Of a stretch of 64,000 bases of DNA, positions 1 through 64,000 are shown one piece after another. The first letter of the stretch is position 1, and the number at the start of each line of letters is the position of its first letter. Origin of the DNA: Botryllus schlosseri (lineage: Eukaryota). The stretch lies in the NCBI GenBank assembly GCA_051294905.1, contig CM119371.1, forward strand, positions 25,732,001 through 25,796,000. Direction: 5' to 3'. The translations under genes were made by a program, and so were the position numbers. The notes under the pieces are model-generated. The model was not told the origin of the DNA. It searched no databases and saw nothing but the letters and a program-made list of their open reading frames with translations.

Positions 1-1624
1 CTAAAGAAATTACTTGGATGTGTTTGAATTCTAGACATAGTTCCAATTTACTCGACGCAAGACCCAAGAACAACCGTAGTTTACAACCGTGCACACATAT
101 CCAAAATATCGCACACTATGCTATTCCTAAAGTACAAACACCCGATACAAAATATTACTTGTTGTGTTGTTGCGGCATCATCTTCACAATATCACCCTCA
201 ATACAAATGATGTTTATGTGTAACATGCTATTGATTTGAATCACACCCACCTGACGGAGGAGGATTTACTCAATCTTTACAAAATGGATATTGACCAACA
301 TCACATCATCGGATTGTATCTGTTTTGTTGGATATGAGTTATGTTAGTTTAACAGTAAACAAATTTCACCCTCTTGGATTATGAATTCAATGCGTTAGCA
401 GTCATTCGATATTTTGTTTGTGTCAACTAGTTACTTTGTATGTTACTCCACAACTCTTACAAAAGTACGAAGGATATTAACATCGCACTAAGTAATTAAC
501 TTTACTCGATATTCTCGCATTACGAAACTAAAGAATGGTTGGTTAGACTCTACAAACTGTTTCGATATCACAAGACCTTTATTGTCTGAATGGGTGTTCA
601 TGTATCTTAATAATCAAATAGTTCAACACAGAACTAGTACTAACAGAAACATCAGAGTTGTTTACACAAAAGTTTGTATATGTGCACAGTATGCGAATAC
701 CATGTGTAAGTCCAGCACAATTGCGGTATCCATCCGAGTTTAGTTAACACAAATTTATTACAACGGAGTCACGTAAACTTTCGTGAAAGAAAAGCATACT
801 CACTCCCAGAAGGTTATGTCAATGCCATAGCAGTACCCCAACAGCAAAGTACATATGTTTTCTAGTCACGGTCCTTACATCTTTCACATAGATCAATCTA
901 CTTTGCTAACGAAAAGTGCTGAGTCATCACATGATCACCCTCACAACAAAACAGCTGGTAGATATTATCATTCAAAATATTCCTAACCCTTTACACACCA
1001 GTGACAAATCATACAACGAATATGTTTTGTGGGTCGAATTGTTGTTCAGCGTCAAGTCTCCATGTTGGAGCGTACATTAAAACAGCGCAGTCACAATCCA
1101 ATTAAAACCACGAATCTATTTTCATTTCGTCACATACAGAAAAATAAATTTACTTTCCCAAAACATACTTGTAACCAATCGCTTTCATTAAACATACAAC
1201 ACCATAAAAGTATTTACTTTCTACAACATAGACATTCCGATGTAGTCAAGAAATATTTTTATTAATCAAAATCATCGACTTCTGTTTACGGCGTTAGTGT
1301 GTGCATGTCATATATGTGGGATCCGTATTAAAATGGACACGACGCGACTGAATGTAAGGAGATAGAAGTCTATCGCATAGATTTACATGCGGTCTTCGCT
1401 ACGGTTTCAAAAAACTAATCATCTCTTTTGCATTGATCGAGACCGGCCATGATTGTGTTTGTCATATGCGAATGATAGGGTTACTGTCAAATCTACATAC
1501 AACAATCTTAATCTTCTGACGATCATAATAGCAATTTCATTTTCCGCCCCTTCATAATTGTACAACTCGGTAACTACGTTTAACAAGACCAATCACACTA
1601 CCGGCGTCGAACACAAGATACCTA

Positions 1625-2465
1625 CCCAAGTAAAAATATCATTCTGGTTTGGACAACTGACGTTTACCTGTGTAAAATTATCATTTTCACTTGGAGGTCC
1701 ACCGTTACCTAACTAAAATACCATTGTCCTTTGGAGATTTATCGTTTACCCAGTGTAACAATCCCCTTTTCACTTGGAAATCTATTTTTGGCCTGAATAA
1801 CAAACCCCTTTTCACTTGGAAATCTATTTTTGCCCTGGATAACAAACCTTTTTCATTTGGAAATATATTTTTTCTCTTGGTAACAAACCTTTTTCACTTG
1901 GAAATATATTTTTTCTCTGGGTAACAAACCTTTTTCACTTGGAAATATATTTTTTCTCTTGGTAATAAACCTTTTTCACTTGGAAATATATTTTTTCTCT
2001 TGGTAATAAACCTTTTTCACTTGGAAATATATTTTTTTTTCTCTGAGTAACAAACCTTTTTCACTTGGGAATATATTTTTTCTCTGGTTAACAAACCTTT
2101 TTCACTTGGAAATATATTTTTTCTCTGGGTAACAAACCTTTTTCACTTGGAAATATATTTTTTCCCCGGGTAACAAACCTTTTTCCCTGAGCAACAAACC
2201 TTTTTCACTTGCAAATATATTTTTTCCTGGGTAACAAACCTTTTTCACTTGGAAATATATTTTTTCCCCTGGGTAACAAACCTTTTTCGCTTGGAAATAT
2301 ATTTTTCCCTGGGTTACAAACCTTTTTCACTTGGTGATCCGTCGTTTACCTGAGTAAAAATATCATTTTCCTTTGGGGATCTGGCGTTTACCCAGTGTAA
2401 CAATACATTTTCTCTTGGTCATCTAGCTTTTCCTAGAGTAACAAAACCATTTTCATTTTGAAATC
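1625..2465 (+). repeat. 41-bp minisatellite (AACAAACCTTTTTCACTTGGAAATATATTTTTTCTCTGGGT) with degenerate outer units
   Basis: Unit starts at 2049, 2090, 2131 and 2172 (period 41). Confidence 0.95.
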
Positions 2466-2551
2466 TGACAACCACACCGACAATTTGATATTTTTGTATT
2501 TTCTTACAGCGAACAGCGACAAAATATACACCAACAACGACTCCGATACAT

Positions 2552-3952
2552 TTGTCTAATCAAATATTCACTTGTGTTGGTGCATCCCATCAAAATCGTC
2601 GGTTACCCACATGCAATGCGCTCTTGTACACAGAAATGCATGTTTTGGAAAATTGGACAATAGGCTTCGATAGTTCTGTGATGTCCGGGTTCGTGCTTTG
2701 GATTTTCCAGAGTCAAAATGTCCGAATAAAACACCTCCTTGACGATGGTTGGTATGTGGATAACGGTGTTTGGAAAACGGTTGGATTTATGTCACCCATC
2801 GCGATAACAATTCCAGGTCGAGTTTTCCCCCGCGCGTTTACTATATTGTGTCTTTATTGGTCAATGTATGTCTCGACATTCAGTTTGAAATCGGAAACCC
2901 TGATAAGTATGTAACCGGATCCGGATATCAACTCTGAATCGATAAACCAATGAACAATATTCAAAGTAAACATGTTACATTCCACGAAAAAATACCATCC
3001 AGACATACGTCGCGCTTGTTTGCCCACATCAGTATACGCGTAAATGGAGGTGTGTGACATTGCATGCAATGTGTTGGTATACAAACATCGATCCACAGAC
3101 ATTATCATAGCCGGTAGTTTTGATGTAGATCGAATGTCATCACACCCGATAACAATACCAATAAGCCACATTGCCATGACTCTGAGTCTGCGCTATTACA
3201 TCGATATTTCGATACCGTTCACTGATTTACTCGATGGTGTTATCGTGTTGTAACATTACAAGATAGTCATGGCCCTATCTCCGGACAGACCACCCAGACC
3301 AATTGGATACATCGATCAATGTGTTGTCCACACCGAAGTTTTCTGCTGCAGCGTTTGACCATGGTGAACTATCGAAGTGGTGCTCGAAATGATTGCAATC
3401 AGTCTTTCAGTCACGATGCATGGATGTCGCTACTCCCACATAACGACTCCAGATAAATATCGTGCAAATCTCGGACTGATACTGTGATTCAATAAGGTGT
3501 GTTTTTGTGGAATAAAGACTGCAATCGTACACCACAATAGAAATCATAAAACACATCATCGTAAGGGTCCAGTTCGTCCGGTGTCATTTCGAAACGGTCG
3601 TCGCCACAAGAGATCGGTATCATTTTGAAACGACATCGTCACAAGTCTATTGACGCCGATTCTGTTGGTCATGTCAATCCGTTTCACAATCCACCGTTTT
3701 TCAACTCCCCGCACCATAGTGTTACGACACAGACAAGATGCGATGGTGGAAATAATTAATCACGGAAGGGGCACTTCAGTGTTGTTTGACATGGATTTTA
3801 CACCCGATGAACCTAACATTCGAGCGATGCATTGGAATGACGCTTGTATTATTGATGTCGAAGGAACAGAAATGTATCGATTTATTGGTTTCGCACATAT
3901 CCAACAAAAATCTGGGTATATGATTGTGCATGGTTCGCATATTCCACTGTGA
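2552..3952 (+). pseudogene. Possible decayed gene of unknown function
   Basis: ORFs 2552..2914, 3044..3253 and 3650..3952 share one frame and are separated by about eight in-frame stops. No domain recognised. Confidence 0.3.
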
Positions 3953-4775
3953 ACGCTCTATTGGTATATGTTGTACAGTTCACTTTCACCGTCGTGCGAA
4001 TAACCCATGTTACGGTTCCATGTTTGTGTGTCTGTCTGTCATACTTCAGATTGACTCAGAGTCATTGCAATGTGGCTTATTGGTATTGTTATCGGGTGTG
4101 ATGACATTCGATCTACATCAAAACTACCGGCTATGATAATGTCTGTGGATCGATGTTTGTATACCAACACATTGCATGCAATGTCACACACCTCCATTTA
4201 CGCGTATACTGATGTGGGCAAACAAGCGCGACGTATGTCTGGATGGTATTTTTTCGTGGAATGTAACATGTTTAATTTGAATATTGTTCATTGGTTTATC
4301 GATTCAGAGTTGATATCCGGATCCGGTTACATACTTATCGGGGTTTCCGATTTCAAACTGAATGTCGAGACATACATTGACCAATAAAGACACAATATAG
4401 TAAACGCGCGGGGGAAAACTCGACCTGGAATTGTTATCGCGATGGGTGACATAAATCCAACCGTTTTCCGAACACCGTTATCCACATACCAACCATCGTC
4501 AAGGAGGTGTTTTATTCAGACATTTTGACTCTGGAAAATCCAAAGCACGAACCCGGACATCACAGAACTATCGAAGCCTATTGTCCAATTTTCCAAAACA
4601 TGCATTTCTGTGTACAAGAGCGCATTGCATGTGGGTAACCGACGATTTTGATGGGATGCACCAACACAAGTGAATATTTGATTAGACAAATGTATCGGAG
4701 TCGTTGTTGGTGTATATTTTGTCGCTGTTCGCTGTAAGAAAATACAAAAATATCAAATTGTCGGTGTGGTTGTCA

Positions 4776-5575
4776 GATTTCAAAATGAAAATGGTTTTGT
4801 TACTCTAGGAAAAGCTAGATGACCAAGAGAAAATGTATTGTTACACTGGGTAAACGCCAGATCCCCAAAGGAAAATGATATTTTTACTCAGGTAAACGAC
4901 GGATCACCAAGTGAAAAAGGTTTGTAACCCAGGGAAAAATATATTTCCAAGCGAAAAAGGTTTGTTACCCAGGGAAAAAAATATATTTCCAAGTGAAAAA
5001 GGTTTGTTACCCAGGAAAAAATATATTTGCAAGTGAAAAAGGTTTGTTGCTCAGGGAAAAAAGTTTGTTACCCGGGGAAAAAATATATTTCCAAGTGAAA
5101 AAGGTTTGTTAACCAGAGAAAAAATATATTCCCAAGTGAAAAAGGTTTGTTACTCAGAGAAAAAAAATATATTTCCAAGTGAAAAAGGTTTATTACCAAG
5201 AGAAAAAATATATTTCCAAGTGAAAAAGGTTTATTACCAAGAGAAAAAATATATTTCCAAGTGAAAAAGGTTTGTTACCCAGAGAAAAAATATATTTCCA
5301 AGTGAAAAAGGTTTGTTACCAAGAGAAAAAATATATTTCCAAATGAAAAAGGTTTGTTATCCAGGGCAAAAATAGATTTCCAAGTGAAAAGGGGTTTGTT
5401 ATTCAGGCCAAAAATAGATTTCCAAGTGAAAAGGGGATTGTTACACTGGGTAAACGATAAATCTCCAAAGGACAATGGTATTTTAGTTAGGTAACGGTGG
5501 ACCTCCAAGTGAAAATGATAATTTTACACAGGTAAACGTCAGTTGTCCAAACCAGAATGATATTTTTACTTGGGT
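4776..5575 (-). repeat. Inverted copy of the 41-bp minisatellite, one unit shorter
   Basis: Reverse complement of 1625-2465. The mirror coordinate sum shifts from 7199 to 7241 across the array. Confidence 0.93.
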
Positions 5576-8500
5576 AGGTATCTTGTGTTCAACGCCGGTA
5601 GTGTGATTGGTCTTGTTAAACGTAGTTACCGAGTTGTACAATTATGAAGGGGCGGAAAATGAAATTGCTATTATGATCGTCAGAAGATTAAGATTGTTGT
5701 ATGTAGATTTGACAGTAACCCTATCATTCGCATATGACAAACACAATCATGGCCGGTCTCGATCAATGCAAAAGAGATGATTAGTTTTTTGAAACCGTAG
5801 CGAAGACCGCATGTAAATCTATGCGATAGACTTCCATCTCCTTACATTCAGTCGCGTCGTGTCCATTTTAATACGGATCCCACATATATGACATGCACAC
5901 ACTAACGCCGTAAACAGAAGTCGATGATTTTGATTAATAAAAATATTTCTTGACTACATCGGAATGTCTATGTTGTAGAAAGTAAATACTTTTATGGTGT
6001 TGTATGTTTAATGAAAGCGATTGGTTACAAGTATGTTTTGGGAAATTAAATTTATTTTTCTGTATGTGACGAAATGAAAATAGATTCGTGGTTTTAATTG
6101 GATTGTGACTGCGCTGTTTTAATGTACGCTCCAACATGGAGACTTGACGCTGAACAACAATTCGACCCACAAAACATATTCGTTGTATGATTTGTCACTG
6201 GTGTGTAAAGGGTTAGGAATATTTTGAATGATAATATCTACTAGCTGTTTTGTTGTGAGGGTGATCATGTGATGACTCAGCACTTTTCGTTAGCAAAGTA
6301 GATTGATCTATGTGAAAGATGTAAGGACCGTGACTAGAAAACATATGTACTTTGCTGTTGGGGTACTGCTATGGCATTGACATAACCTTCTGGGAGTGAG
6401 TATGCTTTTCTTTCACGAAAGTTTACGTGACTCCGTTGTAATAAATTTGTGTTAACTAAACTCGGATGGATACCGCAATTGTGCTGGACTTACACATGGT
6501 ATTCGCATACTGTGCACATATACAAACTTTTGTGTAAACAACTCTGATGTTTCTGTTAGTACTAGTTCTGTGTTGAACTATTTGATTATTAAGATACATG
6601 AACACCCATTCAGACAATAAAGGTCTTGTGATATCGAAACAGTTTGTAGAGTCTAACCAACCATTCTTTAGTTTCGTAATGCGAGAATATCGAGTAAAGT
6701 TAATTACTTAGTGCGATGTTAATATCCTTCGTACTTTTGTAAGAGTTGTGGAGTAACATACAAAGTAACTAGTTGACACAAACAAAATATCGAATGACTG
6801 CTAACGCATTGAATTCATAATCCAAGAGGGTGAAATTTGTTTACTGTTAAACTAACATAACTCATATCCAACAAAACAGATACAATCCGATGATGTGATG
6901 TTGGTCAATATCCATTTTGTAAAGATTGAGTAAATCCTCCTCCGTCAGGTGGGTGTGATTCAAATCAATAGCATGTTACACATAAACATCATTTGTATTG
7001 AGGGTGATATTGTGAAGATGATGCCGCAACAACACAACAAGTAATATTTTGTATCGGGTGTTTGTACTTTAGGAATAGCATAGTGTGCGATATTTTGGAT
7101 ATGTGTGCACGGTTGTAAACTACGGTTGTTCTTGGGTCTTGCGTCGAGTAAATTGGAACTATGTCTAGAATTCAAACACATCCAAGTAATTTCTTTAGCG
7201 ACTATGATTACATCTACTTTGATGAGAGGAAATTGAAAAATTCAAATGGATACTACTGACGAACACAAAGTGCAAAATGGTTTTATCAGATTTAGGTGTA
7301 CGATATCTTTTCGATTTCTTTACCAGAGTGTGTTTTACAAATAATTCCAGTTCCCCTAACTATAGGATACATTTGGCAAACATCGTGTAAATTGTTTCTT
7401 TGTGATGGTAACGACTTTCGGCGGCTTAGTTTCATGTCGGGAATTATTATTTGAGGGTTCAAAAACAATCAATACTACAAATGAACAACAATACAAAACA
7501 CGTTTAGTGAATTATAGTGTAGCAAGTACTTCCTTGATATTACGATTGTTGTGCACCAGACATTTCTAGCTGATTTGAATGCATCTAGCAAACATATTCC
7601 AATTTACTTTTGTAATGATCAAAGTCTTAGAGTGCGACCTCGTGATATTTTACATTTAGCATGTAATATAGAAAGTGTGAGCGGAGTTGAGTATTAATCG
7701 TGTACTTGGTGTAGTGCTTTGATATCAAAGAGATATTTTCACCCTGTGTAATGTTTCAATTCTCTGTTGTGAATTCCGACAGTAACGACATTGATGTAAA
7801 ATCCTCACCCGTGGTTATTGTAAGTGAATCCTAAACATCGCAACAGTCGGTATGGAAATCGAACGCGTGCGTACTTTTAGATAGGTGACACTAACAAGTT
7901 TATTACATCCGTGAAATACTCTGAAACGTCGATTCGTGATTGTGTTAGCTATATTCATCTTCCATATCTGTGGACACAAAGATATCCCGACTTTGGTTAC
8001 AACTCACTCGAAACGAATTGTTGCGGGCAATCTAAAAAAGCACAAGTCGAAGACGAATGATTTGATTTCAATGAACTAAAAAAGTCCTTTTGATGTTGGG
8101 TTTAATACAATTTGTACGACTATAACGAATCCGATTCCAAAAGTGCTATGTTACATTTAACAAAAAAGTTTGATGACTTGTATTCTGATATTGATAGATG
8201 TGAAAAGTAATATGACTAGTTTATAAAATCCCGATCATGTTCTTTGTCATGTCTGTGTTCAACAAATATGTGATCAATCCTTACCATTCGATATTAACTT
8301 TCGCAGTCGGCGTAAGCGATAATTTGTTGAAGTAACAATATCGACGAGTTCAATAATAGTCTCCATCGATGTATTCGAATAATCTGTCAGCTACAAGTGG
8401 ATTAAAAACTTGATGCCGTTTTGTGGTTAACTCAAGTCGGTGATCGCGTTTGTGTTGATTTGAGGAATGATCATGACGAGTTGGTCGGGTAAATTAGATA

Positions 8501-10029
8501 ATGTGGTTGTAACTATGACCGTAAAGAGTTGCTGACATTCCAATAAGACGAGTTGGTGGTATATGCCTAAAACCGAACTTGATATGTTTGTTGGTTGTAG
8601 TGATTACTTGCGTAGTCTTGACTACTTTTCGTAACGATACTTTTTGTTTTGGTTGGGTAAGTTACAAACGGATTGACTTGACAAGGTTTTTTGTATTTTA
8701 CTCTTTTGTGTATGGGAATCACTCGATTGCAACAAAAAATAACCTGATAGTTTGTTCAAGGTTTCGACAAATAGATTGAAATATTCCGATTTAACTCATC
8801 GCGTCACAACTCGATCGCGGTATGCATAAGTGGTTGTCAAGATAGAAATATTTACAACAACGGGCGATATTTCATTGATTGATTCTATTGTGTGTAGTAA
8901 CACATTAAAATATCGCGATAGTATTTACTGAAACTCTATTTGACAAATGGAAAACTCAGTCGTGAATAGAGTTGTAAGTTTCAAGGATTGTTTCAAAGTG
9001 TAATCTTGAAATGTGACTGGATCAAAGTTGGTAGTCATGTTTGTCAAACCTATTTCTATTCACACTATGTCAAGTCCAAATATTTCATTCTGGATTATTT
9101 GGATTTACCTTTAGTACATCTCGCGAATGGATTCCGATACCGTACTATAACATTCTTAATAATACGGGTTCGAGGGTTTTCATGATAGAGTTGACGAGTG
9201 ATAAGATGCGTGTTTTTGTTAAGAGTTTGATTTCATGTTGATAAAGACAATAACTGTATAATGCACATACTTGTGATTCTTGATTCTTGTAGAATTATAG
9301 TTGGTATTGATTCTATAAGTGTGAAAACAGCGGCGTGGAATGTGCGAATAATTCGATGTAGCTGAAAGTCGGCGTCAGTAATATTCGGGTTATGGTCGAA
9401 TCAAAAGATCACGAAAAGATTTCTCAAAATAATTAGAATTGTACCGAATTAACACATTCAAATACGAATCAACTCGGTTTGTGTAGTGAATTTCATTTCG
9501 ATTTGACAAATTGATACATTGATTGAATATTCTCATAATTCTTATCGTGCAACTAAAGTCAGCCGCTGTTCGAAGTGTCAAAACATATAGCGACCACCAG
9601 AAAGTGTCAAATTGTTGGTTTTCGAATCACCGTCTGCGACGGCTCTGTGACAAACTAATTACCGAAATATTACCTTGTGAGCGATCGGTATGTCTTTTAC
9701 ACCAAATCACTAAAATGGTTATACCCGAGACATTATCTTGTTAGCGATCGCGGGATTTGTAATCTATTTTACACTTTTTGAAGTGTTAATTTACGAGCGC
9801 GGTTATTTGTTGGTTGCTTTTCGTGTCGCTGCTGAATACTGAATACTCCTGAATGTAATAGCGCTGACTGGATTAGTGTAATCGATAGTAGCATGTGGCT
9901 GGTCGTGAAACAATTCCACACGCAGGTCATTCGAAATATAGGTCGCACTGCTTAATCCTCACAACAAGCCACGTTTCCGTTTGTGCGGTTATTGTTGGTG
10001 ACTATTCAACACCACGCGAGAGATGGTTG

Positions 10030-10700
10030 AAAGTGCGAATCACGACCGCACCCATAAGAACACATGGCGAATCACCAACACAATCTATACGCGAAAGTAC
10101 GGCATGCGAAAGTACGATGTGCGAGAGATGCCTACACCCGAAAGTACGATATGCCGACGCAACCATAAGAACACATAGCGAATCACCAACACAGCCTATA
10201 CGCGAAAGTACGACATGCGAAAGTACGATGTGCGAGAGATGCCTACACCCGAAAGGGCAATTCACGGCCGCACCCATAAGAACACATGGCGAATCACCAC
10301 AGATCCCGTAAGAATACATGACAGGCACATCACCGACGCAGCCTATACCCAAAAGGGTGCCGTCACCAGAGATACCATAAGAAACAATGGCACATCACCA
10401 GAGATCCCATAAGAACCAATCGCACATCACCAGAGACCGCGTAAGAAACAATGACACATCACCAGAGATCCCATAAGAACCATTGGCACATCACGAGCGA
10501 TAGGGGGTCTGAAAGGGTACCATCATCACTACGAGTTTTCACGGCAGGTCATGAGCGAGCCCTATACCTGAAAGGGTGGGGTCACCAGAGATCCCATAAG
10601 AAACAATGGCAAGTCACCAGCGATAGGGGGTCTAAAAGGGTGTGGTCACCAACACGAGTTTTCGCGGCAAGTCACGAGCGGGCCCATAAGAACCCCATTG
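10030..10700. repeat. Subterminal tandem repeats: ~111-bp units, then 32-bp units, sharing a CCCATAAGAA core
   Basis: 111-bp units at ~10051, 10162 and 10273. CACCAGAGATCCCATAAGAAACAATGGCACAT-like units at 10364, 10396, 10428 and 10460. Confidence 0.9.
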
Positions 10701-10728
10701 CGTCATGCGAGCGATCGTATATACTACT

Positions 10729-11312
10729 TACGGCCCACTTTTCGTTTGGTCAAAGGCAATTTGACGTTAATGTGTGACCGGCTTGTCCAGCATTAAATTT
10801 GATAAAACGGGTATCAATGGGAAGTTATCAACGTATTGATTGCTAAAATATGGATTTTATTCTGTTGGTGGCCCTAGAACTCCCCAAAAAACCTCGAATG
10901 TTGCATTGTAAGTGAGTTTGGTATCGTGACGCAACGATGCCGTCTGAGCAGCTCAGGAGCAAATGCGCACAAGAGTGAGATGTGAATGCTCAATCGATTG
11001 CGCAGCAATGGCCAACACGCTTGCAGCTTGCGGTGCTCCTCACATGCTCCAAGACATCAATGCTGCATCACAATACCAAACTCACTTGCTTATTTTGGGG
11101 AGTTCCAGGACCACGAGCAGAATAATTTTTTATTTTCGCAATCAGTACCGCAGTAGCTTTCGATTGATACCCGTTTATCAAATTTCATACTCGGCAAGCC
11201 GGTAAAACATTACCGTCAAATTGCCTTCGACCAAATGGAAAGTGTGATGTACACTAATTTCACTGAACCGTGAGATTTGCTGGTGTCCAAACCATATAGG
11301 ACGCCATGGTTT
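10729..11312. mobile_element. Long-inverted-repeat MITE, left end truncated at the Polinton-like terminus
   Basis: 10740-10900 is inverted to 11090-11240. Related copies lie at ~14330-14600 and 35424-35977. Confidence 0.75.
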
Positions 11313-12572
11313 GTTGAGTGCGTGGTTGAACCAAGTCACAAAAGTCATTCTCTGATTGTAACATTTGACGCGACGACTGCGAGTACCAGTAATTCTACAG
11401 AAGGTCGCGCCTCGCGCTCTAGTCCAAATTACAATTTTCAGTCACAAATCATCAACGGGTCATGTATTGCGATCATAAACAAGTAATGTCACGTAATAGT
11501 TGATCTTCCACTGCGTGGTAAATTTTGAAAGTGATGTATTAGTGAAGTTGTGCGAGTAGTTTCAGGCTTCTGGAGTAGTTTTAGAGCGAGTTTTAAGTTC
11601 TCAAAGTAAAAAAAAATTCGAGTTAAATATTGTCGAATACTTCGAAATCCAAAATGCCGTCGCGGGCCGCACAAAATGGTCTCGCGGGCCGCGTGTTTGA
11701 GACCTCTGCTTTAGTCCATCGATGGTGAATCTGAGGCAGTGGAAGGGAAATTATGTGGCCGTATACACTTATTTGGAATAGGATGTGTTGGCAGCCGTCA
11801 ATATTCAAATTGAATTTACGAATTGATTCCCTAATTCATGAGAGGCTTGCATTATTCTTGAAATTCTGAAAGGGACTATGAACAATTTGGCCACCCAAAG
11901 ATGCAGCAACGGCATTGATAACTTTGCTAAATTTTCTTAGACACCCCCTATGCATCAACTCTACCGATGAAGGATAAATATTTGATTTAATATGCGAAAA
12001 TTTACTAATATCAAAGATGAAATACACTCAAGAACATTGAGAAATTTTTCGCGCTTCGCGCGACTATAATTTGTATGCTTATGGTCATTCAGAAATTGAC
12101 TAATCAGTAATCACGATGTGCTCGTCGCCCATGTTAGCGTTGTATTGACATAGAGTTATCAAAACGTGGCCGTTAACCAGCGTTGCCTGTTTGTATATCG
12201 ATATAGAGGCCATGCGGCCCGCGGCCTCGGCAAATTTTGAAAAGTGGCCCGCGACCCGTTTTGAGTTGGCGACCCCTGGCCTACATCGATGGCATGTATT
12301 GATTTGAAGTGCGTTTTGGTGCCAGTAGTGTGTGTATATCTACTAGTAATATATATGTCACCATGTATGCACACGGATTTATTGTGGCGTCACATATGGT
12401 TGCACGAAATTACGATTAGCCGTCTATAGCAGTGATTCTCAACCTTTTTCACTTCGCGGACCGGTAAAATTTCAAAAGATATTCGGCGGACCGGTGGACC
12501 TTAAAAATTCAAATTAACCCAAGATGTAATGCATGCAAATGCAGCCGTTTTTCTGCAAGTATGGTGCTAGAG

Positions 12573-13415
12573 CAGGAGTGGCCAACCGTTTTGCTCTTCA
12601 CGGCCGCATCTCGATTACTTATATGGATTCCTGGACATAGTCGTAATGAACTAACTGGACGCGAAAGACCTGTGTTCAACTGTGCATGTCCATTTCCGGC
12701 GAACTCTGGACTTATCAACTTTTTCATATCGTCTTGATATACGCACCGAATTCACTACATAGTGGTCATATCAGAAATACTCACTGGGAGCGATCATGAT
12801 CGTGCGAAGCGCGAAAAATTTTTTACGCGTCACGAATGAATTTCGTCATTAATATTCGTAGTTTCACATATTACTCCTAAATATTTATCCTTTCTCAGCC
12901 AATGCGATCAGATTCATCGGTAGAGTTGATGAGGGAGTGTTTTCGAAAATTTAGGGCAAGTAATAAATGTTGATGCATCTTCGGGTGGCCCAATTGTTAT
13001 TATAGTCACTTTGATGGGTGATGTTATTTCTTGACCTCCCATCAGGATTGTCGGTATAGTGGAAAGATCTTGGAATCTCCCAACCGCACCAGAAACAAAT
13101 TACTTTTGCAACGATCGCACGATTCCAAGTTGGTAATTCTATATCAGGTGCATCATTTTCCTCCGCCCTTCGCATCTGTAGTGTGGGGCTCGGATTGCAA
13201 AGGGCGCTATACGGTTATATAAAAAATCGAAAATGAAGTCGCATTGAATCGTGCACAGCGCCAAGAAAATTTCAAAATTATTGAAAATATATCAAAAATT
13301 CGGCAGTCTATCCGTAATTTCAATTTTCAAGTCGACGGCCGCCAACAAATGCTAGTTGAAATAATTGTCTACGGCCGCCCAAATTTCCTTTTACGGCGGC
13401 AGGGAGGCCACCCTG
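12573..13415. mobile_element. hAT MITE (family C) nested in R
   Basis: CAGGAGTGGCC...GGCCACCCTG termini; TSD TGCTAGAG/TACTAGAG; homologous to 49173-49676. Confidence 0.8.
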
Positions 13416-13538
13416 TACTAGAGAGTGACATTTTGAGGGTTTTGTTCGTAATGGAATATGTTTGTGATGGTATTCATGTGATTTCACTTTAGTGTCTGCT
13501 GAGTCGAGGTAAAATTGAACTGTCCAAATAGACATAGG

Positions 13539-14882
13539 CAGGCCGTGTTATTTTTGGCATATGCCAAAACTGCCAAAAATAACTTATTTTTGGCATTTTT
13601 CGATTTTTATTTTTGGCTGTTTTGGCATTGCCCTCTAAATAGATAGTTTCAGCCTCAAATTAGTCACAAAAACGCTTTATTTGGGCTAGTTTGTCAAAAG
13701 ACACCACAAAATGTGCAGCATCCGCGTATAATCAGTGCCAACAAACAATAAGAAAAAACCTAACGATTACATAGGTTAATAATATCAAACGAAACCGCAA
13801 AATGTGCAGTACCCATCGGAATCGGTGCCAATAAGCAAAAAAAGAAAGAAAAGCCTAACAAACACGCTCAACAGCTGATTGTTACAGCTGTTGAATAGAC
13901 TTAAATCGTTTGCACTGTAACAGTGCTTCCAAACTCAGGTCAGCTAAGTTTCTCCTAAATTCATTTCTCGCCCAGCGAATCTGGGAAATATCGGCTTCAA
14001 CAGTAGCCGTTGAGGGAAAGAATGTTGCCAGTCATCCACAAAAGGTTTTCGGTGCTTCAAAATCTTAGGACGGCCGAACCGGCTTCCAGGCATCATGAAA
14101 AGAGATCACTTCGCCAGTGCCATGGATCTCATCGCGGAAAGAATTTTCTTCCCGGTCCTTTTCCATGAGTTTCCTGTGTTGTCTCTCAACACATTCTATT
14201 TAGTAGCCCGACTATCATTTCTCCTTCAGTCTACCGATATATTTTCGGTGGACTTTTGTCACTTCAGGAGGCTTTAATATTACCAACTCGCAAGGAAGAG
14301 ACCTGGGAAGGTTAGCTTGTTTAAGAACATTGACGCAACAAGACTGTCTGGCAAAACGAGACTATGCAGCTCAGAAATAGCCAGACAGTTTGTTGCGTCA
14401 CAATGTTCAACTCGATCACAATGCAAAAATCGTGGTTGATTTTGGGGGTTCCAGTTCCATGAGCAGAATATAATTTATATTTTAATAATCAGTACTGTGG
14501 CAGCTTCTCATTGATACCCATTTTATTAAATTTAGCGCTCGACAAGCCGGTCAAAAATGCTCGTAAAATTGCCTTTGGACAAATGGAAAGTATGACGTAA
14601 ACCAAATGCGGTCAACCGTTCAATCCCGCTGTGCCCACACAACACCATGCTTTCACCCCTAATGGGTGGGCTGGACCCAGATTAAGAAACTTGCCTTTCA
14701 CAAACGCTCTTCTCGCTTGTAACGTGATCCTGTTAACACAACACCATGAACGAAATACACTATTTGGCAGGCCGTGTTATTTTTGGCATATGCCAAAAAT
14801 TGCTTATTTTTGGCATTTTCAAATTTTTAATTTTGGCAGTTTTGGCATCTGGCTCCTGAAATGCCAAAAATAACACGGCCTG
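13539..14882. mobile_element. hAT-type element with 22-bp TIR CAGGCCGTGTTATTTTTGGCAT and an extra internal left end at 14768
   Basis: Perfect 8-bp TSD GACATAGG at 13531-13538 and 14883-14890. Confidence 0.9.
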
Positions 14883-15464
14883 GACATAGGCTAATTTTGC
14901 TTCAAAGGCCGTGGATTAACCGAACACGGCAGCTCGAATAATATTCTTCTCTTCGACAATATCCAGAGATGGAGCGGTTTGGAGTAGGACCAGGCACCTT
15001 GTCGAGCTGTCTTGCTCAAATCCCACTACTACCAGACGTAGCCTACTACGAGTACAAGGCGCCGCACGAAAACACCTGACAACAGCGATACCTGGCCATC
15101 CACAAAACTAATAAATCGAAAACGAATGATTGCACGAATTGCGCGGTTTAGCGAGTCAGGTCTTACTTGACGAGTCGCTCGTATGTCCTCACCAGAGACA
15201 GCGTGATTTTTAAATTAAATAGAACATGTTTCCGAGCCTAATCTTACCTCACGTAGTTCTGCAGCAGTGTAAAATTTGACGTTATATTTATTTTACCAAT
15301 GGACAAGCCTTCAACATCTTGCATTATAAAATTAGGTATAAAATCCTAGTATTCCTCGCAGACCGGCAGTAAAGTCGTCGCGGACCGGCGGTTGAGAACC
15401 ACTGGTCTATAGTACTTGCGGTTACAAGCGTCCATTTGTGTCGCAACAACTGTTTTGGCTAGCT

Positions 15465-15790
15465 CAGTGGTTCCCAACCTTTTTCGACTCATCGCCCCCT
15501 TTTCAGGCTCAGCGCCGATCATCGCCCCCCAGATTTTGCGAACAGAAAAATCGGTATACAATCTGTAATCATCGGCGGGTTGACTAAAAAAAAGATCAAC
15601 TTCTCAACTTTTCGGCTCGTTGTCGAATTTTACACTTTTGCAACTAAATTTCCGTGGTTTGACTAAAAAAATGTCATTCCGACGACTTGACTACAATATA
15701 GCCGTTATAACGCGTCATCGCCCCCTTCGTAATTTTGCCCCCCCCCCCCTAGGCAGGCAAATCGCCCCCTGGTGGCGTTGGAAACCACTG
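15465..15790. mobile_element. hAT MITE (ATCGCCCCC-rich family)
   Basis: CAGTGGTTCCCAAC TIRs; perfect TSD GGCTAGCT; second copy at 57190-57542. Confidence 0.9.
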
Positions 15791-16454
15791 GGCTAGCTGC
15801 ATGACTGTGTGTCCACTGGCCAACGTTGCGTGAATACTCGCTAATTCTGCTTGTCACTAGTATTTATACTGATCGCTTTTAATGATCACAGAACGAATGG
15901 GTAGTTTGTTATGCTCATCCCTTCACCAAGCCAAATTAACAAAGAAGTGCGAGCCGTTTTCAATTGAATGGTTGTCGGACCATGTGAAAACGGAAGACAT
16001 AAGTAGGTACGCCCGAATACCTTTAATTACTATTTAGGGGTCCTATACCTTTTCCGACACACCTGACTCGATCAGCTCAACCGGTAAATCTGATTACGTG
16101 AGCAGAGAGAGAGCATAAAAATTACTTGCAATATTCCAACGCAATCATGAATTAGATAAATTTTTTGCGCTTCGCGCGTTCAGGCGTCACACCTACCCAA
16201 CGGACTCCCAATGTAGATGAAAAGCAGCGGCCAAAATACACAACCCAAGGGGGGCTGGGGGCGAAGCCCCCCGGAAGTTTGATATATCGCCCTATGGGGG
16301 GCCTGGTTGCGCACTGTTGTCCAAGGGCCTGCGCAGTGAGTTGGCGTGTTTGCGCGGACTCGTGAAAAATTAGAGGGACATTCCTTATGTACATGTACAT
16401 GGTATCGGTAAAAGTCAATACCTGTGATAAACCTAATACCACTAAATATAGTTC

Positions 16455-16726
16455 TGTTACTTTATTTGGATTTAAACGGAGATATGATATTCTTTTTCGC
16501 CTGCACCATCGAGATGCTTTGACGACGGAGTTGCGATACGGCCCCATGAGGTCATCTAGTCTGCGCCCCCGTTTTTTTCTCCTCCATGCTATCCGTGATT
16601 GCTGAGCGCCTAGCAGGATAGCTGCGGATACCAATTTTCGAGTCTTTGGTATGACCCGGTCGGGGATCGAACCCACGACCTACCGCTCGAGAAGCCGGAC
16701 GCATAACCATTACACTATCTCGCAAG
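16455..16726 (-). mobile_element. tRNA-derived SINE, possibly with a Meta/MESC-type central domain
   Basis: Minus-strand A box TAGTGTAATGG and B box GGTTCGATCCC, followed by GGTCATACCAAAGACT...CCTGCTAGGCGCTCAGCA. Paralogue at 40480-40651. Confidence 0.85.
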
Positions 16727-19457
16727 TCTTCTATGTGTAAAAATAACGAGTAGATTGAACTTTTAAACTTTATTGTACGACTGAGCCGATTTTCTATCCA
16801 GCCACTAGAGCAAAAATGAGATATTTCAGTAAAAATAGCCCCTTGAGTTATCTTCATAACAAGAGGTCCTTTTAAAAAAACAAGGTCGTATTCGAAATCA
16901 GTGCCCTTCAGAACCCCCACAACCACTCTTACTTTGTCTACCTAAAAATATGTTTTGACCAGTGTTATCATTTCAACTATAACATGCAATTTCAATTGGT
17001 AGGTGAAACTGTATTATATAATCATACCAAAGACTTGAATAATAATCCACTTACCGAAAACATTCCTACGAGCGCTTCTTCCCCTGCTCTGCGGAGTGAT
17101 ATATCCTGAACGCAAATGAAAGGAATCGGTCGGATAATTGTTATTTGTATAAAAAATCAGTGCTAATGATACATGTATCAAAAACAAACGGCGAAATTGG
17201 GCATTTCGCCTATTTTCACCAGAGCGTAGGTTGCCAATTTGTTAATAACAGTTGAAGATATGACTTTACTCCCATTTGAATGTGCTAACACTAATCAAAT
17301 GTGGGAATTTTATTGTTAGGGATGGTGTGAACCTCTGAATGGTTCAAGTTCGTGCGAACGCGAACCATTTTGAAAGGTTCTGTGTGAGCCCGAACGTGAA
17401 CCTCATGACGTTAGGTGACGTCATATTGCTAACTCCAACCCTATATTTCAGTGAAGTGATAGCCTATATTAATATACACGATACCTAGCGACGAGTAGGG
17501 CCACATAATGCCACAATACATAAGTTCATAACGTTTTAAACGTCGCCAAATGTATCAACTGGGCAATCAAATGATATAATAATCCCATAAAATCAATATC
17601 TTCCGTCGCCTTGCCAACAATTTCGACGAGGACTTGCAAGGGAATATAAGCTTACGCCTTAATGGTCTAGGCCAGTGGTTCTCAACCGCCTGTCCACGGA
17701 CCGGTGCCGGTCCACGACGACTTTCCAGCCGGTCCGCCAGGCATTTTACAATTTTATACCTTAATTTCAAGATGCAATATGTTGAAGACTTATCTATAAT
17801 GATTATTGATAAAATAAATAAAACATCAAAATTTAAACTGATTGAGAACTTCGTGAGGTAACATTAGGTCTGGAAACATTTGACTTGAAGTTCAAGCAGT
17901 GTCATTTGACGACATGCGAGCGACAAGTACGAGATGACTCGCCAAATTGCGCAGTTAGCACGATGATGCAGTAGCCTGGGCCCTATCGTAAATGCCGCAC
18001 CACAAACCCTTAATTGAAGGGACCGAGCTTGAAGGGGGCATAAAGGTATTTCTTAAATGAACAAAAATTATACCCTGTTTTAGTAAAAACTTCATCCAAT
18101 TGTTTTCATTTTTTTACGCTTTGTCCTGTTTTGTGTCACTAAATATCTTGATTATTGGGTGCCCTTCTGCCAAGAGATACGCATGATTTATAAGATTAGG
18201 CATTTTCGGCGTCAGTCATTGCCGCACCACGACGCACCAACACATGATGAAGTTTAGGCTAACTGCCCTTTGTAAGTCAAATTGTCCAGAGGCACCGAAA
18301 TGACTGGAACTGAATTTCGTTGTCATGGCAATCTGTAACCCACAGGAACAACGCCATCCCACAGAGAAAAGTGATTTTCCAGTGAAGAAATAGCAATTTG
18401 GAATCATGTGCGTCTTTTTGCTTAGAACGCTTGTGCGATTTCAATATCTATTCACTATATAACAGACAGTAGGTCATGAATTAATGACAAGCAACGAAGT
18501 AAATATTGTAACACACCAGCTCGAATATGTTTAATTTGATTACATACCCTAAATTTTCCAAGACGACACCTCACTCAGCCCTACCGGAGAATTTGATAAT
18601 TCTGAAAGGATAAAAAAATTATAACAATATCTACGCAATTACCAATATTATTGATTGATTCGGTCATGAATTATAAGTACTGGTGAAAGCATCCATCTAA
18701 CTGTGGGGGCCCAAGACCAACGTTTTTCGGGGGGTTAACTGACGACACGTCTTTTCGGCACTGGTTTTGTGTATAGCCATTGGCCATTTATAGCTGTTGC
18801 TAGGTGTTTTCGTGCGGCGCATTGTATTCGTAGTAGCAAGAGTAGCCTCGCCTGGTGGTAGTGGCTAATGAACATTCAGCAACGTAGCACGACAAGGTGC
18901 TTGGTTCGACTCCGAAACACTTCTTCTCTCGATATTGTCGAAGAGAAAAGATTATTCGAGTTGGCGTGGTCGATTAAATCCACGCATACTGCGCGAAAGA
19001 CTGTAAACCAGTGGTTCTCAACCTTTTTAACCTCGCGGACCGGTAAAAGTTCAAAAAATATTCGGCGGACCGGCGAACTTTCAAAAATCGAAATCAACTC
19101 AAAACGTGTAGTAGCCTATGCAACTGTTTTATGCAAGTATATGATGCTAGAGAATGACATTTGAGGGGTTTGATCGTAAATAAAGATGTCCATGATGGTA
19201 TCCATCTGATTAGTGGGTCTGCTGAGTCGAGGTAAAATTGTCCTGCCAAAATAAACGTGCTAGCGCCGGGAGTCGTTCACAGTCTTCCACGCCGAAGGTC
19301 GTGGATTTAACCGACCACGTCAACTCGAAAATTGATATTCTCTTCGACAATATATCGAGAGAACAAGCGCTTCGGAGTCGAACCAAGCACCTTGTCGTGC
19401 TACCTTGCTTATTGCCGACAACCACCAGTCGTAGCTTACTCTGGCTATACTATGAAT

Positions 19458-20444
19458 TAGGAATGGTGAGAACGTGACGTTCACGTTCGCGTTCTGTGTG
19501 TCAACCTCGGAAATTTAGAGGGTGACGTTCACAAACGAAGCTTCGTAGGTTCTAGGCTGTGAAACTTTTTAATATATTAAAATTTTTCACATAACATCAT
19601 TGGTTCAAATTCTTTGCTTTTCAACTTTGGGCTACTATGCATGACGCTGGCAATATAAAAAAAATCAACAATAATCGAGCATGCACCTTGTCAATCTCAA
19701 ATATTTCACTAGCTTTGAGAAAATAGTTTGATCTAAATATCCAGCTTTCCGTTTGTGAATACTTAGTGACTCTCTACTTCGAGCATGACCCTCAGTCCCA
19801 CAACGTCAAGATGGAAATACGCTACATCTAGGACTAGGTAGTCAGCGAATCATCCTCCATATTCCACCGATCAATGAAGTTGGTATGAAGAATACATCAC
19901 TGTCTACTGTGAAAAATCTAACAGGCGTATGGGATCGATCAGCATTTTATATGTTTATCGTATCGTAAAAACCAAATCTGTGCGATCGGGATGTTGGTTA
20001 CTGTATAACGTGTTAATAGAGTAATATCGGAAGCAAGTATACAATCCCGTTCTACACTTTATCTCAATATCAGTATATCTATAGTCAGATGTGTCAGACA
20101 TTGTCAGGTCTGGAACAAATCGTTGAGGTGTAAGCTTGTATTCCCTTGCAAGACCTCTTCGAGATTATTGGCAAAGCGACGGAAGATATTGATTTTAAGG
20201 GATTCATATCAATTGATTGCTCCAGATGACACATTTGATGACTTTAAAGTCAGCCCGTACTTCAGCATTGTGGCCTCAGTCGTCGCTGTACATTAATATT
20301 TCACTTCACTGAAATATAATAGGTCGAAACTTGCAATTTGACGTCAAGTAACGTCATAGGTACACGATCGCGTTCACACAGAACTTTTCAAAAAGATTCG
20401 CGTTCACACGAGCCTGAACCTATCAGAAGTCCATACGATCCCTA
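19458..20444. mobile_element. hAT family D non-autonomous element
   Basis: TAGGAATGG...GATCCCTA termini; perfect TSD CTATGAAT. Confidence 0.88.
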
Positions 20445-20833
20445 CTATGAATGCAATGCGCCGCACGAAAACACCTGACTACAGCTATACCTGGCCAGTG
20501 GCCATCCACAAAATCAGGGCCGATAGTCAGCCTAATTGCCCAAATACGGTAGTCTTGGGCCCCACAAAGCGATACACCAAACTTTTAGCTAGGGGGCATC
20601 GTCCCCAGACCCAACAGTTGGTTGTTTCCGCCAGGACTTGCGAACACATTCAATCTACTGAGGATAAGCAGATAGTTTTCTATAGGTTATTCATGACTGA
20701 ATCGGTCAATAAAATTGTTAATTTCATATATATTGCTGAAAAATTGTACTCTATCAGAATTATCAGATTTTCCGGTAGAGTTGATTGAGGTGTCGTGTTG
20801 GAGAATTTAGGGCACGTAATAGATAATAATTAA

Positions 20834-22498
20834 GGCCGTAAGGTGCAGCTAGACTTGCAAAATTTTCAAATTGCGATATTTTCTAAACAGTTGATCCTAG
20901 ATTCTCAAAAATTGATGTGTGAACTATTCATACCCAACTTCATATACTGTATCAATTTCAGCATTTCACAATAATTCCTTGGGCCAAAATTGGGGGGAGA
21001 TTGGTTAATCGGACGGTTAGTACGAGGAAACGCCTGTCTCATCGATGGATGCTAAGAGATTCTAACCAATGCTTTATAAAGTGTCCTGAGGCCTGTAGGC
21101 ACCTGGTGAACTACTTGAAACTAACGAATTTTCGAAAAAGTTGATAAAATATTTGTTTTGTACCAGTACAGTGCCGGATTTTCGATTTTTTTAAATAAAA
21201 TTCAGATCATAAGTAGCATTGCAAGTACACTGAAACTCCTAGAGCAAAAACAATAAGTTCACCAGGTAGAACAGTCTTACTGCTTGTACTGAGCCAAGTT
21301 TGATAAGAATTGAAGGTCTTCTGATATCAAATTTTCCTCTCCCCGTGACATCATATTACGAAAAACTAGAAATGGGAGAAAATCAACTTTGAAAATTGAA
21401 AAATATTTTGGTGAAAAAGTAAAGCAGGTATTTAAAATTTGTTGCTTTTAAATGGTGCAGGCAGGCTTTAATCAGTACATAGCCAAATTTGAAGACAATT
21501 GAATGTGCCTAAATGCAAAATAAGTCGTGTAGAGTATGAGTGATTTGATCACTTTTTACTCAAAACTGCTATACCACACTTAAAAAATTTGCAAACCTTG
21601 ATTGGAAAATAGTTAGATGTTGTCAAAATGAAACAACATATCAAGAATACTGCGACATTGTCAAAATACCAATTTCAGTTGGTATGAGTCAACATACTAC
21701 ACTCATATTTCCCCCCGAGATCTTTCAAACATACAATTTTTAGCATCAACATTAGCAGCAACATCATTATGCATCCGGCACTAATTTGAGTTGCATAACC
21801 GTTATGCATAGCCTGTGCAGTTCCAATATCCTTTGCCGGATGAGCCACAGTCAGGCAATTCACAATATTTAGAACAACTGCATCAAAAATGTAGAAATTC
21901 CGAGGAAAAACGATTCCGCCGAATCCAAACCACCATTATCAGATGTTGAAAGCTCCAATCTTTTTCAAAGGATTTCTTCGATTATTCAGTTCAGGAACCA
22001 CTGGTTCTTTTCTATCATGGTTTCATCTTTTCCTATGCCAAATGACTTCGTAGTGTATGGCTTTGTCCTAATCGTGAATTAAGCTATCAACAATATACCA
22101 ATGCATCTTGAAAAATATACAATATGATGAACAACGCTCACAATGTCAACATCAACAGCTTTCAGCTCTTCCCAGGTTAGCGATCGGCAGCTAGGCTGCT
22201 GGCCAGCTGTATGTTTTGATAGTCACGCCTCATCGATCAGACATATGGCTCTTCTATTTATTGTATAAAATCAGCATTGCAGAGTGGTTATAGACAATTT
22301 CGAGCGAGTTTGAATGAACGAAAGTGTATGGGGGTGACTTTCTCAGAAAATGGGATATTTCAAATCGTATTTTAACATACTTCTAATTCGAAATCAGACA
22401 AGAGCAATGCATTTTTGAAAAGAGCTAGTTTCATAATTTAAGATTCTGCAATAAAAAAAATTTGGAAAATTTTGTGATTCCAGCTGCACCTTAGGGCC
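20834..22498. mobile_element. Kolobok-like non-autonomous DNA transposon
   Basis: TIR GGCCGTAAGGTGCAGCT / AGCTGCACCTTAGGGCC, flanked by TTAA and TTCA. A TTAA target with purine-purine termini fits Kolobok. Cys-containing remnant on the minus strand near 21770-21865. Confidence 0.65.
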
Positions 22499-23784
22499 TT
22501 CATATTCGGGTGGGCCTCTTGGACTAATTACCTAATTAGTCATTGCCACTCATTTTTCGTCAAATGACACGGGTTGAACTTCAAGTCAAATCGAACATGC
22601 TCCCAGACCTAAAATGTTACTTCACGACATTATGAAGGAGATTAAAAATTGGTATTTGTTTTATTTTATCAATGGACAAGCCTTCAACATACTGCATCCT
22701 GAAATTTTGTTATAAAATTGCAAAATACCTCGCGGACCGGCTGGAAAGTCGTCGCGGACCGGCACCGGTCCGCGGACCGGCGGTCGAGAACCACTGCTGT
22801 AAACGGCTCTCGGCGGTACCAAGTATGTCTGGGAAGGCAATTTTACCTCGACTCAGCAGACTCCATCACCGGAAAATCACATGGATACCATCACAAACAT
22901 AATAAATTACAATCAAAATTCTCTAGCACCACATACTTGCAAAAACGGCTTTAAACAATACATTTTGGGTTAATATCGATTTCTGAAAGTCCACCGGTCC
23001 GCCCAATATTTTGGGTAGTAGTATATAAAAGCTAGAGCAGAGGCGCAGCAGCATTTGATCACGTGACAATTTTGAATTTCAAATCAAACAGAGAAAAAGC
23101 GCGCGAAAGAGTTATGTCAATACCACTTATATGCGGGACAATGGGTGACAATAACGGGTGTGTGAGGAGAACGAAGCGTGACAGCATAATGGGGTGTGTG
23201 TGCTAGCGACCGTTATGGTATTGCACAATGGGTAATACCCTAGTCTGAAACTAGCGATATTGCACCATACACAGCCTTGATCACGTGACAAGTTTGCAAT
23301 GACGCGCGTCTGAATTTACTTGATGATAGTGGGAATCTCTCACGTGTGTCAAAATGTATGATTTGTTTGAATTTTACGGTAATGAAGCAGGCGAGAGCGC
23401 TACGTCCAATCAATCGCCTCGGCTCTTAATTAAACAAACGCGTCGCCCGCCCGCCCGTCGCGCTTCATTGAAAAGTAACGTTTATTGCGTCTCTAGCGCT
23501 TGCATGAGAGGACAATGGGTGACAATAGATGAAATGATATGACGTATATAAGAGTATGTTTTCAGGCGCTCCAATCTACAATGGGTGACAATAGGTGTCA
23601 ACACTTGACGCGCGTCCGAAGAGGTGAAATGTCATTCACGGTAATGTATGTACAATTTACTTAATGATGCTGGGAATCTCTCACGTGTGTCAAAATGTAT
23701 GAGTTGTTTGAATTTTGAGGTAATGACGCAGGCGAGAGCGCTAAGTCCAATTAATCGCGTCACCTATTATTAAAACAAACGCAT

Positions 23785-24269
23785 CTAATTATTATTTATA
23801 AATAATTTGAAGACGGACCGCCCATCGCGCGTAAGATACTTTAGATCAGACATGGAAAAATCCCCAACAACAACAATATATACTAAAGATAACACTCGGA
23901 AGAGAGAGAGGAAAAGAGGGTGAATGCTCTTGAGGTATATTCTACCCCTGGCTTATTCCGAGTGAAATAAGTTTGCATTACGTTAACGGAATGTATGTTC
24001 AAAAAGTTTAACTAATTATTATTTATAAATAATTTGAAGACGGACCACCCACCGCGCGTAAAATACTTTAGATTAGACATGGAAAAAAACCAACAACAAC
24101 AACATATACTAAAGATAACACTCGGAAGAGAGAGAGAGGAAAAGAGGGTGAATGCTATTGAGGTATATCCTCCCTCTGGCTTATTCCGAGTGAAACAAGT
24201 TTGTATTACGTTAACGGAATCTATTTTCGAAAGTTTAACTAATTGTAATGTATAAATAATTTGAAGACA
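23785..24269 (+). repeat. ~227-bp tandem duplication (2 units plus a partial one), left arm only
   Basis: CTAATTATTATTTATAAATAATTTGAAGACGGACC at 23785 and 24012, partial at 24239. Confidence 0.9.
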
Positions 24270-26194
24270 ATCTGTTGTTGATATTGCAAAATTTTGTATT
24301 GTATTTTGTGTTGCTTCTACAAATATGCGATGTCTTTTAAATTGTTGCGTATTAGATGAAGATACATTAAACTCGTTGTATAATGCTCTCCAAAATCATG
24401 AGGTGAACATCTGGTCTGCATCTGTTTTGTTTTATAACAGCTGATGTAATCGGTAACATAGTGTGTGCTAGTTTTAATAATACTCAAGCATGGCATGTCA
24501 TTAACCGATCGAATTTATCATCAATAGAGTATTCTTGATCACGTTTACTGATAATATATCTGTGCTTATGAGGAAGAGGGTTTCCATCGCTCATTTATTC
24601 ATTCTAATGGTAGTTCCCGCAGTTTCTACATTATCCTATTGACGTTTATTAGCATATACCAGTTTCGAGATCACGTACCGAAATTGACAAAATTGTTCGG
24701 TCGTTAACAATTATTTCTATGACTAATTTTATTACAACCTTATGGTGGTTTTCAGTCTCTAAAATGGTTCTATGCCAATTCCGAGAAGAACATTACCGAA
24801 AATTTCAGTATAGAGAATGGACACCTGAATGAAGGAGACAAGAAAACTTTATGGAAACAATTGCACTCGTCCTGTAAAACGTTATTTTCGGAATAAATAT
24901 GTATCTACACATGATAATTTGGTGTTCTTATTCATTCACTTTATAATGCTTGTCGTGATCGCCATGGACTGATAAGAAAGTAGGTAGGTACATAGGACAA
25001 TAACTCAACGCAGGTTGAAGTCAATTTGCTCACTTGAATGCATAGATGTATAGAATCTTCGAGAAATTATTCCCTCAAATAGTAACAGCATATCCAGAAT
25101 TTAGATTTGTGTCATAAACACAGTATTTAATCTTTTGGGGTTGATTTTACCGGTTGGGTTGCTGTAATTTATATGACGACAGTGAGGAGTAAGTACGAAT
25201 TTAGACTGCTTTTTAGTGTTTAGCCAAAACTAGACCTTGAACACTTACTGTTTACGCATTCGGAAAACGCTACTTATTGTACTTGAGTAAAACGTCAACT
25301 ATATCATGATAGTGAAAGTACTTTTTCAATGGTCTTGATGAAAGGTAGGAGTTCAATCAAAATTCTACAATGCATTTTCGTGATGCTGAATGAATTATCA
25401 CGACGATAACATAGCAAAATAAATCAATTGATTCATGAAGTAGCACTATGGGATATCACCGTTATAAAAATTACCCTTCGACATGACTTTTTCCGTTGTC
25501 AGAAATTGTAGTGTCAATATATTTCCAATGTTTGGTGCTGCTACGCGTATTTACTCATATCATGCCTACAAGCATTCTACGCATTTTATCTTATGTCGAT
25601 GGGCTTCGTATCATTACGGATATGCAGGGCATATAGTATTGTCAATCTATTAGTCCAAATTTCCCACTTAGGTGAAGCACCGCATGACTTCTGGTTATAA
25701 ACAGTTAATAACATTCGGACATGCGTAATTGATATGTAAAATACTATTTAGCACACGTGAAACTCAATTCGCTTCTAAATTTATCTAAGTTATCACATTT
25801 CACCCAACCTCAGCACTACGTCTGTCGCGGACGTGGTCATGTCGTATAATACCACTAGAAATCCATATAGCTTGGTTGTCTAGAGGTACCTTTGTACATA
25901 CTATTATTTGCAAACACTGATAGAAAATGTTATTTGTAGTGTGTGAAACTGGATTCATTTTTCATAGTTATAATCCGATATGATGAAAAAGTAATACCAG
26001 TCACAAAACATCTGATATTAGAAACAATCGTCATGGCACATTGAACAAATTTCACCGCCGCTGAGGTTTATTATCTCGGTTTGTTGGAACTACAATTGAA
26101 CAGCGGCTGGCTACCAGTAAAACAAGAGGTATTGCTATCCTCACAGGAGCTATTACACGATTTGCATGGAAATTCGTTTGATGTCCATGTTTAT

Positions 26195-26866
26195 TAGGGC
26201 TCTTCAAAAATTACTTTTTTTCTTCTCACATCGTACTGGCTACTTGATATTATTGTTAGGTTACCAAATTCAAGCCTTCACACAAAATTTGGTTCAATTC
26301 CAACCAGTAGCCGCATTGCTACAGGAGAAGAAAGTTTTTATTTATTATACAGAAAGAAGTAGCAAAAAATTTGAAAATTTATTGTTCACCCCTTGAAAGT
26401 GTTAAGTTGTCTATAGAAACGATGTTCACCAAATTTGGTTCAATTCCAATCAGCGGAAGCGGAGATATTGCAGTGGAAAAATTTGAATTATGAATAAAAT
26501 TTTATTTACGGTGAGCAGTTCTCTGATTTTTATTATAGTGGTACCCACTGTAAATACTATTTCATTCAAATCCAAATTTTTCGATGGTAATAGCTCCGCT
26601 CCCACTGGTTGTATTGAACCAAATTTGGTGAACATCGTTTCTATAGACAGCCTAACACTTCCATGGGGTGAACAGAAAATTTTCAAATTTTTTTTTGCTA
26701 TTTCTTTTTATATATTAAATAGAAACTTTCTTCTCCTGTAGCAATGCGGCTACTGGTTGGAATTGAACCAAATTTGGTGTGTAGGCATAAATTAGGTAAC
26801 CTAACAATAATATCAAGTGGCCAGTACGATTTGAGAAGAATAAAATGTCATTTTTGAAGACCCCTA
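26195..26866. mobile_element. Palindromic MITE with TAGGG termini (hAT-type)
   Basis: Long inverted arms; TSD ATGTTTAT/ATGTATAT; related to 44888-45393. Confidence 0.8.
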
Positions 26867-27441
26867 ATGTATATACACCTCTATGCCTCTGTATTTGTTA
26901 GTGGCGATTGTGATTGGACTCTCCGATGCGACGGTTAATAACATCGACAATGAGGTAGTGAGCAAACTGTATTGTCAAGGCAATCTTATAAATTTACCCA
27001 CCGCCTGAAATTTAAATGAGATCTCAGCAGGTCAGTTATGTGGTAACAGAGGTAATAGCTGACAATTCAAAACCTCACACGAAATCAGAGAAAGTTTTAT
27101 TCCTGCCTGCGATAAAATTTAAAAAAAAATGTTTGTTAAGAATTGAAAACGATCCCCATGTCAAATCATACCAATCGTAGACGTATTTGCGTCATGTCCG
27201 CAGAGATAAAAGAAAACTTAATTTCTTCTTTGAAGCAGAGAAAAGCCTAGTTGAGTGCTCCGGAAAGGTAGAAGTACTTCGTCATTGCGCACCTATGTAA
27301 GACTGTGGTTGCTGCTATGCGCATTCTGGTAGTTGGCCTTTGGCGTAAGCCAAAATAGTTCAGAACCACTGTGCTAGTGTGCCGCGAACTATTTTTCATT
27401 TTCAAAGTGTGCCGCGAGGTCAAAGAGGTTGAGAACCACTG

Positions 27442-27740
27442 CTATAATTTATATGACGACAGTGAGGAGTAGCTACGAATTTAGACTACCTTTTTAGTGT
27501 TTAGCCAAAACTAGACCTGAAACACCTACTGTTTACGCATTCGGAAATAGCTACTTGTTGTACTTGAGTAAAATCTCCTATGCCATGATAGTAAAAGTAC
27601 TTTTTCAATGGTCTCGATGAAAGGGAGGAGTTCAATCAAAATTCTACAATGCATTTTCGTGATGCTGAATGAATTATCACGACGATGACAGAGCAAAATA
27701 AATCAATGATATTAAAGTTATAAAATTAGCCTTCGACATG
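27442..27740 (+). repeat. Third, more diverged partial copy of the TIR-arm segment 25162-25485
   Basis: CTATAATTTATATGACGACAGTGAGGAGTA...CTTCGACATGA matches 25162 onward and starts immediately after a hAT terminus. Confidence 0.85.
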
Positions 27741-29539
27741 AATCAACCTATTGAAAATTATCTTAAGAAAACGAATATTATGACCCACTACTACCAAACA
27801 GGGTGATATGGACTAATTTATTCCTTTGTCAGGAATGGTTATACTTCTACTTTTCAGACGTCGTAGCTTCATGCTCTGTTCATATTGCATGTTGTTCATT
27901 TATTTCGCGAGCTCGCGATTGGTTATCGACTTTCTGTTTCTGAAGAAGTTGTTGATGGAAGGTACTCGGTAACGAATTACTCGAGGTTATCAGAGCTTAC
28001 TCTATTACGGTTTGCCTATCTGCTACATAAAGCAACCGAATACATAAAATGTTTCAGACAACAGTAAATACGCTACGTCTTCACAAAAGAACGCGAAGAA
28101 AGCATGTTTCACATAGTATCACGGTAAGAATTGTAATCAAAGCTCACGTGGCTACGAAGGTGTCAGCAAGTAAAATCAGCAAGTCTATATCCGGCTTCCG
28201 GCCCTGATTTAGTAATCGACTCGACCAGCTTTCATCACAAACTTTCACAAATTATTCAATAACAATGACCAGCTAATAAAAGTCGGTAATGTTTAAGTAC
28301 GTTATCATCAAGTCAATACTTGATTTGTTGTAAATATACAACGCATGCATTGGTTTATTCTTGCCTAAAGCGGATTTAGAGATCTTGACAAAGGTATTGT
28401 GATTTATGGGTGTGGAAATTTCCTTGTAACCCAATATTCCCTATGTTCCCGATGGTCCACAGTTAATATTTTGGTATCAGATTGTATAACTCCAACAGTC
28501 GTATCGAACATACACTTTGCCTTATTCCTGGATAAAGCCGCAAAAGTTTAAGTATGAAAAGTTCCTTTTAAAATAATTTTATTTATGTTCCCGACACCTC
28601 ATGACTACTAATTATAATGAGAAATTTTGAAATGGTCGCAGCTAACACAAAATGACTATAATGACACCACTCATGGCTAGAATCTTCAAAACATATATTC
28701 CATCACCTTGATTCAGTAGCTATTATACGCATTTATTCTGGCAATTTAACTGGTGATAGTGGTGCTGTATTATCCCTGAAGTACTTTCTACCATACAAAA
28801 ACAAATTGCAAACGAAATTAGTTCATCCAGAATACTGTTCAGGCAAATGTTGAAGTAGTTGTAAAACATCACGACTTCAGTAAGTAGTACAAGTAGACAA
28901 AATCTACCCGAGTACCACGAGGAAGTATCAATATTCCAAGCATATATAATATCTCAAAAACGTGCCGTGATAAAGTAAAAATAACGTCAGATTCGTGTTC
29001 AGCACCCCAAATTGAGTATTATTGACCAACGAAGTCCTGCCACAAAAATCGTGTAGACCAGTGTAATAGTGAGTATAGATATTACATTCCGTAAGAAATA
29101 ATGGTATATACAATTGCAGTCCTCGGCTGTTGTTTTATGGAAGTCTTCGTAGGTCTGTATGGGAAAATGTCTATTGCCATGTCAATATCTCCCAAACCAC
29201 TTTAGTCAGAACTAAGCCAATGCGCACATATCATATATTGTATTGGAGTTATATTATTTATCACCAAAATCGTACCTGTTAAACCACAGAAACCTGAAGA
29301 AAACTTGATTATAAAAGTTATCATAAGATCTAATTGCTCCAGTTACTCCGCTATCATATTTTGACTTCACGAGAAGATCCGTTATGTTACCTCCGATGTT
29401 TGATACCGATATCCTCACAAAATGTGATATTATCGACACTGAATTGACACTAGCCCCTGAATTTCCCCACCCGCTCGCAATTGGGATATGTTTTATTAAC
29501 CCTCGCTGCACTAATAGGGGTTTATGACGAGACGGCTCT

Positions 29540-30200
29540 GTATGTACCATGTATTGCAAACAGATATTATTGCGATAAATGATTTTTTCCAATCTTCTCG
29601 AATTCTACTGGGGATTGAGTCCAACTGTCCGACAAATATTACATTTAATATTTGTGAGAGTGATTTGCATAGCCATGTGACACTTGAGGTCGTGTGAGTA
29701 AATGCTTCACATATCGCATGTATTGTTCTTTGAGATTATATGCATTCTGATATGACGTTTCAGGTTACTCTTTCGAGAAATTTATTTACCGCAAATATCA
29801 CATGAAATCTTGTTTTTTCCGAAATGCATATCCGAATGGTGTTGGAAGTTACTCCTATCGAGAATTTTCTTTCCGCAAATGGCACATTTATATAGGAGAG
29901 CGCTATGCCTATCGATGTGTCGTTTGTAGGCATCCTTTCCCATATATTCTTTCTCACAAATTTCGCATGCAATCTTTTCCATGTCGCCATGTAATTTCAT
30001 ATGTCGTGTAAAGAACCATTTCCATGAAAATGCTTTACCACAAATTTCGCATTCACACTCTTCCACCCTGATATGGACATTCATATGACGGGTCAATAAA
30101 CCTTTCAATCGGAATGCTCTATCACAGATTTCACACTTCACACAGCCGCGAATGTAGATTGGAATTATTGATGTAGTAAATCTTCGGACAAAAGTATCTT
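29540..30200 (-). pseudogene. C2H2 zinc-finger array pseudogene (at least 5 clear fingers plus degenerate ones)
   Basis: ORF 29782..30141 contains CEICDRAF..H..H, CEICGKAF..H, CEICEKEY..H and CAICGKKI..H. The fifth finger CDICGK*ISRKSNLKRHIRMH has an in-frame stop; more stops and frameshifts follow. Confidence 0.9.
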
Positions 30201-33200
30201 CCCAAATCAGCTGGATGAGTCAACTTACTCTGTGTACCCATAAGAATCCTCCGGTTACTTCTTAAAAAAGTAAAATCTAGAGAAACGGTTGAGTTTAGTA
30301 TGCAGTGCTTTGACGTGACTGTGAAGTACTGAATTAACTACAAATAATCGACTCGAAGAGTTGCATCATATGCGCACATTACAAAATTTACTTCAGTACT
30401 CCTGAAAGTAGAATTACTTTGTTCCTGATTATATTTGTATGGTTCGATGATATGAACATCTATCAACGATTTCGACAAATATTACAATTCAGTGTCTGCA
30501 ACTAGAACTACTTAACTAAGTCGCAACTATAACTATAACTAAAACTACTCACTTTCTAAAATACCCAACTAGAACTAGAACTTGAATTAGAACTTGAAAT
30601 CCTAACCTTTTTAAACTCGACTAAACTAGAATTAAAACTAGAACTACTCACTAATGCCATAAAAGGATCGATATTATTTTGGTACATCAACTCTAGCTTC
30701 TCGGACATCATTCAAAAGAACAGCAGTATCTTGAGTCACGAAAAAACGACGACACGTGTATTTTAGTTGTTCGACAACTAATATTTTTTCAAATGTGCAA
30801 CTAGAACTAGGACCAGAAATACTCACTTTTCAAAATTCGCAACCAGGGCTATAGAAGTGGCTGAAAAAACCGTTAGTTGATCATTTTATCACTTAAATAA
30901 GTGAATTTATCATATATTTCCTTTACTTGCAGTAACGGAATGCACTTTATTTCTCGTGGATTTCACGGGAGTTCTTGTGTCCTATTTCTATTACTATTTC
31001 GATTTTCTAGAACAAAGCGACACTGATATAGTGGTTAAAATTAATAGAAACTAATACCGACTTTTGATTAAAATCTTGTTACGATATATGATCCGTCAGC
31101 TCGTTTCGAACTTGGAAGTTTACGTAAATACCTGCACCCCTTTATCCGACATAGTCAATGCGTTGGTGGTGTTATATCATACTGACGGACAATGGTTTCA
31201 TAACTCATGGGGAATTTCGCTTATTGAGGATGATCAACTGATAACACAAACGCTGAAAATTCACTAGTATGAAAATTTATGAGTGATCACTAGCAATAAG
31301 TATAGTTTTAAGCTTCGAGATCACACGAAACACATTTTGTATTCTGATTTTATTAGCTCTTCGAATTGATAATAACTCACTCAATTCAGAGACATGTAGG
31401 ACTTATTGAACTACTCACTCATTTCTTGATCATCAACCCCAACTATCTAATTGGATAATAATGACACATCCACTCAAAAGCTTGTGTTACCGACGTAATC
31501 CAGTGCTTTCAATTTAGAAATTATTGAAAATTAATGCATCGCATTATAACAGTACAAAAAGTGCGAACTCATTTGTTGCTTCTCATTCTCAGAAAATTTA
31601 ATTCCACCTGTGTAGCAGCGGTTCCGAAGTCATTAAAGGTTAAGAACCGAACTCGAATGGATTTCATTCTCTTACGCAACACCTTAACTTTTAATATATC
31701 GTAAATATCAGATATAGAATCTACATTTCGAAAGTAAGAGATTTCGAGTTTGAAATAGGAGATATTCCAACCACAAATAAACCCACCCGACGGCTATACC
31801 GCTGATGATTCTGACTAGAATCGACTGCCCGGACGTCATTTAACGGAACGGCGGTATCTCGATTCACGAAAAACGGCAACATGTGTTTTCTAGTTTTCCG
31901 ACAGCTAGTATTTTTTCGAATGCACAACTAGAACTAGGATCAGAACTACTGAATTTTTAAAATCTACAACTATATTATTTTCAATTGAGACAATGTGCTA
32001 TGACGATTGTTTCTAATATCAGATGTTTTGTGACTGGTATTACTTTTTCATCATATCGGATTATAACTATGGAAATGAATCCAGTTTCACACACTATACA
32101 AATAATATTTTCTATCAGCGTTTGAAAATAAAAGTATGTACAAAGGTACCTCTAGACAACCAAGCTATATGGATTTCTAGTGGTATTATACGACATGACC
32201 ACGTCCGCGACAGACGTAGTGCTGAGGTTGGGTGAAATTTAATAACTTAGATAACTTTAGTAGGGAATTGAGTTTCACGTGTGGTAAATAGTATTTTACA
32301 TATCAATTACGCATGCCCGAATGTTATTAACTGTTTGTAACCAGAAGTCATGCGCTGCTTCACCTAAGTGGGAAATTTGGACTAATAGATACACAATACT
32401 ATATGCCCTGCACATCCGTAATGATAGGAAGCCCATCGACATAAGATAAAATGCGTAGAATGCTTGTAGGCATGATATGAGTAAATACGCGTAGCAGCAC
32501 CAAACATTGGAAATATATTGACACTACAATTTCTGACAACGGAAAAAGTCATGTCGAAAGGTAATTTTTTATAACGGTAATATCCCATAGTGCTACTTCA
32601 TAAATTAATTGATTTATTTTGCTATGTTATCGTCGTCATAATTCATTCAGCATCACGAAAATGCATTGTAGAATTTTGATTGAACTCCTACCTTTCGTCA
32701 AGACCATTGAAAAAGTACTTTCACTATCATGATATAGGACGTTTTACTCAAGTACAATAAGTAGCGTTTTCCGAATGCGTAAACAGTAAGTGTTCAAGGT
32801 CTAGTTTTGGTTAAACACTAAAAAGCAGTCTAAATTCGTACTTACTCCTCACTGTCGTGATATAAATTACAGCAACCCAACCGGTAAAATCAACCCCAAA
32901 AGATTAAATACTGTGTTTATGACACAAATCTAAATTCTGGATATGCTGTTACTATTTGAGCGTCATTACCTCAAAATTCAAACAAATCACACATTTTGAC
33001 ACATGTGACAGATTCCCCGCATCATTGTAAATTGTACATACATTACCGTGAATGACATTTCACTTCTTCGGACGCGCGTCAATTGTTGACACCTATTGTC
33101 ACCAATTGTAGATTGGAGCGCCTGAAAACATACTCTTGGATACGTCATATCATTTCATCTATTGTCACCCATTGTCCTCTCATGGATGCGCTAGAGACGC

Positions 33201-33230
33201 AATAAACGTTACTTTTTAATGAAGCGCGAC

Positions 33231-33281
33231 GGGCGGGCGGCGGCGGCGGCGGGTGGGCGGCGGCGGCGGGCGGGCGGGCGA
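33231..33281 (+). repeat. GC-rich microsatellite (GGC/GGGC)n
   Basis: GGGCGGGCGGCGGCGGCGGCGGGTGGGCGG... read directly. Confidence 0.9.
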
Positions 33282-33751
33282 CGCGTTTGTTTAATTAAGA
33301 GCCGAGGCGATTGATTGGACGTAGCGCTCTCGCCTGCGTCATTACCGTAAAATTCAAACAAATCATACATTTTGACACACGTGAGAGATTCCCACTATCA
33401 TCAAGTAAATTCAGACGCGCGTCATTGCAAACTTGTCACGTGATCAAGGCTGAGTATGGTGCAATATCGCTAGGTTCAGACTAGGGTATTACCCATTGTG
33501 CAATACCATAAAGGTCGCTAGCACACACACCCCATTAAGCTGTCACGCTTCGTTCTCCTCACACACCCGTTATTGTTACCCATTCTCCCGCATATAAGTG
33601 GTATTGACATAACTCTTTCGCGCGCTTTTTCTCTGTTTGATTTGAAATTCAAAATTGTCACGTGATCAAATGCTACGATTTGATTGGTCCGCCTCTGCTC
33701 TAGCTCTCATATACTACTGAGGTCCTACATGTAGAGTAAGTCGCTCTAGAT

Positions 33752-34914
33752 CAGGGGTGGGCAAACTTTTCAGCTCGCGGGCCGCATTCAACATCTGAAT
33801 CCATTCGCGGGACGCATTAGGGTATAATCGGAATTATAAGTGAAGACGCAAACTTTTGTTTGATTTTATAGTAACTATGGAGACGTGGAAATTATACATA
33901 TAAACCATTGATTTGATGATAACGCACATGCGTCAGAAACATTAACGAGATTTTATGACCTGGCCATCTTCAATTAATTCGTCAAAATTAGGAATGGAAG
34001 TAGGTTGTGCCGATTCTTGGGACAAGATGGAAATTTGAATATGTGAGAAGCGATCAGCTCACATATATGCTGATTCTGAGTTTGGTTAAGCTTCAGACCG
34101 CCCAACGCTGACATCATCATAACCAGCATGATTCATTTAAATACGTTTCAACAAATGACTTCTTAACGTTCTTTTGTGGGGACGACATCAACATAATTTA
34201 CTGTTGTCTCAAAACTTTTTAATAATTCGGTTGATTTATTTCAGACCGCACACATTTCATGTGATACAATGGGCCTACCATCAGTATGTTCCGATTCGAG
34301 TGATGTTTCAAATTGCTGCAACGAATTCATTACAATAATGTCATATTGTGACAAGTAATTCGTCTTGCGTTACCTCCGACATCGAAACAGAAGTACCTTT
34401 CAGTTAATTCGTTACTGATAGCAAAGAATTCAACTTTTCGCTTTTTGTATTCGGTTTTTGTATTCGCTTTTTGTATTGATTTAGACAACCCATTATAAAC
34501 AAATTGAGGACCGAGTTACAAACAATTTGCTCCTAACTGCGCATAAAGAGAACGAATCACGCACGCACGAAATGGTTTTTCCAAGTACAGCACTGAAAGT
34601 TGGCGTTCTAACCCGATATCACAATTACTATCCGAACTAATTATTTCCGTTTTGTGTTTCTCAGATGTTCAGGAACTGGTCGGGCTACTCCGCCAACCAT
34701 AAATTCAAAATATAAAATATTATGATTATAATTTAATCTATCTGATATCATGATAAAGTATCGTTTAACCAAGTGTCTCCATAATCCATAGTAATTAGAT
34801 TTGTATTGCGCATTTTATCAAAATGTCGAATACATTTCTCGATGCCTTCGCGGGCCGCACAAAATGCCGTAACGGGCCGCATGCAGCCCGCGGGCCGTAG
34901 TTTGCCGACCCCTG
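33752..34914. mobile_element. Charlie-type hAT non-autonomous element
   Basis: CAGGGGTGGGCAAACT / AGTTTGCCGACCCCTG TIRs; perfect TSD CTCTAGAT. Confidence 0.92.
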
Positions 34915-35423
34915 CTCTAGATGTTGTGTGATTGCGGGTCAAGCTCACAGCAGACAGTCACTAAATATTCGAGCAAAATTTTGTAACAAAGCAATTAAAA
35001 TTTTTGAGATTGTAAAGGTGCATGCTCATTGCTCACTTGGGGTTGATTTTTTGTTATGCTGCCAGCGCCATGCATGTAGTGGCTCGCAGTTGAAATGCAA
35101 TAAATTACAACTAAAGATGGTATCATGAAGTGAAAATTATCATATATGAAAAAGATTCACAGTACAGAACCAACCAAGGCTCGTTTGGGAACGTGAACCT
35201 CTAAATTTCTGAGGTTCACACACAGAACGCGAATGTGAACCTCACGCTCACACCATACCTAATATGTATCCCATACGAGTGGAGTGCATTCTGTTTTCGT
35301 GAAAATGTATACACACAAAAGAATTTACTATACCTCTGGGGCTATATCTTGGTGATTGGCCTATTTACCTCGTTTTAAAGTATTAGAATGAGTAATTTGT
35401 CAACACATGCGATAAGGACATAC

Positions 35424-35977
35424 CAACCACGGGAGAAACCAAGAATCACAATTTCCAATTGGCTACAGGAAATTTGACGGTCATTTTTGACCGGCTTGCC
35501 GAGCATTAAATTTGGTAAAACGGGTATCAATCAAAAGCTGACTCTGCACTAAATACAAAAATATAAATTTTATTCCGCTCGCGGCCCTGGAACTCCCACG
35601 ATCAGCCTCGAATTTTTTATTGTTATCGAGATTGCCATTGGGACGCAGCAATGCTGAACAATGCTGTCTGGCTCTTATTCTCTTGATCTACTCTCTCGTT
35701 TCGCCAGACAGCGTCCCAATGCCAATCTCCATAACAATGGGAAATTCGAGGCTGATTGTGGGAGTTCCAGGGCCACGAGCAGAATAAAATTTATATTTTC
35801 GTAATTAGTGCAGAGTCAGCTTTCCATTGATACCCGTTTTACCAAATTTAATGCTCGGCAAGGCGATCAGAAATGACCGTCAAATTGCCTGTAGCCAAAT
35901 GGAAATTGTGACGTGATACAATTTCACTGAGGCATTAGATTTGCCTGTGTCGACACCATATAGGACACTATGGTTGA
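35424..35977. mobile_element. Long-inverted-repeat MITE (same family as 10729-11312)
   Basis: 35447-35660 is inverted to 35690-35910; CAACCA...TGGTTG ends. Confidence 0.8.
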
Positions 35978-36550
35978 ACACAATGGTCTGTCATTGAATG
36001 ATGACCATGTCTCATTGTTGCGGGTACAAAGTATATGTGAACTAGATTCCGGACTTCAATTGCAAAGTTCTAACCCTGTGGTGCAACCTTCTCCTAAATT
36101 TTACACAAGTAAACGATAAGGTAAGAAATAACTCGAAAACTATACCAGTATTGTTTTAGCGTGATAGAATGCACCATTTTAAAATAAGGGTTGAAGCTCT
36201 CCAGAAAAATCGCAATATTCAAAGAGTCGCAATAAAAGGGTCGAACAGCCGAATGTGGGGCCGAGCATTAGTTTAACCAATGCTCACCCCTGTGAGAGAT
36301 GATGCACGAACTCCTTCTGTGGCATTAACTAGGTCGACGTATTTTGATAAAATTCTACTCCAGGGTACACAAATGAGAGTTTAAGAGGTTGACTTACGGA
36401 AATGCAGCTTTTTTAATTCATTAGGGTGATGTCAAATCTCACAGAACAAGTTAAAGTTCGCTGCGTGTGTTTCAGTAGAGCCCGCGCTTACACGCAGCCC
36501 GAATCACTCTAAACTAAATATGTTTGGTCAATTAAATATACCGATCTCAC

Positions 36551-36594
36551 CTTTACCGCAATGCCTTTCATTTTCAGCGTAGTTGCAGTCTAAA
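36551..36594 (-). CDS. Exon of LDLa-repeat protein (LDCNYAENERHCGK)
   Basis: tttacag acceptor and AG|gtgag donor. Its phase-2 start completes codon AA|T from exon 37387-37471. Confidence 0.75.
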
Positions 36595-37386
36595 CTGTAA
36601 ATAAATCGGCGGTGTCTAATGATTCTGTGAATTCATATGTAAAAATGAGATTATACAAACTAGTCTACAAACTAGTGACTGAACCATGTATACTAGACGC
36701 CAAGCGACCATTAATATTGAACAGTGGTATAAATGTTCTCCGGAACTGGAGATGGTGCGATTCAACATGTACGACTGTACGATAGGGACGATATGTCTAC
36801 CATTTGATGTTTTGCTTTTTGGTAGTTGTCAAAGGTCGTTTCACATTTACATAAAGTCGGCATTAAATTTGTGAGTTATGAGCGATCCATTTTCACTGAA
36901 TGTTCTCCGTGCCCTATGTCGGCGGCTCAGAAATAACAGATTTAACACCAATATGGTGTAAAATCATTAATGAAACACCATTAATACCGCAAAATAACGA
37001 ACGAGGACAGATATGCTTCATAAAAGACAACATATACGTACAGTTGATATTTTAGAACGGTCTTTATTGCGAATCTCCATTTTCAACAATTATAACCGAA
37101 ATGAAAGGCTATCTATGCAACACCCAATGAAGTGCGATATTTCCACTCCCATTAGGAATGAAGTCACCAGTCTTCAAGAACATTATACACTAACGCGATC
37201 AGTGAGCTATTGAGCATGATTTGGAAGTTACACGAATGCTTCAGCTCACGGCATATACCGAATGATAGTGCTTTGGTGTATACAGACTAGCATTGACATC
37301 GGATTTCGGCATATTACGGATGAATTAGAAGTCTCTCATGACTGGTAATCTGACTATATAACAGTATTTCGAGATAACTTGCTTAC

Positions 37387-37471
37387 TTTTTATCGCACAC
37401 TTGATTTCGATCGACTTCAATTTGCTTTGAATCGTTCGATTTCTTGCAGTGAAGAAAGCGACTTTCTCCGT
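37387..37471 (-). CDS. Exon of LDLa-repeat protein (DGESRFLHCKKSNDSKQIEVDRNQVCDK)
   Basis: ag/gtaagc boundaries, phases 1 and 2, in frame with both neighbours. Confidence 0.78.
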
Positions 37472-37545
37472 CTATCATTTTTATATATATTCGAGTAATA
37501 AAAGGGACTAGTTCGTTCCACGCTTAAGGGGTAACTATTACTTAC

Positions 37546-37704
37546 CCCATTCATGTCTTTCACATATTTCGGGACGCTCAATCGATTGACAAAGGCATTC
37601 GTCAGTCAAATTCGGACAATCAAACGATCCGTCACACAACCTGGTTGTGGGGATCATTATATCGGGATGTCCAATGCAACGGAAGCATGCCGCGTCAAGA
37701 TGAT
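37546..37704 (-). CDS. Exon of LDLa-repeat protein, possibly a GRL101-like LDLa-GPCR (DHLDAACFRCIGHPDIMIPTTRLCDGSFDCPNLTDECLCQSIERPEICERHEW)
   Basis: 159-bp open phase 1-1 exon with ag and gtaagt sites; contains the LDLa signature CDG..DC...DE..C. Confidence 0.85.
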
Positions 37705-38346
37705 CTTAGAATATCATATTAAATTAGCAGTTCGAATAGAAAACAGATAAGCGCGATATATATTTGTGTCCGTCTTGTATAATGGTACATAAACTGGAGG
37801 ACCCGTCTCCTGCGGAAAGCCTTCTTAGATTTTCGAGGCATACTTTGCCGAAATCTAAGTTTTCAAAAACGGCAGAAAGCAATCTACCAATTGTATTTTT
37901 AACGTCCCAATTACAGATAGGTGGTCAAAATAGTTAAGAAAGCTAAACGATTACAAGTAGAAGTAGCGACTGACAATCTTACACAAATACTAGAAGTATA
38001 CGCCATTTCGAAGTAGCTAAAAACTACATCAATCAGTAGTATAATTTGCTGTCTTTGCGACTACTCAAATAAGTTGAAACTTACTCTCTGAAACTCTGAG
38101 TAACGATCTGTTGTCGTGTACCACCCTTTTCGGCTCCTCGGGTGTAAATACACACATGCCACCACATTTACATCATATAGCCAAGTCTTAGCGTGTAATT
38201 CATCCATTGACCAGCATTTGATTGACAACCCCCCTTGCGCCCTGAACTATTCTGACGATATGTTTTGAGTACTATCCAAGAGCATATTTACATTCCATTT
38301 AACGGTTTTTGGGTTCAAATTTATCAAACTAAATAATTCAGTCCTT

Positions 38347-38649
38347 GGGAAGCGAGTGGCGCAGTCGGTTAAACACTGCAGCCACGACATCGATGGTTCG
38401 ATCCTCGGCTCTGCCATGTTTCTATGTGTCGGAGGTTTATCTGGGCTCCCCATCGCCGATCCCGCTGTAAATACAGCGCCTCGAAAAGCCCAGAAGAAGA
38501 GAGAGCCGAACTCAGGAAAGGTGGCAGCTAAAGACCAGAAAAACGAAGCAAGAACGCAAAAGACCTTGTATTAATGCAATTGATGTGCTGGGCGCAAATA
38601 ACCATATAGGCGATAAGCGCCAATGTTGTGAATAAAACAAACAAACAAA
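38347..38649 (+). mobile_element. tRNA-derived SINE, second family
   Basis: A box TGGCGCAGTCGG, B box GGTTCGATCCT, AATAAAA(CAAA)n tail; paralogue at 63803-64000. Confidence 0.85.
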
Positions 38650-38857
38650 GTCAGTTCTTTTTCGCAAAAAGGATATTTTGTATATTCCTCAGCTTCCCAC
38701 TAGCAGCCGTCGCTTAGATGCTGCCCCTCAGGCGCGCTCGACTTTTTCAAGTTGCTTGTTGCTAGCATCTACGCTGCATTGTTTCTATAGTTGAATTACC
38801 GTTCATGCTATTTAAAAATGCTCATTATTATGTAACTCTGTTCTATACCCTTTATCG

Positions 38858-39722
38858 CAGTGGTTCTCGACCTTTTTGTCTTCGCGGAGCCCTTTTGGAC
38901 CGTCACGGACCCCCGTGGTCCCCGTGGACCCCCGCAGGTTTTCGTTCAAAATTAGCTCAATTATCGTGCAACCGTCATCTGTCCCGCGCAAATATTGATC
39001 CTAGGTTTGTGATAAACAGCCACAAAATGACTTTTCTTGAAAATAACATCAAACTATTTGTAGAAATTCTGTAGATTTTTATTATTTCGAAACGAATTTT
39101 GCAGCTGTATTTGTTGTCTTGAAAATCCGTGTCTTCGATTGGATATGAACAAGTGCCGAAAATCCATTTCCAAAAAGATATGTTGGTGGCGAATGTAAGA
39201 TTAATGCATAACGCTTTCGACGACAGCTTTCGGTGTGTGTCTTTAATGAACATATCACGTTCCATCTAGTCATTTCTATCTAGCATCTCATCTTGAAGTT
39301 AATTAGTGGTTTTATCATAAGATAAAATGGATTTCATGGGGAGGTTTCAATTTCTTTATTGGTACAGATTTAGAAAAAAAATCAGGAATTTATATTTCAA
39401 ACGACTGTGTACTAATTTGCTGTGACTGACAACTCCAAATCCAAATACAGCATTTCATTTTTCAACAAACCCCAACAAAACATCTCTAAACAGCAATATG
39501 TTTGCATCGGCAGGCTATTGGTAATTTACCAAGTAAAATGAGTTCGCGCAGTCGGATAATTCATCTCAGACGACCATTTAATGATGCGAGTCCTAAAGTT
39601 TTAGAAATTATGAAGGGCAACTGTCTCGTGCTTTTCCTAATTAAAGAATAATGAAAATTAGGTAATCAATCACTTTGCCAATTTAGAGGTTTCGTGGAGC
39701 CCATGCAGGTTGAGAACCGATG
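38858..39722. mobile_element. hAT derivative with a transposase C-terminal dimerisation remnant (ZBED5/SCAND3-like)
   Basis: CAGTGGTTCTC TIR; frameshifted minus-strand peptide LSSKALCINLTFAT/TYLFGNGFSALVHIQSKTR. Confidence 0.75.
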
Positions 39723-40479
39723 ATATATCGTGTAGGTTGCTCTTGATAAGAGACATGCGAAACGGTGCTATGGTCAATAAAAATATGAATGTACTGGTAA
39801 GTGTTAAAAACTGAGTCCATGTTCTGTGAAACCAATCAGTTAGTTATACACACTTTTTGCTTGGAGTGCAGTGTCTCCTTTCAGAAATATGGCTACATTG
39901 CGTCACCCCTCGTATAAAAAGGCCCCTAGTTGATCGCCGACGATATGAGCGATACAGATAAATTGTATAAGATACTACACTAAAGCTCGGTGCGATTAGG
40001 AGATATACTGAAATATTGTGGATCACTAATTTCAAACCAGTTGCTTGACTTGATATTTACTGTGATTAAACCCTCACATGGGCGAATTTATGCGAAAGTG
40101 CAAACATGAATCACGCAACCGTTATATAAAATATAATGACGGGGACTTCCGTGAAAAAAGATTAATATTCCATTTAAGTCTCGCGCGAAGCATGACGAAA
40201 TTGTGTACCCTCCGCTAAAACAGGGAGCGAGGTTGTCATCAAATCAATTTTGTTCATAATACATCGACCAACCGCATACATTATCGCTTGGGGTCGCACT
40301 ATGGGGAATTTACTATTAAGGAAAGGAAAGGACGTAGTTTATTTTTGTCCTTGATGTTTTTGCGGCATATACACCGACTCATGATAGACATACACGCGAT
40401 CTGCGCACATGCATACCATGAGTACATGATGTGCATATGCCGCTGGACAAGGAAGTGAAGATATAGCCTTTACAGCTTT

Positions 40480-40651
40480 CTATGTCATGCACCACCCCTC
40501 CATGCTATCCCAGTAATGCATGAGCGCCAAGCAGGGAAGCCATGGATACCAGTGTTACTAATCGGGTCTTTGGTCTGACCCCGGCCGGGAATCGAACCCA
40601 CGACCTACCGATCAAGAAGCAGGACGCTTAACCATTACGCTATCTTGTCGG
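40480..40651 (-). mobile_element. tRNA-derived SINE (same family as 16455-16726)
   Basis: A box TAGCGTAATGG, B box GGTTCGATTCC, shared central domain. Confidence 0.85.
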
Positions 40652-41249
40652 TATTAGATTGTCGTATCGATGGTATACATGTTGTAAATAAAAATTACTC
40701 CTAAATTGCGCTGCCTATGCATAGTAAAGCCACCAATTATCAGCCATAACCATGATTGAGCCGTTGAATAGCACTATATTAATATAATGGTATAGTGACC
40801 TGAAATAAATTACGACATACGTTTAATGAAGAGAATTTAATGGCGATGGAACTCCGTAAAAATTCATGTATAGTATATTTAATCAGGAACCACCGTAATA
40901 TCAAGCTATCATTTTGTTTAGATTAAGGAAATCATTAGTGAGAACCAAGATAGGGAGAAGAACAAATATTGCTCTCTTCGACTTTTTTCAAAGGTAACTG
41001 CTTCCGAGCCAAATAAAGATATTGAAAGGAGGTAGGCCAGTCTTGAGATGATTCGGCTGCATAACGGATCATGACTTCTTGTTTAATGCCAACGGACATA
41101 GAGGTTCTACATTATATTCTGCACGGCAGATTCACTATTTACTGCTCGACAATTTTATCGCATAGCATACCTATTTCACCTATCATTTATAAATAAATGA
41201 AAGCAGATATGTCGTTATAAAAAAACATGAAATATGCATAATTTGTTAC

Positions 41250-41285
41250 CTTCGTCTTTCTCTCCACATAAGCATTCGTCTATTC
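41250..41285 (-). CDS. Candidate micro-exon of the LDLa-repeat gene (GIDECLCGEKDE)
   Basis: cttcacag acceptor and AG|gtaac donor; DECLC motif shared with exon 37546-37704. Confidence 0.6.
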
Positions 41286-43199
41286 CTGTGAAGATGAAAC
41301 ATGACTTGATAATCTGTCCAGCACTTTTCAACCTGTGGGATGGTACGCACTTGTGCGGATAAAGAAATGCAGTGCGGATAACAAACGTAGTGCCGATGAG
41401 CGCGGATAAACATCGTTTAAATATTATACTTTTGCTGACCTGGAGTTATTTAAATAAACCTAATAGGAAATGAAAGTTAGGTTTATTCCAAAATGTTGTT
41501 GCTGCGACGCATTTGTATAGGCTTGTCTCATTTACGAAATACCACTTATCGTATCTTTTACAGTAACTTTGTCTAGCACCAGCCATCGTGAATTAATATT
41601 TACGAATTAATAATATCACACAACCAATAACGAGACTCGGAAACGGGTGTAGCGACATGCGGGAACATGAAGTAAAATTGACTTTCTCGTGTCATTCTTT
41701 CAACAATCATCATATTAATTTCGTAATAACGATTCGAATGACACGACGTATGAACATAGCCCTAATTACCATCATTACACACTGACATTTGTACCAATTA
41801 CTGCAATGCAAATTTTATTTTTTCCTAAACGACTCGAAGTATGTGTCTCGACCAATGTTTTGATTTGGGTATGAGTTGAGGTCACAGTAATTTCGAAACA
41901 TCCTGGAAGTTCAATTCTAAGTCTGTCGTAGCGGTGACCTCTATAATAATTCATGCTTCGATTAACTGGTTAAATAAAAACATAACTCAATACTAAATAT
42001 CATCAGTATCTCTGAGCACCTGAGCAGGCAGTGTTGGTTGGCTTAATACTGTAAATTGTGGTCTCGTCGTTTTCATATTATCATCCTATTTTCAAATAAA
42101 CAACAAGATTGCAATGGAATAAAATAGATAGGAAGGTATCAATCGACTTGGAGTAGTCTTTCATAAGTTTCAGATGATTGATACACAAGATGAAAATAAA
42201 GGGAGGACCATGATATAAACATTTGCTAACAATGAAGTCTTAACTCAAGTTGCTGAAAGCTGGTGATGTAACTCATACCCATTGGTTCTCAACCTTTTTA
42301 GTTTGCGGGGCCGGTAAAATTTAAAAACAAACGTTACGCGCCGGTGAGCCTGCAAAATCATAATCAAATTACTTAGGACATATGTTTGCAACTTCAAAGG
42401 AGACATCAGAAATCGCAACCTAATTAGAAATCTGCTCCCTCAGATTGAGTAGTGAATATTACGCCCAATATTAATACGGGTAACTTTAGCGATTAGTAGG
42501 TCGCGTGGAAAATGGAAACACAATAGAAAATATTTCGTATGTGTTACACGTGCTGTACGTGATTCTATAGAAGTTTCTGTAATACAAAGGTATGTTAGAG
42601 ATCCCTAACATAATATTGATTCTTCGATTGCTTTCGTAGAAACTATGATTTTGCTAGAGCCATAATGTCGAATGTTTAGGAATTGTACTGCATATTCTAC
42701 AAATTTCCTCATTAGACAATCAAATGGTATTGTCACCTGCCGGCAACCGAGACATCAGTTAATAGGTAGGGCCTATGTAGTATTTGTTCAATTTCTTGCG
42801 AAAATAAAATTTATTCGCGCTAGGCGCGATCTCCTGTGGTTAGCTGGGTCGTATCCGAGGTCACTGTGTTGGGTACAATAGCGAATAAACGGAACACGCA
42901 GTCAAGTCGTTATTACAATACGGCTTCAATCATGATGATATGCCGACCTTACGTAATTATGTTTGGATTCAGGATAGTATTCCACTCACAGGGGTTTCGC
43001 AGGAGAGGACGGAATGAGACCGTTGGGATATTTTAGACAGACAGATTCTTTATTCGTAAGATGATTGTTCACACAAATATGTAAAAAAGACAAACACAGC
43101 GATATGACCACATCAAGATGTGTAGTCTTCAAGTCAGCTGTAGTCAAGGCGTATCGATAGAACATTTATATCATGCAACTGTCGGTCAGTAACACTTCA

Positions 43200-43470
43200 A
43201 CAAAAGATTAAACAAACGCAAACTCAAAACAGTGGTAGTAGAAAAAAAACTGTAACACTATAGTTTAGAATAAATACCAGATTTTACTCTCAGGTCTCAA
43301 TATGTAGAAATGAGCTGAGACTTAAAATTCCGACAGAATGATGCAAATGACAAACCTCTGTGCTCTATTGATAAGGAGTTCCAAATCCTTGGACCAACAA
43401 AAGTTAAGGATCTCTGGCACACACTAGCGGCTAAATTCTGTATAAGGATATTTCCAGTGCAGGGGTGTGC
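43200..43470 (-). mobile_element. 3' fragment of a CR1/L2-group LINE
   Basis: Peptide QRSLTFVGPRIWNSLSIEHRGLSFASFCRNFKSQL fits the ORF2 C-terminal GPxxWNxL motif. Confidence 0.7.
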
Positions 43471-44887
43471 GGGATTATGAGACACAGGAATTTCAAATTC
43501 AACTCAAAACAGATCGGCTGGGATGAAACCTTTGCCAGAAATGACCGTCGTTGGTTTCCCAGATCATGTCAATTCAAAATCTCAGCAACTTGTGTGCCAA
43601 ACTTGTTCAGACGTGACTTAAATGTCGTTGTAAGCAAGACATCTCACCAACCGCTTATCAGAAGCTGGCCAACGATACGGTTTCACCAGTGGTTCACTAA
43701 ATCGTTCGATATTGGGTCTCGAGAAGATTTCTGCGTTGATTTATACAGCTTATAGAGGCGTAACCTTCACTACATATCGGTGCTCCGTCACAGATGTATT
43801 TCTTTGGCAATCTGCATCTTCCAACGCCATAGAATTCGGAATATTCACCAAAGCACGCTCGATAACCCATTTCCAAATCTGAGGATGCCGGTATTTCGTC
43901 GCTCCCGTCGCTTCAAATATTTATTTCGATTAAATACCATGTGGTCAAAACGGACACAGGGGATTTTCCTGCGAACAGGTAGCCTATACACCATGCAGGC
44001 TTGTCTTGGCACATTCATAATCACCAGGAATCGACCGAAACCTCCGACAAACATGTCGAATGCAGTGGCGGCTCGCCCTACAGGGCTACTGGGGCATTAT
44101 CCGGCCTAAAATTCTATTCAATAACAATGATGTACAGTTTATAGACGCTCAGCAATCAATATATACCAGAATCACCGTGAAAATCGCATTCTTTTGTGCT
44201 TTCGCTTGTAAATGCCCATATGTAGCGAAGTCTGTACGAAAATCGAATTATCTTCTGTGTTTTCGGTTTGTAAATGCCTAGCCAGGGCTTGCCCGGTAGC
44301 GCTCATAAAAAGCTTTCACAGTCTGTTCTCTCGAAGCCACTTCAATAAAGATACGGTGAATAACTGTCCTATTCGTCAAATTACCGAGCAACCGGGGCCA
44401 CTTGGCGAGTCGCCCTGCCAATGTGATGTAACAATGGTATATATACCTGAGCATTGTAACCGTTCTATGCAGTGAGTCGACCTTTGCTGGTATAAGTCGA
44501 TTTTGACGGTGATTTGCAACATGATAATTCTTAAAACTTGATCTGTTACGTCTTGATGGTGGTATTTAACACTGCTCCAAGTTTCAGGGTTGCTACTTAA
44601 CGTTTAGGGTAGTAATTTCGCATCCAAAGTTGACTGTGTACTGATATGTCATGTATCGCAAACAGATTTTACTAACAGCGGGTATTGGTCTCTAGAGATT
44701 TTGGTTGAATTATCCGCCGAAATGCGTGTTTTTGCCCTCTTTATTGTTGTCCGTGTCTTTAAGGCTTCTTGGGTAGGCTTAGGCTATTTACATTGTTGCA
44801 ATGTTGCATTGTTTAGTTTTCATAGATTTAACCCGGTTCGATCAAGTAAATTCGCCTACGCATATAGCGTCAGTGACAAATAAGCAT

Positions 44888-45393
44888 TAGGGCTGCTCAA
44901 AAATAACTTTTATTTTTTGGATTCCAGAATTCACTTATTAAATTATCAGGTTACCCTAAAAAACGCTGCACACCAAATTCGATTCAATTCTAACAAGTAT
45001 AGGACTCCGCAGATCCAATTAAAATTTTTAATTTATTGGAAATATTTTAAAACAATTTCAAATTTTTCTGCCAACCCCATGAAATTGTTGAGCTGTCTTC
45101 AAAGACGATGCAAACAAATTTGACTCAATTCCGGCCAGTAGAAGCGGAGTTATGTGAGTTTTTCGTTGATAATTTTCGGCTTATTCACCGCTCAACAATG
45201 TGATGGGGTTGGCGGGAAAATTTGATTTTCTTTTCAATTTTCCCTAATAAATTGAAAATTTTAATTGGATCTGCGGAGTCCTATACTAGTTAGAATCGAA
45301 CCAAATTTGGCGTGCAGCATTTTTAGGGTAAACTGACCATTTAATAAGTGAATGGCTGGAATCCGGAAAAAGAGATGTTTTTGAACAGCCCTA
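44888..45393. mobile_element. Palindromic MITE with TAGGG termini
   Basis: Long inverted arms; perfect TSD ATAAGCAT. Confidence 0.9.
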
Positions 45394-46779
45394 ATAAGCA
45401 TTCTTTGTATTAGTTCGTATGTTACATCGACATTAAATGAATAATAGCTATGACCGCGGAATCATATTGTAATTCACAATTATCGTATGCTTAGATAGGC
45501 TACTCGTGCTTTGCCTGAAATTTCACCCTGACTACCATACTGTTACCGATATATCTCAAGTGTGTGGCAAAAATACGGTACATTGTGAAGTTGCCAAGAA
45601 ATTGGTATATAATTTATTTCATGCCACGTCAAAGGCACAATTGTACAATGTACTTGTACAAGGACGACGATACGTAAGCTACATAGCCTACGTACATTAC
45701 CAAAAATAACTCGGGCCTATTCCGGATGGCATCAGAGTATAACCACAGTCATGCAGGTTTACGGTATTTAGAACTGGGAATACTGGAATAACCTAAATTT
45801 CAGTCAAAATTTACGTAAGTAATACGCAATAGCCTACCCCATGGGCGTAACAAGACTTTAAAATAGAAGGGGCACAAGGTTACGTCACGGAACAATCATT
45901 GAATCGGGCGAAAGGAGCCTAAATAGGGGCAAAGTTTCCCAAACAAAAAATCTCAAGGGGCGGCAGCATTTCTCTGCACCTTCCTGATTACTTTCATATC
46001 TATAATGTTATGTTATTCAATATTTGGTAGATTTTTGAATTGCTCAGTAAGCCAGCCTAACAAGCAATTGGCATACAGCTTTCGGATCGTATCGATGGTT
46101 CGATCCGTCAAGATGAATCTAGTACGGCAAGACTTTTTTCAGCTTCTGATGACATCTGTCGAATAATTTGAAATACGTAAGCCTTGTTAACCACGCCTAA
46201 CGTCTATATACAAACTGTGTGTGACCACCATGAAGTCACATTTTCACGTCTGAATACATTATTGTGACGTCATTTAGACAATTAAAATCGCATGCACCCC
46301 TTGCCCCATTACCCGATATTGTCACGAGCCGCCACTGGTCGAATCTATCATAAATTACAGTGATTATGATGAAATATCATGCCTTTCGGTCAGCGCATTC
46401 AATATTACATCACTATGCACAGCATGCAATGTCATTCGACCCCCCAACCCCCACGAAAAGCCAATGAGTGGTATTATTGATGATATTCATGTACAGGTAC
46501 ATAAATATTTGCTAATGCTCCCTATCCTTGCAGCTCCTAGTTTCGATCAATTTACAAATCAGACTACCTCGAAGTTGACAGCATGTCACAATATATAGAA
46601 AAGAACTATTGATGATGAATTTTTAGTATTCAATAAATCATTGTTGATGTATCATACGACTTCTTTACTCCGCACATGCTGGTCATGTTGCTAGAGTGAA
46701 GAAATGGTGGAAGCGGTGACGAAACCAGATGAATTTCTTTCGAATCCATTTCTCGGATGCATGAATATGTCGTAAGTAC

Positions 46780-46873
46780 CTGCAGTCTGTGAATCCGTTG
46801 CAAAATTCACTTGCTGGATTACATTTTGATCCGTCGAGGCATTCTAACTCCGTTTCCAAACAAGTCAAGTTAA
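46780..46873 (-). CDS. Exon encoding the N-terminal part of an LDLa repeat (NLTCLETELECLDGSKCNPASEFCNGFTDC)
   Basis: ttttctag acceptor and AG|gtactt donor; LDLa cysteine spacing. Confidence 0.8.
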
Positions 46874-47012
46874 CTAGAAAATTAATATTGTTTCGTTATT
46901 TGTTCTTAACGAATTATTCATGATTATCCGATGGTCCTGCTTTACAGTCCGAAATAGCTATTCCTTTGCTACATTTTTTCATTTCCAGTGAGCAGAGCAT
47001 GTGTAATAGCCG

Positions 47013-47880
47013 TAGGGCAATTTTTTTTTACATGTCAAAAAAAGTCAAAATTAGGTCAAAATTGTAGTGTTAGGTCAAAATTTGTCAAAATTGTTTACAA
47101 AGTCAAACATTTTTTGACCTCTGCATTTCGTTTGCATCGTAGATTTTGCGCTGTCGGTGAACTTATCATTTGATATTTTACAGCTTGTAGCCTACTTTAT
47201 AGGCCTGCCGTTGTAAACGGACCATCGTCTGCTAATTGTGAATCATAAATGGTCAAATGAAACAAATAGTGACATGGTTTTATGGTCAACGTACCGCAAT
47301 ATCCTAGCTGAAGCAAGACTGCCTGGACATTGCATGGTTCTTATATCAAGAAGCGCAAGCTGAAAAATTGTGATATAGACAACATTGTCAGAATGAAGCA
47401 ACATGGTTTGTCACCAGCAGTGTGCACACAACTTGAGTGTTGTCAGCCAACAAATGCTGCTGTTGAACGTTCTTTCTCCGTTCTTGGCAAGCTACGTAGT
47501 AAGGACAGACACTTTCTACCCGAGAATGTAGGAAAGGATCTTTCGTTGTTGTACTACAACAAATTTTAATCATTTCCACCAGAATACGTAATGTAACTAC
47601 TGGAATTCTTCATAGGGCCAGATTTCGTTAAAATACTAGTTTTTCATGTAAAAATCTGTCAGTTTTTGAGCCAAAAACGTTTTTTCAGGCCAATCTACTT
47701 TGTAAGGACAACCAGAAATGAAGATAAGTAGTACAATTTTAACATTATATGCGAAAACACCTAATTTGCATACGTGAGGTCAAAATTTGGTCAAATTTCA
47801 GTTTTTTTAGGTCAAAAAAGGTCAAAATTTAGATTTTTAGGTCAAAATCTTCCGTTTTTAGGTCAAAAAAAATTGCCCTA
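47013..47880 (+). mobile_element. hAT derivative with a transposase C-terminal remnant
   Basis: TIR TAGGGCAATTTTTTTT, GGTCAAAA subterminal repeats, and QPTNAAVERSFSVLGKL in ORF 47330..47569. TSD imperfect. Confidence 0.85.
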
Positions 47881-48415
47881 GTAATAGGACTTTGTAAGCA
47901 CTTTACCATCAGGAACTTTGTTACGCATTAATAAAAGTAATTGATATTGAATACTATTCATATATATCTAACTTGGTCCGTGTTCAGAAAGAGCAAGCGA
48001 ATCAATAGCACGCACAAATAGTACATGTCACTGTTGAACATGTCAGTTCAAATGGGTTGGTAGGGTTGTAATAGGGTTAGGGTTTGGATTGAGATTAAAA
48101 GTTCATAAACATATTTGAATATTGTTGATATTCTGTCAATTTCGAAGTCATAGTTTTTGTTCATACCTTCCAGCTTACATTAAATCTGAGCTGGGCGAGA
48201 TTGGCCTGCTGGGGTTTATCAGTTTGTGGTTGGGGTCCACGTAACAACGCTCCGGGCCGCATGCACCCGGTCCCGGCTTCAACACATTCAGCTGAGCAAG
48301 ATTGGCCAGAATGCTGTTTTTGCTAAATGCAATATGCTGCGAGCAAAATTGCAGTGTTTTTTGTTTAATTCGGAACCATCCAAGAGCTATAATTATGGGT
48401 GGTCAGTGACTAGGT

Positions 48416-49024
48416 CAGTGGTTCTCAGCCTATCTTAAGCCGTGGAACACTCAGGGTAATCTGCGAGCCGTGGAGGATGACCAAATCTCAGCTGAATCAT
48501 AAAAAACAAAAATATACCAAACTTTTTCACAAGTCTTATTTGATACATGACTATAGATTACTGAGGCGTAAAATGACCTGTGCATCCACGGGGTGTTAAC
48601 TGAACAACACCATTGAAATTAAATTTTCCCACAATACGAAAACATGATGATGACTATTTGTTGCAAATACGCATGACTTCTGATGTTCCTAATCAAATTC
48701 CGGGTCAGACATGCGAAGCTTCGCCTTGGAAAATGCCATGGTATTTTTCGGTAGACACAAAAAAGCGTGATTTTAATTGCCTAATTACAAATGAGTGTAA
48801 AAATATTGGAGATAGAATTGTTGTTCCAGCAGGTCGGGGTCCACGCAACGTAGCACTGTCACAATTCGACTGCCGATCGGCCCTAATTACCCGTGATGGC
48901 CAAGACGAGCGTATCATCACAAATCATATATTGTAGTTGAGTTTGTCTATTAACTTCCAGGGAACGCCTGACATTGTCTGAAGAAACCCCTAGTGTTCCA
49001 TGGAACACCGGTTTATAACCACTG
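48416..49024. mobile_element. Older hAT derivative
   Basis: CAGTGGTTCTC...AACCACTG ends; degenerate TSD with a CTAG core. Confidence 0.6.
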
Positions 49025-49055
49025 ACCTAGTTACTATGGGAGGGACACTCTAGTA

Positions 49056-52000
49056 CAGTGGTTCTCAACCTTTTTTTGACACGCGCCCCCCTTGGAGATG
49101 GTCAAAAGATTCGCGCCCCCCCTGAACCCCCTTTCATTTATCGTCATGTCAAAAAGAGCACATCATCTGATACAGAGGTGGGCAACGTTTTTGATAATCA
49201 TGGCCGCATTTCGATTGCTTATGTAGCGAAAGGCTGCATTCCAGGGCATAGCCGCAATGAACCATCTGGACGCAAAATTCCTATGGTAAACTGTCCATAT
49301 CCATTCCGGTGAACTCCAGACTATTCTACTTTTCACAATGGCCTATTGTGCGCACCGAAAAAGCGAGTGGCAATGTTATGAATAGTTGCGCGAAGCGCGA
49401 AAAATTTTCAGGGCCGCGAACGAATTGTAATTTCTTGACAATTCCCATTCCGGCTCAGATTAAGAAGGGCGCTACTGCATTAAAATCGAAAAATGAATTC
49501 TTGTTGAATTGTGCGGAGGGCGAAGAAAATTTCAAGATTAATTAAAATCTCTCGAAAATGCGGGAGTGAATTAGTAATTGCAATTTCCATGTCTACGGCC
49601 GCCAACACATACTAATTGAATTAGGCGTCGACGGCCGCTCAAATTCCCTTCTACGGCCGCAGGCTGCCCACCCCTGATCTAATAGTATACATAAGGTATA
49701 TCTTACGCCAATTTTGAATCTGCATTCCAGTTGTTGAGTCTTTTACATTGCTGAAAAATTTCTCAAAACTTGTTTGAAAATAACAAAAAAACATAGAACA
49801 AGACATCCATTAATTAATTTCAAGGTACACTGTAAAAAATCTGGTAGATTTACTGGGAAATCTCCGTAAATTTTGCAACGAATTACCGGTAGCTGTCAAT
49901 AACTGTGCGTAGCTTGTCATTTTACATTTTGATATGTAATATTACCTCAATTTAGCTCTAAAGTCAAGTTACCAGAATTTCTTCGCAGAATTACTGACAG
50001 TTACTCGTTTCTGAAGTTTACCAGGCTATTGGCAAAATTGATTAGCTTGAGAATCTCTGCAGCCAATGTATACGTGGAACTGAATGTTACTGATATCATT
50101 CTCGTGGTGATTTGACCTGATTCAACCTCGTTCGCGAGACTGGGGTCTGTCATACGGAAATTGTTGGCCCTAGTACCAATTTCAGTATAGTACATAGTAG
50201 GGTAAAAGAAACAACTGACAATCGTAGATATAGCCACTATATTATATTATAAGGCTGTGGCTATCGGCCGGTCTCGCTGGTTACATTCGTTGTCACGGAT
50301 ATGACTGATGAGTTGGAATATCAGTTTAGGATGTATAATATTGTTCGGGAAACTAGAAATATCAGCGCCGCATGCTAAGTTGACCAGTTGTTAATGGCGA
50401 ACAAGGCGACCTGTAATAGCTTACTTAAGGTTACCGTTACTGATTTTTCTGAGATTCGTAGTAAACAACCAACGCACCACTGTGACATCACAAGCAGCGT
50501 CTGGTTACGTAAGTACGGTAAGTAGTGACATCACATGGAATAAATATCAATTTATACTCAATTAGATGGGAAAGAAAGGGACTACATGTAATGATAAATG
50601 TTTCTGTAAAAAAAAACGACCTAAATCAAAGATTATAACGCAGTGGCCAGTAAATATTATTAGTGGCATGTCAGCGGATGAATACCACTTATTTTGAAAT
50701 CGTTGGAGTGGCGTATCGTCGTCTGGCCATTATAGAGATTTGATCAAAGGGTGGAGCGAAGCTTGTGCTTGAAGAAAGTGGACACGATCGTTGAAGATTC
50801 CTAGGAATGCTGATTGGGATACGCATCGTAAAAGGTACAGTACTATATAGTATTCGTTACCTTGAATATCTACGACTGTGCACACCACCGGGATGACTTT
50901 GATTTCATGATTGAAATATTTCATTCGCCGCATTCTCTGTTCTATTTTGGGATGTTAGTCGACCTATATACTGACCTGTGACACCACATACTCTGCCGCG
51001 GAGTAGTTGAAACTGTTGGTATGTTTATGTCATTTTGGGCCATAGCATAGACATGTTTCCATCCACTGCTAGATTTGTTTGGTACACATGCCACCTCAAA
51101 TGCGGAACCTTTTGCTTCAATACATAAGATCAGTGGTTCTCAACCTGGGGAACGCGAGAAATTGACAAAGTCTGTATGAATTCTGACTAAACATGTGTTC
51201 ACAACCATTTTCAGAAGACGATTGTTGAAGATGAAACTTATTTCGTATTCAAGAAAGCTCGCCAAATTCAAACTCCAGCAGTCGCGCTCAACTTCATTTA
51301 AGCAAATTTGTGATGTTCTTTGAAGATTTAGAGGAATTCCCACGTGTAAGTCATTCATTACTTCATAGCTTTGGCAGTAGCCTAAAGCTCGTTGCGCTGG
51401 AAAGCTGTTGTTAATAGCTGGCGAACTGCACTGCGTAAAACAGACTTCGATGCAATATAGGTTGCTCGGTTTCGCCCTCAATTAAGCTACCCTATATCAA
51501 CACAATTTAATTCAATTCAATTCCAAAACTGATCAAATTGGGCATGGCAGTACAGAACGATGCCTTGTTCTCTGTAGACACTACCAGCATTATGGTTAGT
51601 CTCAGTGCAACCTACCTTGAAACAAATTGATGTCCTGGCCAATGTTTTTTTTGCTATTTTCAAACAAGTTTGGGGAAATTTGTCAAAAATGTTGAAGACT
51701 GGAATACGGATTCAATGGCGTAAGACATAAGATCAGGGATGGGCAACCTGCTGCCGGAGATGGGAATTTGTGCGGCCGCCAACACCTAATTCAATTAGTA
51801 TGTGTTAGCATCCGTCGACATGCAAATTGAAATTACTAATTCACTCCCAATTTTTTTAAAGATTTTAATTATTTTTGAAATTTTCTTCGCGCTCCACGCA
51901 ATTCAACATAACCTAATTTTTCGATTTTAATATAGTAGCGCCCTTCTAAATCTGACCAGGAATCAGAATCGTGTGCTCCTCACGGAAGAATTTTTTTATG

Positions 52001-53378
52001 GTACATTTGGGCGATTTCAATATATTTCCACTACCGATACGCTGGACAATCCTGATCGGGGGTCAAGAAATAACAGCATGCAATAAAGTGCATGGTGAAG
52101 TAGGTCATGAATCTCTGCTATATCATGTAAAAGGCGGAGCCGTCACCACACAATGTATCAGTACCGGTACTTCAAAAATTGTTATATTTTTGTTACCCTC
52201 TTTGTCTTAGTAGTCTTTATAATGTCATGTCTAGGTTAGGAACTTTGCTTATTATAGCGACTTACGCATGAATTCTTTTTAGTGGAGCTGCAAGATACTA
52301 GCTACACAGAAGGAATGAGGACGAGAAAGAGAAACAATTGGAAGTTTCGCCGATGGTGGGAGACCACTCGTGTTACTGCATGTCTCCTAAAGAAGAATTA
52401 GACCTCCAGCAGCAATACTTTTCCATCGATAATCTTCTCATCGTGAATCATGAATGAATATACAGTTTGTTCCAATCTCGTTTTGGGGCTGTGAAGAAGC
52501 TTTTGCGATATTTTAGCATCAGGTTGTCTTGCGATAGGTATGGGATGTACGTGAATTTACAAGCTGGTATGTAATCCTGATTTACACAGACAGCATGTAG
52601 GTAGGCGGTAAAATTACAGTCTGAGTGGCAAATATACAGGATAAAATGTAGATTGGATATACCTGAGGTGACTGTAACATTACAGTCTGGCGTGTAAAGT
52701 GAGATTACCGGACGAATGTAAGTTCAATTTACATTGACTAACGGTAATGTTAAATTACCACGAAATGTCTGGCTACCGTGCTTCCAAACATTTCGCGGTA
52801 AATCGAGGTTTTTATTTTTTACAGTGTATAGGTCACCCTGAGACTAATCCTGATGTTGGTAGTGAGTACAGAGAGCAAGGCGTCGTTCTGTCCTGCCAGG
52901 CTAAATTTGATCAGTTTTGGAAATTAATTAAATTGTGTTGATTTATAGCCTAATTGAGGCCGACACCGGGACACCTATGTTGGATCTAAGTCTGTCTTAG
53001 GCAGTGCAGTTCGCAAGCTACTAACAACAGCTGCCCAGCGCGACAAGCTTTAGGCTACTGTCAAAGCTATGAAGCAATGAATGACTTACACGTGGGAATT
53101 GCTCTCTGTATCTCCGAAGAATTTCAAAAAATTGCTCAAATGAAGTTGAAATCAGACTATACTCCGTTGAGCGCGGTTGCTAGAGTTGCAAGCTTTCTTG
53201 AATATGGAATAAATTTCATCTTCATTAATCGTCTTCTCATAATGGATGTGAAACACATGTTCAGACACGTACAATATATACCGACTTTGTCAATTTCTCG
53301 CGCCCCCCCTATATTGACTTCGTCAATTTCTCGCGCCCCCCTGACAGCTTCCAGCGCCCCCCAGGTTGAGAACCCCTG
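49056..53378. mobile_element. Composite hAT element (family A) carrying a family C MITE (49173-49676) and a CACTG element
   Basis: CAGTGGTTCTCAACC / GGTTGAGAACCCCTG termini; perfect TSD CTCTAGTA. Confidence 0.88.
49828..52826. mobile_element. CACTG-terminal (EnSpm/CMC-like) non-autonomous element, family B copy 1
   Basis: TA|CACTGTAAAAAA...TTTTTTACAGTG|TA; empty-site paralogue near 51610; second copy at 57548. Confidence 0.8.
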
Positions 53379-54062
53379 CTCTAGTAGGTTTTGCCTAGTA
53401 CAACTTGTGGGACTATGCTACCACTTCTACAGCGTTCAAACAAAACTTCTTGATATTTTCCTATAGTTAGTAAAATGTAGTTTAGGATAAATGTGCATCA
53501 GTGTATGAGTGGAATTGTTGTAACAAATAGCAAGTTTAATCGTGGCAACTGAATTGAACCACGAAAATTGCAGCTAATGGTAGTGTCATCAGACGTTGAC
53601 CACGAATATTTACTCTTCAACTTCGAATGTGGCCACCTCCCAGTAATCGAAATGTGTGACTTCCGTCGACCGAATCTAATTCCTAAAAGATTTACTTAAG
53701 TACTGATGGAATAACCATTTTCTGTCACAACTTGAAGAAGTTTTTGGATGTCTGCGGAATCGCTAGCTCTACTGATAATTGGGTAGAAAGTCACTGTGTC
53801 ATTTGTGTGTTTTCTTTTGAGTTTCAACTCTGAATAGCTTGTCCACTTCTGGATAGAACCCGTGTGTTTTAGACGCTGATGGTATATCAGTGCAGAGGAT
53901 ACTTGAATGAATCCGTCTTTCAAATCAGACTCTTAATATATTCCGCATATTATTGGTTATTGTCTTGAAACAAATACCGGTGCTTATAAGTCACAGTTTG
54001 TTAGAATTTAGAATTTTATATATCATGTACTAACAATGTATAAATGCACCGTCCATGCTTAC

Positions 54063-54193
54063 CGTTTCTACATAAAAATTCCCGCACTGGTTCCAGCTCT
54101 AGCGGAAGATTACAAAGCCTGGATATATACGTTGCTCTTCTGCATAATATACCATCATCCTCATACGAAGCATATATCTCGTCAGATCCGTCT
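54063..54193 (-). CDS. Exon of LDLa-repeat protein (DGSDEIYASYEDDGILCRRATYISRLCNLPLELEPVREFLCRN)
   Basis: tttttcag acceptor and G|gtaagc donor; begins with the LDLa acidic motif DGSDE. Confidence 0.75.
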
Positions 54194-57189
54194 CTGAAAA
54201 ACATCCGCGGGTCGGATCAAGCTTGCGACGGGATATTCATCGGCACCCAGACAGTTTCCGGTGTTACATGATAATGCGACCATCTGTCACTGTCTGTCAC
54301 AGTCCCCGCTCGATTTTAGTGACTGTAGTTTATTATTTAGTTCTTTTTTTTCTTTGTGTTGTGCGTCACCGAAATAATCTAAACTTTACAACAGGATAAA
54401 GATAGCAATGACACTACTTGTTCGGTTCGGGTCAACATACATTGGCTATAGGAAACATTTTCCACCATGAACATATACAAAACAAAGCTTTGTTGTCATC
54501 TGGCTGATGTTCACATTCAGTTCTAACTGAGGGTTTGTACGTTCGTCATGCAGCTAGAGTTCAAAGATCTTGTTGAAAACAATGATCGACCGTTGGTCGC
54601 TAAGCTTTAAAATTGAAGCTTACATTGAATACAATTTATTCCATGTGTAGATAGGTGGATGAATACTTGAATAATGTATAAAGTCAGGATTCCAGGCCGC
54701 CGAGAACTTCGTTTTCTCATATCAGGCGCACCGACTGGAGAAGTTGCCAACCGGTGCAACAATTCAAGCGAAGGACACGACGGGAAATGATTTGTCGGAT
54801 GCCACTCCGATCATGTTTCATACGAGGAACACTTCGGCGCCAGATCGATGTAACCGACTATGGCTAGCTTTTTCATCGCTGGGCTAATCCCGGCACGGAC
54901 GCCTTGCAGGAAGAAATGGCGATATCATCTGAGTACTTGCAATATTAAAGAAGAGATATACTAGGTGGCCTCATGACAGACACATGAATTGGAGTCCAAC
55001 CTAATTGCTCTTGTATCTATGCCCAATAACAGAGACGAAGCGAAGGTCTAACTTCTAGGACTCCTAAATTTGAATTCAAGGGCATATAAGTATATCTACT
55101 CACCCCTTACCCCTTCGCGATATAAGTGACTTGCGTATTCTGTTCAACTGTACATTAACTCCGAACGAATAAATGTAAGTTGCAATATAAAATTATTATT
55201 ATTTTATCATCATCAAAAACCTATGATTCGAAGACAATGTAAAATGGTATTGAAGTAGGCCTATTTATCAGGGTCTAATCCGACATCGAGAAGATTTGCA
55301 GTGGCTCGTAAGGTAAGTCTCGAAATTAGTTATAAAACCACAAAAATAAATTGCCCTGGTAATTGATTTTGAATTTACTAGGCCAATCAATACTGGTGTA
55401 GCCTTACCACAAAAGTTGAAATGTTGGTGACTAAAAACTCATTTCCTACGCATTTGCGTATCCAGGGGCCAGCCACAATTTCTTAGACTTTTGTAAATGA
55501 CCATAGAGTCGAATGTTTCCTGGCAGATTTATTTGACTTTAAATTTTCTTATAACTTCCCGCGATTACACCTATGCAATATACACGCAACTTAGATAACG
55601 AAATTACTACACTATAATCATTTGAGCGATAATTGTGAAATTTGACAGTGTTGCTTACCGTGAGAGATGGCGAGATTTCGCATGGAATAACCAGATTAGA
55701 TATTCTAACTCTGTCCGAAGTGTGGTGTCAAGTTTGTAACTCAGGACGAAAATATTTATTATTGAAGGCGAGTGTATATTGAGGTCTGCGCTGATATGAG
55801 ATCCAGTCTACCTACGGAACAGATTTTACACAAACGCCGGCGTTGCTCTATATCGACTGTCCTAGAACAGATGCATATTTATTTCTATTGAGAAGTAACA
55901 CGCACTTCAGGATTCATGTTGAGCTGTTAGCAAGCAGTCTCCATTCATCTGGTTGTCTATAATAGACAATGCAAAAGAAGCCCTTTATCTCTTAGCAATG
56001 ATTCAAAAGAAAAATAGTTCAGGAACAAATTTCCTCGATTCCGATAAAATGCGAAAGTATATGGAAACTGGAGAAGAAGAACTAGCATGAGAAGTACAGG
56101 TGGAGATCAATGACGATATATTCTTTCAATTTATCATGATAAGTATCCTGTTTCTTTTATTATTTTAAAACAAGCCTAAAGGGCCATATAGTTAGGTCAT
56201 GTACCAGAGTGAACAATTCGTTTCTACATAATACACCAACAATAGAAGGTTTATTGTTTGCAAACTTTTACGATTTACGAAATAGGAGTGTGCTGTCACA
56301 AAATGCATTGCCGATTATGTCTACAGGACATATGTATAAAGATAGATAATGTGAAGAACTAAATTTGGTACGGGGCTATAAATCACAATCTTTAAACGAA
56401 AGAGTCGTATATAAAAATGATACCTGGTACTGAGTTAAAAAAGTTGCGTCCACGTTTAAATTTATGGGTCGAAAAGAGGTCCTGATCGAAAGAAGACAGA
56501 GAACAACTGGATTCAAGTTCACCGAAAACTTATAGTTATTCTGTTCTACAACAACCCAGGTTTCATCATTGAAGATGATTTCAAAAGCAATATTTCATCT
56601 GTTACTGTTGCACGCTGACCGTCATGTCTCCAACGATAGCCAAAATACATACCGAAAAAATCTGTTGTGATAGTTCTGAGCACAGAATCGGATTCAGCGA
56701 ATCCTTAAATTATCATATATATATCAATCATTAAAACTTTTGGCCCAAATTTTTTCCCGAAATATGTGGACCAGTGTAATATACCAACATGTAATGGAAT
56801 CACAAGATACAGGAGACATGACCGAATGCCATTCATGGTCTTCTTGAAATGGTGGGGAGTTCCGTTATGGTAGCTCGATGTCCAGGACAATGTCAAAGTA
56901 GTAAACAACATTACTATTCGGTAGCAGATAGCCGTGAAATACTAGCAGATTTTCAATATCTGTATGCCCATTATGTAATGCATCTTTTGACACAGCTTGT
57001 TTTTCTTACACTCAACGCAGTTTAGTACAATGTATAACTTTCTGTAATCGTTGCAGCTGTCCGGTATAATGAAATCTGTCGTCTTGATGCTGAACAGTTG
57101 GAGATTGAAATTGTAACACTGTAAAATGACCTCCACTTCATGAAAACTTTTGGTGCCTTGTTGATATGGAAAAGTACAGTGGTCTACAC

Positions 57190-57542
57190 CAGTGGTTCCC
57201 AACGTGGGCGATATCGCCCCCCTGGGGACGATTTGGCAGTCTAGGGGGCGAAAATGACGAAGGGGGCGACAGGGGGGCGAAAATGGACAAAGGGGGAGAC
57301 TGGGGGGCGATAGGGGGGCGATGACACTTCAAAACGGCTGACCTTTTTTTGTCAACCCACGGAAATTTAGTTACAAAAGTGTGTCAAATTAGAAGTCGAG
57401 CCGAAAATTTGACCTTTTTTTTAGTCAACCCGCCGGTGATTACAGTTTGTATGCCCGATTTTCGTTACACAAATTTAGGGGGCGATGATCGGTGTCGACC
57501 TTGAAAAGGTGGCGATGGGTCGAAAAAGGTTGGGAACCACTG
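57190..57542. mobile_element. hAT MITE (family of 15465-15790)
   Basis: Perfect TSD GTCTACAC, which overlaps the terminus of family B copy 2. Confidence 0.9.
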
Positions 57543-58425
57543 GTCTACACTGAAAAAAATCTGGTAGATTTACTGGGAAATTTCTGTAAATTTTGCAACG
57601 AATTACCAGTCGCAGCCAATAACTGTGAATAGCTTGTAATTTTACATTTTGATATGTAATATTACCTTAATTTAGCTGTAAAATCAAGTTACCAGAATTT
57701 CTTTCGCAAAATTACTGGCAGTTACTCGTTCCTGCAGTTTATCAGGCTATTGGCAAAATTGATTAGCTTGAAAATCGCTGCGGCAAATGTTATACATGGA
57801 ACTGAATGGAACTGAAAGGGACTATATGTAATGATTAATGTTTCCGTAAGAAAAAAATACGACCTACATCAAACATTATAACGTGGCCAGTAAATATTAT
57901 TGGTGGCATGTCAGCGGATGGATACCACTCATTTTGAAATCGTTCGAGTGTCGTATCGTCGGCTGGCCATTATCGAGATTTGAGCAAAGGGTGGAGCGCC
58001 AATATGGAATCGGTGTCTCGCTAAACGTACCGGGATTCCAACCCGGATGGAGCGAAGCTTGTTTTGCTTGAAGAAAGTGGATCGTTGAAGATTCCTAGGA
58101 ATGCTGAATGGGATACGCATCGTAAAAGGTACAGTACTGCATTGTATTTGTTACCGTGAATATCTACGACTGTGCACACCACCGGGATGACTTTGATTTC
58201 ATTATTGAAATATTTCATTCGCCGCATTCTCTGTTCTATTTTGGGATATTAGTCGACATACATAGTGACCTGTGACACCACATACTCTGCCACAGAGGAG
58301 TTGAAACTGTTGGCTTGTTCATGTAATTTTCGGGCCATAGCATAGAGATGTTTCCATCCACTGCTGGATTTGTTTGGCACACATGCCACCTCAAATGAGG
58401 AACCTTTTGCTTCAATACATTAGAT

Positions 58426-61400
58426 CAGTGGTTCTCAACCTGCGGGGCGCGAGAAATTGACTAAGTCTGTCTGAATAGGCCTTTTGCAGGACTTCGATCA
58501 CGTGACTAGATACGCATAGCAACCACAAATTGGTTAGCAAGCTACTTTCTCGCGCACCTACTTCAGTGCTAAATATCGCATAGAGTACTGTTGATTTCTG
58601 GTTGTAAACGTTTCGGAAATTTGTTGTAGAAGTCATCAGAGATTCACGTACGCTAGATGTCAATCCTGTACAAAGCACATAGAATGATATCGTCAGAATT
58701 ACGCAGAAATCCATCGTTAACGTAGTCGTATTACGGTACTCGACTCTGATCATATGTACTTAAATTTATGTATTTGAAGTAAAGCGATTGGTTTATATTC
58801 TGGTAAGAGTATTTGTTAGTTCAAGCAGTACTATTTGTATGTTGTGGAGCCTGATTTTGGATGGAAGATATGACTGAAGCAGCCGGGACCCGCAAGGATC
58901 AGGATATACTGTCTGCTGGTTTGGGTGCTGGCATGCTGCTATAAAACAAATGTCGCTGAACACATCGGAAGTATCTTTTGGGAGAACATGCCATCAAGAC
59001 TAAGCAAAGCAGTACACTTTATTGTTGCGTTGTACAATGCCGATTTTATAAGCACTATACTTCGCAACTGCGATTGAAGTGGATTTGGCAAATTACACGC
59101 GATTTTGATAAATAGTTTATGTCACATATGTGCGCTATTCAGCGAACTAAGGGAAGTAACTATCAAATAACTCTTAGAGCAGCTCAAACGCAGTGACAAG
59201 ATCGTTCATCCTATACCCAGAGGTGGTCAACGTGGTCATTGTTGGGAACCGAGTAAAAGTAATGCCTTAATTTATACTCCAGTACAAGTAGCACTAATTA
59301 CTTCCAGGGCATGTCCAAAGTACTTCAAATGGAAGTAGAAATGAATTTCTGAAAAGTAGTCAAGAAATTCGTTACATGAAGTAGATTTGGTTGAGGGTCA
59401 CTTAGTTCTAGAAATTGATGCCATGTGACAACTGTAAACATTGTATGTTGCATCTTCCTGATCAACGCGAAAGGTGATGACACCAGAAATAGGTGCAATT
59501 TTCAAAAATTATTTTAGTTACCGTGGTACTGGGGCTATTTTGCCCAGTTGTTATGACAACCTCTCGCTTGAAGGGGATGCAATCATGCGCCAAAGCTACT
59601 TTCTAGTTGACAAAATCATAAACCTAACAAAAAAGTACTACCTAAAAAGTGTCAAGTAGAAGTGGAAGTAGCCTAAACTCATAATGACGCTAGTACTCGG
59701 GTAAAATAGTACTTCGTTGCTGACCCCCTCTGTGTATTGGTTCAACCAACTCAGAAACATCCTCTAAAGACGAGTAACATTGTTTCTTTTGCATTGACTT
59801 CGTGATATTCTGAACTTATGATATTATTTGATTCATTGAATTTACAAATAAACTTGCAAAGAAGTGCAATTTAATAATTTTTGTGCATTCGATACCCAGA
59901 GCATAAGAAATAATTGAAGAAAAATGCATGTTAACCTTATCAAGTTCAATAACTGCCGAGATTCTTATACATATGTATTTTCCTCTATCTCCATAGCCAC
60001 TTGTCTTGACATATTCATAGCATCCACGGGAGAGCGCTTGTCTTGCTGTACACAAATGAAATATCATTTTCAAAGCAAACATCAACATCGGGAAAGAATT
60101 TCAGGACAGCTAGTTAGTGGTCAGATCATATGCTGACATTTTCTGTAGGCATGAAACCACGCTGCCTTCTAACGCATGACCGAATTTTATGTGGTGATAG
60201 TAATTGGCTCCAGGCTGAATTCTTGGCGAGGGCATCATCAATTGCTTAGTTGCCTATGTTCGCCTCTCTTGGGATAATCCATCAGATCATTAATTCGTAT
60301 ACATGTGGTATAGCCATGTCTTGAAACTCAAGATATTTGCACTGTGCCATAGAGTGAAGTAATCCAATCCAGGCAATCAATCAAGTAATCCAGGCCTCGG
60401 GACAGTTTGTTGCACCCTCAATTGGAGTTGATGATCATTTTTCTTCGGGTAGTGGCACTTGGCAGCATGACAGAATGATCAATAACTTGTAATATAGGTG
60501 TAGAGGTCTAAATATTTTGAATTGTTTAACTGAGAAGCCATACAATAGCATAGGATGTTTAATATATATATGGTATGTAGCACATTGCATGAATTCATAA
60601 CACATCAACGTACTGACACTGGCAGTCATTGTCCCTAGGCTTAAAAATAGCAGTATCCTATATATATATTGCAATCGATATCAATTATCAAAATGCTGCA
60701 ATGATTACTAACTACCACTACAATACAACTATAGTATAGTATACTATCCACACCTAACTTAATGCTGCAATAAATATCACGCAGTCAATGTCCTGCAATG
60801 TCGAATTTTGTGTCATAAAATCATAGTTGACTACCAAATAACGGCTACAATGTCGATCATTTTGACGCAAGGAGTTTACATAGATCATGAATCAAAGACA
60901 TCCAACATATTTGAATCCCTGTGCATTTCCATGACACTTGCGTTTTATATAAAACGTTTACAGCCCGAAAACGATAATATACTGTATCCGAAGTACGGCT
61001 ACGTTAACGACGGATTTCTGCGTAATTCTGACGATATCATTCTATGTGCTTTGTACAGGATTGACATCTAGCATAGGTAAATATCTGATGACTTCTACAA
61101 CAAATTTCTGAAACGTTTACAACCAGAAATCAACAGTACACTATGCGATATTTAGAACTAAAGCAGGTGCGCGAGAAAGTAGCTTATTGCTACCCAATTT
61201 GTGGTTGCTATGCGTATCTAGTCACGTGATCGAAGTCCCGCAAAAGGCCTATCTGACTAAACACGTGTTTCACAACCATTTTCAGAAGACGATTGTTAAA
61301 GAAGAAAGTTATTTCGTATTCAAGAAAGCTCGCCAAATTCAAACTCCAGCAGTCGCACTCAACTTCATTTGAGCAAATTTTTGATATTCTTTGAAGATTT

Positions 61401-61734
61401 AGACTAGTAATTCCGACGTGTAAGTCATTCATTACTTCATAGATTTGGCAGTAGCCTAAAGCTCAGTGCGCCGGGTAGCTGTTAATAATAGCTGGCGAAC
61501 TGCACTGCTTAAGACAGACTTATATGCAATATAGGTTGCTATGCGGCGGCTATGCCCTGGAATGCAGCCTTAGGCTACCTAAGTAAATTGAAATGTGACC
61601 GTGATTAGCAAAAAGGTTGCCTATCTCTGTATTAGATAATGTGCTCTTTTTGACGTGACGATAAGTGTAGGGGGGCGCAAACTTTTTGGCCATCGCCGAG
61701 GGTGGTGCATTTCCAAAAAGGTTAAGAACCGCTG
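58426..61734. mobile_element. hAT family A copy inside family B copy 2
   Basis: Perfect TSD CATTAGAT; same insertion site as the A copy at 51131. Confidence 0.88.
58477..61250. mobile_element. Element with ~270-bp TIRs and AT TSD, possibly ISL2EU/PIF-related
   Basis: AT|AGGCCTTTTGCAGGACTTCGATCACGTGAC...CAAAAGGCCT|AT; empty site visible near 51180. Only faint transposase-like remnants inside, so the superfamily is tentative. Confidence 0.7.
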
Positions 61735-62484
61735 CATTAGATAAAGTAAGTCATGAATCTCTGCTATATCATGTAAAAGGCGGAGCCGACATCACACAAT
61801 GTACCAGTACCGGTACTTCAAAAATTGTTATATTTTTGTTAGCATATTTGTCTTAGTAGTTATTGTCATGTCTAGGTTAGGAACTTTGCTTAACATAGCG
61901 ACTTACTTTTTTTTTAATGGAACTGCAAGATACTAGTCATACAGAAGTAATAAAGATGGGAAAAAGAAACAATTGGAAGTTTATCCGGTGGTGGAATTAA
62001 TTCACCTTGTCTTGGGACCACTTGTGCTATATTTGCATTCCTCCTAAAGAAGAATTAGACCCCCAGCAGCAATACTTTTTCATCGTGAATCATGAATGAA
62101 TATACAGTTGTCCCAATGTCGTTTTTAGAGCGTGAAGAAACTTTTGCGGTATTTTGGCATCGCGTTGCTTTGGGATAGGTATGGATGTACGTTAATTTAG
62201 ATTATTTTAGAAGCTGGCATGTAATCTGATTTACAAAGGACAGCAAGTAGGGTTGTAGGTACTAGGTAGCCCGTAAAATCACAGTCTCGCTCGTAAATGT
62301 ACAGGAGAGAATGTAGATTGAATGTACCAGAGGTGACTGTAACATTACAGTCTGGCGTGTAAAGCTAGATGACCGGACGGGTGTAAGATGAGTCACATTG
62401 AGTGACGGTAATGTTATATTACTGCCAAGTGGCTGGCCACCCTGCTTCCAGACATTTCGCGGTAAATTTGTTTTGTGTGTATAT

Positions 62485-62660
62485 GCGCAGCAGCTATGAA
62501 GGTTGCAAGCGTGTTTGGTTTAACTTATCGTTGTGAATTAGCATTTACGAACATGAACTTCATCATCAACAAGCACGGAACACGCCTCACTAATCTACAT
62601 CTGGAACACTCACTCAGAGTTGCAGTGTCAAGTTACATACCAGAGTACAACGCACTAGTT
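62485..62660 (+). pseudogene. hAT (Charlie/SPIN-like) transposase C-terminal dimerisation domain fragment
   Basis: AAMKVASVFGLTYRCELAFTNMNFIINKHGTRLTNLHLEHSLRVAVSSYIPEY fits the FGSTYxCExxFSxM motif. Confidence 0.85.
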
Positions 62661-62744
62661 CAGGGGCGGGCAACATTCGGCCCGCAAAGAGATTTTGACC
62701 GGCCCGCAGAGAGTTTCTACCGTGAAAGTTAAATTCTTATCTGA

Positions 62745-63675
62745 AAGTACAATAGGATGTTATATTCATTTCGAAATGAACCCGAATATTTTCGGCTGAC
62801 ACTCGTCAGGGGTAATCGTCAGCAGCCAGCAGGGAATTGGAAAGAACATTGTATATCATCATCATCAGTGTATATTGTATATATGTGTGTCCAATAAATC
62901 AAAAAATTCGGTGTCCTGAACATAAAATATATACGGAACCTCCAAATTGCAAAGTTTATGTATTAGTTCCTCTGCGGCCACTGCCCCGAAAACTTCAATG
63001 ACTTCTTTACCTCGATCGTTATCAAAAGTGCATAAGTACAACACCCGCGCGTCCACGTTGTCCAACTATAATCTAGTCGACTAAAAATATCATCGCTTTA
63101 TCAAATATGCCGGACCTGAAGTGTGGAACAATATCTCGCCGACTATCCGACAGTCGTCAAGCATGTCCACATTCAAGTCGAAATAAAAGCAATTTCTGCT
63201 GAATGAATTCTAGTCAGTCCTCACCATTTACCGGACCACGACCTCACATATCGATTTCGCCTTCCGTCACTTGCCACCTGATTTTATCGCCTGCCACTTC
63301 ATATATCTTCTTAGTTTAATTCAGTGTGCATGCCTCCTATTTACATCACCTAGGCATTGCCCAGTGGGAGTCTGATCTTAAGACTACTCTTAGTCGTTTC
63401 AGCATCTTCCTATCATCCATTGTATTGCAGTCTTGTGATGTTTTGAAGTGATGAAATTTTATGAATAAATTTGAACTTGAAATGTTCTTAAAATGGTACA
63501 TTGAACGCTCTCTTATTTGAGATTACATTCCAAGCAGGTGACATCATATTTTGTGATAAGATTGTTGATATACAATGTTCTTTCCAATTCTCTACTAGTT
63601 GCTGACGATTACCTCTGACGAGTGTCAACCGAAAACATCCGGGTACATTTCAATATGAATATACCATTCAATTGT
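62745..63675. repeat. Inverted pair (62745-62860 / 63565-63675) with minimal hammerhead-like motifs, Penelope-like pLTR candidates
   Basis: Minus strand 62779-62816: ACCC CTGACGA GTGTCAGCC GAAA ATAT TC GGGT. The plus-strand copy is at ~63610-63647. Confidence 0.6.
62885..63480 (+). mobile_element. 5'-truncated CR1/L2-group LINE
   Basis: Decayed peptide LQIAKFMY...HKYNTR...IKYAGPEVWNNISPTIRQSSSMSTFKSK; 3' end AATAAATTTGAACTTGAA. Confidence 0.8.
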
Positions 63676-63802
63676 TTATTGAAGTTCTGTACCTCCAAGA
63701 AGTTCTTTAATCTGAAAGTATTGACAAATTTTATGCGTCACAGAATGAATCCAAGTTTGCCAACCAGGGAAAGATGGACAATTGGACATGAAACTACTTG
63801 CT

Positions 63803-64000
63803 CTGTTCGCAGTTGGTTAAACACTGCAGTCACGACATCGATGGTTGATGGTTCGAGTCTCGGCTCTGCCATGTTTCTATGTGTCGGAGGTTTATCTGGG
63901 CTCCTCATCGCCGATCCCGCTGTAATACAGCGCATTGAAATGCCCAGACGAAGAGAGAGCCGAACTCATGAAAGGAGGCAGCAAATGAGCCGAAAAAAAG
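63803..64000 (+). mobile_element. tRNA-derived SINE (family of 38347-38649), cut by the window edge
   Basis: High similarity to 38355-38545. Confidence 0.85.

Follow-up and report, generated by a model that had tools for sequence, protein, structure and literature searches.

We analysed a 64,000-nucleotide stretch of the Botryllus schlosseri genome (contig CM119371.1; hereafter, the window). Positions 1–10728 are probably most of a helper-dependent, snap-back derivative of a Maverick/Polinton: a young copy of an abundant palindromic family, without detectable core genes and with a predicted length of about 14 kb (Table 1). The original prediction, of a snap-back, defective-genome-like Polinton derivative, stands as far as it describes a multi-copy, Maverick-ended palindrome that lacks core genes. 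The element is not wreckage devoid of genes, since the loop carries a conserved open reading frame (ORF) of 93 aa.

The palindrome was originally seen to run off the left edge of the window. Indeed, the repeat is still present at position 1, so the palindrome extends past the edge. When 1–3188 is compared to the reverse complement of 4053–7198, the 3,146 aligned columns contain 11 substitutions, including 8 transitions, which gives 99.65% identity (98.3% if gaps are counted). The arms also differ by a 1-bp indel and by one additional 41-bp tandem unit on the left. If the element is symmetric, then its predicted size is 14,258 bp, of which 93.9% would be palindrome, with arms of about 6.7 kb. 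(The size is predicted because the left end and its target-site duplication (TSD) fall outside the window; it comes from arithmetic on a left end beyond the window, with rough depth ratios as backing.) The block was also correctly described as free of MITEs up to a sharp end at 10728: none of 1–10728 has dispersed-repeat matches to the rest of the window, versus 45% of 10729–23016 and 27% of 33719–64000.

Table 1. Features of the palindromic element and its right flank (window coordinates).
Feature	Position	Strand	Basis or remarks
Left arm, visible portion	1..3188		Reverse complement of 4053–7198
41-bp tandem array, left arm	1623..2466		Main block of 10.4 units
Central loop, unique, 864 bp	3189..4052		Lies between the arms; both junctions recur in P0005 and P0007
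Loop ORF, 93 aa, conserved, likely beta-rich	3671..3952	+	Six clusters of full-length relatives; conservative-substitution test
Right arm, portion with mirror image in the window	4053..7198		Arm alignment
41-bp tandem array, right arm	4775..5576		Main block of 9.4 units
Right arm, outer 3,530 bp	7199..10728		Repeat-free block; about 2.4x loop depth; mirror predicted upstream
Subterminal direct repeats	10029..10685		Periods of 111, 32 and 123 bp; CCATAAGAA x8
Terminus with Maverick (AGT)2 motif, reads AGTAGTATATA	10718..10728	-	Motif as given in PMC8097293; same at both ends of 23017–33718
TACGGC, predicted right copy of 6-bp TSD	10729..10734	+	Sequence
Host MITE, older, flanking	10729..11311		Hairpin 10729–11251 (self-identity about 70%) and a 60-bp tail on one side

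We then considered the terminus. Maverick ends are described as (AGT)2//(ACT)2, which is the commonest motif, or (AG)3//(CT)3 (PMC8097293). The right end, which is the one within the window, reads ...TATATACTACT and is followed by TACGGC, so it matches the (AGT)2 motif. The 10-mer AGTAGTATAT occurs three times in the window, on either strand, and every occurrence is at the end of an element. In 100 order-2 Markov simulations, the mean was 0.22 occurrences and the maximum was 2. This agrees with the Polinton-type terminus that was originally proposed, and this end motif of 6–11 bp is the sole tested link to Mavericks. Another element in the window (23017–33718) has AGTAGT at both ends and long terminal inverted repeats (TIRs) and is otherwise unrelated to the palindrome; its arms are unequal and it has no matching TSD. 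On the other side of the terminus, the flanking MITE had been expected to be missing its left end. However, a second copy of the MITE (35445–35975) also has a tail of about 60 bp on one side only, so the one-sided form may be normal, and the MITE's left end is an unreliable test of the insertion.

We did not find Maverick genes. Searches with Pfam at its cut-offs gave no family in 82 stop-to-stop frames or in 12 frames read through stops, and so no match to protein-primed DNA polymerase B (pPolB), retroviral-type integrase, packaging ATPase, protease, or capsid. (Strongly decayed genes, or capsid genes that no model describes, could escape these searches.) The same frames gave no remnant of a DDE transposase, and Pfam found no gene for a single-stranded DNA-binding protein in the arms of this copy. 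The longest stop-to-stop frame within 1–10728 has 141 codons. A PHROGs search of 19 frames had no hit under E = 0.01, and Rfam had no matches across the window. The terminal pattern had no matches in viral_contigs or in metagenome_contigs. Because the element has the Maverick end signature but none of the Maverick genes were detected, it is likely to hitch-hike on a Maverick helper.

The family is abundant and multi-copy, and the present copy is young. We placed 164,317 contigs from DNA run X1 and 779 from run X7 on positions 3000–11500, and the X1 contigs on the element show hundreds of variant sites. The left and right arm-loop junctions are both present, in diverged form, in two other public contigs: P0005 has an unbroken alignment over 4260–3967 (89.8% identity, 98 aa) and P0007 has one over 3044–3256 (88.7% identity, 71 aa). 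Together, the contig counts with their variants and the diverged copies in other assemblies indicate multiple copies, as originally expected, presumably spread over different loci. The summed depth of the arms relative to the loop is 3.2 for the paired part and 2.4 for the unpaired part in both DNA runs, where summed contig depth is not the same as copy number and individual bins lie between 0.85 and 5.5 times loop depth. Could the palindrome be an assembly artefact, from a fold-back read or a head-to-head mis-join of haplotypes? The original prediction named this as a way to fail, and no single contig spans the whole stretch. But both junctions are found in other assemblies at 85–90% protein identity, the differences between the arms are mostly transitions plus one repeat unit, and two runs with different organism labels both show greater depth on the arms than on the loop. 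We consider an artefact to be extremely unlikely. It is also very unlikely that this copy is truncated or rearranged at the left, with symmetry that breaks off shortly before position 1 even though the family itself is palindromic. The DNA upstream of position 1 is outside the window, and the neighbouring element at 23017–33718 does have unequal arms without a TSD; nevertheless, the copy's 99.65% arm identity marks it as young, and its symmetry is uninterrupted up to position 1.

The variants also bear on how the arms evolve. Among the best-supported 40 of 446 variant rows from the placed contigs, 14 sites lie in 4053–7198, and this copy carries the X1 minority letter at 13 of them. The two arms agree at 11 of the 13 (partner positions 119 to 2835), and the other two are private to one arm. 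We conclude that the arms evolve together. This sharing by itself says nothing about when the arms were homogenised. Long inverted repeats can pair in situ, and the family could be a dead end: a snap-back product that had one past burst, with arms homogenised by chromosomal gene conversion and no replication cycle. Few RNA reads fall on the element (253 and 677), as a dead end would have it. However, with 11 differing sites, at least two of them arm-private, the arms are not being held identical now. Also, relatives of the loop protein reach down to 45% identity, which suggests a long-lived lineage instead of one burst. Overall, a dead end seems unlikely. An improbable alternative is a cut-and-paste element of the Foldback, Galileo, or Mutator-like kind, with very long repetitive TIRs and a DDE transposase, in which AGTAGT is coincidental or borrowed. 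The arms have tandem arrays and subterminal repeats, which resembles the long TIRs of Galileo and Foldback with their internal repeats (PMC3573991), and Pfam found no remnant of a Maverick protein. But Pfam did not find a transposase remnant either, and the terminus carries the motif most common among Mavericks (PMC8097293), which is also at both ends of the unrelated element at 23017–33718. More broadly, the Foldback types FB, Galileo, and Tetris are described as having very long, internally repetitive arms and a short loop, like the palindrome, but they have a different end motif and are families with cut-and-paste transposases (PMC3573991, PMC4079207).

How does a snap-back Maverick derivative compare to known systems? 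Autonomous Mavericks/Polintons (PMC8097293; an anole element, PMC3014272) share the (AGT)2 end and inverted repeats, of which the inner 3,146 bp are observed here. In a survey of vertebrates, Mavericks had 6-bp TSDs, TIRs of 46–1,447 bp, and intact sizes of 12.7–24.6 kb (PMC8097293). The predicted 14.3 kb is within this size range, but the inverted repeat is at least 3,146 bp (predicted 6.7 kb), and instead of matches to pPolB, integrase, ATPase, or protease, the loop carries a single small, unrelated ORF. Butterfly polintons are reported to have TIRs of about 2 kb that contain genes, and there are polinton-related insertions without polB (bioRxiv 10.1101/2025.02.07.637071). So Polinton TIRs can grow inward and gene-depleted forms can still be mobile. 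The butterfly TIRs carry core genes, whereas the repeat here is predicted to be 94% of the element and core genes were not detected. Adeno-associated virus has defective genomes of the snap-back type (PMC8235507), in which one end is duplicated in inverted form and which depend on a helper, as is proposed for the palindrome. But those genomes are parvovirus-derived and are described as arising afresh in each infection, while the palindromic element is heritable, integrated, and diversified, and has its own conserved ORF. Our literature search, which did not extend to Repbase or subscription journals, turned up no published account of Polinton derivatives that are palindromic over nearly their whole length.

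We infer that the element is mobilised in trans by an autonomous Maverick. A single strand freed from a genomic copy would fold back into a stem of about 6.7 kb and a loop of 864 nt, and the duplex end bearing AGTAGT could be the origin for the helper's protein-primed polymerase. While paired, one arm may be repaired or re-synthesised from its partner, which would explain why lineage-specific changes are present on both arms. Insertion of the double-stranded product by the helper's integrase would then create a 6-bp duplication, and the arms would drift apart afterwards (11 substitutions to date). More speculatively, and we have real doubts about this, the element could be a true satellite of a Maverick virus. 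Its genome would be a single-stranded snap-back hairpin, copied by the helper's protein-primed polymerase and kept near the helper's length by packaging in its capsid, and the small conserved protein encoded in the loop, the one unpaired region, would aid in taking over or restraining the helper.

A racket-like single-stranded intermediate is a proposed model of Maverick/Polinton replication (relayed in PMC4196379). If the snap-back reading is correct, then this nearly all-stem element records the racket step in its own sequence. The model could be tested computationally, because the mutations that the arms share, and their polarity, can be read across many genomic copies. It could also be checked by looking for snap-back DNA of about 7 kb. 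Near-perfect palindromes of several kilobases are generally considered to be unstable; apparently, they can reach abundance in an animal genome.

Finally, the loop ORF adds a small protein family that has so far lacked annotation. Its relatives form six clusters of full-length proteins (90–95 aa, 45–88% identity), and the start and length are retained in relatives with as little as 45% identity. Comparison of these sequences suggests that the ORF likely encodes a small protein that is maintained by selection. As caveats, gene-called databases contain open frames only, and a test for conservative substitutions did not reach significance with either of the two nearest relatives (P = 0.58 and 0.08). 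A role in the replication or packaging cycle seems the most plausible, but it is a guess. Structure models of the loop protein are poor (pLDDT 38 and 45) and gave nothing in Foldseek at E ≤ 0.001. Sequence patterns gave an impression of an OB fold, as in single-stranded-DNA-binding proteins, for which models of this quality are too poor a test. A sequence search of PDB had no match and matches in the ESM Atlas were weak; the Atlas model of one relative (P0013) is closest to AMIN beta-sandwich domains (TM 0.57). An alignment of the loop protein gave no confirmed loci from 107 pattern matches in viral_contigs or from 120 in metagenome_contigs. Nor do we claim that one long, decayed gene spans the left junction: the frame at 2489–3952 has 9 stops in 488 codons, versus 24 expected (P = 0.003, with bounds picked after inspection), but a profile search gave just three short pieces, and most likely two of these are translated from adjacent copies. 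Among the few RNA reads on the stretch, 97% and 54% in the two sets continue into unlike sequence. The bins over the loop ORF have few reads, with more of them in the orientation that sense RNA would give.

The left arm of the main element (1-3188) is the reverse complement of 4053-7198 in a self-comparison of the window. In a global alignment, the two arms have 11 substitutions (8 are transitions) across 3146 columns, or 99.65% identity, with one 1-bp indel; the left arm also carries one 41-bp tandem unit more than the right. Both comparisons bear out the original prediction of a palindromic centre around a loop of 864 bp. That prediction also described a repeat-free block reaching a sharp end at 10728, and this held up: the window's dispersed repeats have no match in 1-10728, but cover 45% and 27%, respectively, of the host DNA at 10729-23016 and 33719-64000. 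The dinucleotide composition of the block is unlike that of the flank as well (for example, AC is 1.24 vs. 0.90). If the symmetry continues, the full element would be 14,258 bp long, 93.9% of it palindrome. Its left end and TSD are predictions, because both fall upstream of the window.

The inner end of each arm has the quasi-palindrome GACTC-N-GAGTC (4053-4063 and 3178-3188), exactly on the arm-loop boundary. This could be the mark of a switch point, or chance. Other family members skip about 215-225 bp of the arm at 6788-7003 (in the public DNA runs X1 and X7) and about 75 bp at 5868-6037 (in X1), so arm length differs between copies.

The sole visible end carries a Maverick motif, TATATACTACT at 10728, and then TACGGC. 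The window contains the 10-mer AGTAGTATAT three times (0.22 expected), always at an element end. The hairpin of the flanking host repeat (MITE) begins exactly at 10729. This MITE was thought to have lost its left end, but a second copy likewise has a tail on one side only, so a missing upstream MITE end is an unsafe prediction. Judged by self-identity (~70%, vs. 99.65% for the element's arms), the MITE far predates the main element, so we still expect that the element inserted at the MITE's edge, with the predicted duplication of TACGGC.

Features of the main element, the flanking repeat and the second element (window positions)
Feature	Positions	Strand	Size	Remarks
Central loop	3189-4052		864 bp	
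Loop ORF	3671-3952		93 aa	
MITE copy 1	10729-11311			adjoins main element's right end
MITE copy 3, partial	near 14382-14619			continuation differs from copies 1 and 2
Palindromic MITE-like insert in second element	26193-26868			self-comparison
Partial third arm copy in second element	27440-27707		268 bp	self-comparison
C2H2 zinc-finger frame in second element	29782-30219	-		four Pfam stretches, E=1.7e-16
MITE copy 2	35445-35975			one-sided ~60-bp tail, as in copy 1; no Maverick-type end alongside

The palindromic feature is real, and other, diverged copies of it exist. Part of 2500-11400 is present in 20 of the 24 listed runs (nine studies, two organism labels); mapping onto the stretch covered four runs. 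For 3000-11500, there are 164,317 contigs in X1 and 779 in X7. The element's sequence is highly repeated (its copy number is high) and variable. Relative to the two loop bins, the paired arm has a summed depth of 3.2 and the unpaired outer arm one of 2.4, in X1 and X7 alike (tandem-array and terminal bins are left out, single bins range from 0.85 to 5.5, and depth is not a copy number). These ratios fit two arms per loop over the whole length. Independently of depth, a search with an X-read-through frame over the left junction found protein matches in two other public contigs. One (P0005) spans the right junction without a break (4260-3967, 89.8%) and the other (P0007) spans the left junction (3044-3256, 88.7%). 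Diverged copies elsewhere thus have one and the same arm end on either side of their loop.

We compared this copy to its family. Among the 40 best-supported of 446 variant sites, as chosen by the tool, 14 lie within 4053-7198, where the arms pair. At 13 of these 14 sites, the letter in this copy is the minority one (79-100% of X1 depth differs). The letter is the same on both arms at 11 of the 13 listed sites and is on the right arm alone at two. So in this tool-chosen subset, family-rare changes are mostly on both arms, over the whole visible length. This is expected if an arm is repaired or re-synthesised from its partner in each mobilisation cycle, with drift only after insertion. The sharing is compatible with such homogenisation, but by itself is silent on timing.

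Autonomous Mavericks have core genes, while none were detected in the main element, which places it outside that group. Pfam gave no family at the cut-off for 82 stop-to-stop frames (3000-10728 has 89 frames that reach 42 aa, of which 81 were scanned and the 8 in the tandem array omitted; one further frame was added) or for 12 six-frame read-throughs with X. The same scans detected the zinc fingers of the neighbouring second element. The loop ORF is conserved: its full-length relatives fall into six clusters (90-95 aa; 87, 66, 60, 62, 59, and 45% identity), and their alignment starts at a shared methionine and has 27 invariant columns. Four of the six relatives show more conservative substitutions than random change would give (P = 0.027, 0.035, 0.002, and <0.001); for the two closest, the effect is not significant (P = 0.58 and 0.08). 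The ORF is likely a real gene, with the caveat that the databases of relatives contain open frames only. We found no family, PDB, or viral match for its protein, and fold predictions are beta-rich but unreliable (pLDDT 38 and 45). RNA reads on the main element are few and insufficient to judge expression.

Small, strand-biased piles of single-cell RNA reads (depth 12-24) lie at 4420-4703, 8680-9247, and 10100-10383. Many of the reads continue into unlike sequence, and they probably stem from related copies. Also, a frame at 2489-3952 (+) crosses the left arm-loop junction; over its 488 codons it has only 9 stops, and it closes with the loop ORF (the frame's bounds were set post hoc). It might be left over from the parent sequence; if so, the left arm is the original and the right arm is the copy.

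The main element likely works as a Maverick-dependent element with a putative helper. A single strand released from the element would snap back into a long stem, and the arms could be repaired one from the other, as is known for adenovirus panhandles. The helper's protein-primed polymerase might use the AGTAGT duplex end, as in the proposed racket model of Maverick/Polinton replication (relayed in PMC4196379). The putative helper's integrase would insert the product with a 6-bp duplication, as described for Mavericks (PMC8097293). The same source gives 12.7-24.6 kb for intact vertebrate Mavericks; the predicted 14,258 bp lies inside this range, and, speculatively, a packaging constraint would fit.

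TIRs reach 1447 bp in vertebrate Mavericks (PMC8097293) and ~2 kb in butterfly polintons (bioRxiv 10.1101/2025.02.07.637071), whereas the visible inverted repeat here, at 3146 columns, is longer. An anole survey describes non-autonomous Maverick copies as apparently absent (PMC3014272). In the literature we searched (Repbase, subscription journals, and supplements were outside its scope), no Maverick/Polinton derivative that is palindromic over almost its whole length turned up.

The second element (23017-33718; 10.7 kb) has AGTAGTATAT at both ends and no DNA similarity to the main element past the terminal 10-11 bases. It has no TSD (the flanks are TTGGGT and GAGGTC). Its arms are 97.0% identical over 1677 aligned columns, and its left arm has about 1345 additional bases at 23730-25073, including a 227-bp tandem. 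Its zinc-finger frame has more finger-like text past stops.

Follow-up and report, generated by a model that had tools for sequence, protein, structure and literature searches.

Two large elements, E1 and E2, lie in the window (the whole 64,000-nucleotide stretch of Botryllus schlosseri DNA analysed here), and on their sequence both are likely independent non-autonomous passengers of Maverick/Polinton elements that retain a terminal origin, AGTAGT followed by ATAT. The original prediction was of a class of giant fold-back non-autonomous elements with a common replication and integration machinery. E1 fits this class, but E2 is a terminal inverted repeat (TIR) element with an asymmetric 6-kb interior. 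Because the first six bases of the shared end are the published Maverick motif (PMC8097293, available text), the shared machinery is most probably that of a Maverick helper, which would be an already known system and not a new one. The features, numbered within the window, are as follows.

1–10728: visible part of E1, a palindromic Maverick-ended element (self-alignment, contig depth).
1–3188: visible part of the E1 left arm (alignment against 4053–7198).
1755–2334: tandem array of 41-bp units within the left arm of E1; its mirror is at 4906–5444.
3189–4052: unique central loop of E1, 864 bp, between the arms.
3671–3952, plus strand: intact 93-aa orphan ORF in the E1 loop, with seven homologues.
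4053–7198: portion of the E1 right arm with its mirror inside the window (self-alignment, shared variants).
10029–10685: E1 subterminal repeat array with periods of 111, 32 and 123 bp; core TTCTTATGGG when read inward.
10719–10728, minus strand: E1 right terminus, AGTAGTATAT(A), exact match; a different repeat family follows from 10729.
22797–23012: host repeat in the E2 left flank, ending abruptly some 4 nt short of the terminus.
23017–33718: E2, 10,702 bp, low-copy, Maverick-ended, without target-site duplication (self-alignment, depth).
23017–23729, plus strand: left TIR of E2 (3.4% substitutions and 3 gaps against 32960–33718).
23730–25073: segment of the E2 left arm only, including a 227-bp tandem duplication (23785–24268).
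25074–26043, plus strand: inner left arm of E2 (2.8% substitutions against 31991–32960).
29600–30219 (left limit approximate), minus strand: decayed C2H2 zinc-finger array with in-frame stops (PF00096).
31991–33718, minus strand: E2 right arm, unbroken over 1.7 kb and terminating in ATATACTACT (self-alignment).
33719–35263: different host repeat in the E2 right flank, matching the 19.5–19.8 kb copy to about 3 nt from the terminus.

The 10-mer AGTAGTATAT occurs exactly three times in the 64 kb, at 10728 (minus), 23017 (plus) and 33718 (minus), compared with 0.36 occurrences expected from composition on both strands. AGTAGT is present 34 times in the window, and only the three copies at element termini continue with ATAT. 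The prefixes shared at these termini are 11, 10 and 10 nt long, in agreement with the 10–11 nt originally noted. Both E2 ends and the right end of E1 begin with (AGT)2//(ACT)2, and vertebrate Mavericks end in this motif more often than in any other, according to the available text of PMC8097293; the comparison with termini of pPolB-encoding elements, proposed at the outset, thus gave a match. The chance of four or five further shared bases past AGTAGT is about 0.009 to 0.003. Another 8-mer, AGTAGTAT, at 7257 (minus) and 38035 (plus), was considered and put down to chance. The termini had been said to diverge immediately, which is incorrect for two of them: the ends at 23017 and 33718 together form a single inverted repeat of about 710–760 nt. 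E1 and E2 are otherwise unrelated, as had been claimed. The best local alignment between them over 800 nt scores 37–43 against a shuffle mean of 38.7, and BLAST of the entire E1 against the entire E2 gave no significant match (best E = 1.2).

The CCCAT/ATGGG cores described near the ends of both elements were also recovered. Read inward, ATGGG occurs seven times in the last 700 nt of E1 and five and four times at the two E2 ends (0.46 expected), with the same orientation in both elements. This co-enrichment near ends was equalled in 1 of 238 host control windows in a 5-mer test corrected for post hoc choice. These copies belong to repeat units peculiar to each family, TTCTTATGGG in E1 and ACAATGGGT in E2, and therefore the counts are not independent. 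From the extra four or five bases and the ATGGG bias we infer that E1 and E2 may use the same helper lineage. An alternative, to which we give roughly one chance in a handful of being right or slightly better, is that they are passengers of different Maverick lineages; the six bases would then be a universal motif and the added ATAT and ATGGG a coincidence, so that there would be no single helper. The AGTAGT motif is common to many Mavericks (PMC8097293, available text), neither interiors nor subtermini align, and the dependence of the ATGGG counts points the same way; the extra bases, with a chance below 1%, and the control-window result argue against it. This alternative departs from the preferred reading solely in the number of helpers.

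E2 has 3,411 of its 10,702 bases (32%) in inverted repeat, at about 3% divergence, so the very long internal symmetry once attributed to both elements describes E1 and not E2. Its TIR (outer 713/759 nt; 1.7 kb in all) fits the Maverick range of about 50–1,500 bp. Intact vertebrate Mavericks are 12.7–24.6 kb long with TIRs of 46–1,447 bp (PMC8097293, available text). E2 at 10.7 kb, E1 at a predicted 14.3 kb and the 0.7-kb terminal repeats of E2 are near or within the published ranges. The zinc-finger array of E2 matched PF00096 with E = 1.7e-16 in the listed ORFs and 1.1e-19 in read-through frames. An ORF at 29257–29604 (minus), suspected as an aspartic-protease remnant, had no Pfam or Atlas match and was dropped. 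Summed depth over 23628–25600 was 40–91 in run X1, the interior reached 258–295 in X5, and two exact-match X1 contigs had 11–17. By depth, which is a relative index and not a copy number, both E1 and E2 are multi-copy. E2 is a low-copy, rearranged, zinc-finger-bearing copy, and E1 is an abundant near-perfect hairpin.

Maverick/Polinton ends can be (AG)3//(CT)3 as an alternative to (AGT)2//(ACT)2, and insertion gives a 6-bp target-site duplication. At E2 no 6-bp duplication was found (TTGGGT vs GAGGTC, 2 of 6 matching), and no length from 3 to 10 fitted. The left flank is a repeat which, judged by its end motif, we take to be a hAT-like MITE. Its copies at 12.4 kb and 19.0 kb run on past the point where the 22797–23012 copy stops, and the missing end was looked for to the right of E2 and was absent there. 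The right-flank repeat is split by a 1.16-kb insertion (33752–34914) with an 8-bp duplication, CTCTAGAT. Since the two flanks come from different repeat families, the duplication of no transposon family is expected at this copy, and the mismatch suggests a later rearrangement. Among the contig matches listed, ends did not pile up at 10728 or 23017, and neither junction was bridged by a contig.

These flanks bear on a second alternative, in which only E1 is a Maverick passenger. E2 would be a member of a different long-TIR cut-and-paste family, such as one with YAG...CTR ends, and would have the 10-mer in common with E1 by chance or convergence. Academ is such a long-TIR transposon, with ends YAG...CTR and a short target-site duplication outside them. 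At E2, AGTAGT is preceded by T on the left and by C on the right strand; the element also lacks a 6-bp duplication and carries host-like zinc-finger cargo. However, the flanks stay unequal (GGG vs AGG) even when the ends are shifted one base outward, and flanks from two repeat families predict no duplication for any family, this one included. Ten of ten bases equal those of E1, the ATGGG bias is oriented alike, and a Pfam search of E2 found no transposase family or remnant. We therefore regard this alternative as improbable.

In 79 of the 101 listed ORFs, Pfam searches detected no family of pPolB, integrase, ATPase, protease or capsid proteins, and read-through frames of 1–1742, 2450–4071, 7100–10051, 23700–26301, 27700–29501 and 30200–32001 contained no enzyme family. 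Recovery of C2H2 served as the positive control for these searches. The statement that there is no recognisable enzyme gene thus stands as far as Pfam families go, but the elements are not gene-free, as the 93-aa ORF of E1 and the C2H2 array of E2 indicate. Nor did E1 or E2 yield any remnant of a Maverick core gene, so that origin by deletion from a Maverick is not demonstrated. Terminal patterns searched in viral contigs and metagenome contigs gave nothing, and an Rfam search of 1–36000 had no match. For 7200–17000 no RNA match was listed, a result that has no bearing on expression.

The seven homologues of the loop ORF are 91–98 aa long and 59–88% identical to it, with alignments starting at the same Met. 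The loop protein had no match in Pfam, PHROGs (best E 0.17) or PDB sequences; its structure model (pLDDT 41.7) gave no fold match, and its Atlas matches (0.90–0.91 at low recognition) were weak. Four extra matches among representatives were WD40/TPR repeat proteins with many weak stretches and were taken as spurious. Alignment of the loop gene against viral contigs and metagenome contigs found no locus. The arm ORFs at 2489–2911 (plus) and 2857–3177 (minus) had no homologues of similar length. An undescribed non-Maverick replication and integration system serving both elements would suit the orphan loop gene and the lack of Maverick gene remnants. It is nevertheless very improbable, because the ends are identical to the published Maverick motif (PMC8097293, available text) and dissimilarity to the interior of the helper is common in non-autonomous elements of other superfamilies, according to the accessible part of PMC3014272.

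The left end of E1 is off the window; the mirror of 10728 would fall at about −3529, which predicts a length of about 14.3 kb if E1 is symmetric, the symmetry being visible over 1–3188 and 4053–7198 only. Between these arms there are 11 substitutions in 3,146 positions (0.35%; 99.65% identical) and 2 gaps, and the 41-bp array differs by one unit. Assembly polishing could inflate the apparent similarity of the arms. Summed contig depth in X1 is 1.3–3.1e5 in every bin of 5700–10347 and continuous across 7198. E1 is very high-copy, the depth again being a relative index. The repeat to the right of 10728 may end naturally, as its 14.6-kb copy stops at about the same point, and the site thus marks a junction without proving truncation. 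That the E1 palindrome is an assembly artefact, a fold-back chimeric read in an ordinary repeat with an incidental motif at 10728, is scarcely credible. In its favour, the arms are nearly identical, the left end is out of view and none of the contigs listed spans the axis (contig coverage from 5700). Against it, the loop between the arms is 864 bp of unique sequence and contains an intact conserved gene, the two arms can be told apart by 11 substitutions and one 41-bp unit, and depth is very high on either side of 7198 in three independent contig sets.

A further comparison used six places in the arms, selected out of 1,535 rows, where the window departs from other E1-family copies. The window's own letter is present in both arms at five of the six, and at two of these five the other letter accounts for 95–100% of depth in both X1 and X5. 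At the sixth place the arms disagree, and the change looks post-insertion. Copy-specific variants common to both arms are the footprint expected if a fold-back intermediate is real.

In the passenger reading of E1 and E2, a helper Maverick at another genomic locus would provide pPolB/terminal protein and integrase in trans, and the terminal origin (AGTAGT plus ATAT) would be recognised by its protein-primed polymerase and integrase; the adenovirus origin model is an analogy. The displaced single strand would fold on the inverted arms into a racket-like intermediate with a restored double-stranded origin. A racket-like single-stranded intermediate and protein priming at short terminal tandem repeats belong to the replication model proposed for Polintons (PMC4196379, available text). 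In E1, nearly the whole strand would pair and one arm would be templated onto the other during propagation, so that lineage variants would come to lie in both arms. E2 would have acquired or kept a zinc-finger fragment and remained low-copy, and this copy may afterwards have gained its non-matching flank when two copies recombined or when DNA beside one end was deleted. The mismatched flanks suggest that elements of this type also rearrange host DNA, and Polinton insertions in C. elegans are reported to bring local rearrangements (10.1101/2024.01.15.575659, available text).

A wider proposal, which we hold tentatively and at somewhat less than even chances, is that one Maverick helper supports an ecosystem of unrelated satellites in this genome. 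The satellites would delimit the minimal origin of the helper, AGTAGTATAT with oriented ATGGG, would accept any interior and would copy one arm onto the other in each round of spread. If so, these elements would be genomic evidence for the fold-back replication intermediate that has so far only been proposed for Mavericks. They would also be gene-capturing and rearrangement-causing vectors, and the interiors accepted would include the E1 hairpin, whose 93-aa loop gene would be under selection, and the zinc-finger cargo of E2. Passengers with unrelated interiors would amount to an alignment, made by nature, of the cis requirements of the helper, here the ten bases of the terminus and possibly ATGGG in a fixed orientation.

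The phrase 'interrupted palindromes' has 0 occurrences in the tunicate genome paper PMC3699833, and the palindromes mentioned in PMC12448946 are multi-gene chromosomal ones only. No description of whole-element palindromic Polintons was found in the literature searched, subscription papers, Repbase entries and supplements excepted.

Foldback elements (Drosophila FB/Galileo, sea-urchin TU) are cut-and-paste families with long inverted arms, internal tandem arrays and a variable loop. E1 and E2 resemble them in arms, arrays and loop but differ in having Maverick-type ends. Snap-back or copy-back defective genomes of linear viruses are helper-dependent hairpins that carry the terminal origin twice, and E1 is similar in its hairpin, predicted doubled origin and probable reliance on a helper. 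Unlike them, E1 is an integrated sequence that is inherited and has been strongly amplified, and no similarity to helper genes could be detected in its interior. E2 differs from an Academ-like transposon in lacking matching flanks outside the one-base-shifted ends and in lacking a transposase family. Non-autonomous Polinton families, which Kapitonov and Jurka reportedly described in 2006 and which carry N1 in the family name, are alike in having Maverick ends without core genes. One such name, Polinton-1N1_DR, appears in the available text of PMC9341505. Autonomous Maverick/Polinton elements share the end motif, a size near 11–14 kb and, with E2, TIRs of several hundred bases; in contrast, E1 and E2 have no detected pPolB, integrase, ATPase, protease or capsid gene, the E1 arms are longer than 3.1 kb, where the published TIRs reach 1,447 bp at most (PMC8097293, available text), and the E2 copy is without a 6-bp duplication. 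The terminal motif is textbook knowledge; our study adds a second architecture, an extended shared end and the variant-sharing test.

The palindromic element 1 (E1), visible at 1-10728 with its left end off the window, and the second Maverick-ended element (E2), at 23017-33718, share a terminal motif. AGTAGTATAT occurs at 23017 (plus strand), 10719-10728 (minus strand) and 33709-33718 (minus strand) and at no other site in 64 kb, and the number expected by composition is 0.36 for both strands together. Read inward, 11 nt are common to E1 and the left end of E2 and 10 nt otherwise, so the original prediction of three termini with 10-11 nt in common was borne out. In vertebrate Mavericks, PMC8097293 gives 5'-(AGT)2//(ACT)2-3' as the most frequent end motif; therefore a known signature accounts for six of the ten bases in common. 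ATAT follows AGTAGT in three of 34 hexamers, which are the three element ends only. The chance of a common ATAT(A) is approximately 0.009 for four bases and 0.003 for five. A 31-bp stretch at 38035-38065 starts with AGTAGTAT and ends with ACTACT, but its flanks are unmatched and it is probably a chance occurrence.

The three termini had also been said to diverge directly after the motif. This holds for E1 against E2, whose first 800 nt aligned with scores of 37 and 43 against a shuffle mean of 38.7; BLAST of 1-10728 against 23017-33718 found no significant similarity (best E = 1.2). It does not hold for 23017 against 33718, which are arms of one inverted repeat differing mainly by 11-nt and 37-nt indels. 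The GC-rich (GGC/GGGC) tract of E2 is 37 nt longer on the right (33226-33280) than on the left (23440-23460). ATGGG, read inward, has seven occurrences in the final 700 nt of E1 and five and four at the E2 ends (expected 0.46), and its co-enrichment with E1 was equalled in 1 of 238 host windows, with free choice of the 5-mer allowed for. The ATGGG cores are enriched in both subtermini, but the bias common to E1 and E2 ends is suggestive only, because the sites sit in family-specific repeat units. Repeated ACAATGG words, which resemble a Sox/HMG site, lie at 10380-10610 and 23140-23600, and their orientation with respect to the element ends is opposite in the two subtermini.

Features of E1, E2 and the right flank of E2
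Between 1-3188 and 4053-7198: unique central loop of E1, 864 bp
3671 (ATG) to 3952 (TGA), plus strand: intact 93-aa ORF in the E1 loop
10029-10685: E1 subterminal repeat array
23017-33718: whole of E2, 10,702 bp
23017-23729: outer part of E2 left arm, 3.4% substitutions against the right arm
23730-25073: 1.3-kb segment splitting the left arm
25074-26043: inner part of E2 left arm, 2.8% substitutions against the right arm
26193-26868: palindromic insertion in E2 interior
27440-27707: third copy of an arm piece, E2 interior
Near 29600-30219, minus strand: C2H2 array with in-frame stops
31991-33718: E2 right arm, continuous, 1.7 kb
33752-34914: insertion in E2 right flank, 1.16 kb; starts CAGGGGTGGGC, ends GCCGACCCCTG; 8-bp duplication CTCTAGAT (exact)

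Over 3,146 aligned positions the inverted arms of E1 (1-3188 and 4053-7198) differ by 11 substitutions (0.35%); they differ further by a gap of one base and by a single 41-bp unit. Position 7198 mirrors the first base of the window and hence is only an apparent arm end. Contigs of public runs were placed on 5700-25600, giving depth as a relative index and not a copy number. In run X1 the summed depth of E1 was 1.3-3.1 × 10^5 in every bin of 5700-10347, without a drop at 7198, and runs X5 and X9 gave the same pattern. The stretch 7199-10347 therefore equals the arm in repetitiveness; we infer that the arm continues to 10728, for a predicted element length of about 14.3 kb. Another repeat family starts exactly at 10729, with 77% identity to its 14.6-kb copy over 60 nt outside and 25% over 60 nt inside 10728. 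Thus 10728/10729 is a junction, although truncation of the adjoining repeat is not proven because the 14.6-kb copy stops at about the same point. Among the small share of contigs listed, 10728 had no end pile-up and no bridging contig. Copies of a host repeat family, palindromic in the body and with a tail on one side only, are present at 10729-11311, 14390-14619 and 35446-35975, one of them adjoining the right end of E1.

Long internal symmetry had been ascribed to both elements; it is evident in E1, but only 32% of E2 lies in its arms. Depth over 23628-25600 was 40-91 in X1 and 258-295 in X5, and two exact-match X1 contigs had 11-17, which suggests that E2 copies are few in number and lie below E1 by three to four orders of magnitude. 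The palindromic insertion at 26193-26868 is related to one at 44886-45395 (about 67% alike; 85% and 77% self-symmetric). At about 16642-16723 there is a short piece, highly repeated or transcribed: in bin 16324-16987 reads of RNA run X23 reach a depth of about 270 on both strands, and about 2,000 loose ends fall at 16642 and 16720.

At six positions of the E1 right arm (5700-7198), taken from the 40 rows listed out of 1,535, this copy departs from other copies. The left arm carries the right-arm letter at five of these. Two of the five are 6388 and 6871, at which another letter makes up 95-100% of the depth in X1 and X5. Lineage variants therefore occur in both arms, with the places chosen by the tool and with polishing able to raise arm identity. 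The sixth, 5835, shows the family letter in the left arm, which fits a mutation that arose after insertion.

Homologues of the E1 loop protein in ENA/Logan assemblies form three clusters, 87, 66 and 60% identical (59-88% over sequences), which comprise seven sequences of 91-98 aa; these align with the same methionine start and nearly the same end. The frame is intact at 60% identity, which points to a loop gene probably under selection. The protein had no match in Pfam, PHROGs or PDB sequences, and in a search of 1.84 billion representatives strong scores came from its own cluster alone; four further matches were rejected as WD40/TPR repeat proteins. Its model (pLDDT 41.7, poor; strands only) gave no fold match.

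The absence of a recognisable enzyme gene was confirmed within the ORFs and frames covered. Of 101 ORFs listed for E1 and E2, 79 were compared with Pfam, and C2H2 fingers were the only family found; the remaining ORFs lay in tandem arrays, in terminal repeats, in mirrored arms or in some of the small insertions. Reading through all six frames, with stops written as X, found nothing in 1-1742, 2450-4071, 7100-10051, 23700-26301, 27700-29501 and 30200-32001; applied to 29300-30301, this procedure did recover the fingers, on the minus strand. Coverage of 26302-27699 was partial, and heavily frameshifted remnants could escape.

E2 has no target-site duplication (TTGGGT against GAGGTC; none fits at lengths 3 to 10). 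On the left, E2 adjoins a host repeat broken off about 4 nt before the terminus. Copies of this repeat at 12.4 and 19.0 kb run on past that point, and their continuation was absent to the right of E2. The right flank matches another repeat (19.5-19.8 kb) to about 3 nt from the terminus when the 1.16-kb insertion, presumably a non-autonomous hAT element, is set aside. Since the repeats are broken near the termini, both ends are real junctions and not those of one clean insertion. Recombination between copies or flanking deletion would explain the mismatch. Maverick target-site duplications are given as 6 bp (PMC8097293), and Polinton-linked rearrangements are described in C. elegans (10.1101/2024.01.15.575659).

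In the Polinton model outlined in PMC4196379, priming is by a protein at short terminal repeats, the intermediate is a racket-like single strand, and integration leaves a 6-bp duplication. E1 and E2 probably retain just the terminal origin, with polymerase and integrase supplied by a putative helper, an autonomous Maverick/Polinton acting in trans. In E1 nearly the whole displaced strand could fold back; the variants present in both arms would then result from copying or repair across this stem. E2 would be a second passenger, less successful and cargo-carrying.

The ends of E1 and E2 resemble the adenovirus origin, in which a short terminal repeat is followed by an A+T-rich core. The N1 suffix of Polinton-1N1_DR presumably denotes a non-autonomous family; such Polinton families are catalogued by name, this one among them (PMC9341505). 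Intact vertebrate Mavericks measure 12.7-24.6 kb, and their TIRs 46-1,447 bp (PMC8097293). In the literature outside Repbase and subscription papers we found no description of whole-element palindromes. The common end is ordinary for Mavericks; what is less ordinary is that two architectures have an extended end in common, that variants are shared between arms and that the loop gene is probably under selection.

Follow-up and report, generated by a model that had tools for sequence, protein, structure and literature searches.

Mavericks, also called Polintons, are most commonly bounded by the motif 5'-(AGT)2//(ACT)2-3', and the intact vertebrate elements described in PMC8097293 have arms of 46-1,447 bp and total lengths of 12.7-24.6 kb, against about 3 kb and 10.7 kb for the element reported here. 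The cargo-carrying Mavericks of nematodes hold a host-type gene within Maverick ends over a region of several kb, keep their core genes or formerly kept them, and show repeated transfer (bioRxiv 10.1101/2022.07.12.499685). At C. elegans eri-6/7, a segment of a host gene lies between Polinton terminal repeats and the structure varies between individuals, the gene being functional and the repeats direct in N2 (PMC11414722). Single-copy animal Pack-TIRs consist of non-coding ends around host-type DNA, and most such cases are described as arising without transposition, through gap filling from nearby DNA (PMC8277862, the main text of which never mentions Maverick or Polinton). The element at 23017..33718 of the 64-kb window (the whole stretch of DNA that was analysed) resembles Mavericks in its (AGT)2//(ACT)2 ends, its long terminal inverted repeats and its size of 10,702 bp, near the low end of their range, but none of the 7-8 core ORFs was detected in it, no 6-bp duplication flanks it and host repeats lie inside it. 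Like the nematode elements, it has a host-type gene within Maverick ends, but it is without core genes, its cargo is broken and it is found at one locus. It shares with the Pack-TIRs a single copy with non-coding ends around host-type DNA, but its inverted arms also contain host-type DNA and no parental copy of its core was seen; and whereas the eri-6/7 gene functions between direct repeats, the ends here face outward and the gene is broken. We propose that, on balance, this is probably an old Maverick-ended element, gene-less and dependent on a helper, whose cargo is of host type.

The element runs from AGTAGTATAT (23017-23026) to ATATACTACT, with the reverse complement of the first ten bases at 33709-33718, and these ends fit the Maverick terminal motif 5'-(AGT)2//(ACT)2-3' or (AG)3//(CT)3 (PMC8097293). 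The matching termini at 23017 and 33718 claimed by an earlier, sequence-only reading of this DNA were borne out. The two arms begin to match precisely at AGTAGT, with neither flank included in the match, and this suggests machinery that acts specifically on the ends rather than random break repair. Where 0.36 occurrences of the terminal 10-mer would be expected in the window, there are three, each of them the end of an inverted-repeat element; AGTAGTATA at 38035, which is without an inverted partner, was taken as a chance occurrence. The exact terminal patterns had no match in viral contigs and none in metagenome contigs. A neighbouring palindromic satellite with mirrored arms, probably at 1-10728 of the window, likewise lacks core genes and ends in the same ten bases; it shows no DNA or translated similarity to the element past the terminal 10-11 bases. 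Its arms are 99-100% identical around an 864-bp spacer and it has no host repeats, whereas the arms of the present element are 97% identical and enclose a 5.9-kb core in which the cargo lies. The sharing of 10-11 terminal bases with this second, unrelated palindromic element is counted in favour of the proposed reading.

The earlier reading had suggested looking for target-site duplications of 5-6 bp, and none was found: the bases next to the two ends (TTGGGT and GAGGTC) give no match of 4-11 bp with the ends shifted by up to 3 bases, and a shifted end gives only a 3-bp chance match. The left flank (22797..23016) is a host miniature element truncated about 45 bp before its end, at the element terminus; its missing tail is not present at the right flank (33719..33816), where a 32-bp stretch without similarity to the left flank is followed, from about 33751, by the start of a very high-copy miniature element. 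The two flanks fail to rejoin when compared. Nothing on the right resumes the truncated host element of the left flank, so that the unit is not shown to have inserted cleanly here. The absence of a duplication at the ends, including the 9-10 bp duplication of Mutator-like elements (PMC8277862), also speaks against a long-armed element of another superfamily (Mutator or foldback type, or a Pack-TIR) that has Maverick-like ends by chance. Pack-MULE and foldback elements, as described in PMC8277862, typically have arms in the kilobase range with repeats inside them and captured host DNA, but the same terminus fits the Maverick motif and recurs in the window on an element with different subterminal sequence, and Pfam detected no transposase in six frames; we give this explanation only a slim chance. 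The missing duplication and the non-rejoining flanks are in keeping with a host zinc-finger locus that has stayed in place throughout, alongside which two Maverick-type ends of one family would have inserted in opposite orientation and then lost their distal halves or, in a variant, one end with local DNA would have been re-inserted nearby before the distal halves were deleted. The Polinton-driven rearrangements at eri-6/7 provide a precedent (PMC11414722), but two separate distal-half losses are required, and in either form we consider such a history unlikely.

The left arm occupies 23017-26043 and the right arm 31991-33718. The arm lengths of 3.0 kb and 1.7 kb given by the sequence-only reading are therefore right as spans and not as pairing, as only about 1.7 kb is paired (97.0% identity over 1,677 paired columns, of which 1,626 match and 51 do not). 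The left terminal block (23017..23785, plus strand) has a GC content of 44%, a CpG o/e of 1.34, five ATGGG motifs on one strand and an internal 132-bp duplication (23313-23444 and 23654-23785, 88%); its first part, 23017-23729, pairs with the right terminal block (32960..33718, minus strand) at 96.6%. The inner left arm (25074..26043, plus strand, GC 35%) pairs with the inner right arm (31991..32960, minus strand) at 97.2%. This equal divergence of the outer and inner parts indicates that they were made or homogenised together. A left-arm segment of 1,345 bp between them (23730..25073), in which a 227-bp tandem duplication lies at 23785-24268 (91.6%), is without a mate. The right arm is broken within a 132-bp repeat unit that is intact in the left arm, which suggests that the counterpart was deleted from the right arm; with these 1,345 bp restored, the original arms would have measured about 3 kb each, long terminal inverted repeats of the Maverick/Polinton kind with a length above the published range.

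The core (26044..31990; 5.9 kb, GC 36%) is host-type DNA with dispersed repeats. These comprise a palindromic miniature element (26180..26881, 84%), a sister of which lies at 44880-45401, beyond the element described here, the end of a host miniature inverted-repeat element (27382..27441, matching 19009-19038), two decayed host repeats within 28027..28882 (28027-28328, like 33896-34239, and 28661-28882, like 59477-59695 and high-copy in contigs), and a 461-bp high-copy insertion (30532..30992) that is present in the window and absent from the contigs of two other samples (X5 and X6), and part of which is found again at 31825-31970 (79%). Host repeats account for 1,156 of the 10,702 bp of the element against none in the young neighbour's half, which counts towards the proposed reading. 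Their level in the core (11%) is near that of the flanks (8-22%), which is in keeping with a locus that stayed in place. The core also contains a third, older copy of a 270-bp segment of the inner arms (27440..27707, plus strand; left-arm copy at 25160-25428), 92.9% identical to the left arm and 91.4% to the right, with 19 sites at which both arms agree against the core copy. As this low-copy segment occurs in both arms and in the core, it ties arms and core to one molecule, and it counts against a core that was merely bracketed where it stood, as does the lack of any second terminus or terminal-block remnant within the core.

A core of about 6 kb with a decayed C2H2 array as its only recognisable coding content had been described by the sequence-only reading, and the array is indeed the sole Pfam match in six frames (PF00096 zf-C2H2, E=4.8e-14, 52.3 bits against a cut-off of 25.2, in one frame of six). 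The array (29600..30219, minus strand) consists of four complete fingers (30135-30073, 30051-29989, 29967-29905 and 29886-29824) within a 145-residue stop-free stretch, a fifth finger (29802-29740) broken by a stop at 29782-29784, and further remains with stops. The fingers are of the form C-x2-C-x12-H-x3-H at a spacing of about 28 residues, and their linkers are normal in length and non-canonical in sequence. The open reading frame of this copy is interrupted by stops in and after finger 5, with no methionine upstream of finger 1 in the stop-free stretch, and none of 119 RNA reads, all partial, matched at 99% or more (one run, X10, about 6 in 100 read). The zinc-finger gene in this copy is broken and dead, and not an intact, expressed gene. 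Its relatives are generic: identity is at most 36% among 31 longer proteins, one of four candidates of near length matched at 34%, and matches among the best 150 of 85,918, a ranking by array length behind which closer short relatives may be hidden, lie at 26-38%. A 116-residue stop-free stretch at 29257-29604, with no usable Atlas match, low recognition and a weak PHROG match (E=0.016), was treated as non-coding. Elsewhere in the window, Pfam gave four weak matches, none at its own cut-off, among 103 of the 121 stop-free segments of at least 72 residues (the set omits 14 in the element and four derived from repeats, and segments ending before 3600 were dropped as mirror copies); Rfam and ARAGORN each gave no match.

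These results bear on the possibility that the element is an internally deleted, formerly autonomous Maverick with a native C2H2 gene in its accessory region. Accessory regions with diverse ORFs are known in Mavericks (PMC8097293), a C2H2 finger gene is reported in Mavirus and some protist polintons have C2H2 Zn-ribbons (PMC3671162), and the GC content of the core is nearer that of the neighbouring satellite's arm (36%) than that of the flanks (39-41%). However, the core was checked for Polinton proteins as the earlier reading proposed, here with Pfam and PHROGs, and none was detected: Pfam across all six frames, with X at stops and at E<=1, returned C2H2 families only and no Maverick-type families, and PHROGs found no polymerase B, integrase, ATPase, protease or capsid in 14 stop-free segments, an absence that holds at Pfam sensitivity, which heavily frameshifted remains could escape. 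Moreover, the array is a tandem one of the 28-residue animal type, eight RNA reads from another gene run in register into a canonical H-T-G linker (a weak link of about 36 aligned bases), none of 39 candidate stretches in viral contigs was confirmed as a relative, and the 3-kb arms exceed those of intact vertebrate Mavericks (PMC8097293). An origin of this kind seems highly doubtful, and capture of the array is weakly favoured over native carriage.

Contigs from three runs (X1, X5 and X6), the first of which may be the sample behind the window, were compared with the window, summed contig depth serving as a rough ratio only and not as a copy number. One of the X5 and X6 copies comes from a sample with another organism label. 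In X1 and X5 the depth of the zinc-finger core is that of a single locus, and X6 also has the core. At a likeness of 85% or more the run contigs held no further copy of the core, the only cross-matches being of finger length, nor was the full element seen a second time. The inner terminal block has roughly the depth expected from this locus alone (25.6 at 33253 in X1). A high-copy family shares only about the last 120 bp of the right terminal block (33602-33718), where the summed depth reaches 1,436 in X1 (against about 8-12) and 9,829 in X5 (against about 215), a finding in favour of the proposed reading. An assembly artefact at the core and right junction was rejected, as three X1 contigs match 27710-29851 without a difference and one spans the right junction (33365-33779). 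In X5, one contig spans the boundary of core and right arm (31740-32179) and the depth of another, which covers terminal-block sequence, is about 1.7 times that of the core; this same core-to-arm junction in a second sample argues against ends gathered around an unmoved gene. In X6, 2,400 of 3,820 core bases are in the listed pieces with almost no right arm, at a depth of 2.2-2.5 at which holes prove nothing. A core that is single-locus in X1 and X5, and present in X6 with little of the arm, is in keeping with a stationary locus. Horizontal transfer was not adopted for X6, which has the core and few host repeats (103 records against about 3,800-4,000), because low coverage can explain the pattern. 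The alternative raised by the sequence-only reading, a single-copy host locus between two independent inverted insertions, thus holds as to the single locus, at 85% likeness or more, while independent insertions are disfavoured.

The copy in the window differs from the X5 copy by 5.9% and from the X6 copy by 5.4%, whereas the arms differ from each other by only 3.0% (p=3e-6). Arms younger than the split between samples are expected if they joined an older locus; copies further apart than arms imply later homogenisation of the arms or separate insertions. It is improbable, but conceivable, that the element moved as a unit with its C2H2 cargo and that the X5 and X6 copies are separate insertions elsewhere, perhaps with an open gene.

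Under the Maverick-ended reading that we prefer, we propose the following series of steps. A Maverick-type end of about 770 bp would have been joined to host-type DNA, and this end, with about 2.2 kb of the joined DNA, would have been mirrored into two arms of about 3 kb around a 6-kb middle. End-primed strand-displacement copying keeps the terminal repeats of Mavericks identical, and it is likely to have been the route of mirroring here. With both ends intact, the element could have been copied and integrated by a polymerase and an integrase that a helper Maverick supplied, the zinc-finger array being a passenger, probably of a host C2H2 family. After landing, the element would have lost its insertion footprint, most simply when two nearby copies recombined or when a deletion ran in from one end, lost 1.35 kb of its right arm and gained host miniature elements. 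It now occupies one locus. The absent duplication, the non-rejoining flanks, the lack of a second full copy and the near absence of the right arm in X6 all count against this reading. The earlier description of a non-autonomous Polinton-like vehicle accordingly stands as regards the Maverick end motif, the lack of any core gene and arms that form one unit of equal age, but not as regards a role in dispersal. The suggested route for dispersing C2H2 arrays is unsupported: the depth of the zinc-finger stretch in X1 and X5 is that of one locus, no RNA read matches at 99% or more, a 6-bp duplication is lacking and the flanks fail to rejoin.

The element looks like an old single-locus relic with a broken zinc-finger gene, with no sign of zinc-finger gene spread. 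As such it is a minor addition, a second end family, and an older one, of gene-less Maverick-type elements, here with arms that incorporate host-type DNA. The gap in age between arms and alleles offers a cheap test of whether arm likeness comes from replication before insertion or from later chromosomal conversion. In open-licence PubMed Central and bioRxiv we found no description of virus-like transposon satellites carrying C2H2 genes. To our knowledge, C2H2 proteins are the fastest-turning-over transcription-factor family of animals. Should the unit sit at different sites in different individuals, virus-like transposon satellites would be able to carry C2H2 genes; and if it did move as a unit, helper-dependent satellites of virus-like transposons would offer zinc-finger genes a way to new loci or from one close species to another.

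The element at 23017-33718 (10,702 bp) bears AGTAGTATAT at both ends, at 23017 and, reversed, at 33718, and the inverted identity between its left arm (23017-26043) and right arm (31991-33718) starts exactly at these termini. The arms pair with 1,626 of 1,677 columns identical (97.0%), diverging evenly along their length (96.6% identity in the outer part, 97.2% in the inner part); the element is real, and the AGTAGT-type ends and inverted arms described in the sequence-only reading stand. A 1,345-bp stretch of the left arm is without counterpart in the right arm, which breaks off within a 132-bp repeat unit that runs on in the left arm. Such an ending in mid-unit suggests a deletion from the right arm, and the original arms would have been about 3 kb each. 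A 270-bp segment lies in both arms (left copy 25160-25428) and again in the core (27440-27707); the arms are alike against the core copy at 19 sites, and 4 sites are private to the right arm. Three features argue for one unit: identity stops exactly at the termini, outer and inner arm parts are equally old, and this segment is common to arms and core. The 10-mer AGTAGTATAT is found at three places in the window, where 0.36 would be expected. The third of them is the right end (10728) of a giant palindrome distinct from the element, and the two have no more than their terminal 10-11 bases in common. Positions 1-10728 hold the right part of this palindrome, whose left end lies beyond the window; with arms (1-3188 and 4053-7198) 99-100% complementary around an 864-bp spacer, 41-bp tandem arrays and a AGTAGTATAT terminus, it fits the build of palindromic Maverick satellites. 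ATGGG is iterated on one strand in 23017-23729 (5 copies) and 10009-10728 (7 copies) and is absent from the opposite strand of either block; the flanks have roughly 0.6 copies per kb. The two end families carrying the series are unrelated to each other, and the series could be candidate binding sites of an end-binding protein common to both.

In a six-frame Pfam search with X at stops, C2H2 families were the only ones found in the element, in one frame, which bears out the earlier description of a decayed C2H2 array as its sole recognisable coding content. Four complete fingers lie within a 145-residue stop-free stretch. An intact zinc-finger ORF, for which a check had been suggested, is not borne out in this copy, as this stretch has no leading methionine and a stop at 29782-29784 interrupts the fifth finger; more broken finger remains occur besides. 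The finger linkers are of normal length and non-canonical sequence. In contigs of runs X1 and X5 a joint leads back by 168 bases, two finger lengths (29960-30127), as would be expected if some allele or relative had extra fingers. In the RNA run X10 (about 6 in 100 reads sampled), none of 119 aligned reads reached 99% likeness, and every match was partial. Eight extend in register to a canonical H-T-G linker (translated by hand, over about 36 aligned bases), which hints weakly at an expressed relative. PMC3671162 lists C2H2 domains for Mavirus and protist polintons, and PMC8097293 describes the Maverick end motif, 6-bp duplication, size range and accessory regions. The array might be an accessory gene native to a Maverick that has since suffered deletions; its database relatives are generic arrays (at most 38% identity among the matches listed), the viral contigs searched held no relative, and no Maverick core genes were detected by six-frame Pfam and PHROGs, a search without positive control that strongly frameshifted remains could escape. 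We consider this origin very improbable. Searches of open-licence PubMed Central and bioRxiv papers listed no element that combines Maverick ends with a tandem C2H2 array.

The 5-6 bp target-site duplication proposed as a check is missing at this locus: TTGGGT faces GAGGTC, with no 4-11 bp match when the ends are shifted by up to 3 bases. That the element belongs to another superfamily is as improbable as the accessory-gene origin. The left end cuts off the last 45 bp or so of a host miniature element; this missing tail, visible in two intact window copies, is absent from the right flank, which indicates that the present flanks are not both sides of a single clean insertion. Such flanks, and the host gene rearranged by Polinton ends in PMC11414722, might recall a host locus flanked by ends placed separately; set against the signs of one unit, we hold this to be unlikely. 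The core contains host repeats: 1,156 of the element's 10,702 bp match elsewhere in the window, compared with none in the palindrome's half within the window and 8-22% in the flanks. Two copies of a short repeat (38360-38543 and 63808-63997, 88% identical) have a tRNA-like start, SINE-like by eye and blank in ARAGORN and Rfam, and 49049-53308 and 57546-62467 have repeat blocks in common (78-93% identity) that are nested and in part inverted, among them the inverted pair 58475-58736 / 60988-61252. No host protein domain passed the Pfam cut-off in the tested stop-free segments of 10729-64000, and the window looks gene-poor and rich in repeats.

The comparison with sequencing runs took in 27710-34800, which covers the right arm, its flank and most of the core, and used four of 24 listed runs at 85% likeness. 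With summed contig depth taken as a rough ratio, not a copy number, and coverage holes as proving nothing, depth over 29132-29842 was 8.3-12.4 in X1, possibly the same sample as the window (6.0-7.9 for contigs identical to the reference), and 184-215 in X5 (185-223 for the long contigs); in both runs the zinc-finger stretch is one locus. In the bin 29843-30079, depth is 2-3-fold higher because of short matches to other fingers. The inner terminal block at 33253 (25.6 in X1, 374 in X5) is near the level expected of this locus alone, and high depth is confined to the last ~120 bp (1,436 in X1 and 9,829 in X5 at 33626). At 33424-33687, a contig of single-locus depth runs from end-like sequence back into subterminal sequence, and in a contig of high depth 33177 is joined to 33602; both indicate that the end has variant or tandem forms elsewhere. 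The core is present in X5, as is the core-to-arm junction, and in X6, labelled as another organism; the two have five small indels in common and lack a 461-bp high-copy insertion. X6 (depth 2.2-2.5, core identity 93-96%) has almost no arm coverage, little right-flank coverage and a much smaller number of contigs from host miniature elements (103 records vs about 3,800-4,000), which may reflect low coverage. In the listed pieces, excluding for each run the one matching the third 270-bp copy, mismatches to the window number 222 in 3,735 bases for X5 (5.9%) and 130 in 2,417 for X6 (5.4%), vs 51 in 1,677 between the arms (3.0%; Fisher p=3e-6 and 4e-4, respectively), a comparison in which arm and core rates may be unequal and contigs chimeric. 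Over 33027-33298 X5 differs at 15 sites and the arms at 8, leaving at least 7 differences where both arms agree. Because alleles of one insertion should not predate its arms, homogenisation may have made the arms more alike once they had been inserted, X5 and X6 may carry separate insertions, or an older host locus may have received the arms; given a single locus per sample, the simplest reading would be a fixed site with arms homogenised afterwards.

We lean towards an element that depended on a helper. Its starting unit would have been one Maverick-type end joined to host-type DNA, which end-primed copying, the replication mechanism of Mavericks, would have mirrored; integration and then decay would have followed. 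The element behaves like a non-autonomous Maverick, but we do not class it as a member, since neither the duplication nor core genes were found. The earlier interpretation as a Polinton-like vehicle is partly supported: the Maverick-type ends, the signs of a single unit and the lack of any detected core gene speak for it, but there is no duplication here and the zinc-finger stretch is one locus in X1 and X5. Cargo genes in nematode Mavericks are reported in bioRxiv 10.1101/2022.07.12.499685, and PMC8277862 reports that single-copy Pack-TIRs arise mostly without transposition (general background in PMC3014272, PMC6431247 and 10.64898/2026.10.13.758929). There is a slim chance that the element acts as a vehicle for zinc-finger genes, i.e. 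as a gene-less Maverick-ended unit moving a C2H2 gene as cargo; most likely, it is a relic.
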